Shown: positions 1 to 64,000 of the stretch, in pieces | How the letters are laid out: every line of letters begins with the position of its first letter | Numbering within the stretch: position 1 is the stretch's first letter | Assembly: GCA_963730065.1 (NCBI GenBank) | Contig: CAVSQL010000023.1 | Location: 64,926-128,925, forward strand | Origin: an uncultured Actinomycetes bacterium | GTDB taxonomy: Bacteria > Actinomycetota > Actinomycetes > Streptosporangiales > Streptosporangiaceae | DNA: 64,000 bases | Direction: 5' to 3' | Position numbers and translations under genes: made by a program | The notes under the pieces: generated by a model | Told to the model about the DNA's origin: nothing | Database searches by the model: none | What the model saw: the letters and a program-made list of their open reading frames with translations, nothing else

Positions 1-8466: not shown

Positions 8467-9694
8467 CGCCGAGGCGGCGCTGGCGGCCACCTTCCGCGAG
8501 GAATGGCCAAGGCTCGTCGCGGCCGCCCTCCGGGTCGCCGGTGATCTGCAGACCGCCGAGGACGCCGCGCAGGATGCCTTCCTGGCGGCACTGGACAAGT
8601 GGGCTCTCGCCGGCGTGCCTGAGCGGCCCGGCGCCTGGCTCATGACCGTGTGCCGCAACCGTGCCCGCAACGCGGTCCGGGATGCCGGGCGGGCGGACCA
8701 GAAGGCCAGGTCGCTGCGGCCGCTGCTGGCCGGGCAGTCGTCCGCCGGTGACGGGCCGCCGGGGATAGCCGACGACCGGCTGCGGCTGATCGCGATGTGC
8801 TGTCACCCGCTGCTGCCCACGAACGCTCAGGTCGCGCTCACGCTGCGGATGGTGGCTGGGCTCACCACCGAGGAGATCGCACGCAGCTTCCACACGCCCA
8901 TCCCCACGGTTGCCCAACGGATAGCCCGGGCGAAACGGGTCCTCACCGAGCACCAGGTGACCTTCACCAGCAACGACCCGGTCGTGCACGGCCGTCTGCC
9001 GGGCATCCTGGATGTCATTTACCTGATCTTCAACGAGGGCTACCTGGCCGCGGCGGGCGGCGCTCTCACCAGGGGAGAGCTCGCGTTCGAGGGCTACCGG
9101 CTGTGCTGCCTGCTGACCCAGCTCACCCCGGGCGAGGCGGCACCATGGGCGCTGCGGGCGCTGGTGTGTTTCCAGCTCAGCCGCTGGAACACCCGCACAG
9201 GTGGGCGCGGTGAGCTGCTCACGCTCGACGCGCAGGACCGCGGCCGGTGGGATCGCGACCTGATCGCCGATGGCGTCCACGCGCTTGCCCAGGCGCGCCG
9301 GGGCGGCCGCGGCCCGCTGCTCCTGCAGGCCGAGCTCGCAGCGTGTCACGCCACCGCGCCCAGCTCGGACGCCACCGACTGGGCGGCGATCGTAGCCCTC
9401 TACGACGAGCTCCTGGCTGTCGAGGATTCACCGGTGGTGGCCCTCAACCGCGCGGTCGCCGTGGCCATGGCCTCCGGGCCAGCCGCCGCGCTGCCCCTGC
9501 TTGACGACCTGGCCAGCGACCCGGCGCTGGCCCGCTCCCACCGCATCTGGGCCGTCCGGGCCGACCTGCACCGCAGACTCGGCCACACCTCAGCAGCGCT
9601 CGACGACTACCAGCGGGCACTCGAGCTGGTGCGCAACGACGTCGAACGCCGCTACCTCGCCGGCGCCCGGGCCCGTCTCACGGCCCGCTCCTGA
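8456..9694 (+). CDS. Sigma-70 family (ECF-like) factor with long C-terminal TPR-like/DUF6596-type extension
   Basis: In-frame GTG at 8456: VSDDAEAALAATFREEWPRLVAAALRVAGDLQTAEDAAQDAFLAALDKW...AWLMTVCRNRARNAVR ... LTLRMVAGLTTEEIARSFHTPIPTVAQRIARAKR. This is the common YciI-linked sigma architecture. Confidence 0.85.
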   Translation: MSDDAEAALAATFREEWPRLVAAALRVAGDLQTAEDAAQDAFLAALDKWALAGVPERPGAWLMTVCRNRARNAVRDAGRADQKARSLRPLLAGQSSAGDGPPGIADDRLRLIAMCCHPLLPTNAQVALTLRMVAGLTTEEIARSFHTPIPTVAQRIARAKRVLTEHQVTFTSNDPVVHGRLPGILDVIYLIFNEGYLAAAGGALTRGELAFEGYRLCCLLTQLTPGEAAPWALRALVCFQLSRWNTRTGGRGELLTLDAQDRGRWDRDLIADGVHALAQARRGGRGPLLLQAELAACHATAPSSDATDWAAIVALYDELLAVEDSPVVALNRAVAVAMASGPAAALPLLDDLASDPALARSHRIWAVRADLHRRLGHTSAALDDYQRALELVRNDVERRYLAGARARLTARS

Positions 9695-9728
9695 CACCGA
9701 CAAGCCACAAGAAAGGCTGGCAAAGCAG

Positions 9729-10172
9729 ATGCCACACGCCGAATACACCGTCACCATCGACCGCCCGGCGCGCGAGGTCTTCGACTACCTCGCCGACGGC
9801 ACCCATAACCGCGAATGGCGCACCGGTGTCCTCGACATCGAACACACCAACTCCACCACCGGCGAGGGTGCTGCCTACCGCCAGGTCCTCGCCGGCCCCG
9901 GCGGCCGCCGTATTGACGGCGACTACCGGATAACCGTGTTCAATCCACCGCGGCGGCTGGAGTTCCTGGTCACCGCCGGCCCGGCCCGGCCGGCCGGTGT
10001 CTTCGAACTGACCGACGGCACCGACCGGGCCACCGTCGTCCGCTTCGCCCTCGACGTCCAGCCAACGGGGTTCACGAAGCTCATGACCCCGATGATCGCC
10101 AGGCAGATGCGCCGCGAGGTCGCACAGCTCCAAACCCTGAAGAAGGTACTGGAACGAGCCGATGTCCAGTGA
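9729..10172 (+). CDS. SRPBCC (polyketide cyclase/dehydrase-like) family protein
   Basis: Internal ATG at 9729: MPHAEYTVTIDRPAREVFDYLADGTHNREWRTGVLDIEH... Confidence 0.8.
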   Translation: MPHAEYTVTIDRPAREVFDYLADGTHNREWRTGVLDIEHTNSTTGEGAAYRQVLAGPGGRRIDGDYRITVFNPPRRLEFLVTAGPARPAGVFELTDGTDRATVVRFALDVQPTGFTKLMTPMIARQMRREVAQLQTLKKVLERADVQ

Positions 10173-10242
10173 ACCTCCGCCGGCCGGCCGTGCCTACGTC
10201 GGGTCATCGGGGACCTTTTCTTCTCTGGGTGGGTTGTGCCGG

Positions 10243-10881
10243 TCAGTGATCGGCCTGGGACTGCCCGTCCGTGGTGCCGGGCGCCAGGCCGTCGGCGAGC
10301 GCGGCCGCCGCGGCCTGCCAGGAGAACGAGCCGGGCGCCAGGTGCCACTGGGCCATCAGCCCGTACAGGCCAGCGGTGAACAGCCGGGCCGCCAGCGCCG
10401 GGTCGGTGCCAGCAGGCCATTCCCCGGCCTGGACACCGGCCGCGAACAGGCCCTCGAGCTGCTCGTGCGTGCGGGCGTCGGCGGCCCGGACGGCGGCGGC
10501 GATCGCGGGCTCGTGGGCGGCCAGCGCCCGGGCCTCCATCAGCACCCGGCAGGTCGCGGTCTCCGCCAGCACGTGGGCGGCGACCGCGGCGGCCACCGCG
10601 TGCAGGACCCGCCGGGGGGAGCGGCGCCCGGCCTCGGGCAAGGCGGCGATCGCGGCGTTCACCCGGTCGGCGAGCCCGCAGTCCCATTCCTCGCCCAGCG
10701 CGATGAACAGCGCCTCCTTGCTGTCGAAGTACAGGTAGGGGGTGCCCTTGGACACCCCGGCCTGCGCGGCGACATCGGCCATGGTGGTGGCGTGATAGCC
10801 CGCCCGGGCGAAGCACGCAAGCGCCGCGGCGATGATCTGCTCCCGCCGCGCCGCCCGCGTCTGCTCAGCGATCTTGGGCAT
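10243..10881 (-). CDS. TetR/AcrR family transcriptional regulator
   Basis: RREQIIAAALACFARAGYHATTMADVAAQAGVSKGTPYLYFDSKEALF. Confidence 0.9.
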   Translation of the reverse strand: MPKIAEQTRAARREQIIAAALACFARAGYHATTMADVAAQAGVSKGTPYLYFDSKEALFIALGEEWDCGLADRVNAAIAALPEAGRRSPRRVLHAVAAAVAAHVLAETATCRVLMEARALAAHEPAIAAAVRAADARTHEQLEGLFAAGVQAGEWPAGTDPALAARLFTAGLYGLMAQWHLAPGSFSWQAAAAALADGLAPGTTDGQSQADH

Positions 10882-11284
10882 ACTGGCCCGCTCGTCTTAG
10901 GGCCCGGCGCCCGGTCCGCGCCGCCACCAGATACTCCAGGCCATAACCGGCGGCCAAGATCACCACGAACACTATGGTCTCCACGCTCACCCGGTACCAC
11001 CCCAGGGCGGATCCGGGCGCCAGCACGGCCGCGAACCCCAGCAGCGCGGCCAGTGTCCAGCCCGGCCCGGTGACCGCGCAGTGCGTCTCCCGGCAGTGCC
11101 AGAAGTTCGCCAGGCAGTAGGTGCCCGCGATCGCCACCCAGGTGCTGGCGATCGCGACTCCGGCGCGCCCGCCCACCGCGGCCGCGGCGGCGAAAAACGC
11201 CACTGCCACCACCACCCCAGCGACGCCACGGACGGCTGGCTCCACCGCGCGGCGGTACCGCTCCACCACGCCCCCGCCGGTCAT
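10865..11284 (-). CDS. Hypothetical integral membrane protein (Cys/His motif CLANFWHCRETHC)
   Basis: 139 aa with about 4 hydrophobic spans. It overlaps both neighbouring genes on the same strand. Confidence 0.55.
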   Translation of the reverse strand: MTGGGVVERYRRAVEPAVRGVAGVVVAVAFFAAAAAVGGRAGVAIASTWVAIAGTYCLANFWHCRETHCAVTGPGWTLAALLGFAAVLAPGSALGWYRVSVETIVFVVILAAGYGLEYLVAARTGRRALRRAGQYAQDR

Positions 11285-11682
11285 CGTCCCTCCAGGAGAG
11301 GAGCACCATTGGCCTTGGCAAGCCGCCCCGGATCAGTACGCGAGCGGTGCCAGGAAAGGAACAGCCAGGCGATCCCCACGGGGGGGCACACGACCAGCAG
11401 CACACACAGCAGGCACAGATCCGCCCCCGCGAACACCCCGGGCACCGCCTGCGCTGCGACGGTGGCCGGTGGGGCAGGCAGGTCCTCAGTCAGTTGCCGC
11501 AGCTGCTGCCAGCTGCGCGCGGCGTAAGCGGCGCCCAGCCGCTGATCGTATTCGTCGGCGGTCAGCCTGCCCTCGGCCAGCGCCGCATTGAGTAGGCCGG
11601 CGGCCGCGTCACGGTCGGCGTCCGATGCCAGCGTCTGCGGCCCGCCAGCCGCAGACCCGGCAGAGGTGCTCTGAGTGGCCAT
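11281..11682 (-). CDS. DUF1707 (SHOCT-like) domain membrane protein
   Basis: MATQSTS...ASDADRDAAAGLLNAALAEGRLTADEYDQRLGAAYAARSWQQLRQLTEDLP, followed by a TM segment. ATG at 11682 with GGAGGA RBS. Confidence 0.75.
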   Translation of the reverse strand: MATQSTSAGSAAGGPQTLASDADRDAAAGLLNAALAEGRLTADEYDQRLGAAYAARSWQQLRQLTEDLPAPPATVAAQAVPGVFAGADLCLLCVLLVVCPPVGIAWLFLSWHRSRTDPGRLAKANGAPLLEGR

Positions 11683-11789
11683 AGGTCCTCCTTCCCCATC
11701 GCCGCGGCCAGGCCCGGATGGGAGATCCCGGGACAGACCGCGGCCTCGGCCCGATGGCCGTACTAAATGACTGACCACTCAGTCATCTT

Positions 11790-12170
11790 AGCTCTCGGCA
11801 CTCAAAGGTCGGGGCCCGGGTGGCGGCCCGATCGGGAAGGTGGCGCCGCTTGTGCCGGAGACCGTTAGCTCGTGGTAGTCGATGTGGTTCGTGTCGAACG
11901 CCGGCGGTGGCGTCCCCGGCGGCAGCCCGCTGTACAGGCTGACCCGCCCGCGCGGCGCCACGCAGCCGATGCCTGCTCCTGCACGGTTCCGGACCCGACC
12001 GCCGCGATAACCACATCAGCGCCCGCGTCACCGCGGACCTGCTCAGCGAGGTCACCATCGGCGCAGATGGCCACGTCTGGCGCGATCAGCTCCGCCGCCC
12101 GGGACAGATCCGCCTGCCGGCGGCCTACCATGATCACCCGGCCGCGTAGGCGCGGCAGTCGCCGTGTCAC
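11790..12170 (-). pseudogene. Zinc-type (MDR) alcohol dehydrogenase C-terminal fragment, frameshifted
   Basis: Frame 1 reads GRVIMVGRRQADLSRAAELIAPDVAICADGDLAEQVRGDAGADVVIAAVGSGTVQEQA. A second frame continues ...PRGRVSLYSGLPPGTPPPAFDTNHIDYHELTVSG. The N-terminal catalytic domain is absent. Confidence 0.55.
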
Positions 12171-12178
12171 GATGATCC

Positions 12179-12655
12179 ATGCGTGTTCAGCGGTTTGATG
12201 TCCGGATCGCAGCTGGTCTCCGAGGCCACGCGCTGATCGTGGTGCCCTTTGACCCGGATACGGAGTGGGGCGTGAAGGCCGTGCATCACGTGAGCGGCAC
12301 GGTCAACGGCTGCCGGGTGCGGGTGACGCTCGAGCCGGGCGACAGCGGCTGGGCGTTCACGATGAACCCGACGAGAATGCAGCATGCGGGTATCGCGGTC
12401 GGCTCACAAGTGCCCGTGGAACTGTCGCCCGAGGGGCCGCAGCGCGGTGATCTTGCCGAGGACATCGCCGCCGCGCTGGACGCCAACCCCGCGGCCGGCG
12501 CGTTCTTCGACACGCTCGCGCAGTTCTACCGCAATGGCTACTTGCGTTACATCGACGCTACGAAGCGGCGGCCGGACCTGCGCGCGGCACGGATCGCGGA
12601 GGTCACGGGCCTGCTCGCAAGCAGGATCAAGGAACGGCCGCGTTCCCTGACCTGA
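12179..12655 (+). CDS. DUF1905 + YdeI/OmpD-associated family protein
   Basis: 158 aa: ...ALIVVPFDPDTEWGVKAVHHVSGTVNG... and DIAAALDANPAAGAFFDTLAQFYRNGYLRYIDATKRRPDLRAARIAEV. Confidence 0.8.
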   Translation: MRVQRFDVRIAAGLRGHALIVVPFDPDTEWGVKAVHHVSGTVNGCRVRVTLEPGDSGWAFTMNPTRMQHAGIAVGSQVPVELSPEGPQRGDLAEDIAAALDANPAAGAFFDTLAQFYRNGYLRYIDATKRRPDLRAARIAEVTGLLASRIKERPRSLT

Positions 12656-13082
12656 GCTCTCTGCTGGGCAGGCCTGCTGCCTGAGCTCGCCCGTGCGCCC
12701 GACAGCCGGGGCATCTGGCTAACTGGCGCGGATGTGGTACGACCTCACGCCTCGCCAGCTCGGCGATCGGGTGCGCTCATGTCCCCCGTCTCAGGCGTGC
12801 CATCGGCGAGGGAGCGGGCGCGGGTCAGCAGTTCCTCGGCGAGGCCCATGCCGCCGACGGCGATCCGCTTTGGTCACCAGTCTGGTCGGGATCAGCCATC
12901 CGATCGCCATCTGCTGCTGCGCTGAGACCGGCCCGCGGCGATACGATGGGCTCTAGGCGCTGGAGGGCGCCGCTGGGTCCGCGGGCAGGACAGAGTCCAC
13001 CTCCGCTAGCACATAGCAGGCCGTAACTGATGACGTTCTCTTCCGGCCCGGCCGCGGACCACCGGGTGACCAGGGAGACGTC

Positions 13083-14117
13083 ATGGCTGACCTGCCTGCC
13101 CGGCCCGATCTCGACCAGCTCCGCCATCAGGCCAAGGAGCTGCTGCGCGCCGCCCAGCGCGGTGACCCTGAAGCAACCGCGCGCATCCGCGCGGTCAGCA
13201 ATCGGATCATCCTGTCCTCGGCGCAGCTGGCGCTGGCCCGCGAGTACGGGTTCGCCAGCTGGGCCAAGCTCAAGCTCGAAGTCGAACGCCGCGACGTCCT
13301 CAACAGCCGCGACCTGTCCCGGCTGACCAGCCTGCTGGCCGAGCACCCGGAGCTGGCCACCGCCAGGATGGAGCACTGGTCCGACCATCAGCTAGGTGCG
13401 GACCCGCTCGGTTACATGGCCATGCTGCGGTTCGACCACGACCGGCTCGGCCTGCCCAGCGAACTGCCCGGCACCGGTGTCATGGCGAGGGCACTGATCG
13501 AGGCAGGCGCGCTGGTTGACGGGCGCCCCGGAGACTTCGAAACCCCGCTGATCACCGCTGCCAGCTACGGCGACGCCGAAGTCGCCAAGGTGCTCATCGA
13601 CGCCGGGGCCAACATCGAGGCCATCTCCGCACCCAACGGTGGTATCCCCAGCAGCACCGCGCTGCAACACGCAGCGGTGTTCGGCATGACCGAGGTCGTG
13701 GACGTCCTGGTCGCTGCCGGAGCCAAGACTCGCAGCCTGGAGATGGCCGCCGCCGCAGGAGATGTCGCCGGCTGGCCGCTTGGCCGGTTCACCCTGCAGA
13801 GCAAGCTCCGGGCCCTGGTGTTCGCCGCCGACCACCAGCGGCTCGACGTCATCGACCACCTCGTCGAGGCGGGAACGCCGGTCAACCAGGCCGACGCCGA
13901 ATGGGAGCGGCTGCCCCTGCACACCGCAGCCGGTAACGGACGGGCCGCCAGTGTCCGGCGACTGCTCGCCCACGGCGCCGACCCCAACCTCCGCGACCCC
14001 ACGCACCACCGCACCCCGCTGGAGGAGTGCCAGAAGGGCCCCAGCCCCGGACACCGCGCGGCCGCGGCCATCCTCCAGCCCCTCACCCAGGACGATCCGC
14101 CGCCCTCCGGCTCCTGA
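13083..14117 (+). CDS. Ankyrin repeat domain protein
   Basis: 344 aa with repeated ...TPLITAASYGDAEVAKVLIDAGANI..., ...TALQHAAVFGMTEVVDVLVAAGA..., ...LPLHTAAGNGRAASVRRLLAHGADPNLRD. Confidence 0.85.
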   Translation: MADLPARPDLDQLRHQAKELLRAAQRGDPEATARIRAVSNRIILSSAQLALAREYGFASWAKLKLEVERRDVLNSRDLSRLTSLLAEHPELATARMEHWSDHQLGADPLGYMAMLRFDHDRLGLPSELPGTGVMARALIEAGALVDGRPGDFETPLITAASYGDAEVAKVLIDAGANIEAISAPNGGIPSSTALQHAAVFGMTEVVDVLVAAGAKTRSLEMAAAAGDVAGWPLGRFTLQSKLRALVFAADHQRLDVIDHLVEAGTPVNQADAEWERLPLHTAAGNGRAASVRRLLAHGADPNLRDPTHHRTPLEECQKGPSPGHRAAAAILQPLTQDDPPPSGS

Positions 14118-14531
14118 ATCCAGGGGGTGGTACCGGACCCCAAAGAAAGTCAGGGCATCATCTGGCTGAACCACCCCGCAGTTCCGGAAGCCCCGCGGCA
14201 CCTGAGGTGACCTGGATGCTGTGGTCATCGTTGCGGCAGCAGGGAGATGGTTGGCCCGATGACGATGACCGCCGGATTGGTGACGGCAGGCGCGCTGAAC
14301 CGGATCCGCTGGCGACTATCCATCCACTGCCACGGACATTACCGAGAGTGACAATTCCGAAGAGGCAGCACCATGCATGCTGCGACAGATCGCCGACTCG
14401 GCGCGGCTTGATTGCCATGCCGCTGCCCGGGCGGCCGCACGCAGATTTTCTCTTCTGGGCGGCCGCGGATCGTCTGCGGTTGTGGCCGGGTGTGGCGGTG
14501 CGGACAGCGACTGCATGTCTTACCGGCCAGA

Positions 14532-17303
14532 TCATCTGGCGGTCAGATCCTGTGAGGCTGCCTGCGCGGCCAGTTCGGCGCGGGTGGTGATGCCGAGCTT
14601 GGCGAAGATGTGGGACAGGTGCACTTTGACGGTGCCGGGGGCGATGAACAGCCGCCGGGCGATGGCGTCGTTGCGCAGGCCTTCGCCGACGAGGCGGACG
14701 ACCTCCAGTTCTGCGGGGGTCAAGCTGGCCCAGCCGGTGGCGGGGCGTTTGCGGCCGCCGCCTTTGCGGGCGGCGTAGGCGACCGCGTCGTCGAGGGTGA
14801 GTCCCTGGCCCTCTTCCCACGCCTGGGTGAAGCGGTCCTTCCCGAGGGCGTCCCGCGCCTGGCTAACAGCGTGTACGGCGGCGCCGCGGTTGGCGGTGAA
14901 CCCGGGGGCCAGGTACTGCAGCGGCCGCCGGGCGGCGTCGGCGGCCGCTAGCAGACGGGCGGCGTCGGGGAAGCGCTCGCGGGCAGCGGCGAGCACGCCG
15001 AGTAGCTCGATGCCGTCGCAGGCGTCCATCCGGTCACACCCACGATGCCATTGCTCGGTGGCCTCGCGGACCAGGTGCTCGGCGCCGGCGAGCTCGCCAC
15101 GGTGCCAGGCCATGACGCCCTCGGCGTAGCCGAGCGCGGCGGCGATGATCGCCTGCCGGCGGCCCGCGAGTTCCGCGCGCGCCTCGGCGACGGCGGCGGC
15201 CGCCGAGGACTGATCACCGGCGCTGGCGGCCAGGCACGCCAGGCCGGCCAGGGCGGAGGGAACGAACATGACGCTCGCAACGCGGCGCCCGCCATCGGCC
15301 GCCCGGCGCAGCGCGCCGGCGGCGGCCGCGGTGTCACCCCTGGCCGCGGCCAGGCGGGCCTCGGCCAGCGGGCCAGCGAATTCCACAAACCGGAAGGCGC
15401 CGCCTCGTCCCGCCGCCCAGCACAATCCGATTTCCGTCTCGGCCGCTTCGAGCTGGCCCAGGGTGGCGAACAGCCGTGCCCGCCAGTGGCGCATGATCGT
15501 CTCGGTAAAGCGGTCTGGATGTGCCGCTATCAGGTTCGCGGCCTCATCCAGCGCAGCCACGGTGGCGGGCTGGATGCCCGCTCCGGCGGCCGCGGGCATC
15601 GACCACATGATCAGTGCGAGGACGAGCCCTTCCTGGCGCGCCGCCGTCCGGGCGAGTTCGACCGCCAGCAGGCCGCGCCGCTCCTGCTCGGCCAGGTCGC
15701 CCGACAGGAAGGCCGCCCCGGACAGCAGGATCTGGGCCCGCGCCGCGAGCGCCGGATCGGCCTGGCCGGACAGGGCCCGGCTGGCCTCGATCTCGGCGAC
15801 GATCCGGTCCGCATCGCCCGCGTGCCACGCCAGAGCGGCCAGCAGGTTGCGTCCCCAGACTTCCAGCTGCGGTTCGCCGGCCCGCTGGGCATAGGCGATG
15901 CCGTCGGCGGCGAGCGGGGCTGCCCGCCGAAAGTCTCCCAGGTGGAACGCCGACCAGGCCGCGCCGAGCAGCACCCGGGCCTGGACGCCCGGATCCGCCG
16001 CGGCCAGGACACCGGCCGCCGTGGTCAGAAACTGGCCCGCTTCGCTGTAGCGGCCGGTGGCGATCCACCACCGGGCGAGCCGGGCGGCCAGTTCCCGTCC
16101 TGCCTCCGGCTCCTGGCCGCTGAGCGCCCACGACAAGGCGGCGCGGATGCTGGCCTGTTCGGCCGATAGGCGGCTGGCCCACGCTGCCCATCTGCTGCTG
16201 CCCACGGTCGCCTCCGCTGACTGGGCCTCATCCAGCGCCCATTCCAGCAGCCCCAGGTGCACGGCCGTCTCCTCGCCGGAGGCGGCCAGTTGGCCGGCGG
16301 CGAACTGGCGGATGGTCTCCAGCAGCGAATAACGCACCGCGGCGCCGTCATGGATTTGCACGACGGATTTGCCGGCCAGGCTGGCCAGCAGCCCAGCGAT
16401 CACCTGCGGCTGCAGTGGCCCGCCGGCGGCGACTCGTTCGGCCGTGCCGAGGTCGAACCCTCCGCGCAGGACCGACAGGCGGGCCAGCAGGCGGCGTTCG
16501 GCATCGCCGAGCAGCTCATAGCTCCACGCGACCAGCGCTTCAAGCGACCGGTGCCGCCCCGGGCGGGCGGGGCCACCGGATAGCAGCCCGGGACGGCCAT
16601 CCAGCCGTGCGGCCAGTTCGGCGGGGTCTAGTGCCGGGCAGCGGGCTGCGGCCAGTTCGATCGCCAGAGGCATGCCGTCCAGCCGGGCGCACACTTGCGC
16701 GACCGCGGCCGAGTTGTGCGCCGACAGTTCGAAGGCGGGACTGGCCGCACCGGCCCGGGCCGCGAAGAGCATGCCGGCCTCGGACGCGGCGACCGCCGCG
16801 GCCGAGCCATCGGTCGGCAGCCCCAGCGGCGGCACCGGGAAGACCAGCTCACCGGGAACATCCAGGCGTTCCCTGCTGGTGGCCAGGAACCGCACCCGCC
16901 GGCATTGGGCAAGCAGCGAGACCACCAGACCCGCCGCCGCCTCCAGGACATGCTCGCAGTTGTCCAGCACCACCAGCAGCTCACGGTCGGCCAACGCGCG
17001 CACCAGCCCGGCGGCCGGGGTGGGCATATCCTGTTCGGACACACCCAGGGCCTGCGCGACGCTGGCCGGGACCAGCGCCGGATCGGTGAGCGGGGCCAGC
17101 TCGACCAGCCGGGCGCCATCGCCAAAGCCGGCCTCGGCGAGCGCCGCCACCCGCAGTGCCAGCCGGGTCTTGCCGCACCCGCCCGGGCCAGTGAGCGTGA
17201 CGACCCTGGCCATGCGAAGGCGTTCAAGCACAGCAGCTATCTCAGGGCCGCGGCCCACCAGTGAGTTCACCTCGGCCGGCAACCCCGAATGCCGCTGTGG
17301 CAA
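14532..17303 (-). CDS. Large ATPase-TPR-LuxR (LAL/STAND-type) transcriptional regulator
   Basis: 923 aa. The N-terminus has SLVGRGPEI...VVTLTGPGGCGKTRLAL (P-loop). The middle is long and helical or TPR-like. The C-terminus has a LuxR HTH: LTPAELEVVRLVGEGLRNDAIARRLFIAPGTVKVHLSHIFAKLGI. Confidence 0.9.
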   Translation of the reverse strand: MPQRHSGLPAEVNSLVGRGPEIAAVLERLRMARVVTLTGPGGCGKTRLALRVAALAEAGFGDGARLVELAPLTDPALVPASVAQALGVSEQDMPTPAAGLVRALADRELLVVLDNCEHVLEAAAGLVVSLLAQCRRVRFLATSRERLDVPGELVFPVPPLGLPTDGSAAAVAASEAGMLFAARAGAASPAFELSAHNSAAVAQVCARLDGMPLAIELAAARCPALDPAELAARLDGRPGLLSGGPARPGRHRSLEALVAWSYELLGDAERRLLARLSVLRGGFDLGTAERVAAGGPLQPQVIAGLLASLAGKSVVQIHDGAAVRYSLLETIRQFAAGQLAASGEETAVHLGLLEWALDEAQSAEATVGSSRWAAWASRLSAEQASIRAALSWALSGQEPEAGRELAARLARWWIATGRYSEAGQFLTTAAGVLAAADPGVQARVLLGAAWSAFHLGDFRRAAPLAADGIAYAQRAGEPQLEVWGRNLLAALAWHAGDADRIVAEIEASRALSGQADPALAARAQILLSGAAFLSGDLAEQERRGLLAVELARTAARQEGLVLALIMWSMPAAAGAGIQPATVAALDEAANLIAAHPDRFTETIMRHWRARLFATLGQLEAAETEIGLCWAAGRGGAFRFVEFAGPLAEARLAAARGDTAAAAGALRRAADGGRRVASVMFVPSALAGLACLAASAGDQSSAAAAVAEARAELAGRRQAIIAAALGYAEGVMAWHRGELAGAEHLVREATEQWHRGCDRMDACDGIELLGVLAAARERFPDAARLLAAADAARRPLQYLAPGFTANRGAAVHAVSQARDALGKDRFTQAWEEGQGLTLDDAVAYAARKGGGRKRPATGWASLTPAELEVVRLVGEGLRNDAIARRLFIAPGTVKVHLSHIFAKLGITTRAELAAQAASQDLTAR

Positions 17304-17607
17304 ACGTGCCGTCTACGCCCCCCATCAACGCATGCTGCTCGCGTCACGTCCTACGACCCAGCTCTCCGTCCCGTATGACCTAGCCGGGGGAGATATACCC
17401 CCTTCGGCAGATGTTGGCGGGAACGGGAACCGCGAGTCTTTTCCTGACCGTACATCACCGATCCAGGAGGACCCGATGGGTCGCACCCTCGCGCCAGCCG
17501 GCAATGACCGCGATTACCTACGGCTGGCGGAGCTGTCCACGATGCCGGCATCGCACGGCCGCAGCAGCTGTCCATGCACCCGGACCTTGTGATTAACGGA
17601 GGCCACG

Positions 17608-18093
17608 ATGATGTTCCTTAACTGCCCGGCCTACCTGGACCAGGACCGTGCCGTACGATGCGGGCTGCCTGCCGAGGTCAGGTGCCGGTTCACCATGCGC
17701 TCAACCGACGGGCCCCTGGAAAGCGCCATGATCAGGTGCCCGGCCGGCCACCACTTCAGTGGGCCCATCGAATCCCTCACCTGGGACGGCAAGGGCAACC
17801 ATGATCCTGGCACTGCCGGACTCGGTTCCCGCGCCGGGCATGACAGCCTCCAGCGCAGTCATGACGGCCGTGACGGTGGCGGCGGATCCGCCCGCCAGGG
17901 TTCCCCCGCCGAGCCGGCGCGGAAAGGCCGCCGCCCGAACACCGCTCCCGCCTACTATCTGGGCCACCCTGCCGCCCTGTGGATCACCGCCATGCGCCCG
18001 CGCCGCAGGCCCACCACCTCCCGCGACCTGACGGAAGCCGCCGTCACCGGCGGTAACCCGACCCGGGACTCCGGCATGCTCCTGCACAGTTGA
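17608..18093 (+). CDS. Hypothetical protein with N-terminal Cys/His (zinc-ribbon-like) module and disordered basic tail
   Basis: MMFLNCPAYLDQDRAVRCGLPAEVRCRFTMRSTDGPLESAMIRCPAGHHFSGPIESLTW. GGAGG RBS. It is preceded by a 38-codon ORF (17476-17592) that has its own AGGAGG. Confidence 0.55.
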   Translation: MMFLNCPAYLDQDRAVRCGLPAEVRCRFTMRSTDGPLESAMIRCPAGHHFSGPIESLTWDGKGNHDPGTAGLGSRAGHDSLQRSHDGRDGGGGSARQGSPAEPARKGRRPNTAPAYYLGHPAALWITAMRPRRRPTTSRDLTEAAVTGGNPTRDSGMLLHS

Positions 18094-18315
18094 CTCCTGG
18101 CTATCGGCACGGGTTCAACCTCCGCGACGAGGAGGAGATCTTCATGGCAGCCACCGCGGCCAGACCCTCGCGCTCTTGCTTAACGACGTGGCGGCCATTC
18201 CAGCCTGGACCTGGCATCGGCTGACCGCGAGCGACCGCGAGCTTGTCCTGCTCCGGCTCACCGACCGCCCCATCCACGACGCTTTCGACCTGCCCCACGC
18301 CGAGGAAGAAGAGGT

Positions 18316-19161
18316 GTGACCAGCATGCTGCACAGGATCAGCGTCAGCGGAACCGAACTGGAATACGAGCTACGCGGAATCAGCGCCGGGGAACCCGTCG
18401 TCCTCATCCACTGGGGCGTGGGCGCGAAATGGGCCGAGCCGCTCCTGGAGCAGCAAGCACTGACCAGCCGCTACCAGCTGCTCAGCTATCACCGGGCAGG
18501 CTTCGCCGGCAGCGGCCCGCTAGAAGGCCCACCCACCATGGCCGCGCACGCCGCCCACTGCCATCAGCTGATGCGCGAGCTCGGCATCACCAGGGCCCAC
18601 ATCGTCGGCCACTCCTCCAGCGTCCCGGTAGCACTCCAGCTCGCGCTGGACGCCCCCGATGCCGTGCACACCCTCACCCTCATGGAGGCCGCGCGGCCCG
18701 CCGCGCCCACCGACGCCGAGCGGCAGTTCGGCACGCACGTCGTCGTGGCCGCTGTCCAGCGCTATCGCGCGGGCGACAAGGCCGCAGCGGTCAACATCTT
18801 CTTCCGCGGTGTCTTCGGACCGGGCTACCGTCCCGCCCTCGACCACGGGCTGCCCGGTGCCTTCGAGCAGGCGGTCGCCGACTCCGGCGCGTTCTTCACC
18901 CAGGAAATGCCCGCCATCCAGCAATGGCCGTTCACCGAAAACGACGCGCACCGCATCCAGCAGCCGACGCTCGCCGTCCTCGGGACGGCCAGCCCTCAGA
19001 TGCTCGCGGAACGGCAGAAACTGTTGCTGCATTGGCTGCCCAACGCCGAGCCACTCGACCTGCCCGGCCTCACCCATCTCCTGCACATGCAGGACCCCGC
19101 CGCCGTGGCCGACGGACTGACCGGCTTCTTCGCCCGCCACCCGATACCCCAGCCACTCTGA
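18316..19161 (+). CDS. Alpha/beta fold hydrolase
   Basis: PVVLIHWG...YHRAGFAGS...AHIVGHSSSVPVALQLALDAPDAV... The start may be the ATG at 18325 rather than the GTG at 18316. Confidence 0.85.
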   Translation: MTSMLHRISVSGTELEYELRGISAGEPVVLIHWGVGAKWAEPLLEQQALTSRYQLLSYHRAGFAGSGPLEGPPTMAAHAAHCHQLMRELGITRAHIVGHSSSVPVALQLALDAPDAVHTLTLMEAARPAAPTDAERQFGTHVVVAAVQRYRAGDKAAAVNIFFRGVFGPGYRPALDHGLPGAFEQAVADSGAFFTQEMPAIQQWPFTENDAHRIQQPTLAVLGTASPQMLAERQKLLLHWLPNAEPLDLPGLTHLLHMQDPAAVADGLTGFFARHPIPQPL

Positions 19162-19426
19162 CTGCCCCCCCTGGCGAAAAGCGACAGAACGAGCTGCTAC
19201 ATGCCGCGTCCGGCTCCCACGAGCCGGCATTCGCGATCCTGACAGAACGAACGGATCTGTGCGTAATCAAAGTCAGCGCAAGGACGACAGCACGCCGCGC
19301 AGGCGGATACTTGCGCGCCAGGAGCAGACCAGTGCCAGTCACGGTGCGTGACACAACCCTCAGACGCAGCGTGACGCCGGATCGCTTGATACACGGGTGA
19401 TCCGCGTCCTGGCCGCCGCCAGGTGG

Positions 19427-20155
19427 TCAGTAGCTGAACTGCTCATGCCAATTGGCTGGGCGGCCCTCGCGGGTGAAGTCGAACAGGTTCCACAGCGGCT
19501 CGATGGTGCCGACGTGGCGGGGTTCTTGCCCGGGATCGACGGGTGCGTAGAAGAGTTCCGAGCCCCAGAAGTGGCGGATCGTCTGCCCGTCGCGGTGAAA
19601 CACGTTCAGCATGGGTTGCTGGGAGCCGTCGGCGGTCTCGGCCAGGTAGTCGCGGTTGTAGGTGGTGCCGGCCGAGGACAGCAGGCGCAGCCGCCGCCAG
19701 CCGCGTTCCGCGGCGAAGGTGAGGATGCGCTCGAGCGGCGCCTTCACGGCGACCGCGAGGTTGACGTGCTGGGAGACGTGCTCGGCCGCGCCATCCAGCT
19801 GATCGAGCAGTGCGGTGCAGGACGGGCACGGTCCCTGCGCCAATGGCAGCAACGCAGTTTGCCCGCCTGGCGGGCCGGGGCTGTTGTCGTCTGCGGCGCG
19901 GGGAAACATCATGCTGTAGATCACGAGCGAGTTCTTGTCTGGCGAGAACAGTTCGGACAGCCGCACACGGGTCGGCGCGCCGCCGGGCCCTTGCGCCTGA
20001 AAGACGTAGTCCTCTGGCACCACCCCACCAGGCGGCAACCGCCGCCTGGCGTCAGCCACAGCCTCCATGCCACGGCGCAGCTCGATCTCTTGGTCAAGCA
20101 GCCGGTTCCGCGCGGCCCGGTATTCGGCTGACTCTCCGGGAAACGCGACGGCCAT
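19427..20155 (-). CDS. DUF899 (thioredoxin-like) family protein
   Basis: MAVAFPGESAEYRAARNRLLDQEIELRR...LVIYSMMF...GPCPSCTALLDQLDGAAEHV...RLLSSAGTTYNRDY. ATG at 20155 with GGAGGAACC. Confidence 0.85.
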   Translation of the reverse strand: MAVAFPGESAEYRAARNRLLDQEIELRRGMEAVADARRRLPPGGVVPEDYVFQAQGPGGAPTRVRLSELFSPDKNSLVIYSMMFPRAADDNSPGPPGGQTALLPLAQGPCPSCTALLDQLDGAAEHVSQHVNLAVAVKAPLERILTFAAERGWRRLRLLSSAGTTYNRDYLAETADGSQQPMLNVFHRDGQTIRHFWGSELFYAPVDPGQEPRHVGTIEPLWNLFDFTREGRPANWHEQFSY

Positions 20156-20336
20156 GGTTCCTCCTGAGAACTTGCGCGCAGCCCTACGGTAGGCCAGCGC
20201 GTCATGCCAGGCGAGGGCGCCGCGCGCTGCGGTCACGTGTCGCGTCCGTTGGCCATACGAGCCGCCGGCAACGGCGAGAAGCCGGCCGCAACATGCACGG
20301 CAAGCGGCTTACAGGCGATACAGAACTAAGCGCGAA

Positions 20337-20867
20337 TGTGATGTCGGCAAGAATTGATAGCCGTCCATATCGGCGGCTCGGCGTGCGTTCTTTCTGGCCT
20401 TCTCTGTCACCCAGCGTAAGATCGTCGATCGCGGTGGTCAGAGGCCATCCGTTAACTCGGCTCAGGAGCGCGTCTGGTCTCGAGGGTCGCTGGTGCAGCC
20501 GGTGCTGCGAACGGGCGGCATCGCCTGCCGCGGGCTTGATCTCGTCTGGCCTGACTTGCTCCGTGTGTGGCGTGGCAGTAGGTGGTCCCCGGGCCAGTGA
20601 GCGGTGGGATGAGATGGTGTGCCAAGGGCCCCCGGTGCCGCCCGCGGCGGCCGCGGGAGGTCGCTGGAACCTTCGGGACGGGCGGACGGTTCGCTCTGGC
20701 ACCCGTCCGGCTGGTCAGCGTCCCGATGGCCGCTGGACCTAGGATCGTTCTAATTCGCCATTTGATAGAGCTATCCACTCCCCCGCTTAACCGCCAGGTG
20801 TGCAGGTGGTCAGGTTCTCCGACATCGCCGGAGCCAGCGCCCCAGCAACTTCTTAATTCCGGCCTAT
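20337..20867. repeat. Left part of a non-coding repeat element, interrupted at 20867
   Basis: 20372-20490 is about 70% identical to 25370-25485. 20738-20867 matches 43188-43364. 20337-20387 is an imperfect inverted repeat of 22603-22649. There is no credible ORF. Confidence 0.6.
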
Positions 20868-22394
20868 TCCTACAGCCGTACTTCGTTAGGGAGCCCAGTG
20901 TGACGGCGTGCGTGAGGAGGGCCGCGTCACGCACCCAGTTGGTGATCTTGACCCACTGGGGTTCCACGCTGAGCGGTAACGTTCCCGGAACGGTGCGGGC
21001 GTAGGTTGTGCCGTGTGGGGGAAGCGCAGCCAGCGGCCGGGCGGGCACCGGTGACGACGGGAGTCACGGCCCGCCGGTTCCGCGTGGCGTCACCGGCGAT
21101 TTGGGTGATCCTCCTGGGAGGTCTGGCTGCGCTGTCGCTCGTGGCCGCGATCGCGCTGACGCTCATGGCACATCAGGAGTTCAACGGGCTCGTGGCGCTG
21201 GTGATCGGCGTTCCGTGCGCGGCGGTCGGGGTGCTGGTTGCGCGGCGCCAGCCGCGCAACCCGATCGGGTGGCTCTTTCTGGTGATCGCTGCGTGTCTGT
21301 TTCTGGGCACCGATGGCTCTGACTACGCGTTCCTGGCCTACCGCCTCGGGCATCATCTTCCGCTGGGCGCGGTGGGGCTGGCGCTGGGCCAGCTGTGGGG
21401 CCCCGGCCTCGTCTTGCTGTTCGTGGTGATCCTGCTCTTCCCCGATGGCAGGCTGCCGTCCCGCTTCTGGCGCCGGGCCCTGTGGGTGTACTGCGCGATC
21501 TACGCGGTGCTGCTGGTGGCAACTGCCGTGGCGACGGCTGGTGCCCTCGCCGCGCACCCCATCCGCGTCGACGCCAGCGGCGGGCTGTCCGCTGTTAACA
21601 CCCCGGCCGGCTGGTTTAAGGCCGTCCAGGCCCCGGCAATCATCATGCTGCTCGTGCTGTCGCTGTGCTTCATCGGCCGCCAGGTGCTGAGCTGGCGGCG
21701 CTCGTCCAGTGACCGGCGCCAGCAGCTGAAGTGGCTGGCCAGCGGAGCGGCCTTCACTCTTGTCTGTGCGGGCCTTTCGGGGTCCCTCGGCTCGTCGGGC
21801 ATAACCTTCCTAAATGTGGTGGGCGGGTTTGCCTGGTTCGGCTGGGCGGCGCTGCCGGTGAGCATCGGCGTGGCGATCCTGCGGTACCGGCTGTACGACA
21901 TCGACCGGATCATCAGCCGGACCCTGGCTTATGCCATCGTGACCGGGCTGCTGATCGGGGTGTACGCCGGGCTGGTGCTGCTGGCCACCCGGGTGCTGCC
22001 GCTCTCGCTGTCCACCCCGGTCGCGGTGGCCTGCGCCACGCTGGTGGCCGCCGCGCTGTTCAACCCGCTCCGGCGGCGGGTGCAGCGCGCCGTGGACCGC
22101 CGGTTCAACCGGGCCCGCTACGACGCCGACAAGACCATCGCCGCGTTCGCGGCCCGGCTGCAAGACGCCCTCGACCTGGATGCGGTCCAAGATGACCTGG
22201 CCGGTGTCGTGCACCAGGCACTGGAACCCGCCCACGTATCAGTGTGGATCAGCCAACACGGCTGAGACTGGCTGCCAGGGACTCCGCCACCGTCAAGCCC
22301 GGCTCAGCGCGGGACCAGCAGTCCAGATTCTCCCAGATCAAGCGGCAAGCCAAGCCGCGACCCCGGGTCTTGTCACGAAGTGCGGCTGTAGGAC
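20868..22394 (+). mobile_element. 1,527-bp IR-bounded insertion with 4-bp target duplication (CTAT) and no transposase gene
   Basis: Termini are TCCTACAGCCGTACTTCGTTA (20868-) and the reverse complement of TCCTACAGCCGCACCTTCGTGA (-22394). CTAT is present at 20864-20867 and 22395-22398, but only once in the uninterrupted repeat copy at 43361-43364. Confidence 0.7.
21006..22265 (+). CDS. Polytopic membrane protein resembling the N-terminal sensor module of actinobacterial HisKA_3 histidine kinases (no kinase domains)
   Basis: About 8-10 hydrophobic spans, then ILRYRLYDIDRIISRTLAYAIVTG...AALFNPLRRRVQRAVDRRFNRARYDADKTIAAFAARLQDALDLD...LEPAHVSVWISQHG stop. The start is uncertain; GTG near 21087 is an alternative. 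Confidence 0.8.
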   Translation: MCRVGEAQPAAGRAPVTTGVTARRFRVASPAIWVILLGGLAALSLVAAIALTLMAHQEFNGLVALVIGVPCAAVGVLVARRQPRNPIGWLFLVIAACLFLGTDGSDYAFLAYRLGHHLPLGAVGLALGQLWGPGLVLLFVVILLFPDGRLPSRFWRRALWVYCAIYAVLLVATAVATAGALAAHPIRVDASGGLSAVNTPAGWFKAVQAPAIIMLLVLSLCFIGRQVLSWRRSSSDRRQQLKWLASGAAFTLVCAGLSGSLGSSGITFLNVVGGFAWFGWAALPVSIGVAILRYRLYDIDRIISRTLAYAIVTGLLIGVYAGLVLLATRVLPLSLSTPVAVACATLVAAALFNPLRRRVQRAVDRRFNRARYDADKTIAAFAARLQDALDLDAVQDDLAGVVHQALEPAHVSVWISQHG

Positions 22395-22649
22395 TATCTG
22401 GCTCGAATGCGGCCGAATGACGGGGAACGCCCAGGCCATCTTCACCATGCCCCAGCGTGTACGACTTGCCCTGCCGCGTCACACCCGCGGTCAAGATGAC
22501 AAGCAGGACCTGCTCTAGGCGCCCGTTTCCCGGTGCCCGGCAGGCAGCAGGATACCTGCTACGCATTGTGAGATCGCACGGTAGTCCCCATGCGCTGGCA
22601 GGCGCGCCTATCGCCGAATATTTGCGGCTATCGAGGCCGACCGAGACAC
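22395..22649. repeat. Right part of the interrupted non-coding repeat element
   Basis: 22395-22617 aligns with 43361-43583 with scattered substitutions and 1-nt indels, i.e. a non-coding pattern. 22603-22649 is an inverted repeat of 20337-20387. Confidence 0.6.
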
Positions 22650-22929
22650 TATGGACCTTGCGCCAGATCTTCCAGTTATGCGTGTCCTTGGCCTCGCACG
22701 ATACGGCTGCCACATCGACTGGGAGCCGCGGCATGGGCCCAGGCATGGGCCTGGTTGCCGGCGTCGCTCCAGACCCTGGCGGCACGGCCTGACCGGCCGA
22801 GTCGGGATAAAGGAGCCGACGGACGCGATGGACCGATCAGCGGACTTGCCGTCCGCCGCAGCGGTCGCGATGCCAGAACCGCGTGCGCCCCAGACGCGGC
22901 AGCGCGTGGGCGCCTGCGGGCAGCGGGCG

Positions 22930-23184
22930 CAGCGGAAGAGATCCAGGGGCTGACTGGAGATCGCGACCGGATTGCCCAGCGCCTCAACAACGTCGTGGTC
23001 CACCGGTTGTTCGCCGCCGGGACTGGGCCTCCATGCGGCGCTGCGCCTGGTTGGCGATCACCCAGAGGCGAGGATCGACCATGCCATCGGTGAACTGGAC
23101 CGGGCCAGCACGGACCTTCGGGACGCAATCTTCGATCGTGTTCCGGCAACCGCGGTCGCCCACCCGGATGGCAGCCATGGATAG
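22930..23184 (+). pseudogene. HisKA_3-like dimerisation-domain fragment, frameshifted and lacking the phospho-acceptor His
   Basis: Two frames join to read GDRDRIAQRLNNVVVHRLFAAG / LGLHAALRLVGDHPEARIDHAIGELDRASTDLRDAIFD. The usual LHD is replaced by LNN. No HATPase domain follows. Confidence 0.4.
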
Positions 23185-23323
23185 CCAGCTGATGATGTGA
23201 ATGGATTCCCCGGCGATCCGCGGCCCAGTGCCTGCTCCCGGCCGGAAGCCTGCTCGTCCCGGGTGCCGTCCTGTGTCACTGTGGTACAGGGTGCCGGGCA
23301 GATCGAGCTTGGGGGTGAGGCGC

Positions 23324-23623
23324 ATGAGTGCGCTGACCGTGTGGGTGGCCAAGGACGACGGCAGCGACATCATCCGGGCCGACGCTATTGCGGGGGTCGG
23401 CCGTGATTACAACGGCAACATCACGGCGCGGCTCGCCGGGGGCGAGGGTTCGGCCGTGACCCTCGTCGCGCCCGTCATGCCAGAAGGCCCGCACCCGCCC
23501 ATTGATTTCCACCGGCAGTTGATCAGGGTGGTCGCCGAACTGTCTGACGCGGCTGATGCCACCATTGTCCGGCCCGTCTCGGAGGGGCAGCACGGCTGGC
23601 GGTGGGTGACCGAGCCCTTGTAG
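23324..23623 (+). CDS. Hypothetical protein (99 aa)
   Basis: Internal ATG with a GGGGGTGAGG RBS: MSALTVWVAKDDGSDIIRADAIAGVGRDYNGNITARLAGGEG... I recognise no motif. Confidence 0.45.
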   Translation: MSALTVWVAKDDGSDIIRADAIAGVGRDYNGNITARLAGGEGSAVTLVAPVMPEGPHPPIDFHRQLIRVVAELSDAADATIVRPVSEGQHGWRWVTEPL

Positions 23624-23707
23624 GCGCCGTCCGGTGAGGGGGATGGTCGCCGGGTGCTGAGGTGCCCGTGACCGTTTATTCTCCGGGCCGCACGGAAAGC
23701 ACGGCCG

Positions 23708-24441
23708 GTGTTCATCGGGCCGCCGGCCGCGCAGGCGGTCACCGCGACCTTCGAGTGGAAGGAGCTGACCGCGGTCACCGGCCTGGCCTCGGCGAGCCGG
23801 GCGATCGAGCTGATCGTGGAGCAGGGCGAGGGCGCGCGGGGCGACTGGGTCAAGTCGCACTTCGGCACGTTCACCGGGATCCTGGAGGACTTCCTGGCGA
23901 TGCAGGCGGCCGACCCGGGCTTCGACCCGGCGCGGCCGGTCGAGCCCGCCTACGTCCGGCTGCCCCCTGATGTGGCGTCGGGAACGCTGATCGAGGATCT
24001 TCTCACGGCCCGGGTGGCTGATCTGTGCAATGGCCTGTATGAGGTGATGCTGCAGGTCCTGAGCCGGTACTACGTTCATCACGGCGAGACGCCCGCCGAG
24101 CTGGAGACCCTGGCCCGGACGGCCAAGTACCTGATGAACGGGGTAATGCGCCCGCTCGGCTCGCTTCTCACCACCTTGCCGGTCGGGCCCTCCCATCCCG
24201 GCCGGACCGCCGGCCCGGCCTGGAGATCGCCCGGCCCGCCTACTTCGTGCTGCCCCACCGCGAGCCGGCCTGGAAGATCATCAGCGAACGCCTCGATGTG
24301 CTGACCGAGACCTGCGGCGCCCTCGCGCACGAACCCGGTCTGGCCGCGCTCGGCGACCTCGCGGCCAAGCTGCGCTCGATGACCGGGGGCATCAGCACGC
24401 ACCTGGACGAGCGCGCCAGCCCACCTTCGGGCCGCGGCTAG
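23708..24441 (+). pseudogene. Ferritin-like (VioB-type) domain protein, N-terminally truncated and frameshifted near 24215-24245
   Basis: FEWKELTAVTGLASASRAIELIVEQGEG...LCNGLYEVMLQVLSRYYVHHGETPAELETLARTAKYLMNGVMRPLGSLLTTLPVG, then a frame change into ...ARPAYFVLPHREPAWKIISERLDVLTETC... Confidence 0.5.
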
Positions 24442-24717
24442 CCACCGTAGTAGACCGCTCCCCGTACGCCAGACCTGGGCGTGTCCAGCCGTCTGCCCGG
24501 CGGGCGCCGGAAGTCCGGCCGCTGCTCCGCCCCAGGAAGCTTCGGTGATCAGGTGGTGCTTCGAGCCGGGCCGGGCACGCCGCCCGGCAGACTGAGACGG
24601 GCGCGCGTAACTGAGGGTCTTCGCGAGCGGCCAACGCGGACACAGCCCGCACCGTGATCGAGCCCGGCCGGAAATAGGGCTTGCCCAGATTGTGCGGGTA
24701 ATGGAACCCTGCCGCTG

Positions 24718-25293
24718 ATGGAGATCACCTTGGTGAAAGCTGCCGGGCCAGGTGACCGGGACCGTGCCTACCTGGAGGTTGACGGTGTCACACGGCGCGG
24801 CCCCATTCACGTGATCCACGATCTTCCGCATCTGGTCGTCGAGTCCGTGTTCGGCATCACCGACGGGCTATGGGCAGAACTGGCGGCAGGGTCTTACGCG
24901 GCAGCCGGCCATGCGGCAACGGCCCGCGACCCCAAGCGCCACAAGCAGGGGCGAATCGTCTCCGGGGCGGCAGCCGGTGCCCCTGCCAGCCAGTGGTTGA
25001 CGTCTGGGCACCGTAGGGCGAAGACGATCACTAACTGCGTGGCCAACCGGTGGGATGATGGCCCCGACACCCCACGCGGCGTCCGGGACCGGGTGGCCCG
25101 GACAGGCGATCCATCACTGGCAGACCTGCTGGCACCGGTCGATGATGCGACGATCGCCACGGCCATCCGCGGGGTCAAACACCTGGAGCAGCGCTGGATG
25201 GTAGTGCCGCCGGGCGGGACGCTGAGGCTGTCATGGCCGCTGCCACGCGAGTTCTTCGCTGGGGCGGCCGACAGCCCTGCGGCTGACCCATGA
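24718..25293 (+). CDS. Hypothetical protein (191 aa)
   Basis: Good codon bias: MEITLVKAAGPGDRDRAYLEVDGVTRRGPIHVIHDLPHLVVESVFGITDGLWAEL... No family recognised. Confidence 0.5.
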   Translation: MEITLVKAAGPGDRDRAYLEVDGVTRRGPIHVIHDLPHLVVESVFGITDGLWAELAAGSYAAAGHAATARDPKRHKQGRIVSGAAAGAPASQWLTSGHRRAKTITNCVANRWDDGPDTPRGVRDRVARTGDPSLADLLAPVDDATIATAIRGVKHLEQRWMVVPPGGTLRLSWPLPREFFAGAADSPAADP

Positions 25294-25369
25294 CCAGGAC
25301 CAGCGTGGCACAGAACGCCCCGCTCTGCGCAGCGGCGGCCCCACTATCGAGACGCATCCCAGGCGATTA

Positions 25370-25485
25370 GGCGGCTCGGCGCGCGTTCTCCTGGCCTTCC
25401 CTCGTTACTCAGAGTGATGGCATCTATCGACGTAGCCCGATGCCGACCGCGGGCTCGGCACGGCGTGACTGGTCTGGAAGGCACC
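25370..25485. repeat. Partial copy of the non-coding repeat family
   Basis: GGCGGCTCGGCGCGCGTTCTCCTGGCCTTCCCTCG... aligns at about 70% with 20372-20490. Weaker similarity continues to about 25690. Confidence 0.5.
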
Positions 25486-25695
25486 GTCAGGGGAGGTGCC
25501 CGTCGATGCTGCGAAGGAACAGCCTAGCCACCGCTGGCTAGGTCCCCGCCCGACCGCCCGCCCCTATGCGGCTAGATCCGGGCGCGCGGACAGGCGCCAG
25601 ATAAAGACAGATCCGGGCGCCGGTGGCTGCCGTCCGCATGCCCGTGGACGTCCCTACGATGCGATCGTGCGCTGCGATGCTGGCGACGTCGATAG

Positions 25696-26190
25696 CTATC
25701 TGGCCCTGGTGCACGAGGGGCGGCCGGTCAGATCGAGGTTGTGGTTCCCGCGGGCCGAGTGGGACGCCTCGCCGGTGAAGGTGTCCAGGCCCGGCAGTTC
25801 CCGGGTTGACGGGTCGGCGATGGGCCGCTGGCGTCGATCCGCCAGCCCTGCGCGGCGTGGTCCCAGACGGCCCCGAGCAGGCGCGGCCGAAGCTGATGTG
25901 GCGCAGCAGCCCGGCTCGCGGGTGACCCGGCGCAGGTAGTCGCGGATCTCAGGCTGCCTGGAGAAGGCCCGGGGCCCAGCGGGGTTGGGCGCGAAGGACG
26001 GCCAGTACAGGGTCGACGGGATGTCGCAGGCGCAGCCCGGATAGGGATTGTCCCGCCGGACGCCGCCGGCCTCCTGCTCGCGCTCCAGTGCGGCGAAGTC
26101 CTCACCCACGCCGTTGAGCCTGGGGGCCGCGGCCAGCCCGCCGAACCCGGCCCCGGACAACGACGACGCGGACATGCTGCGGCCCGGAAT
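25696..26190 (-). pseudogene. Flavin-containing (Baeyer-Villiger type) monooxygenase N-terminal fragment, frameshifted and truncated
   Basis: SGAGFGGLAAAPRL...EDFAALEREQEAGGV(W)RDNPYPGCACDIPSTLYWPSFAPNP...QPEIRDYLRRV...FTGEASHSARGNHNLDLTG. The upstream VRVVVV lies in another frame. Confidence 0.6.
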
Positions 26191-26192
26191 CA

Positions 26193-26945
26193 GTGGTCAA
26201 GCGTGGAGCTCCGCCTAAACCTAACGTGAATCGTGTTATAGTTCCATCTGTGGCAGCAGTGGTCAAGAGCACCGAGCCTGCGGAACCGCCTGGTGCCGGG
26301 CCGGACCCGGCCGAGCCCGGCCGCCGGCGGCAGCCGGTCCAGGCCCGCAGCCGCGAGACCGTCGAGCGGATCCTCGGCGCCGCGGCCGTCCTCATCGAAG
26401 AGGGCGGCGTCGACGCCGTCACCACCCGTGCCATCGCCGGGCGGGCCGGCGTTACCGCGCCCTCGCTCTACCGTTTCTTCGCCGACCGTGAGCAGGTCCT
26501 CGACGCGCTGATCGAAGAGCATCTCGGACGGCTCAGCGTCTTCCTCGCCGAGGCCGAGGCGGGCTGGACGCCCTCGTCAGTGACGGAGTTCGTCGAGCAC
26601 GAGCTTGGCTGCTACGCCGCCTACTTCCAGGCCAACCGCAACGCGGCCCGGCTGTGGCTGGACGGGCGGGTCTCGCCGAGGGTGCGGGCGGAGGTGCTGC
26701 GCTACAACCGCCGCACCGCCCAGCGCCTGCACGGTGTGGCCGTCGCGGCCGACCTGGCCGGCCCGCAGACCGATCTGCTGGTTTTCGTGATGCTGGTCGA
26801 GCTCGGCGACCGGATCTTGGACCTGGCCTTCCGCGAGCGCCGCGACCCCGACCCCGACGTGATCGGCCACGGCCGTATCGCGCTCACCGCCTACCTTGCG
26901 GCCGCGCTGCGGTTGCAGGCCAGCACCGCCCGGCGCCGGCTCTGA
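26193..26945 (+). CDS. TetR family transcriptional regulator
   Basis: ARSRETVERILGAAAVLIEEGGVDAVTTRAIAGRAGVTAPSLYRFFADREQVLDAL. The true start is probably downstream of 26193. Confidence 0.85.
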   Translation: MVKRGAPPKPNVNRVIVPSVAAVVKSTEPAEPPGAGPDPAEPGRRRQPVQARSRETVERILGAAAVLIEEGGVDAVTTRAIAGRAGVTAPSLYRFFADREQVLDALIEEHLGRLSVFLAEAEAGWTPSSVTEFVEHELGCYAAYFQANRNAARLWLDGRVSPRVRAEVLRYNRRTAQRLHGVAVAADLAGPQTDLLVFVMLVELGDRILDLAFRERRDPDPDVIGHGRIALTAYLAAALRLQASTARRRL

Positions 26946-27884
26946 GGCCTGACGGCGGGCACTACGCCAGCCGCGCCACCACCAGACACCGGCGCCGCCG
27001 GCGTCACCGATGACGGACAGGAGGGGCCCCGTGCCGGGGAAGATCTGGTTCACCGCGCATGGCATCGGCCCGGCCGCTGGCAGCTCCCGCGGTAAGGACG
27101 CTGCCTGACCCACCAGACGCCGGGCCGGGTGATGCCGTCTTGCCCCCGGGACGTTCCACCCGGCCCGGTCCACCCTTCCCACAGAACGAACTGGTGAACA
27201 CCGGGCGGCGCTGATCCGACCAAGGCCGGGTGGCAGCCCGCAGCGCCCGGCGGCGCTGACGGCATCGTGCACGTCCTAGGATCGCTACTGGCCGAGGCGG
27301 ACCTGCTGATGGCGATCGACGGCTACCGGCGATCGTCGCCCCGGGCCCTGACGCACTGCACGCACGGCTCTGAACCATACGGCCAAGACCTCGCCCCGGG
27401 ACTCGGCTGGACGCCCGCCCGGCACCATTGCCGTAAACTCACGTGCCGCCACGCCGAGCGACTCAAGGGCCAAAGCGCAGGGCGACCCAGCGGATCTGCT
27501 CCCCCAGGAACCGCGACGCGCCGGGGTCGTGGCCGTACAGACCTCGACGATCTGCACGCGAGAGCAACCGCAGCCACTGCGCCCATCCCCGGCGCGGAGC
27601 CGGCCATCTGGGCCACGTCGAATACCCCCGGGCATGAAACCGGGCCCGCGAACGTCTCATCGGCCGACCAGAACGTTGGTCATCGACTCCGACGTTAAGC
27701 ATGCACAGCGAGCATCAGTATGCAAGACGGACGCGTACTACCTTCGGGCTAGGACCCGGGCACCGTCAGCCGTGCGCGTGACCACACAGATCACCCCGTT
27801 CGGGCGCCGCACAGGCGGCCGCGCTAGCAACCAGGTTGCCGCCCATCTCGGCGGTTCCATGCGCGTGGCGGCGACCGGCTCTAA

Positions 27885-28001
27885 TTACCGAATGTCAAGG
27901 TCGTTGGATGCAAGACCCTCGACGGCCTCAAGAACGTGCTCGCGCTGCCGGTTCAGTGCGCCCAGGAGCACCCGCTGTTCGGCTGATGGGCCCGATGGCA
28001 T
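27885..28001 (-). pseudogene. DinB/DUF664 family N-terminal stub
   Basis: MPSGPSAEQRVLLGALNRQREHVLEAVEGLASNDLDIR, then a stop. This matches only the first helix region of DUF664 proteins. Confidence 0.3.
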
Positions 28002-28265
28002 GACTGACGCTTCGCCCGATCTCGCACTCGACCTGCTCGACCATACTTCTGGACTTCTGGGCGATCGAGCTCCTTTTGACAAAGCATGACGAATCGGCCG
28101 GCCGCGAGCACCTCGATAGCATGCACGCCGATGCCCGGCCTTCCTTTGGTCGAGTCGGAACTCGAGGTTCATCGGCCCTGCAGCTGGGCTTGGGGAAGAG
28201 CGATGAGATCCTGAGGCAACTCCCGTCTACGTAGCAAAGACGACGATCTTTTGAAAGGAGCGGCG

Positions 28266-29042
28266 ATGACGAACCGGCCCGTCCCCTCGCCCGGGGCTCC
28301 CTGCTGGACCGACCTGTGGACCTCAGACATCGAGGGGAGCCGCCGGTTCTATGCTGAGCTGTTCGGCTGGCAAGCAGGGGAGCCGAGCCCCGATCACGGT
28401 GGCTACTTCATGTTCACCCGCGCCGGCATTCCGGTCGCCGGGGCGATGGGCGACATGAGCGAGAGGCGCGCCAACAACACGTGGAAGCCCTTCTTCGCTA
28501 CGGAGGACATCGAGCGCACCCTCGAGCTCGCCGCCGCGCACGGCGCCACGGTGCGTCTCCCTGCCATAGCGATCGACGATCTCGGCAGTCAGGCGGTGAT
28601 CGCCGACCCGGCGGGGGCGGTAACTGGCATCTGGCAGCCCGGCAGCTTTCCCGGCTTCACCGTGATCCACGAGCACGGCACCCCGAGCTTCATCGCCATC
28701 GACGTCCACGACTACCACAGAGAGGTCGCCTTCTATCGCCAAGTGTTCGGCTGGGATCCGCTCGAGGAGGAGGTCAACGGTCATCACTACGCCGGCTACA
28801 TGGACCCGGACAACAACCGGCCAATCGCCGGGATCGGCGACGAGGTGGAATCGTTGGCGCTCGGAGAATCGCCGCACTGGTCGGTGTTCTGGCAAAGCGA
28901 CGATGTCAACGCCTCGGTCGCGAAAGTCAGCGCGCTGGGCGGCGCGGTGCTCGCCGAGGCTGCCGACCACGGCCTCGGGCGGGTCGCCCAAGTGGCCGAC
29001 CCCTCCGGCGCGCGCTTTTGGCTCTTCCGCCCGAAGGGTTAG
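28266..29042 (+). CDS. VOC (glyoxalase/bleomycin-resistance fold) family protein, two-domain
   Basis: MTNRPVPSPGAPCWTDLWTSDIEGSRRFYAELFGWQAGE...VAGAMG... The second half repeats the motif (FYRQVFGWDP...IAGIGD). GAAAGGAG RBS. Confidence 0.85.
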   Translation: MTNRPVPSPGAPCWTDLWTSDIEGSRRFYAELFGWQAGEPSPDHGGYFMFTRAGIPVAGAMGDMSERRANNTWKPFFATEDIERTLELAAAHGATVRLPAIAIDDLGSQAVIADPAGAVTGIWQPGSFPGFTVIHEHGTPSFIAIDVHDYHREVAFYRQVFGWDPLEEEVNGHHYAGYMDPDNNRPIAGIGDEVESLALGESPHWSVFWQSDDVNASVAKVSALGGAVLAEAADHGLGRVAQVADPSGARFWLFRPKG

Positions 29043-29283
29043 GGCACGGCGGCAAGCGAGGCGAGCGAAGCTAACGACGAGATGCGCCGGTACTAGATCC
29101 CCTAATCCACAGTCATCGGGTGGTCCCCGAGGCCCGTGGATCGACAAGGGCGAACAGAACGCGCGGACAGAAGATCGCCCTCAGCGAGCAGCGCACCCAC
29201 ACGTATCGGCGGTTAGCGATCGCTATCCGGATCATGTTCGGTTGTGGGGTTGGAACTGCCTGCTGACTCCACGCTGGCAGGCG

Positions 29284-29315
29284 TCCGCCTGGCCGGTGCA
29301 GTCTGGCCAGGCGGA
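29284..29315 (-). terminator. 11-bp perfect stem-loop just downstream of the integrase stop
   Basis: TCCGCCTGGCC-N10-GGCCAGGCGGA. The same stem sequence is conserved downstream of the paralogous integrase pseudogene (55025-55058). There is no U-tract, so its role as terminator versus recombination site is open. Confidence 0.35.
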
Positions 29316-29335
29316 GCTCATGCCAGGGAGCCGGT

Positions 29336-30253
29336 TTACCGGGCGGCGCCAGCGAGGTAGGCCGCGACGATATAGGTGGCGTGCCGGTCGAGACTGCCGC
29401 GGGCGCGGTCATACCGCATGGTGGTCCTGGGATCGGCGTGTGAGGCGGCTTCCTGCACATCCCGGAGCGGAACCCCGGCGTCGAGGGCGGCGGTGATGAA
29501 CGCGTGTCGTAGCGTGTGCGGCCCGACCGGCTTGGTGATCCCGGCGCGGCGGGCAACCCGGCGGGCGATCCGAGCGGCACCATGCCGGTCCAGTCGCTGG
29601 CCGTTGAGCGTGACGAAGATCGGTCCTTCCACGCGCTCGCCGATGGCCAGGTCGATCGCCCGCGCGGTGCGGGGCGCGAGCGGAATAGTGACCAGCTTGC
29701 CGCCCTTGCGGGTGATAACCAGCGTCCGGTGGCCGCGCTCGACCCCCAGGGCCTGGATGTTGGCACCGGTGGCTTCGGAAACTCGCAAACCGTTCAGCGC
29801 CAGCAACGAGATCAGCGCATGCTCGGCGGCGTGGCCAAGCCCGGCGGCGACCAGCAGCGCGCCGAGCTCATTGCGGTCCAGCCCGGCGGCATGCGACTCA
29901 TAGTCAAGGCGGGGACGGCGCACATGCGCGGCCGGAGAATGGTCGAGCAAGTCTTCTTCGACCGCGTATTTGTAGAATCCGGCGATGGTGCACAGGCGGC
30001 GGGTGATCGTGGCCCGGGCGCGGCCGCGGGCTTCCAGGTCGCGGGCGAAGCACTCGATATCCGCGCGGCGCGCCTGAAACAGTGGCAGGTGGTGCTGCTG
30101 ACACCAGCCGGCGTACTGGCGCAAGTCCAAGGCGTACGCCTCGCGGGTCAAGCCGGTGTAACCGGCCAAGAACCCAGCCAGGGCAAGGCGTTCCGGCTCG
30201 GTGAACACCGGTTCGACGGCGGCAACAGCTGTAGATGTGGACGTGGTGGCCAT
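29336..30253 (-). CDS. Tyrosine recombinase / site-specific integrase (XerC/D-like, SAM-like N-domain)
   Basis: MATTSTS...LALAGFLAGYTGLTREAYALDLRQYAGWC...ITRRLCTIAGFYKYAV...LLALNGLRVSEA...GPHTLRHAFITAALDAGVPLRDVQEAASHADPRTTMRYD (R..HxxR..Y catalytic pattern). Confidence 0.9.
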   Translation of the reverse strand: MATTSTSTAVAAVEPVFTEPERLALAGFLAGYTGLTREAYALDLRQYAGWCQQHHLPLFQARRADIECFARDLEARGRARATITRRLCTIAGFYKYAVEEDLLDHSPAAHVRRPRLDYESHAAGLDRNELGALLVAAGLGHAAEHALISLLALNGLRVSEATGANIQALGVERGHRTLVITRKGGKLVTIPLAPRTARAIDLAIGERVEGPIFVTLNGQRLDRHGAARIARRVARRAGITKPVGPHTLRHAFITAALDAGVPLRDVQEAASHADPRTTMRYDRARGSLDRHATYIVAAYLAGAAR

Positions 30254-30599
30254 GGGCACCTCCCGGGTCGGGCTGAGGCCCGAGGGAGGCTGGACCCGCC
30301 ACGGCCCCAGCAACGATTCTTCACTTCACCGGTAAGCCGACCCGGGCGATCACGCAAGGTCACCGCTGCGATTCTGGCCGTTGCTCCGGATCGATGCTCC
30401 TATGTCTGTCAAGTCTCTGGAATGGTGAATTTGTTTTCCTTTCCGCTGGATGAACTAGTGATCAGGTCGTTTGCTGGGTTGCGGACAGGACAGGGATGGG
30501 CCACGAGGGCAGGCTCTTATGAGGTCACGCCCAGCAGGTCAGGTAAGGGGGTCCGGGGGCGGCCGACGGATCGTTAGAAGGCCAGCACCAGAGGTGCGG

Positions 30600-31868
30600 C
30601 AGCCGATTAGCGGGTCAGGCCGCCCCCGGTGGCTCGGGTAGTCAGCTGGGCCGCAGGTGCCGGTAGGTTTCGCGGGCTGCGTAGCGTTTGAGACAGCGGA
30701 TGATCTCGGGCTTGGACAGGCCTTCCTTGCTGCGCCGGGCGACATAGGCGCGGGTCGGCGGGTGCGAGCCCATCCGGGTGATGACGATCCGCCACAGGGC
30801 GTGGTTAGCCTGCCGGTCTCCACCGCGGTTGAGCCGGTGCCGGGCCACCTTGCCCGAGGAGGCCGGGATCGGCGCGGCCGCGCACAGGTGCGCCCAGGCG
30901 GCTTCGGATCTGAGCCGGCCGGGGTGGTCTCCGGCCGCGATGAGCAGCATCGCGGCCGTGTCCGGGCCGACGCCGAAGAGGCTGAGCAGCCCCGGAGCGC
31001 GGGCGGTGACCAGCGGCACGATCAGCTGGCCGAGCCGGGCGAGCTGGCCGTCGAGGTACTGGGCGCGGCGGCCGAGCTCGCGCAGCGACAGCAGCGTGTG
31101 GTAGCGGACCATGCTGCCCGGCCGGGGCCGGAGCGCGGTCAGCTCGGCGACCAGTTCTGCTGGCGTCTGCCCGGTGAACCGGGTGCGGATGTCGTCCGGC
31201 CCGGTGATGATCAGCGCCCTGGCCTGGTTGATCGTCTGGGTCCGCTGCGCCCGGGCGGTGCGCTTGGCGACCATCAGCGCCCGGATCGCCTCCACCTGCC
31301 CATCCCGGCCCCTGGGCGCACCCGACGCCCTCCCAGACTGGGCTGCGCGGGCAGCGCTGACCGCATCGAGGGGATCGGACTTGCCCTTGCGGCGCCGGTC
31401 CTGCCGGTCCGACCGGTCCACCTCCACCACCCGGATCCCGGCCGCGGCGATGTGCCGGGCCAAGCCGGCGCCGTAGCTGCCGGTGCCCTCGATCCCGACC
31501 AGGCCCACCGTGCCGAAGCCGGTCAGCCAGCCCAGTAACTGCCCGTACCCCACCGGGGTCGCCGGGAACTCGCGCACCCCCAGCAGCCCGCCGATCCCGT
31601 CCAGCGCGGCCGCGACATGGGCATCGGCGTGCGTATCTACTCCGCCGGTGACGGCACAGGTATCTACCATGGACAACGTCATCCCTTTCGTGGTTGAGGG
31701 ATGGCACGCACCCGCTGGCCGCCGGACTGGCAAACCCTGGCCTCTTGCCCAGGCCAGGCAGCCCCGGGACGGCACCGCCGGTGGGTGCCAGAACAAAACC
31801 TGGGACCCCGGCCGACAGGTCGTTTCCGAAGACAACCAGCGGCGTCAGCCGATTAGCAGGTCAGGCCG
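30600..31868 (-). mobile_element. Second type of IS110-family element, bracketed by 23-bp direct repeats
   Basis: CAGCCGATTAGCGGGTCAGGCCG (30600-30622) and CAGCCGATTAGCAGGTCAGGCCG (31846-31868) bracket the transposase. About 163 nt of 5' non-coding and 19 nt of 3' non-coding DNA lie between them. The true IS ends cannot be fixed from a single copy. Confidence 0.6.
30642..31682 (-). CDS. IS110 family transposase
   Basis: MTLSMVDTCAVTGGVDTHADAHVAAALD...VGIEGTGSYGAGLARH...GKSDPLDAVSAARA...LFGVGPDTAAMLLIAAGD...SSGKVARHRLNRGGDRQANHALWRIV. Confidence 0.9.
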   Translation of the reverse strand: MTLSMVDTCAVTGGVDTHADAHVAAALDGIGGLLGVREFPATPVGYGQLLGWLTGFGTVGLVGIEGTGSYGAGLARHIAAAGIRVVEVDRSDRQDRRRKGKSDPLDAVSAARAAQSGRASGAPRGRDGQVEAIRALMVAKRTARAQRTQTINQARALIITGPDDIRTRFTGQTPAELVAELTALRPRPGSMVRYHTLLSLRELGRRAQYLDGQLARLGQLIVPLVTARAPGLLSLFGVGPDTAAMLLIAAGDHPGRLRSEAAWAHLCAAAPIPASSGKVARHRLNRGGDRQANHALWRIVITRMGSHPPTRAYVARRSKEGLSKPEIIRCLKRYAARETYRHLRPS

Positions 31869-32351
31869 GGACCCAGGCCACCGACCCTACGCCCGCACCA
31901 CGCCAAACCATCGGAAGCAGGGCCGGAAGCACACATCCACACCCTCCCTGCCGATTATCTTCGCTTCTTCGCGCTTAGGCCTCTGTGCCGCCTTGGGTAC
32001 AGACCGGCCAGATCTGCGTGTTCCAGCTCTGGGCTCACGTCTGGTATCGGCTTCGCGCAACGCGTCTTGGCTGGCGGCCTTGCACCTGCCGGCCTGCCGG
32101 ATGAACCTGGCCCCGCCAGCTTCTGGCCCCAGGCCTGGCAAGATCGCCTCCATGTGGGTCCGGGCGTGCTTGGGGTGGACCTGCGCCTGCGGTGACCGTC
32201 GGCCCGCCCCGGCCGGGCGGGCAACGTCAGGTCAGGGACGAGCCGGCTCTTGATGCAGGCCGGGGGGATTGACCGGCAGGAAGGTCAGGCGCCGGTGGCG
32301 GTGTGGCGTCATGGTGACGATGCGGAACGGTGAGCCCGGACCGCTAGGTTT

Positions 32352-34622
32352 TCACCGGGCGCGGCCGTGGGCGCCGGCTGGGGCGGGGACCCGCGGGGTG
32401 GCGCGCGCCAGTTTCGAGGGCCACCAGTTGTAGCGCCCGCACAAGATGACGATCGCCGGGACGAGCAGGGTCCGGACGAAGAAGGTGTCGAGCAGCACGC
32501 CGAGGGCGATCGCGGTGCCCAGTTCCTTGATCTGGGTGGTGGCGCCGGTCAGGCCGGCCACGCCGAAGGTGGCGGCCAGGATCAGCCCGGCCGAGGTCAC
32601 GGTGGTGCCGGTGTGGTGCATGGCGCCGGCGACCGCCTGGTGCAGCGGCGCCTTGCGTGCTTCTTCGCGGATGCGGCTCATGACCAGGATGTTGTAGTCC
32701 TCGCCGAGCGCCATCAAGAACACAAACAGCAAGAACGGCAGCACGAAGTCGAGGCCGGCGCCGCCCGCGGCGTCCTGGAAGATCAGGACCGCGATGCCCA
32801 GCGCGGCGAAGTAGCTCAAGACAACGGTCGCCACCAGGTACAGGGGGGCGATCACGCTGCGCAGCACCAAACCGAGCAGCAGTGCCAGCAGCGCGGCCAC
32901 GATCGGCACGATCTCCTTCAGGTCGCTTTGGGACACGGTGCTCACGTCGTAGGAGGCGGGCGCGAGGCCGTTGACACCGTTGTCAACGGCGCCGACGGCA
33001 TGCTGGACGCTGGCGACCGCGCCGCGCACGGCGGGGGTGGCGTTCAGGGCCGCGGTCGTCGCGGGGGCGCCGGCCTTGAGGGTGGTGTAGAACTGCACCG
33101 TCTTGCCGTTGGGGCTGACGAACTGCGTGGTGGCGCGGTAGGCGGCGTATTGCTGGGGCGGCACCGGGCTGCCCGGCGGCTGGGTCGCGGGCAGCTTGCC
33201 GGGCGGCCCGAGCTCCTTATACAGGCTTTCGAGCTGCTGGGTGCTGACCGCGGTGCCGTTCGGGTTGAGCAGGCCGTTGACCGATGCGAACACCGGCTTT
33301 TTGGCTAGATCGTTCTCGGCCTGCTGCACCGGCGTGAGGTCGGTCCACACCGAGGACTTATACACCAGCAAAACGACCGTCGGGTTGGCGACCGCGGCCG
33401 GGTAGTGAGCGTTGATGGCGGCCGTGCCCGCGGCCGAGCCGCTGCCCGCCGGGCCGGTGGAAGTGCCGCCGAAGCCGCTGGAGACGTAGGCGGTCGCGGC
33501 CAGGGCCAGGCCGCCCAGGAACACCACGCCGAGCACCAGCGTGACCACCGGGTGGCCGATCACCCGGTCGGTCAGCCGGGCCCACACGCCCTCCCGCTGG
33601 GCGTGGCGGATTGGCGTCGGCCAGAACACCGCCCGGCCGAACACCGCCAGCAGCGCCGGGGTCAGCGTGAGCGCCGCCAGCAGCATCATCGCCACCCCGA
33701 CCGCCAGCGCCGGGCCCAGCCCGGAGTACAGGCCAAACGAGGCCAGCGCCAGGCACAGCAGCGCAACGATGACCGTCCCCCCCGAGAACGTGATCGACTC
33801 CCCCACATACCGGGCCGCGCGCTCGATCGCCGGCCGCGGCCCGGCCCCGCGCGCGATCTCCTCCCGCACCCGCAAGGTCAGGAACAGCCCGTAATCGGTC
33901 CCGGCGCCCAGCAGCAGCACCACCAGCATCGTCTCGGTGACCGTGGACACCTGCAGGCCGTGCTCGGCCAAACCGCCGATGACATGCTCAGACATCTGCA
34001 GCACCAGCACCGCCGGGCCAAGGGTCACCAGCGGGGCCAGCACGGCCCGGAACACGACGATCAGCATCACCAAGATCACCAGATCGGACAGCAGCGCGGT
34101 GAGCTTCTGCGCGCCCGCCTGGGAGTTCTGGTTATCCACCGCCGTGGGCAACTGCCCGGTCAGATAGCCGCGCAGCCCGGACGGCAGGTGAGCGCCGCTG
34201 ATCGTGGCCCGGACGCCAGCCACGGCCGGCGACGCGTCTGGGCTCGACGTCGTCGCGCTGAACACCACCTGGGCCTTCTGCGCCTTGCCGTCGGTGGACA
34301 CGCCCTGGTCGGACACCGATACGACATGATCGTCCTTGGCGATCTTGGCCTCGAGGCTGGCGATATCCGACTGATCGCTGCTGCTCAGCTTGGCCTTCCC
34401 GACCACCACCAGCGCGCCGGTGGTCGTCCCCGCGGGCTGGAAGGGCGCCGCCAGCACCAGCGCATGCTGGGTCGGCGTACTGGCCGGCAGGAACGTGCTG
34501 TTGTCGGTGTTGACCGACTCCGCCAGCGACGGCAGCAACAGCACACACAAGGCCGCCGCGATCAGCCAGCCGGCGATCACCACGTAACGGAAACGGATCA
34601 CGACCCGGGCCAGGCCAGCCAT
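32352..34622 (-). CDS. MMPL family (RND superfamily) transporter
   Basis: 756 aa from MAGLARVVIRFRYVVIAGWL..., with two 6-TM bundles and motifs GTDYGLFLTLRVREE and GEDYNILVMSRIREE. Confidence 0.9.
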   Translation of the reverse strand: MAGLARVVIRFRYVVIAGWLIAAALCVLLLPSLAESVNTDNSTFLPASTPTQHALVLAAPFQPAGTTTGALVVVGKAKLSSSDQSDIASLEAKIAKDDHVVSVSDQGVSTDGKAQKAQVVFSATTSSPDASPAVAGVRATISGAHLPSGLRGYLTGQLPTAVDNQNSQAGAQKLTALLSDLVILVMLIVVFRAVLAPLVTLGPAVLVLQMSEHVIGGLAEHGLQVSTVTETMLVVLLLGAGTDYGLFLTLRVREEIARGAGPRPAIERAARYVGESITFSGGTVIVALLCLALASFGLYSGLGPALAVGVAMMLLAALTLTPALLAVFGRAVFWPTPIRHAQREGVWARLTDRVIGHPVVTLVLGVVFLGGLALAATAYVSSGFGGTSTGPAGSGSAAGTAAINAHYPAAVANPTVVLLVYKSSVWTDLTPVQQAENDLAKKPVFASVNGLLNPNGTAVSTQQLESLYKELGPPGKLPATQPPGSPVPPQQYAAYRATTQFVSPNGKTVQFYTTLKAGAPATTAALNATPAVRGAVASVQHAVGAVDNGVNGLAPASYDVSTVSQSDLKEIVPIVAALLALLLGLVLRSVIAPLYLVATVVLSYFAALGIAVLIFQDAAGGAGLDFVLPFLLFVFLMALGEDYNILVMSRIREEARKAPLHQAVAGAMHHTGTTVTSAGLILAATFGVAGLTGATTQIKELGTAIALGVLLDTFFVRTLLVPAIVILCGRYNWWPSKLARATPRVPAPAGAHGRAR

Positions 34623-34869
34623 GAAATCTTCCACCGCAGTCCCCCTAACGTGACCGGAAGCCTGCCGACGGACCGTGCAGCGCCAGCGCACGAGCCAGCG
34701 CGAAACCCCGTCTCCGCGCGGCCGGGCCCCCTAAGCAGCGCGTGCCCCCGACAGCCAGTCTGGCACGCGGCCGACCCGGGGGCCATGCTGCGAACCTCCC
34801 CAACGGACCCATCTGTGTTGCCAGGCCCCGCCCTGGGCAAGCGGTGGCCGGCCAGGCAAGAGCACCAGC

Positions 34870-35437
34870 CAACAGGGCGTGGGCGCGGGCGGTGACGTAG
34901 GCCAGGAAGACCACGGTCTGGCAGTTCTCCACCTGGCCGGTGATCCCGGCATGCTGGCGGGTGACACCGACGGTCATCAGGCCTTTCTTGAGCTCGGCGG
35001 TCTCATCCAGCACCAGGATCGCCTCCGGGTCACCCAGGTGCGCCACGATGAAGCACTGCAGGGCCTTCAGCGCCGCCTTCCAGTCCCAGGCGTGCTCGCC
35101 CAGCAGCGCCTGCATCCACCGCGGCGTGGCATGCCCGGCGGTCTGGGCCAGCTGCCAGCACGACCTGCGGTCCCCGGCCCCGGCCAGCAGCGCGCCAATA
35201 TAAGCAAACGCCGTCAGCCGCGACCTGGCCTGGCAGAACACCGGCGCGATCGCCGCGCGCAGCTCATCCTGGAGCCGTCCCAGCCAGCTGCCATCTTCTA
35301 CGATGGCCGCAGCGGCCACCTGCTGATCTTGCTTCCTCACAGATCATGATCATCCAGGTGGCCGTCTTGTGCCCAGCTCGCGGCCCCGGCACACCATGAT
35401 CACTCAAGCGCTAGATCACAAACCGGGACTGTAGTAC
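34870..35437 (-). mobile_element. IS701-like element, 5' fragment (left end plus first ~157 codons of the transposase)
   Basis: MRKQDQQVAAAAIVEDGSWLGRLQDEL...VLDETAELKKGLMTVGVTRQHAGITGQVENCQTVVFLAYVTARAHALL, then homology is lost. 35014-35437 is an exact inverted copy of 38702-39125. The terminus reads GTACTACAGTCCCGG. Confidence 0.75.
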
Positions 35438-35520
35438 CGGGCAGGCGGATCTAGCCAGGCCTGCTCGGACTACGTAATGTCGTCAGCGTGTAGCTAGGGT
35501 CGTTTAGTGGGGGCGTCGCC

Positions 35521-37320
35521 GTGACGACAGCGACGAGGGACAGCAGCGCGCGCGGGGTCTTGTGGTCCATGTCCCTGGCCAATGCGATGATCTTGCTCGA
35601 TCAGACGGCGGTGCCGCTAGCGCTTCCCAACATCATGCAGGATTTCGGCGTCGGGTCTCAGCAGGTGCAGTGGATCCTGAACGCCAGCCTTCCCCCGCTT
35701 GCGGGCCTGCTGGTGCTGGGTGGCCGCCTCGGGGACATGTTCGGGCGCAGGCGCATCTTCATCATCGGCGCGACCGTGTTCACGGGCGCCTCGGCGATCG
35801 GCGCCCTGGCGCCGGTGTTCGCGGTGCTGCTGGCCTGCCGCATGCTGCAAGGGGCGGGCGAGGCGCTGATACTGCCGAACACAGTGGCGATCGTGAGCGC
35901 GGCCTTCCCAGACGAGGAACGGGGCCGGGCGCTCGGGCTGATGGGCGGCGTGGCCGCCGTTGCCGGAGCACTCGGACCCACCATCGGCGGGGCCCTGACC
36001 GTGGCCTGGAGCTGGCGGGCGATCCCCCTGATGGACTGCCTGCTGGCCGTGGTCGCGATAGCCTGGACACTGCGGGCAGTGCCGCCTGATACCGCTGATA
36101 GCCGACGATCCGACATCGATCTGGCGGGCACCATTCTGCTCACCGTCACCGTCATCAGCGTGGTGTTCGGCCTGGCCCAGTCGCAGGCGTGGGGGTGGGC
36201 TTCCCCGGGGGTCTTCGTCCCGTTGATCATCGGCGTGTGCACCGGCGCAGCCTTTCTGCGCGTCGAGCGTGCTGTTACCAGCCCGTTGATGAACCTGAAT
36301 CTGCTGTGGCGGCATGCCAATTACCTCGGCAGTACAGCAAGCCAGTTCATCGTCGGGATAACCGGGATGGGCCTCGCGCTGCTGTTCCCGCTGCTGCTGA
36401 TCCTGAACCTGCAGATGAGCCCGGTGCTGGCCGGGCTGGCGCTGACCCCCACGACGCTGCCATTCGTGTTTGTGCCTCCGCTGGCCGGGCGCTGGTATGA
36501 CCGTGTGGGCGGCCGCCCGCCGCTGATCGCGGGCTTCGCCACGCTGCTGGCCGCGACGGTGCTGCTGGCATGGGGGGTGCACAGCAACGCTTACCTGCCC
36601 GTGTTCCCGGGCCTCCTGCTGTACGGGATCGCCCTGGCCCTGATCCTGACCGTCAATGATCCAGTCAGCCTCGACATGGTCCCGGCCAGTGACCGCGGCC
36701 AGGTATCAGGGGTATCCACGACGGCCGAGCACTTTGGCGGTGCCATCGGTATCGCCGTGCTCTACCTGGTCTTTCACGCCACCTTCGTGCACCAGTTGCA
36801 GTCCAAGGTCTCCGGCATCGCGCTACCAAACATGACCCGGCAGCAGTCAGAGCAATTCAGGAACGCGGTTGCCCAGGCGGTAGGCACCGGTGTGCGGCCC
36901 AGCACCTTTAACAGCTCACTGACCCCCTACCTGCTGCCGGCCCGGGCAGCCTCCGAGGACGGGTACAGCGCGGCCTTCATAGCAGTCAGCGTGCTGTGCG
37001 TGGTGGCACTTGTCTTGATGATCCGGCTGATCCGCAAGCCGCCCGGCGCACCCGAACTCGCCGAGATAAAGGCCGCCGACAGCCACGCCGGGGCAGGCCA
37101 CGATGCCAACCCAGGTAGCCACAATGGCACTGACGAGACCATCGCCGACCCGCAGCAAAGCCCGGCTGCCCCAACGGCGCACGCTGATGCCCCTATGTCA
37201 AGCCGACGCGACGCTGAGCTCGCCCCACCGGTGCACCAGGAAAGCGCAGCAACCGCGCCGCCTAAGGAACGACCGACGAGGAGTCAAGGGCCGGCGGTAG
37301 GTGGGACCGGCAAGGACTGA
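35521..37320 (+). CDS. MFS transporter, DHA2 (EmrB/QacA, 14-TMS) type, with an unusually long low-complexity C-terminal tail
   Basis: LANAMILLDQTAVPLALPNIMQDFG...GGRLGDMFGRRRIFIIGATVFTGASAIGALAP..., 14 hydrophobic spans, and the last ~90 aa are Pro/Ala/charge rich. Confidence 0.9.
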   Translation: MTTATRDSSARGVLWSMSLANAMILLDQTAVPLALPNIMQDFGVGSQQVQWILNASLPPLAGLLVLGGRLGDMFGRRRIFIIGATVFTGASAIGALAPVFAVLLACRMLQGAGEALILPNTVAIVSAAFPDEERGRALGLMGGVAAVAGALGPTIGGALTVAWSWRAIPLMDCLLAVVAIAWTLRAVPPDTADSRRSDIDLAGTILLTVTVISVVFGLAQSQAWGWASPGVFVPLIIGVCTGAAFLRVERAVTSPLMNLNLLWRHANYLGSTASQFIVGITGMGLALLFPLLLILNLQMSPVLAGLALTPTTLPFVFVPPLAGRWYDRVGGRPPLIAGFATLLAATVLLAWGVHSNAYLPVFPGLLLYGIALALILTVNDPVSLDMVPASDRGQVSGVSTTAEHFGGAIGIAVLYLVFHATFVHQLQSKVSGIALPNMTRQQSEQFRNAVAQAVGTGVRPSTFNSSLTPYLLPARAASEDGYSAAFIAVSVLCVVALVLMIRLIRKPPGAPELAEIKAADSHAGAGHDANPGSHNGTDETIADPQQSPAAPTAHADAPMSSRRDAELAPPVHQESAATAPPKERPTRSQGPAVGGTGKD

Positions 37321-37446
37321 GCGCCCGCCCGCACCGACCGCGGCTGTCTCCAGTGCTTGTAACTAATTGTAAGGCGCTTTCTCATACGGAAGCGCAAGAG
37401 TCTCCGCGCCAGATTATCCTCCTGGGTACTCTGCCGAGAAGCTTAC

Positions 37447-38160
37447 TCAAAGCCGGTGACGAGGCAGTGCCTGGGAGCGGATCATCACGCAGTCCACCTC
37501 TAGCAGTCGCGCGGTTGCGTTTTCCACCGCTACAGGAAAGAAGCCAGTCACGTCGAGCCCAGCTGCCCGGAAAATACCTAGCGCATTCTCAATCGTTGGC
37601 ATCCCTTCGTAAAGGGGAATAAGAGAAAGCTCGCACTGGAGTCCGACCAGATCATGGATACGGTCGCCTGCGCCCTGGAAGACCTCTATGTCATAGCCCT
37701 GCGTATCCAACTTTAGAAAGGGCCGTGACACGCCAATGCTCGCGGACAACATTTCCATCATGTCGCTTAGCCGCCGCATCGGCACCTTCTCGACATAGGC
37801 AGAATGCCACTCTGGCCAGCATCGCATTGCGTACCGGTTCGGAGACAAGAAACTGCTGCCCGTCCCGTCCATTACGTTCATTGGCCGGTCGCCGGTATCC
37901 CGACCAAGCGCTGCACGATACGCCCACCATTTCGGATCGGGCGCCGCAACCGCCTCGAGCCGCTTGAAGTACTCGTTGACTGGCTCAAAGGAGACAATCG
38001 GACCTGAATAGCCAGCATGCCTCAGCGCGGATCCAAACTCGCCAACGTGAGCCCCGACATCCAGGACGCAGTCCGCCTCGTACGACTCTAGCAGCGCGGC
38101 AAGGTGTTCAAATTGCGATGCCACCGATGCCTTACCGTCCATAACAGTCACGAGTGCCAT
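37447..38160 (-). CDS. FkbM family SAM-dependent methyltransferase
   Basis: CVLDVGAHVGEFGSALRHAGYSGPIVSFEPVNEYF...FLKLDTQGYDIEVFQGAG. The gene and its flanks (about 37330-38700) are visibly lower in GC than the rest of the window. Confidence 0.85.
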   Translation of the reverse strand: MALVTVMDGKASVASQFEHLAALLESYEADCVLDVGAHVGEFGSALRHAGYSGPIVSFEPVNEYFKRLEAVAAPDPKWWAYRAALGRDTGDRPMNVMDGTGSSFLSPNRYAMRCWPEWHSAYVEKVPMRRLSDMMEMLSASIGVSRPFLKLDTQGYDIEVFQGAGDRIHDLVGLQCELSLIPLYEGMPTIENALGIFRAAGLDVTGFFPVAVENATARLLEVDCVMIRSQALPRHRL

Positions 38161-38701
38161 AGGATCCTCCTGCGCTGAGGCAAAGACTCTTTCCCGTCAA
38201 GAGAGCGACAACACCTGATTCCGAGCCTCTTATAAGCGTAACTGGTCAGATTGTCTTTCCTAAGCGCCTATCCAAAAGTCCTGCGCGTAACGGGCCGCTC
38301 TCAGCCCAGCTATCTTTAGCCATCCTCCTGCTCCCAGCTGGATCGGCATGTCCAGCGCCTCTGCCACCCTGCCGAGTTGCTCGGCCACCGCGAGTGTCGC
38401 TTGCACCGGCACCCGCGCTGAGATGGACGCTCCGAGCGGTCCGCTACGGGCCAACAGCCGCTGGGCCCAGGCGGATAGCGAGGTCGTCGGCCTGGTCAGG
38501 TGTTGGACAGATCACCACAGTCATTGACGGAGGGGATCAGGGCTGGCCTGATTTTGGCCTTACAATGCTGCATAACAAGGGAAGACTACGCGAGCCAGTG
38601 AGAACCATCCTGGCAGGCCAGTCACCGAGTGCCCAGGTAGCTGGCGCGCCCGTCACAATCTACGGATCGGCCCTTGGTACCGCTGGCACGGCGCCGTACC
38701 T

Positions 38702-39125
38702 GTACTACAGTCCCGGTTTGTGATCTAGCGCTTGAGTGATCATGGTGTGCCGGGGCCGCGAGCTGGGCACAAGACGGCCACCTGGATGATCATGATCTGT
38801 GAGGAAGCAAGATCAGCAGGTGGCCGCTGCGGCCATCGTAGAAGATGGCAGCTGGCTGGGACGGCTCCAGGATGAGCTGCGCGCGGCGATCGCGCCGGTG
38901 TTCTGCCAGGCCAGGTCGCGGCTGACGGCGTTTGCTTATATTGGCGCGCTGCTGGCCGGGGCCGGGGACCGCAGGTCGTGCTGGCAGCTGGCCCAGACCG
39001 CCGGGCATGCCACGCCGCGGTGGATGCAGGCGCTGCTGGGCGAGCACGCCTGGGACTGGAAGGCGGCGCTGAAGGCCCTGCAGTGCTTCATCGTGGCGCA
39101 CCTGGGTGACCCGGAGGCGATCCTG
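38702..39125 (+). mobile_element. IS701-like element, 5' fragment (left end plus first 109 codons), inverted relative to 35014-35437
   Basis: Identical to the reverse complement of 35014-35437. The reading frame is broken after ...HLGDPEAIL at 39125. Confidence 0.8.
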
Positions 39126-39189
39126 TCGGGTGCCACAATTCGGCCTGTCCCTGTGACTTGGGACGATAGGCGAGGCACGGCCGTGCGGC

Positions 39190-39812
39190 ATGATGGTCAG
39201 CCGTGTCCATCCGCCTGCTCTACTTGGTCTTCATCCGGGGCTCGCTGCGCTGATCGAGCAGATCGCCACCGAGAATCCCCGCTGGGGATACCAGCGGATC
39301 CAAGCTGAGCTGCTCAAGCTCGGCCACAGGGTCAGCGCATCCACGATCCGCCGCGTTCTCAAGGCGCTGAAGATCCCTCCGGCGCCGACGCGGCACACCG
39401 ACACGACGTGGCGGCAGTTCCTGCACGCGCAAGCCGCGACGATGCTCGCCACCGGCTTCTTCCACGTGGACTGCGCGGTCACCCTCCAGCGTCTGTACTG
39501 CTTGTTCGTGATAAAGATCGGCTCCCGCTACGTGCACGTCCTCGGCGTGACCGCGAAGCGCTCAAGATCCCGCCTCGAAGTCCTCGCGCAAACGCCTATG
39601 CGGAGCGGTTCGTGCTTACCGCCCGGACTGAAGTCACCGACCGGATGCTGATCTTCAGCGAACGGCACCTGCGGATCGTGATGGCCGAGTGTGCCCGGCA
39701 CTACAACGGGCGAAGACCGCACCGCGCACTCCAACTCCCGCCACCACGGCCCGACCACCCCGTGGCCGATCTTTCTCAGGAACAGATCAAGCGCCGGTCG
39801 GTCTGGGGCTGA
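39190..39812 (+). pseudogene. rve (integrase-core) transposase, IS481/IS3-like, with internal deletions
   Basis: Pieces readable in different frames: [10 protein letters not shown]..., [51 protein letters not shown]...[33 protein letters not shown], then directly [56 protein letters not shown]. The DDE core is missing. Confidence 0.7.
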
Positions 39813-39922
39813 GCCCGGGTGATCGGGTCGCTTCGCTGATGCCCAATCGTCCGGCGCTCGTCGTTCACTACCTGGCCTGTTTCAAGGCGGGGCTGGTCGC
39901 AACGCCCCTCAATTACCGGTAG

Positions 39923-41197
39923 ATGGCTCCGGAGATCGATCACGCCCTGGCGGTCAGCGGAGCCCGTGCCCTGCTCGCGCATGCCGAGCGGGAGGAAGAT
40001 CTGGCCGCAAGCCAGCTCGCGCGGCAGCTGCCGTTGGGCACCATCAGCTACGGCGGCAAGCCAGGAGCAGGTCCGGCTTTCGGGGAGCTGATTGAGCGGG
40101 AGGCCCGATCTTCGCCTCCGCCGCCTCCTTCTCCGGCGGCGCCTGCCGTGATCTTCTTTACCTCCGGCAGTACCGGACGCCCGAAGGGGGTCACCCATAC
40201 GCACCAGACGCTCGGGTGGATGTTCGCGACGGCGGCGGCAGGGCTCGAGCTCAGCCCCGGCGATCTGCTTCTGGCTGGCTCGTCGCTGTCGCACGTGGGT
40301 GCCTTCTACGTCTCGTTCGCCGCGCTGAGCACAGGCGCTGGGGTGATTGTGGCCCAGACGTTCGATGGGGACGAGCTGCTGCCGCTGCTTCGCGACGACC
40401 GCCCCACGGTGCTGTCGATGCTTCCTTCGGCGCTGTTCACGCTGACCCGCGACCACGGTGCCCGGCACGGCGATTTCGCCTCGCTGCGACTGTGCCGCGG
40501 GGCGGGCGACACCGTCTCCGCGGAGCTGGAACGGGAGTTCACCGCGCTAAGCGGGTTGGTGATCGACGAGGCCTACGGCCTGACCGAAGCCGGGCTGGTG
40601 ACGGTGAGCCCACCATCGGGGCAGATCAAGCCCGGTTCGGTCGGGCAGGTCGTTCCCGCGGTCTCGCTGTCTATCCGCAACGACGACGGCCAGGAGCTGC
40701 CGGTGGGCAGCGAAGGCCGCCTGTGGATCAAGACTCCCGCGGCCACCGTCGGCTACTGGGACGACCTGGGCGCGACCGAGACGGCCTTCAGCAACGGGTG
40801 GCTCGACTCCGGCGATGTGATGCGAGCCGACGACGAGGGCTACTTCTTTTTCTGCGGGCGCAAGAAGCAGATCATCGTCCACGACGGCTCGAACATCTGC
40901 CCCCAGGAGGTCGAGGGCGCCCTGCTCGAGCACCCGGGCGTCGCCAGCGCTGGGGTGATCGGGATCCACGACCTTATCCACGGTGAGAACGTCCGCGCCT
41001 ACATCACCCTTGCGGAGGGGACCGCGCGCCCGGCCAGCCAGGAGCTGATCCAGTTCGCCCGCGCGAGGATCGGTTACAAGGCGCCCGACGAAATAGTCGT
41101 CCTCGACCAAATGCCGCTCACCGCCACCGGGAAACTGGACCGGACACACCTGAAGCGCATGGCCGAGGCGAACCTCACACGCGGGGCTAACCGATGA
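39923..41197 (+). CDS. AMP-dependent synthetase/ligase (acyl-CoA synthetase family); 5'-truncated by the IS remnant and carrying an in-frame TAG at 39920-39922
   Basis: The same frame upstream reads ...GLSPGDRVASLMPNRPALVVHYLACFKAGLVATPLNYR-TAG-MAPEIDHAL... Downstream: IFFTSGSTGRPKGVTHTH...EAYGLTEAG...GWLDSGDVMRADDEGYFFFCGRKKQIIV...TATGKLDR. Probably a pseudogene, or expressed as an N-terminally shortened protein. Confidence 0.75.
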   Translation: MAPEIDHALAVSGARALLAHAEREEDLAASQLARQLPLGTISYGGKPGAGPAFGELIEREARSSPPPPPSPAAPAVIFFTSGSTGRPKGVTHTHQTLGWMFATAAAGLELSPGDLLLAGSSLSHVGAFYVSFAALSTGAGVIVAQTFDGDELLPLLRDDRPTVLSMLPSALFTLTRDHGARHGDFASLRLCRGAGDTVSAELEREFTALSGLVIDEAYGLTEAGLVTVSPPSGQIKPGSVGQVVPAVSLSIRNDDGQELPVGSEGRLWIKTPAATVGYWDDLGATETAFSNGWLDSGDVMRADDEGYFFFCGRKKQIIVHDGSNICPQEVEGALLEHPGVASAGVIGIHDLIHGENVRAYITLAEGTARPASQELIQFARARIGYKAPDEIVVLDQMPLTATGKLDRTHLKRMAEANLTRGANR

Positions 41198-41686
41198 AAC
41201 CCGCCCCGGCCGATCCGCGGCCGACAGGCAAAGCCCAAGCCCGCCGAGGTGATCGAAGGACCGCGGACCGCTTACGGGCCGGCCGCGCGTCATGACCTCG
41301 CCGCCGGTGGTGACCCGCAGACCGGCCCGCACAGATCAGCCGACTCTGCGTGCCGCCGCCGGCGCAGCACCGGCAGTCGCTCCCGCCCAGAACGGCTCGG
41401 CGCGCGTTATCCCTGACCTTTGTTGTCACCTACAGTAGCTGGATGTCCGACCCGTGGACTCGGTGCAATCTGGCTGGTCTGGGGCTCGCTGCCGGCGAGG
41501 TGCCCGTCCAGGCTGTGAGTGAACGGGTGGCCGCCACTGGCTGGATCGCGCCTTACCAGACGCGCCCTATGCGGCTACTTATGAGAGTGCGGGTTGCGGG
41601 CTCGAATAAGACGACCGAATTTCAGTAGCCCTGGCGGATTATCGGCGGCAGCCTGTAACCGTGATGGATCTGGACTGTTTGTAGTG

Positions 41687-42294
41687 ATGCCGCCGGTGTC
41701 CGATGAGGAGCTGCTGGCCCGGCAGTCCGCGCTGCAAGTGGAGGCGCGGGAGGTGCTTGCCGAGCTGGACCTGGCCGCGCTGGTCGCCGACATCGGCCCG
41801 CTGCTCCTCGCGGGCAGTTTCGTGTCCGGGCTAATGTGCTGGCGCGACCTCGATGTGGGACTGCTCGTCGGCAGTGACTTCTCACCCCGGGACGTGCTGC
41901 GGCTACTGCAGCGGATCGTGGGGCAGCGGGGGTCACGGCCTTCGAGTACCACGACGAGCGGGGTCCTCGGTGCGTGACCGGCCAGGTCCGCGATGAGCGT
42001 TACCACGTGCCCTTTACCGTGGACCGGGCCGGCCAGTGCTGGCGGATCGACCTGACGTTGTGGCTGCACGACGCGCACCTCAATGTCACCCGCTGGCACG
42101 AACAGCTGCGCGAGCGCATCACCGCCGAGCAGGGCAGCGCGGTGCTGCGCATCAAAGACGTGTGGCACCGGCGGCCAAGCTATCCAGACCAGGTCGGTGG
42201 CCTGGACATCTACACCGCTGCGATCGATGACGGGGGCCGCACCCCCCGCCAGTTCGCTACCTGGCTTGCTAGCCGCGGGCTGCCCCACACATAG
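41687..42294 (+). pseudogene. Nucleotidyltransferase-domain protein, frameshifted near 41925
   Basis: MPPVSDEELLARQSALQVEAREVLAELDLAALVADIGPLLLAGSFVSGLMCWRDLDVGLLVG...LLQRIV, then a frame change to ...GVTAFEYHDERGPRCVTGQVRDERYHVPFTVDRAGQCWRIDLTLWLHD.... Confidence 0.55.
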
Positions 42295-42432
42295 GAACAC
42301 CCAGGACCGCGCGAACAGGAGCAATGCTTGAAACCTGTGGATCGGCCGGGAAGGGGTGTACCTTCCCGGTGTCCGAGTTGAGGTCTCAAGCAATGACCGG
42401 CGTTGGCGCGCCGGCCGGGAAGGTACAACCCG

Positions 42433-43203
42433 ATGCTCACCGTAGTCCCTGGCGACGGCTCCGGCCACGAGGCTGGTAAGGATGGCTCGCTGATCGATGA
42501 GATTGTCCGGGAAGGCGCGCGGCGGATGCTGGCCGAGGCGCTGGCCGCCGAGGTAGACGCCTATATCGCCCAGTTCACCGCCGCGCGGGACGGGAACGGC
42601 CAGCGCCTGGTGGTGCGCAATGGCTATCACCGGCCGCGGGAGGTACTGACCAGCGCGGGCGCGGTGGAGGTGACCGTGCCGCGGGTCAACGACAAGCGCA
42701 CCGACCCGGCTACCGGCGAGCGGCAGCGGTTCTCATCGGCGATTCTGCCGCCGTGGGCGCGCAAGACCCCGAAGATCACCGAGGTGCTGCCGCTGCTGTA
42801 TCTGCACGGGCTGTCCAGCGGCGACTTCGTGCCCGCCCTGGGCCAGTTCCTGGGCTCATCTGCCGGGCTGTCGGCGGCGGTGATCACCCGGCTGACCGGG
42901 ACCTGGCAGGCCGGGCAGCGCGCCTTCGCCAGGCGGGACCTGTCCGGCGTGGACTATGTCTATCTGTGGGCCGGCGGGATCCACGTGAACATCCGCCTCG
43001 AAGAGCACAAGCTGTGCCTGCTGGTGATGATCGGCGTGCGCGCCGACGGCCGCAAGGAGCTCATCGCCCTCGCTGACGGCTACCGGGAGTCGGCGGAGTC
43101 GTGGGCGGACCTGCTGCGCGATTGCGCCCGCCGCGGCATGCGCGCCCCGGTGCTGGCCATCGGTGATGGGGCGCTGGGGTTCTGGAATCTAAGACTGTTC
43201 TAA
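42433..43203 (+). pseudogene. IS256 family transposase, truncated after ~252 of ~400+ codons
   Basis: MLTVVPGDG...LIDEIVREGARRMLAEALAAEVDAYI...RLVVRNGYHRPREVLTSAGAVEVTVPRVND...LPLLYLHGLSSGDF...YLWAGGIHVNIRLEE...LVMIGVRADGRKELIAL...APVLAIGDGALGFW. It then runs into the non-coding repeat. A possible IRL lies near 42346. Confidence 0.85.
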
Positions 43204-43583
43204 TTCGCTATTCGATAGAGCTATCCGCTCCCCCGCTTAGTCGCCGAGTGTGCAGGTGGTCAGGTCCTCCAGCACCGCCGGGCCAGCCCGGCGCTGGCTG
43301 GCATGGCGTGGCCGGGGCAGCGTCAGGGCGAGCGCGCCACAGCGCTCTGTTAATTCCGGCCTATCTGGCTCGGATGCGGCCGGAGGACGGGAATGCCCAG
43401 GGCTTCTTCACCGTGCCCAGCGTGTACGGCTTGTCGTACCTTGGCCACACCCTCCGTCAAGATGACAAGCGAGGTCTGCCGCACGGTGCTCGTTCTCGGT
43501 GCTCGGCAGACAGCGGGATACCTGCTACGCACTGTGAGATCCGGCGGTAGTCCCGATGCGCTGGTAGGCGCGCCTATCGCCGA
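43188..43583. repeat. Uninterrupted copy (~396 bp) of the non-coding repeat element
   Basis: 43188-43364 matches 20738-20867, with an extra ~47 bp. 43361-43583 matches 22395-22617. It contains an 8-bp stem GTCTGCCG/CGGCAGAC (43474-43511). There is no protein-like frame, and the copies differ by indels. Confidence 0.65.
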
Positions 43584-43750
43584 CTCGGCGCGCCGGGCTG
43601 ACATGTCAACAACTGCGGAGAACTTACGCAGATTATCCGGTTCTGCGTGCGCGGCGCTGAGCGGCCCATGACGTTCACTGCGGTGGAGGGCCGCACAGGC
43701 GACCTAGCGACCAAGGATCGCTAGGCGGTCGGCGGCCCCTAATGAAGGGG

Positions 43751-44668
43751 CTAGGCGGTCAGTGCTTGGCGTAGGTCTAGGTAGGTTGGCGCCAGGTCGC
43801 GCAATATGTTGGCGGCTATGGCATTGTTACCGGTGACGAAGGGGTTTTGGAGGCTGCCGACCAGCCGCGCCTGAGCGCCGGTGATCTCGGCGGCGGCGTG
43901 CAGGCCGATCTGGGCAAGCCAGTACTCGGCGTCGGCTAGGCGCCGGGCGCCGACGGGGACGGCGAACGACACCAGTTCGTCTCGCTGCCCCTCGCTCAGG
44001 CCCGCCTGAACCATGTCGGCCAGCGCCAGGGCTGCCTCCCCGGCGCCCAGTGTCGCTGGTGGCGCTTGCCCGGGCTGCCCGCTGAGCCATGCGATCGCCG
44101 CGGGCACCGAGGCGCGCAGCGCGTCAAGTGGATCGGTCTCTCGGGAGCGGCGGAACCCGGTGCGCATCGTGTACTCAGTCTTGGCATAGTCGATGGAGTC
44201 GCCGCGCCAGGCAGTGACGAAGGTTTCAGCTGGCAGGGTGGCGTACGGGTGGCCGTCGGGATCGTGGAAGCGGATCACTTCCCCGTCAGCGGCAAGCACC
44301 AGCAGATAGTGGTCGGCGCCGATAGCCCCTCCTGCCCCGGGTTGCTGCCAAAGCAGGCCCATTTCCACGGGTCCAGCGAAGACCGGCCCGGAGCGGGTGG
44401 CCTCTTGCAGGCGCTTGAGCGCTGCGTCAGCGTCCCCGCTGTCGCTGCGCTGACATGACCAGCCCAGCAGTTCCAGCGCGGCGTCAATCCCGATTTCGGG
44501 GTCCCAGCCCATCGGATCGAAGAATGGCCGACGGCCAGCCAGCAGTTGCATTCCGAAGGGAGAGCCGGTGAGCACCTCTAGCAGCCCCGGGTCGGTCCCA
44601 TCGGCAAGGGCCATAGCCAGGCAGTTAGCGTAGCAGTACGGGCCGGAACCGACATAGCGAGAGATCAT
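43751..44668 (-). CDS. Hypothetical protein; possible papain-fold cysteine peptidase (BtrH-N/DUF4872-like)
   Basis: MISRYVGSGPYCYANCLAMALADGTDPGLLEVLTGSPFGMQL...GADHYLLVLAADGEVIRFHDPDG... The functional guess rests only on the Cys...His spacing. Confidence 0.55.
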   Translation of the reverse strand: MISRYVGSGPYCYANCLAMALADGTDPGLLEVLTGSPFGMQLLAGRRPFFDPMGWDPEIGIDAALELLGWSCQRSDSGDADAALKRLQEATRSGPVFAGPVEMGLLWQQPGAGGAIGADHYLLVLAADGEVIRFHDPDGHPYATLPAETFVTAWRGDSIDYAKTEYTMRTGFRRSRETDPLDALRASVPAAIAWLSGQPGQAPPATLGAGEAALALADMVQAGLSEGQRDELVSFAVPVGARRLADAEYWLAQIGLHAAAEITGAQARLVGSLQNPFVTGNNAIAANILRDLAPTYLDLRQALTA

Positions 44669-44834
44669 GCCCAACAGTATGGCAGCGACCGCCTCCATGC
44701 GTGTCCTCGGCCGACGAGCCCGGGCTCCAGAAACCACCCCGGGACGGTTAGCGATGCAGGGTAAACGCGACCCGTTGCCGAGCGTTGCGGCCGATACCTG
44801 GCGTGGTTTGGGCGGTGAGAGAGGGATAGGTTTC

Positions 44835-44924
44835 TCAGACGATAAAGCGCTGGAGACAGCGCAGGATCTCGGCCTTGATCTTGCCCTCGGCGGTCCGCCG
44901 GGCGACGTAGTCCTTGGTGGCTGG
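44835..44924 (-). pseudogene. IS110 family transposase C-terminal stub
   Basis: The minus strand reads PATKDYVARRTAEGKIKAEILRCLQRFIV, then a stop. This parallels PPTRAYVARRSKEGLSKPEIIRCLKRYAA of the 30642-31682 transposase. Degenerate remnants may extend to about 45100. Confidence 0.5.
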
Positions 44925-45592
44925 TGGCCAAGATCACTGGCTTCCGGGTCCGGGACCGCTGGCGGCCTGGGACCGGGCGTCGTTCACCTCAGACAGCCAC
45001 AGCCAGGTCGCGGCATTCGAGAAACTGCCGTAGCCGCCTGCACGCGCAGATCCAGCAGATATGTCCGCCCAAGTTGATCAGCGTGAGGATGCGTATGGCC
45101 GTCCAGAACGGCGGGTCAACACGCGTGAGTCAGGAGTAGGACGAATCAGAAAGTGACGTTGAACCCGGGCGGCTATGTGACCGGATCGCCGATTCTGAAC
45201 TCATTGCACCGATCGGGGTTCGGATGCCGATCCTGTACAGATCAACCCTTTCGGCGCGGGCTGGATGATGACCAGCCTGCTAAAGATCCTTAAGGGTGGG
45301 GGTTACAGAAGGGTGTGAGGTCGAGCCTGGTGCTGGCAGCGCGGTGCTCAGCCCCAGCGCCCGCTCCAATGACCACCACATCTGCGTCCACAAGAGCCGG
45401 TGTTCCCCCATTCCCGCAAGGCAGCCCGCCGTGAAACGCCCGCACGCAGAGCCCGCGTGCCGCTGGCGAATGTGACCCATCCCACATCCCACGGCACCAC
45501 CCATGCTGAACGCCACCGCGGCACGCGCCGTGTGGAGAGGTAAGCGCGCGCCCACCACTCCCCGGACCAGCACAAACCGGAAAGGACCAGGA

Positions 45593-45970
45593 ATGTTGTT
45601 CACAGCCCGAGCGGGGGCTGGGCTCGCGCTCCTCGCAGCGCTGATCGCCGGCTGCGGCACCGCCGCGGCAAGCCATCCCGCCACGCAGAAGCCAGTCCCG
45701 GCGGCGCGGAGCCACGACCCATCGCCACCGGTGCAGGCCGCGACCGCCACACCCGCCCCGATGCCGACGCACCGCCGCCATCACCGTCACCACCACCATC
45801 ACCACGCCATGGCGGTGGTGACCCCGGTCACCACGCCGGTCGCGCCGCCGCCACCACCGCCGCCGACCATGGCACCCACCCCGGCTCCCAACCCCATCCC
45901 GCAGGGCAACGGCGGTGACCAGGACGGCGACAACAACGGCGGCCCGAGCGACGGCGACGGCGACATCTAG
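45593..45970 (+). CDS. Lipoprotein with His-rich and Pro-rich low-complexity regions
   Basis: MLFTARAGAGLALLAALIAGCGTAAAS (signal peptide plus LIAGC lipobox), then PTHRRHHRHHHHHHAMAV, PPPPPPP and an acidic GGDQDGDNNGGPSDGDGDI tail. Confidence 0.65.
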   Translation: MLFTARAGAGLALLAALIAGCGTAAASHPATQKPVPAARSHDPSPPVQAATATPAPMPTHRRHHRHHHHHHAMAVVTPVTTPVAPPPPPPPTMAPTPAPNPIPQGNGGDQDGDNNGGPSDGDGDI

Positions 45971-46069
45971 CCAGTTCCAGCCCGGTTCCGGTCCCGCTCC
46001 CCGCTGCGGGACCGGCCCGGCAGCATCCAGACCCGCGAATGAATCACCCCGGGATTTCGTCGAGGCGGA

Positions 46070-46300
46070 CTGCAGCGCCCCGAGTTCGTTGGGGTCCAGC
46101 CCGGTGGCGCGCGAGTCATAGTCCAGCCGGAGGCGGCGGACATGGGCCGCCAGGGAGCGATCGAGCAGGTCTTCCTCCACCGCGTACCGACAGAACCCCG
46201 CGATCGTGCACAGCCGGCGGGTGATGGTGGCCCGGGCGCGGCCGCGCGTCTCCAGGTCGTGGGCGAAGCACTGGATGTCGGCCCGCCGGGTATCGGCGAG
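46070..46300 (-). pseudogene. Tyrosine recombinase internal fragment (paralog of 29336-30253)
   Basis: RRADIQCFAHDLETRGRARATITRRLCTIAGFCRYAVEEDLLDRSLAAHVRRLRLDYDSRATGLDPNELGAL. The N- and C-terminal parts are missing. Confidence 0.7.
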
Positions 46301-46405
46301 ACCGGGACGCTCAGCCGTTCTGGACACACCCCCCACTCCAGGTCCGGGGTCGCGCTGGTAGGTTTTGTCCGTCGTCCGGCCAGCCGGCCGCCGGGAGGGG
46401 GAGTG

Positions 46406-46702
46406 ATGACGTTCGTACAGATCATCGAGATGACCACCACCAAAGCTCCCGAAATCGAGGAGCTCATGAACGGGTGGATGGCTGCGACAGAAGGGCGCCG
46501 TAGCGCAAGCCGCAGCCTGCTGACCAAGGACCGCGAACGCCCCGATACCTACGTGCAGGTGGTGGAGTTCCCCTCCTACGAGGAGGCGATGGCGAACTCC
46601 GCCCTTCCCGAGACGACGGCGTTCGCCGAGAAGCTGTCAGCCCTATGTGTATCGGGGCCCGCGTTCCGCAATCTCGACCTCGTTCGCGTCGACGAGCTGT
46701 AG
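46406..46702 (+). CDS. Small hypothetical protein (98 aa), possibly ABM/dimeric alpha-beta barrel-like
   Basis: MTFVQIIEMTTTKAPEIEELMNGWMAATEGRRSASRSLLTKDRERPDTYVQVVEFPSYEEAMANSALPETTAF. GGGAGGGGGAG RBS. Confidence 0.6.
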   Translation: MTFVQIIEMTTTKAPEIEELMNGWMAATEGRRSASRSLLTKDRERPDTYVQVVEFPSYEEAMANSALPETTAFAEKLSALCVSGPAFRNLDLVRVDEL

Positions 46703-46802
46703 CCAACCGAGTCCGCCCGGTCCTGCGGGCGTTCAGCAGGATACCGAACGACCCTTCGGGCGCGGCTCAGGCAGCCACATTGCCCGACCCCACTGCTGAG
46801 CA

Positions 46803-48569
46803 ATTAGATGACATGCATCGGGCCGGGCTGAGGTCGCTGGCCGGGTGCTGGAGACCTCCCCAGCTCAGACGCGGGTCAGGCTTGACCGCGTAGGCATTTC
46901 GCATGGGGCGCGTGCGCCCCTTCGGAGCGTGAGGAGGTCCCGATGCCCATCGTAGGCGGGCTGGATATCCACCGGAAGCAGCTGACGTTCGACTATCCCG
47001 GCACGGTGACCGGGGAGGTGCGGCGCGGCCAGATCGCCCCGGCCGACCGGGAGCACCTGCGGGCTTGGCTGGTGCGGTTCGCTGGGCGCGGCGACGTCGC
47101 GTTCGCGGTGGAGGGGTGCACGGGGTGGCGGTATGTCGCCGAGGAGCTGGCCGCGGCCGGGATCGCCGCGCATGTGGGCGAGCCGGCCGACACCGCCGCT
47201 GCCCGTGGCCGCAAGCGGCATGCCAAGACCGACAAGACCGACTCCGCGCACTTGCGCCGGCTGCTGGCCGAGGGCAGGCTGCCGGAGTGCTGGGTCCCGC
47301 CGGCGCAGATCCTGGAGTACCGGGCGCTGCTGGAGACCTACCACGACGTGCGCCGCGAGCACACCGCCTGGGTGCAGCGCATCCACGCGGTCTTCTTCCA
47401 CCAGGGCGCGCCAGCGCTGGGCGAAGGCGCGCTGCGTACCGAGCAGGGCCTGGCCGCGCTGCGCGAGGCCGCGGCCGCGCACCTGTCGCCGGGCGGGCAG
47501 CTGCAGGTCGCCACCGCCCTGGACATGCTCGCCGCCATCGAAGCCCGCATGGAGGTACTGCGCACGCAGCTGCGTTATGCCGCCCGGCACCTCACCGGCG
47601 CGAAGGTCCTCGCCGCGCGGCTGTATGGGGTCGGCCCGGTCACCGCGCTGGCGCTGACCTGCTGGCTGGCCGGGGAAGGCCGGTTCTCCTCCTCCCGCAA
47701 GGCGGTCCGGTTCACCGGACTGGACATCACCGTCTGGTCTTCGGACCGCAAAGGCCCGCCCGGGCGCCTGTCCCGGCAGGGGCCACCGGTGCTGCGCTGG
47801 GCGGTGTATGAGGCCGGCAAGACCCACGCCCGCGCTTCGGCCCCCGACCACGGCTACTACGCCGCCGTCAAGGACCGCAAGAACAGCAAGCGCGCGGCCT
47901 TGCCGGAGGCCCGCAAGATCGTCCGGCAGGCCTGCCACATCCTGACCGAACTTGGCGACGACGCGCTCACCGCCGCCTAACCCCTCACCCATGCCGATGG
48001 TCACCAGCCCCGCGACGCGCCGGCGCCGGGCGGGCACACCGCAGCCACACTTCACCCGATGGGGAACCACCGCGGCCAGCTCCCGCGAGCCGCTGTCAGC
48101 CGCTGCCGGCCTTGCCACCAAGGGCCAGGCGGGCGGCCTGATCAGACTGAGCGGCCGCATCCCCGCAAGCCGGGGACACCCAATCAATCATCTTGTCGCC
48201 GGGGCAGCGCCCAAGCCCCGCGGACCCAGGTAAGGCTGGCTGCTCCTCCCCCCGGCCCCGCCCACCACGGCTGGTCACCCGCACAGAAAGGCCCCGGCCT
48301 GAACCACTGACCACACCCACGCACCACCACGGCTCCCTGCCCTGCCGCCTGGCAATGATCCGCTCCCGGGCGGCCGCCTCAAGGACGCCTAACGGCGCCG
48401 GCTACGCCGACCGGGCTCCCGCCCGGTCCTTGACCCGCCCGCCCGGTCGCAGGCCCGGCAGCTATCAGGGGCAGGGAGCCAACTTAACCATGCCCACACA
48501 GAGCAGCTCATGGGGCCGCAACGCCCAGGCCGAACCACCTTGCGGCGTCACCCGATACAGGTAAGGCGG
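46803..48569 (+). mobile_element. IS110-family insertion sequence, copy B
   Basis: Co-linear with 982-2748, with 3 differences out of 1,767 bp. Confidence 0.9.
46943..47980 (+). CDS. IS110 family transposase (copy B; Gly35Asp relative to copy A)
   Basis: 345 aa, identical to the 1122-2159 product except AGRE to ADRE. Confidence 0.95.
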   Translation: MPIVGGLDIHRKQLTFDYPGTVTGEVRRGQIAPADREHLRAWLVRFAGRGDVAFAVEGCTGWRYVAEELAAAGIAAHVGEPADTAAARGRKRHAKTDKTDSAHLRRLLAEGRLPECWVPPAQILEYRALLETYHDVRREHTAWVQRIHAVFFHQGAPALGEGALRTEQGLAALREAAAAHLSPGGQLQVATALDMLAAIEARMEVLRTQLRYAARHLTGAKVLAARLYGVGPVTALALTCWLAGEGRFSSSRKAVRFTGLDITVWSSDRKGPPGRLSRQGPPVLRWAVYEAGKTHARASAPDHGYYAAVKDRKNSKRAALPEARKIVRQACHILTELGDDALTAA

Positions 48570-48868
48570 CTCCGCGCGCGGGCAGTGTTGAGGGAGGATC
48601 GTCGGCCGTGATCGGCTCGTGGAGCGAAGCAGCGCTTGGTCGATGCCGATTCTGCGGGTGGTCTGCCGCCGCTGGCGGCGCACCGATCGGGCGGCGATGC
48701 GTGCCATGCCAGGTTGCAGGCCGGTTATGCCCGGCGAGGTCGCGGCAGGCTGCCGGGTGCGGGGGATACGATGCGGCACGCCAGCCCGGGTGTGCCCTGA
48801 GGCATGCGCACCCGGGCATGAGTACTTGTACGCATGCCCGGGTGCCGTGGACCGCGGAGAATGACGCT

Positions 48869-49201
48869 ATGAATGACGGTCCTGCGAGTCGGCCCGGCCG
48901 GGCGCATCTGCCCTGGGCCATGTGGCTGGCGTGCGCACTCGCGATCGCCGCAGCCGGCCTGCTCGCCCTGACTGACCTAGCTGGCATCGTGATGGGGAGC
49001 TGGGATACTCCCGGGCCTGGCTTAGGATGGCTCAAGGCTGGCGCCATCGGCCAGTCCGGCCTGGCCGTCGCCGCGGTCGCCGTGCTCGTCGCAGGCGCAG
49101 CACGCCCCAGCCGACGCCGCGGCGCCGCGGTGATGGCAGGCGCGATTATCGCGCTGGAGGTCGGCTGGTTCTTGCTGACCCGGATGCTGGCGGCCTCATG
49201 A
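48869..49201 (+). CDS. Hypothetical small membrane protein
   Basis: MNDGPASRPGRAHLPWAMWLACALAIAAAGLLALTDLAG... with 3 hydrophobic spans. The start is chosen at an internal ATG. Confidence 0.45.
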   Translation: MNDGPASRPGRAHLPWAMWLACALAIAAAGLLALTDLAGIVMGSWDTPGPGLGWLKAGAIGQSGLAVAAVAVLVAGAARPSRRRGAAVMAGAIIALEVGWFLLTRMLAAS

Positions 49202-49508
49202 CCAGCTGCCATCTGTGCGTCCCCGCGCCGCCGCTAGATCGCGAACAGAACACCCGCATCTGGGCTCATCACATCAGCGCTTCCGCCCGCCAGCCAACCG
49301 GCCCTATCGGCGGCTACTTGCGCGTCAGGAGCCGATCAAGCCGAGTCACTGAGCACTGATCTGATCTCAGGCCCGGCCTGCCGCCGGGCCGGGCCTCGAT
49401 CGGCGCCGGGAGGCTGATGTGGTGCGTGATCAGTTGGTGTCGTTCATGGTTAGCGGCTGCCAGGCGGCTAGCCTCGGCTCGACCTCAGCCAGGATGTCCG
49501 TGGCCATG

Positions 49509-51209
49509 AGAAAGTGGCTCTGGCTCAATTGTCGTGACGGGGTCAGTCGGCGAGCAGGACGCGCTTGCGGAGCAGGTCGGGTTTCGCGCGCCCATACATC
49601 TGTCTTTTGATCATCTTGATGCGGTTGACGTGGCCTTCGACCGCGCCGGAGCTGTAGGGCACGGTGAGCCCGGCGGTGACGGCGGCCCAGTCTTTGCGGA
49701 GTCCCTTGCTGAAGCCGCGGAGCTCGCTGACCGGGCTGTTCTCGGCCTGGGCGGCCCAGGCTTCCAGGCGCTCGCCATGGCGGTGGCAGAGCATGTCCGC
49801 GAACTCGCGGACTAGGGCCCGGGTGGTGGTGAGTTCTTCACAACGGGCGGTGATCTGGGCGAGCGCGGCGCGATCAGCGTCGGCGAGCTTGCCGGGCGGG
49901 GTGAGGATCCAGCTGGCGACCTTCCTGGCCGCAGGCGCGGGTGGTGGTGCGGGGACGGCGGTGTCGTGGCGGAGCTGGGCGGTGAGCCGGCGCAGGGTGC
50001 GCAGGCTGCCCTGGTAGCCGCGGGCGCGCAGTTCCTCGTGGAGCCGGTTGGTGCTGCGGGCTCCTTCGTCCCAGCGCTGGCGCAGGTAGGCCTCGTGCGG
50101 GCCGAGCAGGCCCGGCCGGGTGAGGCGGGCGCCGCCGATCAGCTGGTCTGCGGTCGCGGCGGTGGCGTAGCGGCGGACGGTCTTGCGTTCCAGCCTTAAG
50201 GTGCGGCTGATCTCGGTGATGGTCAGCCCGCGGGCCAGCGCGGCGTGGATCTCGCCATGCCGGGCCCGCGTCCGCGCGGCCAGGCCTGCCTCAGGGGCCG
50301 ACACAGCCTGCTGCGCTGGGGGCCCAGAAGCGGGTGGCGGTGGTGGTTCTTGCAGGCAGGAGCGGTTGCGGGCGACCGCACGTTCGACGGCTTCGGCCAG
50401 GTTGTGCCACAGGTGCCACCGATCGGCGACCTGGATCGCCAGTGGCGCGCCCTCGGTTGCGCCTTCGGCATAGCAGCCGCCGCGGTCCCGGCAGATGATC
50501 TCCACGCCGGGGTGGGCGTCCAGCCAGGCCCGGAAGGATTCCGCGGACCGCTCGGGGAGAATGTCGACCGGCCTGCGGGTCTCGATGTCCACCAGCACGG
50601 TGCCGTAGACATGCCCTTTTCGCAAGGCAAAGTCATCGACGCCCAGCACCAGCGGAGTCCGCCCATCCGGGTCGGGTGCGGCCCGGATCAGCCGCAGCAG
50701 CGTGGACCGGCTCGCTGAGCAGGCCAGCCTGCCGGTCAGCCGGGCCCCGGCGCGGCCACCCAGGGCCAGGCCGACCGCCTGCAGCACTGCCTGCAGGCCG
50801 CAGGTCCGCCGGCCATAGCGGGTGGTCAGGCCCGGCATCTGCTCCGCGAACGTGGCCTTCGCGCACCCGTCGTTGCCGCACAAGAACCGCCGGGCCTGCA
50901 GGTGGATGAGCACTTCCTGGCCGCCGCTCGCAGTATCAGCCAGCTTCCGCTGGTAGCGGCTGTGCACCCGCCGCGACACCACGCCGCATCCTGGGCAGGC
51001 CGCCTCACGAGCACAAGCCCGGGCCAGCACACGCACCGACCCGCCCGTCGTGACGACTCGCTCGATGGCCAGACCAGCCAGGTCAGGGACCAGAACAGCG
51101 ACAGTCTCAAGATCGCACGCAGCGCATGATCACAAACACCATGATCAAGACGCCACGGGACACGCCGGGCAGACCACCTCACGGAAAGTGAGCCAGAGCC
51201 ACCGCAACT
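49509..51209 (-). mobile_element. ISL3 family insertion sequence
   Basis: Inverted repeats are GTGGCTCTGGCTCA(A/C)TT..CGTGA at 49514-49537 and 51179-51202 (reverse complement). The canonical GGCTCT ends would be 49516 and 51200. TGGCCATG (49501-49508) and TGGCCATT (51210-51217) lie 7-9 bp outside those ends and may be an imperfect 8-bp duplication. Confidence 0.8.
49543..51036 (-). CDS. ISL3 family transposase
   Basis: ACPGCGVVSRRVHSRYQRKLADTASGGQEVLIHLQARRFLC (zinc-finger N-domain) ...VLGVDDFALRKGHVYGTVLVDIETRRPVDILPERSAESFRAWL...IQVADRWHLWHNL...GAVEGHVNRIKMIKRQMYGRA. The protein-like frame continues upstream to about 51105 (TVAVLVPDLAGLAIERVVTTGGS) without an obvious start codon. Confidence 0.9.
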   Translation of the reverse strand: MRVLARACAREAACPGCGVVSRRVHSRYQRKLADTASGGQEVLIHLQARRFLCGNDGCAKATFAEQMPGLTTRYGRRTCGLQAVLQAVGLALGGRAGARLTGRLACSASRSTLLRLIRAAPDPDGRTPLVLGVDDFALRKGHVYGTVLVDIETRRPVDILPERSAESFRAWLDAHPGVEIICRDRGGCYAEGATEGAPLAIQVADRWHLWHNLAEAVERAVARNRSCLQEPPPPPASGPPAQQAVSAPEAGLAARTRARHGEIHAALARGLTITEISRTLRLERKTVRRYATAATADQLIGGARLTRPGLLGPHEAYLRQRWDEGARSTNRLHEELRARGYQGSLRTLRRLTAQLRHDTAVPAPPPAPAARKVASWILTPPGKLADADRAALAQITARCEELTTTRALVREFADMLCHRHGERLEAWAAQAENSPVSELRGFSKGLRKDWAAVTAGLTVPYSSGAVEGHVNRIKMIKRQMYGRAKPDLLRKRVLLAD

Positions 51210-51210
51210 T

Positions 51211-52277
51211 GGCCATTGACACAGGAAGACGTCAACCTCCATCCGGTCATAGCCGGGCGGCCCGCGCCACAGACGGTAGGTAGAGAACTGCTTGTCTCGA
51301 ACCTCATCTGAGGTCACAGGTGGTTTCCTTACCCCGAGGAACGTATCCCGGATGGCGTCGAGGAAGGCGTCAACCTCCGCCCGCTCATAGCTGCGCAGGC
51401 TAACGGCAAAGCCCTTGGACTCCACCCATTCGGCGAGTACGGCCCCGCCAGCTTCCAAGTTCGGCGCAGGTGCTGAGAATTGTCTTCTCACCTCGGCATG
51501 AGAGGGCGGGCGTAGCTGGCGTGTGCCGGTGCCCAGGAATGCCTTGCCCCGCGGGGGGCTGCTGACCAACAGTGAGCCTGTCCCGTCGGCCCGCCCGTAG
51601 ACCGTCACCTCCTCACCGGGCTGCAGCATTTGGCGTGGTGTCCACAAGGCGAGGCGGACCATGAGTTCGGGCCGGTACCTGTCGCAGGGGGCGTGCAGAG
51701 TCAGGGTGCGCCCGCCACGCCGACTGGCGATCACCGTGGCGGCGCAGGCAGCACGGGGCCGCCGCAACAGCCGTGAGAACCCGATGCGCTGGACGAGGAA
51801 GACAATGGCCAGTCCAAACAGCGCCCAGGCCGCCGTGACACCCAGGTCGCCCTGTGTGTTGTGCTGGGCGATGACATTGGCGCCGGCTATTGCCCAGGCC
51901 CAACCGCCCGCGAAGGCACTCCAGGCCACGCCTGCATAAGCTCGCAGCAGCCACCGGATCTGGGCGGGGACCTTACCGCCAGCGCCCGGCACATAAGGTT
52001 CCGGCAGCATCGGCGCAGCCCCGGCCACGGCGTCGCTGACCTCATCGCCCGCCCCCGGGCCCGCTATCAGCGGCGGCTGCGCGGCGACCGGGGCATCGCA
52101 CCGGACGCAGAACTGGGCTGCCGCGGCGGTCCCCGCCGCGCACTCCCGGCATCTCATCTGCGGCAGCCGGACAACTCGCCCAGACTGCGGCAGCACCCGC
52201 GCCACGAACCCCTGATGCTCACGCCAGTGGCCCCGCCGGGCCACGATACCTTCGGGATCCCCGGCCATCTTCGACAT
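51211..52277 (-). pseudogene. Zinc-ribbon / transmembrane / DivIVA-domain protein, 3' end interrupted by the ISL3 element
   Basis: MRCRECAAGTAAAAQFCVRCDAP (possible true start at 52157), then TM spans, then two DivIVA-type motifs: FAVSLRSYERAEVDAFLDAIRDTF and RGPPGYDRMEVDVFL. A plausible tail, MATDILAEVEPRLAAWQPLTMNDTN, is readable on the far side of the IS (49430-49507, minus strand). Confidence 0.6.
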
Positions 52278-52469
52278 CGCCGATCCCTCCCCGACATCGA
52301 AGTTTGCCCGTCACGGCCGCCGTGTGCTGCCACAATCGCCTATCCGGTGCCGGCCAGCAAACGCGGGCCAACGCGACTTGAGTAGCCACCCTGTCGGCAG
52401 GATCGGCGGCCACTCCGGGCCACCGGAGCGCCCGTGAGCGTCCCCAGCCATGGCAAGATCGCTGTGCGA

Positions 52470-53441
52470 TTAGACCGCGAGGATGAACTTGCCCACCGCA
52501 GCGCGGCGCTCGAACACCCGGTGGGCCTCTGCGGCTTGTTCCAGCGGGAAGACCGAGGTCACATGCACCTCGATGGCGCCCGAGGAGATCAGCCCGGCGG
52601 CCTCCAGCAGCGACGGCCGGACCAGGCCGGGGTCGCGCAGGGGAAGCTGGCCGCCGGAGAACCCGAGGTACCCGACGCAGCGGGCCCGCATCCAGGTGGT
52701 GTCCGGCACTACCTCCGGCTCGCGGGAGATGTTGCTGTAGGTGACCAGCCGCCCGAACGGTGCGAGCAGCTCGAAGGACCGCGCCCGTACCTGGCCGCCC
52801 ACCGGGTCGAGCACCACGTCCACGCCCCGGCCCGCCGTGGCCGCCAGCACGCCCTCGGCGAAGTCGGTGTACCCGAACACCTGGCCGTAGCCGTAGCCGC
52901 GGGCGAACTCGGCCTTGGCGGCACTGGAGGCTGTGCCCAGCAGCGGGCGCAGCCCCCAGTGGCGGGCCAGCTGGCCGGTGACCGTGCCAACCCCGCCGGC
53001 CGCGCCGTGCAGCAGCACGGTCTCCTCCGGCCGCACCCGGGCCACCCGCCGCAGCAGCATCAGCGCCAGCGGGACGGTCACTAGCATGCCGCCCGACTCC
53101 GGGCGCCCGGCCAGGTTTTCCGGCAGCGGGACGGTCAGGTCCGCGGCCGCGGACACCACCTCGGCGTACCCGTGCCCGCGGGTCAGGGCGGCCACCGGCT
53201 GCCCGGGGCTCAGCCCGCTCACCCCGTCCCCGACCCGGCGGACGGTGCCCGCGACCTCCACCCCGGGCACGAATGGCACCACGCCCAGGCCATCGCCGAT
53301 CCGGTTGCGGACGTCGGTGAAGTTGACCCCGGCGAACCGGACGCCGATCGTGACCTCACCCGGGCCCGGTTCCGGCTCGGGCACCTCCGCCAGCGTCAGC
53401 ACCTGCGGGCCACCATATTCGCGCACCACCACAGCCCGCAT
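52470..53441 (-). CDS. NADPH:quinone oxidoreductase / zinc-independent MDR family oxidoreductase
   Basis: MRAVVVREYGGPQVLTLAEVPEPEPGPGEVTIGVRFAGVNFTDV...VLLHGAAGGVGTV...GKFILAV. Confidence 0.9.
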   Translation of the reverse strand: MRAVVVREYGGPQVLTLAEVPEPEPGPGEVTIGVRFAGVNFTDVRNRIGDGLGVVPFVPGVEVAGTVRRVGDGVSGLSPGQPVAALTRGHGYAEVVSAAADLTVPLPENLAGRPESGGMLVTVPLALMLLRRVARVRPEETVLLHGAAGGVGTVTGQLARHWGLRPLLGTASSAAKAEFARGYGYGQVFGYTDFAEGVLAATAGRGVDVVLDPVGGQVRARSFELLAPFGRLVTYSNISREPEVVPDTTWMRARCVGYLGFSGGQLPLRDPGLVRPSLLEAAGLISSGAIEVHVTSVFPLEQAAEAHRVFERRAAVGKFILAV

Positions 53442-53760
53442 GTGACTCCCTTCACGAGATCGGCACCTGGGCTGGGCCGCGACCTGGACCGGGCCGAGGT
53501 TGCCGAGTTATGCCAGAACACTTCCCGGGCCGTCGCTCAGCCCCGCTGGCATCGGCGCTGCGATCTTGCACGATATTCCCAAATCTGGACCACACAGGCT
53601 CCAGCAGACGCATATCCAGCATCGGCGCCGAACGGCGGCTCTTTGCGCGTGGCGGCGACCAGGCTCAGTCACTGAGTGAAGCGATCTCCTGCCTGCTCTG
53701 CTGGCATTCCGCACGTCGGAACGGGCTGTGATCCGGTGCTGCACCCACTGTTCCGCAGGG

Positions 53761-54279
53761 CTATCGGATCGTGGATCGCCGAAGGCGTCTCCACCGGCGC
53801 GAGACGTGGATGACCAGGTATACGACGAGCACGACAGAGGAGAGCAGGTGCCACCTGTCGAAAGGTCGTGGGAGGGCGGGCAGGAGTGTTGGGGCTCCCC
53901 GATTCCAGTCGAGGATCCCAGAAATCACGACGTTGACCGTGACGAAGGCGAGGATCGCATCCGACGCCAAGAGACGTAGCTCGCGGGCGACCCGCCGGCG
54001 AAGGCCCCAGAGCCGCGCGAACATCCCAGCGATCCGGTGGCGGCGCTGTGCCAGATGGATAATGACCAGGCCTGCGAAGGCCAGCCCCACGTCGGCATGG
54101 ATGGCGTTGCGGATGTGGAGGAGTTGCAGGGTTCCGAGTGCCGCCGCGGCGAAGACCAGGAGGCCGAGGTGCACAAGCCAGCGAGACCTGAGATGCCACG
54201 CGGTCAGCGATCGCGCGCGTCGTTCGGCCGGGGCGTCGACCGCCCTGCCCCGCGCGGCTCCTTGGTTCTCGGCCTCCAT
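53761..54279 (-). CDS. Hypothetical membrane protein (4 TM; DUF4405/cytochrome-b-like His pattern)
   Basis: 172 aa: ...WLVHLGLLVFAAAALGTLQLLHIRNAIHADVGLAFAGLVIIHLAQRRHR... Confidence 0.5.
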   Translation of the reverse strand: MEAENQGAARGRAVDAPAERRARSLTAWHLRSRWLVHLGLLVFAAAALGTLQLLHIRNAIHADVGLAFAGLVIIHLAQRRHRIAGMFARLWGLRRRVARELRLLASDAILAFVTVNVVISGILDWNRGAPTLLPALPRPFDRWHLLSSVVLVVYLVIHVSRRWRRLRRSTIR

Positions 54280-54341
54280 GGATGTCTCCTCGCACTCTGG
54301 GCGCTCCAGTCGACTTAGGTCTGCGGCCGCATGGTGCTCGC

Positions 54342-54710
54342 CTACGCACCCTGGAGGTCGTCACCGCTCAGCTTGCCGGGCCGGAACTCGCGGCCCGATT
54401 CCCGCCGTCCGAGCACGGTGATCAGCGCCACTCCGGCGGCGATCACTAGGCCGGCGGTGTTCCAGTGCCAGTGCAGCGCGGCCCACAGCAGCGCAGCCTG
54501 CACGGCCTGCCGGATCCGCGGCCCGCGCCCACGAAGGCGCAGGCGAACAGCAGGCGCAGCTGGCCGGTGAACTGGTTCGTGGCCACCGGCCAGCGCGTGC
54601 TGTGCGAACAACTCCCGCAGCGCGGTATCGTCGCCGATCGCCATCGCAGCGATCAGCTCATCGTCGTCCATCGCTTCTCTATTGCGTTCCGGCGGCAACA
54701 AGTTCAACAA
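54342..54710 (-). pseudogene. Possible remnant: ECF-sigma-like N-terminus fused to an unrelated hydrophobic tail
   Basis: MDDDELIAAMAIGDDTALRELFAQHA resembles the start of ECF sigma factors. The rest does not. Weak call. Confidence 0.2.
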
Positions 54711-55024
54711 CGCAGGAAATTACGGGAACATCCGCAGCTGCATTCGCGCATTCGACCAAGGCAGACCAGCATGAGCGGTGATTACCACCTCCCTCGCCGG
54801 GCTCGACCCGCCCGGCGCTTGCCCCTCACGATGCCGTCCGCGGTCACCAGAAACCGCTCGAGTGTACGCCCGCCTCGCTGACCATCGGCCCGTTAAACGA
54901 GAACGCAGTTTGGCCTGATATGCACCGCAGTCACCACCGGCGCGGGACCAGCTTCGGCACACCTATCGGCGGCTCGCGAGCGCTTCGATGTCACGGGCGG
55001 TGATGTCGGCGTCCCGTGGGGGCC

Positions 55025-55058
55025 CGTCCGCCTGGCCGGGCCGGCAGCCAGGCGGACG
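55025..55058 (-). terminator. Conserved 11-bp stem-loop downstream of the integrase pseudogene
   Basis: CGTCCGCCTGG-N12-CCAGGCGGACG. The stem sequence is shared with 29284-29315. Confidence 0.35.
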
Positions 55059-55080
55059 CGATGCCGGGCGGCGGGCTGTC

Positions 55081-55997
55081 TTACCGGGCAGCTCCGGCGA
55101 CGTACGCGGCGACGATGTAGGTGGCGTGGCGATCCAGCGAGGTGCGGGCCCGGTCGTATCTCATCGTGGTCCGGGGATCAGCGTGAGAGGCGGCTTCCTG
55201 GACGTCCCGCAGCGGGACACCGGCGTCCAGCGCGGCGGTGATGAACGCATGCCGGAGCGTATGCGGCCCGACGGGCTTGGTGATTCCCGCCTGGCGGGCG
55301 ATGCGGCGCACGATCCGCCCGGCGCCATGCCGGTCCAACCGCCGCCCGTCCGGTGCCAGGAAGATGGGCCCGTAGCTCCGCTCGCCGATAGCCAAGTCGA
55401 TCGCCCTTGCGGTCCGTGGCGCCAGCGGGATGGTCACGACCTTGCCGCCTTGCGGGTGATCACCAGGGTGCGGTGCCCGCGTTCGGTGCCCAGGGCCTCG
55501 ATGTCAGCGCCGGTCGCCTGCGAGACGCGCAGCCCGTTGAGGGCGAGCAGGCAGAGGAACGCATGCTCGGCCGGTGGCCCGAGTCCAGCTGCGACCAGTA
55601 GCGCGCCGAGCTCGTTGCGGTCCAGGCCGGTCGCGTGAGACTCGTAGTCCAAGCGTGGTCGGCGAACGTGGGCTGCGGGTGAGTGTTCGAGGAGTTCTTC
55701 CTCGACGGCATACCGGTAGAACCCCGCCACGGTACACAGGCGGCGTGTGATGGTGACCCGGGCGCGGCCGCGGGTTTCCAGGTCACGGGCGAACAGTTCG
55801 ATGTCGGCGCGGCGGGCCTGGAAGAGGCGTAGCTGATGCTGCTGGCACCAGCTGGCGAAGTGGCGCAGGTCCAGCTCATAGGCCTGACGGGTCAGGCCGC
55901 TGTACCCGGCCAGGAATCCGGCTAATGCCAGCTGCTCGGTATGACTGAACACCGGCGCGACTGGGACGAGAGCGGTGGACGGGATCGTGGTGGCCAT
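55081..55997 (-). pseudogene. Tyrosine recombinase paralog with a single frameshift near 55437
   Basis: The N-part reads MATTIPSTALVPVAPVFSHTEQLALAGFLAGYSGLTRQAYELDL...RTLVITRKAARS stop. The C-part, in another frame, reads (V)TIPLAPRTARAIDLAIGER...GPHTLRHAFITAALDAGVPLRDVQEAASHADPRTTMRYD. Confidence 0.85.
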
Positions 55998-56420
55998 CGG
56001 GCACCTCCGGGACGTCAGCCGAGACCCCGGAGCTGGGCCAGCCGAGGCCCCAGCAACCAACGAGAACCCTCACGGTAAATCAGCCGCGGCAGTCACGCTA
56101 GGTCAGCACCTACCTGCGCCAAGCCGACGTTGACCTGCTCGCAATCGCTCCCTGCCGACTATGCGCCGACCGCCGATGGCGAGATCGCTGTGGCCGGGCC
56201 GCGCAGAACGGCCGCTTCTGGCGCCGCGTTCCGGGCTTATCTGCCGTGGCTCACGTAACTTCGGCTGCGGCGGGGACCCCGGGCGGGCAGGTCTTGACGG
56301 TGATCTTGGCCGGGCCGAGGCCGTAGCTGTGGCATGGACTATCGTCTGCCCGCGCTGGGTGTGCCGGCCGGTGGTGCCGGTGGCGGCGCGGTGCCGGGCA
56401 CGGGGTGGTAGGGGAGCGGC

Positions 56421-57111
56421 GTGGGGCGGCAGGTGTGGCTGGCGGAGCGCCGGGCGGCGCTGGTGGCCGGCTACGACGCCGAGGCGGCCACCTATGGCGA
56501 TGAGGAGTATCCCCTGGGACGTGCAGCGGGAATGGGTGGCCCGGGTGCTGCGTCTGATCGGGCCCGGTGCGACGGTGCTGGATGCGCCGTGCGGGACGGG
56601 CAGGTACTTTCCGATGCTGGCTGCGGCCGGTGTCCGGGTCGCGGGCGTTGACCAGTCGGCGGGCATGCTGGCCCGGGCTCGGGAGCGGGGCATCGCGGTC
56701 TCCCTTGAGCACATCTCGCTGTAGGAGCTGTCGTATGCCGGTCGGTTTGACGCGGTGCTGACCATCGACGCGATGCAGCACATCCCGCCCGAAGACTGGC
56801 CCGGCGTGCTGGCTAATCTGCACCGGGCTGCCCGGCCGGGTGGCTTGGTGTACCTGACGGTCCACGAACTGGAACGTCACCATCTTCAGCAGGCCTTCGC
56901 GAGCCTGTCCGCCTGCGGGCTGCCCGCGGTGCGGGGTGAGCTTGCCGGGCCGGAGACGCCCGGTTACCACTACTGCCCGGGCCGTGACCAGGCAGTGGAC
57001 TGGTTCGGGCAGCAGGGCCTGACGATCGCGGGCGAGGGCTTCCGGCGGGAAAACGGGTGGGGTTACCGCCACTTCCTGCTGCGCACCGGCCCGGGTTCGC
57101 TAGCATCATGA
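56421..57111 (+). pseudogene. Class I SAM-dependent methyltransferase with one frameshift (about 56510) and one in-frame TAG (56722-56724)
   Basis: VWLAERRAALVAGYDAEAATYGDEEYP / WDVQREWVARVLRLIGPGATVLDAPCGTGRYFPMLAAAGVRVAGVDQSAGMLARARERG...SLEHISL-TAG-ELSYAGRFDAVLTIDAMQHIPPEDWPGVLANLHRAARPGGLVYLTV. Confidence 0.75.
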
Positions 57112-57569
57112 ACGGTCCAGTCCTGCAGCGTGCGACGCTGTCCTGGTCGCCGGGGGCACCTTTCCGGTCCCACTGCTGTGTGGCCTGCCCGCCGGTCCAG
57201 CCTGCGGGCAGGGCCTCGCTATAGCCGTGTGCCTGAGGTGGGCCCTGGATCAGGCGGCTGGCTGATCCGCCGGCCCGGGTCCGCCCACTGCGTCAGTGGC
57301 GGGGGTGGTCGTCGGAGATCCAGGGCGCCTGCAGCTCGACCATGCGCCGGGTGGCGTAGTTCGTCTCCGCCACGGTCAGGCGGAGCCGGTATCACAGGCA
57401 CCGGAGCCGTTCGCGGCCGGACCAGGAGACCGACTTCTCCAGCTGCCGCCTGTGGACGAGATCAGCAGAGGCGGGGGCAGGGCTCGCCATGGCTGCCATA
57501 CCCGGTGTGGGCAGGCGGCCCGGGTGTTCATCTGGGGTGGGACGATGCCGGCGCATTGTTGTCTCCTCG

Positions 57570-57842
57570 GTGGCGGAACTCCCGAGGCGGTCACCAATGC
57601 ACTGCTCACCCCCGCGGCAACGGTTCGTATCTGGGCCGCACCGAACCGCATCGTGGTCCACGTTCACGACAACGGCCCCGGCCCACCCGATCCCCTAGCA
57701 GGCCTGATCCCCCCCGCCAGCAGTGCACGCAGACGCGGAACTTGGGCTATGGCTCACCCACCAGCTCGACATCGACGTTGCCCTCATCTACGGCGACGAC
57801 GGCTTCACCGTCAGGCTCCGCGGCGGCACGATCACCGGCTGA
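57570..57842 (+). pseudogene. HATPase_c (RsbW-like anti-sigma kinase / sensor ATPase) C-terminal fragment, frameshifted
   Basis: PEAVTNALL...TVRIWAAPNRIVVHVHDNGPGPPDPLAGLIPP, then a frame change to GLGLWLTHQLDIDVALIYGDDGFTVRLRGGTITG stop. Confidence 0.5.
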
Positions 57843-58131
57843 CCGGTACGGGAGCGTCACGCATCTGTGAGCCAGCGGATCCCCAGGGGCCAGCACGGCG
57901 GTGGCCCGGCCAGGTCATGCTCAGCGGTCATGACGGCGTGGTGATCCACGCTGACGTGGCAGATCGCGATGCCGGGGATGGGCCGGTAGGGGACCGGGGC
58001 AGCTAGGGCGCCGGAAGCCTGGCCGAGGCGGCAAAATTTTGTTCTTTGTCACGAATAGGGCCTTGATCGGAGGGTAGGCCCGGTTGGCACACGGGGACCG
58101 TTGGCATGGGGAAATCAGTATGGGAGGATTC

Positions 58132-59211
58132 ATGGCCAAGACAGCGAGCCGCATCTCACGCGCAACGAGAACGGGCCTGACGGAACTCCCCGGCAACGCT
58201 GCCTGGCTGTTGTCGAAGGCTCTAGGACCCGCTATCTCTACTGCGGCAGGCGCGTCTAGCGCGGCGTCTTCGGTCGGCGACACCATGTCCGAGGCTGCGT
58301 CTTCGGTGGCTGGGACGGCCGGGGCGGCCACGTCCGGCGTCCGGCGGAAGGCGAAGGCCGCCAGGCAGTCGGTTGTCGAAGCAGTGCCCGGCATCGGCCA
58401 CGACTCAGTCGCCTCGTTAATGCAGCAGGCGGATACGGCGGCTGAGCGGGCGCGTGAGGAGGAGGCACGAGCGCTGGACCTGGCGCAAGAGGCCAAGGAC
58501 AGCGCGGACGAGGCCGAGCGCGTGGCACGCGAGTCGGACCAGCTCGTGCAGGAGGTCCGCCGGGAGGCCGAGCGGAAGGCCGCTGCCCGCGTGGAGGAAG
58601 CAGAGGAGCGTGCCCGCCTTGCGGCGGAGGCTGAGGCACGCAAGGCGGTGGAGAAGGCGGAGGCGGAGGCATCGGACCGCACCCGTGAGAGGCAGCAGAA
58701 TGCCGAGCGCGTCCAGGTGCGGGCCCGCGAAGCGATCCAGGAGGCCAACGAGGCGCTTATGCGGGCCAGGGATCTGGCATCCCAGGCTGCGAAGGAAGCG
58801 AAGCAGGTCGCCGCGCAGGCCAGCCGGGAGGCCGATCGCCTGGCGAAGCAGGCGCAGGATCGCGCGGCCACAGCGGAGCGACAGCTAACCCAGGCCAACA
58901 AGGCGAGCCAGACCGCCGACAAGGCGACTAACACTGCCGCGGCAAGTCCAGCGAACGTCACGTTGCATGAAGGCCGGTACCTCGACGCGCTCACCAAGGA
59001 GCAACTGCTCCACCTGACCGGAGACCTTGAGCTTGAGGGCCAGTCAGCGATGAGCAAGCACGAGCTCATTGACGCCGTCACCCGCGAAGGAGGCGTACCT
59101 ATCGGCACGCTCTCTAAAGAAGAACTGCTCCGGGTCGCCCGGAGCGCCGGCCGCGAGGTGGATACGTCGATGACCAAGGACGAGCTCATCGCGGCGATCG
59201 ACATTTCCTGA
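58132..59211 (+). CDS. Coiled-coil protein with two C-terminal Rho_N (Rho termination factor N-terminal-like) modules
   Basis: MAKTASRISRATRTG... GGGAGGATTC RBS. A long Ala/Glu/Arg/Gln heptad-like centre is followed by LTKEQLLHLTGDLELEGQSAMSKHELIDAV and LSKEELLRVARSAGREVDTSMTKDELIAAI. Confidence 0.8.
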   Translation: MAKTASRISRATRTGLTELPGNAAWLLSKALGPAISTAAGASSAASSVGDTMSEAASSVAGTAGAATSGVRRKAKAARQSVVEAVPGIGHDSVASLMQQADTAAERAREEEARALDLAQEAKDSADEAERVARESDQLVQEVRREAERKAAARVEEAEERARLAAEAEARKAVEKAEAEASDRTRERQQNAERVQVRAREAIQEANEALMRARDLASQAAKEAKQVAAQASREADRLAKQAQDRAATAERQLTQANKASQTADKATNTAAASPANVTLHEGRYLDALTKEQLLHLTGDLELEGQSAMSKHELIDAVTREGGVPIGTLSKEELLRVARSAGREVDTSMTKDELIAAIDIS

Positions 59212-59240
59212 GCTGGCGGTAGCGGGGACAACGACCGGCA

Positions 59241-59270
59241 GAGGAAGAGGAAGAGGAAGAGGAAGAGGAA
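59241..59270 (+). repeat. Hexanucleotide microsatellite (GAGGAA)x5, ending 2 nt before a start codon
   Basis: A direct read gives five perfect tandem units. Each unit contains a Shine-Dalgarno-like GAGG/AGGA core. Confidence 0.95.
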
Positions 59271-59272
59271 AA

Positions 59273-64000: not shown

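Follow-up and report, generated by a model that had tools for sequence, protein, structure and literature searches.

A probable mobile insertion cassette with IS701-type ends and a membrane sensor-module gene in an actinomycete contig

Introduction

How can a DNA segment that encodes a membrane protein and no recognizable transposase come to lie, bounded by inverted repeats and a short direct duplication, inside a host repeat of which an uninterrupted copy is found nearby? The question is raised by a locus in a contig of an uncultured actinomycete, of which a stretch of 64,000 nucleotides was analysed (the window). A preliminary description of this DNA had proposed a cargo-carrying mobile cassette that is moved by a transposase encoded elsewhere. 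Here we examine the insertion and its ends, the protein it encodes, its relatives at other loci (designated by L numbers) and the possible sources of a transposase.

Results

The insert, referred to below as the cassette, occupies window positions 20868–22393 (1,526 bp) and splits a host repeat of ~400 bp; reading of the sequence together with alignment of the flanks placed the insertion precisely to the base (Table 1). The filled and empty copies of the host repeat are 82–85% identical, the blastn alignment of the right part covering 43358–43583 with the CTAT included, and CTAT is present at both flanks of the insert but only once in the empty copy. This confirmed the filled-site/empty-site pair. 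The insertion and its 4-bp duplication had been recognized in the preliminary description; the length given there, 1,527 bp, is corrected by one base, and the right CTAT, which is indeed there, starts at 22394 and not at 22395 (it had been placed at 22395–22398). The sibling contig L002 carries the same insertion, and among the loci examined two intact ends together with the duplication were found only in the window copy and in this same insertion. An Rfam scan at a permissive threshold returned nothing in the cassette region and a single chance-level match, to a miRNA, on the empty-site repeat; a non-coding RNA in either was rejected on this basis.

Table 1. Coordinates of the cassette, its host repeat and related features in the window
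Feature	Position	Strand	Basis or remark
Host repeat, filled copy	20739–20867 + 22394–22617	+	flank alignment
Host repeat, left part up to the duplication	20739–20863	+	85% identical to 43189–43287
Target-site duplication, left copy CTAT	20864–20867	.	read directly; CTAT single in empty copy
Left terminal inverted repeat TCCTACAGCCGTACTTCGTTA	20868–20888	+	same register and motif as annotated IS701-family ends
Left subterminal region	20889–20975	+	specific to repeat-bearing copies
Near-palindromic motif GTAACGTTCCCGGAACG, upstream of cargo gene	20976–20992	+	alignments of family upstream regions
Cargo gene, polytopic membrane protein	21006/21051–22265	+	419 aa from TTG 21006; 404 aa from GTG 21051
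Right subterminal region	22266–22372	+	81% identical to L005
Right terminal inverted repeat, reverse complement TCCTACAGCCGCACTTCGTGA	22373–22393	-	19-mer identical in L005, 17/19 in L017
Target-site duplication, right copy CTAT	22394–22397	.	read directly
Host repeat, right part	22398–22617	+	82% identical to empty-copy stretch ending 43583
IS701-family fragment, left end TACTACAGTCCCGG... and N-terminal transposase part	34645–35437	-	DDE_5, E = 2.3e-20
Second fragment of the same IS701-family element, inverted orientation	38702–39308	+	DDE_5 / NF033540 matches; end sequence
Host repeat, uninterrupted (empty-site) copy	43189–43587	+	target CTAT at 43361–43364

An alternative to an insertion might be seen in a local rearrangement (inversion or duplication) that affected either the host repeat or a kinase gene once present here, since a degenerate, frameshifted HisKA_3-like remnant lies ~0.5 kb downstream and IS debris abounds in the region. 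However, the host repeat resumes exactly after the 4-bp duplication relative to the empty copy, this gene is enclosed by the same ends at unrelated sites in other samples, and the remnant (~22930–23184) lies in neither the cassette nor the host repeat. As read, the remnant had no Pfam match; after frameshift correction, with the frames merged, it gave a weak HisKA_3 match (E = 1.9e-4) below the Pfam cut-off. The caveat that the locus might reflect a rearranged kinase gene found no support, and the rearrangement alternative is close to refuted.

The terminal inverted repeats begin TCCTACAG..., are 21 nt long and match at 19 of 21 positions without a gap; the earlier reading of ~20/23 with one gap was right about the repeats and wrong about the gap. 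They are the top inverted-repeat pair of the region, and the window contains exactly two occurrences of the 19-mer TCCTACAGCCGYACTTCGT, inverted relative to each other, where shuffles give an expectation of 0.01. The first 19 nt of the left repeat are identical in L108/L006, L008 and L109. Homologues of the adjoining left subterminal region were found at L006/L108, L008, L014, L054 and L075, and the region is progressively lost in the repeat-less relatives L004, L091, L089 and L003; right subterminal DNA is partly kept in L004, L063, L056 and L019. Of 93 family genes, 64 are preceded by the near-palindromic motif with no more than two mismatches, the median distance to the gene start being 78 nt; the motif, which lies just upstream of the cargo gene, is a candidate operator or promoter element travelling with that gene.

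To which family do these ends belong? The annotated IS701 ends of Nonomuraea, Streptomyces and Rhodococcus have the form TACT[C/A]CAG... in the same register, and are identical to the cassette ends at 12–15 of 19–21 positions, ungapped from base 1. Written as flank followed by end, a Nonomuraea element reads ctag and TACTCCAGTGACACTTGGCG at both sides, Streptomyces elements read ttag and TACTCCAGTGTGACTTCGT or ctaa and TACTCCAGTGCGGTTTCGT, a Rhodococcus end reads ctag and TACTACAGCCGTAAGTTG (14/19 with the cassette, with an 11-nt identical core), and a further annotated end reads ctag and TACTCCAGTGCGACTTCGTGA (15/21). All 10 of these annotated flanks conform to YTAR (CTAG, TTAG or CTAA) as 4-bp duplications. 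The cassette is flanked by CTAT/ATAG and its relatives by CTAA, TTAG, TAAG, GTAG and similar tetranucleotides; TAR is present in 9 of 11 cassette-family flanks against a background frequency of 0.0049 (p about 1e-19), the CTAT of the window copy being off the strict YTAR at its last base.

Members of the IS701 family duplicate exactly 4 bp of target and measure 1,400–1,550 bp, features by which the family is defined, and their published end consensus is ---YACT-Y--YR (PMC2266710); aligned in the register of the annotated IS701 elements, the cassette ends agree with it at 5 of the 7 positions. The literature on an IS701 target consensus yielded this 4-bp rule and the end consensus, and no target consensus. 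Deinococcus ISDge5, with 5-bp duplications, belongs to a different subgroup. By sequence, register, duplication length and NTAR/YTAR target preference, the cassette ends are of the IS701-family type, so that the resemblance proposed in the preliminary description is now a tested match, with YTAR flanks on the annotated elements. The motif T[A/C]CT[A/C]CAG...ACTTCGT is found in the same register in the cassette and in the IS701-family elements of Nonomuraea gerenzanensis, Streptomyces spp. and Rhodococcus pLW4, and the 4-bp duplication, the YTAR-type target and a length within the family range are likewise shared. Unlike these elements, the cassette lacks a DDE_5 / NF033540 transposase, and its interior is occupied by a membrane-protein gene together with the upstream region of that gene; without a transposase gene it is not classifiable as an IS.

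The 4-bp duplication and the NTAR flanks would also be compatible with a non-autonomous element derived from the IS5 family (IS5 group), as IS5 of E. coli generates 4-bp duplications at YTAR. However, actinomycete IS701 elements use YTAR too, and the target is therefore no argument for IS5. The cassette ends match those of the actinomycete IS701 elements base for base along the shared motif, while IS5-group elements, which encode a DDE_Tnp_1-type transposase and have ends that start with GG or GA, share with the cassette only the 4-bp duplication at YTAR; no IS5-family transposase was found among the window ORFs scanned. We give an IS5 derivation little credence.

The ORFs of all six frames and their GC3 pointed to a single coding frame in the insert (the cargo ORF has 0.72/0.51/0.87 GC at the three codon positions); the antisense and off-frame ORFs are artefacts common in high-GC DNA. 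The one ORF that had been judged convincing, at 21006–22265, is real. Its product has >8,000 homologues and belongs to a very large family of stand-alone ~400-aa proteins, whose 50%-identity clusters number in the thousands and of which a genome has several copies. With a dN/dS of 0.28–0.57, the cargo protein is conserved and evolves under purifying selection. A second ORF in the window, of 424 aa at 39923–41197, was considered as a cargo paralog and rejected, being an AMP-binding enzyme.

When the family profile was compared by hhalign with a 717-aa GAF + HisKA_3 + HATPase_c kinase, the two matched over residues 70–418 (probability 99.7%, E = 5.7e-26). The HisKA_3 + HATPase_c core of this reference kinase, at residues 502–705, has no equivalent in the cargo protein, which had no DHp (HisKA_3) or HATPase_c match in Pfam and ends at the start of GAF. 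In kinases of this architecture (e.g., WP_015231682.1 of Deinococcus peraridilitoris pDEIPE02), the whole polytopic region is homologous to the cargo, and the homology runs through the ILRYRLYDID...FxPLR motif to the first GAF helix and strand; in contrast to them, the cargo protein lacks a complete GAF, the DHp (HisKA_3) and the ATPase domain. One family member was borderline for Pfam HisKA_7TM (28.1 bits, cut-off 28.6). As judged from these comparisons, the cargo protein corresponds to the membrane sensor half of a HisKA_3-type histidine kinase and is kinase-less, in agreement with the N-terminal-half module noticed earlier in the sequence. We speculate that such a module modulates, or serves as a decoy for, full-length membrane kinases.

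No Pfam or NCBIfam transposase or recombinase match, DDE_5 and NF033540 included, was obtained in any frame of the insert, and a profile search of PDB sequences with the cargo protein gave no match. The AlphaFold2 model is all-helical, with ~11 long hydrophobic helices, at low confidence (pLDDT 56). Taken together with the ORF and GC3 analysis, these results led us to reject a cryptic transposase or recombinase in the insert, and the earlier statement that it has no transposase is borne out by the single coding frame, by the domain searches and by the sensor-half homology; the domain and profile searches disclosed no nuclease signature either.

Could the element nevertheless be autonomous, with the membrane protein or an unrecognized product acting as a transposase of a novel type? 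In favour of this, repeat-bounded copies, however deeply diverged, have this gene as their one constant part, and members of its family are also found in a second, unrelated repeat-bounded unit (below). On the other hand, homology to the membrane sensor half of ordinary histidine kinases extends over the entire protein, which is modelled as all-helical with ~11 hydrophobic helices and has no nuclease or recombinase signature; many family members are stable resident genes in conserved contexts, and the insert holds neither another coding frame nor an Rfam RNA. We regard autonomy as extremely improbable.

The exact 19-mer is carried by independent copies (L005, L006/L108, L008 and L109) at other sites in other metagenomes, which supports the mobile cassette that had been proposed: identical 19-nt repeats stand at different flanks in other samples. 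The search for further copies thus yielded different flanks, but no second fully intact copy with a duplication of its own; at L109 the right tip is degenerate and a duplication is missing, and the right side of L108 is rearranged. Among the copies that share the identical 19-nt repeat, cargo identity goes down to 56% in protein and 69% in DNA. Since the repeat is perfect while the cargo has diverged to this extent, we conclude that the ends have been under selection, and hence that transposition has continued in that lineage, which implies a durable partnership between the passenger gene and a borrowed transposase.

The repeats are absent at L001, L003, L004, L089–L092, L106, L107 and L110–L113, which include the closest relatives (~90% DNA identity: L003, L004 and L089–L092). 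Decayed repeat remnants were found at ~10% of 84 family loci, scattered over the family tree, and repeat plus subterminal remnants reach down to 50% identity in it. With remnants at ~10% of loci and nearest relatives that have no repeats, most of the family behaves as resident genes. The copies designated P0119 move in a different unit, of 1.7 kb, that is bounded by unrelated ~22-nt repeats; they are 98.7–98.9% identical across three different contexts. L091 and L092 adjoin two tyrosine recombinases.

These observations could be read to mean that the repeats are relics, that the cassette no longer moves as a unit and that the window copy is an old insertion with ends left intact by chance, the family spreading mainly by homologous recombination between paralogs, on integrase-borne islands or in other cassettes. 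The ~90% of family loci without repeats, the P0119 unit and the tyrosine recombinases beside L091 and L092 all fit this account. Against it stand the 19-nt repeat, perfectly kept despite the divergence of the cargo, and the window copy itself, with a perfect duplication and both ends intact. We consider the relic account improbable.

Without a transposase of its own, the cassette would have to borrow one from elsewhere, and the window itself contains IS701-like fragments, as the preliminary description had stated. They are real, with DDE_5 and NF033540 matches (34645–35340, NF033540 'IS701 family transposase', E = 4e-33), and their ends read GTACTACAGTCCCGG at 35423–35436 (-) and 38703–38716 (+). 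The similarity of the cassette right repeat to this window IS701 end beats 500/500 shuffles; that of the left repeat is weaker (28/500 shuffles). The fragment ends are identical to the cassette at 12/19 positions and their flanks are CCGG and CCTG, neither of which is YTAR, so that these fragments are not obviously the helper. The element whose fragment lies at 34645–35437 is an example of the kind that could supply the transposase.

Searches with the cassette end were extended to other collections. The 21-mer end had no match in 185k species genomes. The 19-mer had three real matches in JGI metagenomes, all of them cargo-bearing and none on a transposase-bearing element; the 19-mer match at L007, in a proteobacterial trpC–moaC intergenic region, was rejected as chance. 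In viral contigs the 17-mer gave two chance matches inside phage genes, and against plasmids the 40-nt end gave only chance-level matches. Apart from the chance matches, at L007, L094, L095 and on plasmids, the exact-match scans brought up cargo-bearing copies alone. A transposase-bearing element with matching ends was thus found in none of the species genomes, JGI metagenomes, viral contigs, plasmids or the window, for which reason mobilization in trans is what we infer and not what we observed.

Discussion

We conclude, with a probability of roughly 0.8, that the insert is a non-autonomous, transposase-less derivative of the IS701 family, a mobile insertion cassette (MIC) composed of two IS701-type terminal inverted repeats around one passenger gene with its own candidate upstream control region. 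Four features of a MIC were found here: repeats of an IS family, no transposase, a passenger gene unrelated to transposition and the 4-bp duplication typical of the family. In the mechanism we propose, an IS701-family element at another place in the genome would supply a DDE transposase that binds the 19–21-nt ends, moves the 1,526-bp segment and joins it to staggered cuts 4 bp apart in a YTAR-like target, here CTAT, and the staggered joining would produce the 4-bp duplication. The conserved region that contains the palindrome, next to the left end on its inner side, would then drive expression of the cargo.

The nearest described system is MIC231 of Bacillus cereus, a MIC derived from IS231 of the IS4 family, as cited in PMC2266710. 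MICs of this type share with the cassette inverted repeats of an IS family, the lack of a transposase, one or more passenger genes and the target duplication of the family; mobilization in trans has been presumed or shown for them, whereas for the cassette we infer it. The cassette differs from MIC231 in its IS701-type rather than IS231-type ends, its actinomycete host and its cargo, a kinase-less sensor membrane protein. Its association of repeats and cargo is also old: the 19-nt ends are identical where cargo identity is 56%, and remnants are scattered over the family tree. To our knowledge, the MICs described so far are for the most part recent, sporadic derivatives, known from Bacillus and Xanthomonas, few with a real gene have been documented, and perfect terminal repeats beside cargo diverged to 56% identity are unusual among them. 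MITEs are likewise non-autonomous, with IS-derived repeats and a target duplication, but they are short (a few hundred bp) and non-coding, in contrast to the 1,526 bp of the cassette with its conserved, selected 1.2-kb ORF. As a probable MIC, the cassette is of a known kind and is notable for its old, conserved cargo; it would extend this kind of element to the IS701 family and to soil actinomycetes.

A broader reading is that the whole ~400-aa stand-alone 'sensor-half' family is at root a transposase-parasitic mobile gene, with the repeat-bounded state ancestral. We regard this as unlikely, though not negligible. If it were true, most 'resident' paralogs would be immobilized former cassettes, and a long-lived selfish or adaptive cargo lineage would have persisted on borrowed transposases, possibly through interference of a kinase-less sensor module with host signalling. 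This reading would also give a concrete mechanism for the expansion of a very large family of membrane sensor-module paralogs, and a natural system in which to study the long-term survival of non-autonomous elements. The family gene may have switched repeat systems, given two IS701-type end variants and the unrelated ~22-nt repeat of the P0119 unit.

For annotation, the locus is a warning that genes labelled 'hypothetical membrane protein' can be the body of a mobile element. At L075, the end of the window IS701 element lies beside cassette-type subterminal sequence.

Insertion site and cassette ends

By direct reading, the left host flank runs ...TTAATTCCGGCCTAT and breaks off at 20867, the cassette extends from 20868, where it begins TCCTACAGCCGTACTTCGTTA, to 22393, where it ends ...TCACGAAGTGCGGCTGTAGGA, and host sequence follows as CTATCTGGCTCGAATGCGGCC from 22394. 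The empty copy of the same host repeat reads TTAATTCCGGCCTATCTGGCTCGGATGCGGCC, with CTAT at 43361–43364. Comparison of the filled and empty copies, with alignments of both flanks, defined the cassette as 1,526 bp plus a 4-bp duplication. The preliminary description had read the two sites in the same way but was one base off in the length of the insert and in the point of resumption. The inverted repeats it reported are present, although its one-gap alignment is replaced by an ungapped one with 19/21 identical positions. The 19-mer of this repeat occurs only twice in 64 kb, at the two cassette ends (0.01 expected).

A DHp-like remnant (DRDRIAQRLNNVVVHRLFAAG...), split by a frameshift, lies at ~22930–23184. 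It resembles HisKA_3 only when the frames are merged, below the Pfam cut-off (E 1.9e-4). Its position beyond the limits of cassette and host repeat alike gives it no part in the insertion, and the earlier caveat that a former kinase gene might have been rearranged here is not borne out. The phospho-accepting H of the remnant has become N, so that LHD reads LNN.

Coordinates and junctions of the features discussed; a slash marks the boundary of the element
Feature	Position	Junction or motif	Remarks
Host repeat, filled copy	20739–20867 and 22394–22617		interrupted by cassette; from flank alignments
Host repeat, empty copy	43189–43587		~400 bp, discrete; 82–85% identical to filled copy
Near-palindromic motif	20976–20992	GTAACGYTCCSGGAACG	upstream of cargo gene
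IS701-family fragments	35014–35447 and 38692–39125		inverted orientation, ends inward; 434 bp each, 99% identical; left end and transposase N-terminus
Nonomuraea gerenzanensis IS701 element		ctag/TACTCCAGTGACACTTGGCG	both sides
Streptomyces zaomyceticus IS701 element		ttag/TACTCCAGTGTGACTTCGT and ctaa/TACTCCAGTGCGGTTTCGT	same element at other site: flanks ctag and ttag
Rhodococcus pLW4 IS701 element		ctag/TACTACAGCCGTAAGTTG	14/19 to cassette; 11-nt identical core
Streptomyces NBC_01220 IS701 element		ctag/TACTCCAGTGCGACTTCGTGA	15/21 to cassette
Cassette relative L108/L006	left junction	...cagTTAAG/TCCTACAG	cargo 56% identical in protein, 69% in DNA
Cassette relative L008	left junction	...TTAG/	
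Cassette relative L005	right end	...CTAA/	
Cassette relative L109		...GTAG/	both ends present, right tip degenerate
P0119 units	L096 1286–3002; L097 1286–2990; L102 1286–3001		shared ~1.7-kb segment, 98.7–98.9% identical

The cargo is the sensor half of a histidine kinase

Because the window is 69% G+C, long open reading frames occur in every frame; a coding signature was found only in 21006/21051–22265 on the plus strand (GC by codon position 0.72/0.51/0.87), with dN/dS of 0.28–0.57 against relatives. The protein matched no Pfam or NCBIfam family but has >8,000 close homologues; 24,815 clusters were matched at 50% identity, the best 150 of which are nearly all stand-alone proteins of ~400 aa. 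A profile of 57 relatives aligned with residues 70–418 of a 717-aa Deinococcus kinase (probability 99.7%, E 5.7e-26, 32% identity), taking in the ILRYRLYDID...FxPLR motif. That kinase is annotated with GAF, HisKA_3 and HATPase_c domains, which we confirmed. The cargo protein runs only a short way into the GAF domain, ending after its first helix and strand, and is therefore a kinase-less sensor half. Its AlphaFold2 model is poor (pLDDT 56) and entirely helical, with ~11 long helices, and the family profile had no match among PDB sequences. Neither this model nor the sensor-half match points to a cryptic nuclease or transposase, and an Rfam search of the cassette returned no RNA. With a single coding frame, no Pfam or NCBIfam transposase and sensor-half homology, the cassette leaves no space in which a recombinase of the DDE, serine or tyrosine type could be encoded, in agreement with the first reading.

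The near-palindromic motif was found upstream of the gene in 64/93 related loci at a median distance of 78 nt, in family members both with and without terminal repeats. It looks like a candidate shared operator or promoter element, and its recurrence suggests that the cargo paralogs may form one regulon.

Ends, target and duplication are of IS701 type

A genuine IS701-family element is present in the window as two fragments (DDE_5; NF033540, E 4e-33). Its end, TACTACAGTCCCGGTTTGT, is identical to the cassette end at 12/19 positions, and its similarity to the right repeat of the cassette exceeded 500/500 shuffles. At L075, a related locus, an end nearly identical to this one lies immediately outside cassette-type subterminal sequence. 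The two fragments bracket 3.2 kb with an MFS transporter (35521–37320) and an FkbM-type methyltransferase (37447–38160, minus).

More decisive evidence comes from actinomycete replicons, in which we read the ends of elements annotated 'IS701 family transposase'; all of these ends are flanked by YTAR (10/10). IS5-group elements also make a 4-bp duplication at YTAR, and a cassette related to that group instead of IS701 would share this habit; nothing else about the cassette points there. By the published definition, IS701-family elements duplicate exactly 4 bp, measure 1,400–1,550 bp and have the end consensus ---YACT-Y--YR (PMC2266710). Taken with the annotated ends and flanks, this definition makes the ends, target and duplication of the cassette IS701-type, bearing out the resemblance proposed earlier (14/19 and 15/21 matches, YTAR flanks).

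No transposase-bearing element with the exact ends of the cassette was found in the species genomes, JGI metagenomes, viral contigs or plasmids searched. We infer that the cassette is mobilised in trans, an IS701 helper being the least secure step. An element that has IS701-type ends, target and duplication but no IS701 transposase is by definition a mobile insertion cassette (MIC), and the lack of a transposase keeps the cassette from being filed as an IS701 element. The closest known object is MIC231, derived from IS231 of Bacillus, which is of the same kind but differs in parent family, host and cargo. Unlike a MITE, the cassette is long and coding. The transposase-less cargo cassette of the preliminary description thus stands, on its repeat ends, duplication, lack of a transposase and the recurrence of gene and repeat at unrelated flanks; we put the probability of this reading at about 0.8.

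Copies at other flanks

An exact-match scan of JGI metagenomes for the 19-nt repeat gave three real loci and one chance match, and a protein-guided search extended one repeat-bearing locus and added another. At every real match the same gene stands beside the same repeat with unrelated flanks, so that further copies at other sites do exist. The repeat is identical across loci with diverged cargo, and the ends are therefore far better conserved than the cargo. The three bases flanking it are TAA or TAG at 9/11 ends (trinucleotide frequency 0.0049). Such end conservation and a rare motif common to the insertion sites are marks of transposition. L008 and L005 both come from metagenome Ga0335076, their contigs break within the cassette and both have the flanking tetranucleotide TTAG; they could be opposite junctions of a single insertion, or a pair of multi-copy elements at which the assembly broke. 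L005 retains only the last ~50 cargo codons, adjoining another paralog. At L108, the last ~57 bp of the target gene (~640–698, ending CAGTTAAG) recur on the right side at ~2130–2190 (88% identity, ending CAGTTAGG), directly after a right-truncated cassette whose right repeat is missing.

Eighty cargo loci came from species genomes, every one of them in a MAG of uncultured Actinomycetes or Streptosporangiaceae; a single genome holds as many as six diverged paralogs. The repeat core was in the right place and orientation at ~8/84 loci (L014, L017, L030, L054/L055, L056, L063, L075), against 0.027 expected per zone, usually with homologous subterminal sequence alongside. Repeat-bearing copies are dispersed through the whole family in a neighbour-joining tree. 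Two intact ends with a duplication were found only in the window copy, whose insertion is also in the sibling contig L002. The nearest relatives (~90% DNA identity: L003, L004, L089–L092) have no repeats, their homology to the cassette ending at differing points inside the subterminal regions, and many family members sit stably in neighbourhoods that are conserved. The repeat-less relatives fit cassettes that were quickly immobilised and then eroded after landing; they also fit recombination among paralogs that reshuffles ends and cargo. Internal stop codons or large interruptions occur in ~10% of species-genome loci (L023, L024, L026, L031, L056, L062, L069, L078), which look like pseudogenes or interrupted copies. 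L004 carries three paralogs in tandem (4001–7694; 415, 409 and 407 aa), the stop codon of one overlapping the start codon of the next. Small genes that resemble those of phages or ICEs adjoin them, one encoding an HTH_17 protein. Of the three paralogs, the first keeps part of the left subterminal sequence of the cassette without the repeat.

The protein of one paralog, P0119 (402 aa, 73% identical), is unchanged across at least three different neighbourhoods (lactamase_B/MFS, unknown genes, PBP). Its segment is bounded by an inverted repeat different from and unrelated to that of the cassette: TCAATGGATGTGGCAGCCTACCG and, in reverse complement, TCAATGAATGTGGCAGCCTACCC in L097, and CCAGTGAGTGTGGCACCGTACCG at both sides in L096. 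The outer 8 nt vary from copy to copy, but within a copy each end mirrors the other; the units have no clear target duplication. Together with the repeat remnants scattered over the family, the P0119 cassette allows a bolder reading, which we consider unlikely: all sensor-half proteins would descend from an old gene lineage that lives as a parasite of transposases and has entered other repeat systems as well.

Host repeat and other mobile DNA

The host repeat has no terminal repeats, convincing ORF or Rfam match. Its edges are sharp in three contexts: chromosomal DNA, a truncated IS256 transposase (42403–43203) and an IS630 fragment in L002. This contig, from another sample, is 99.98% identical to the window over the shared part. 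Precisely where the host repeat begins on its left (window 20738/20739), it has an extra 682 bp (2007–2688) that code for the C-terminus of a transposase of the IS630 family (NF033545, E 1e-46); absent from the window, this segment is a second structural polymorphism at the cassette locus.

The window is dense in further mobile DNA. Two IS110-family copies (982–2159 and 46803–47980) share a 300-nt stretch that is 100% identical, as far as compared, and a third IS110-type gene lies at 30642–31835 (minus). There are also an ISL3 transposase (49543–51036, minus) and tyrosine-recombinase genes repeated at 76–80% identity (29336–30313, 46064–46288, 55081–55814).
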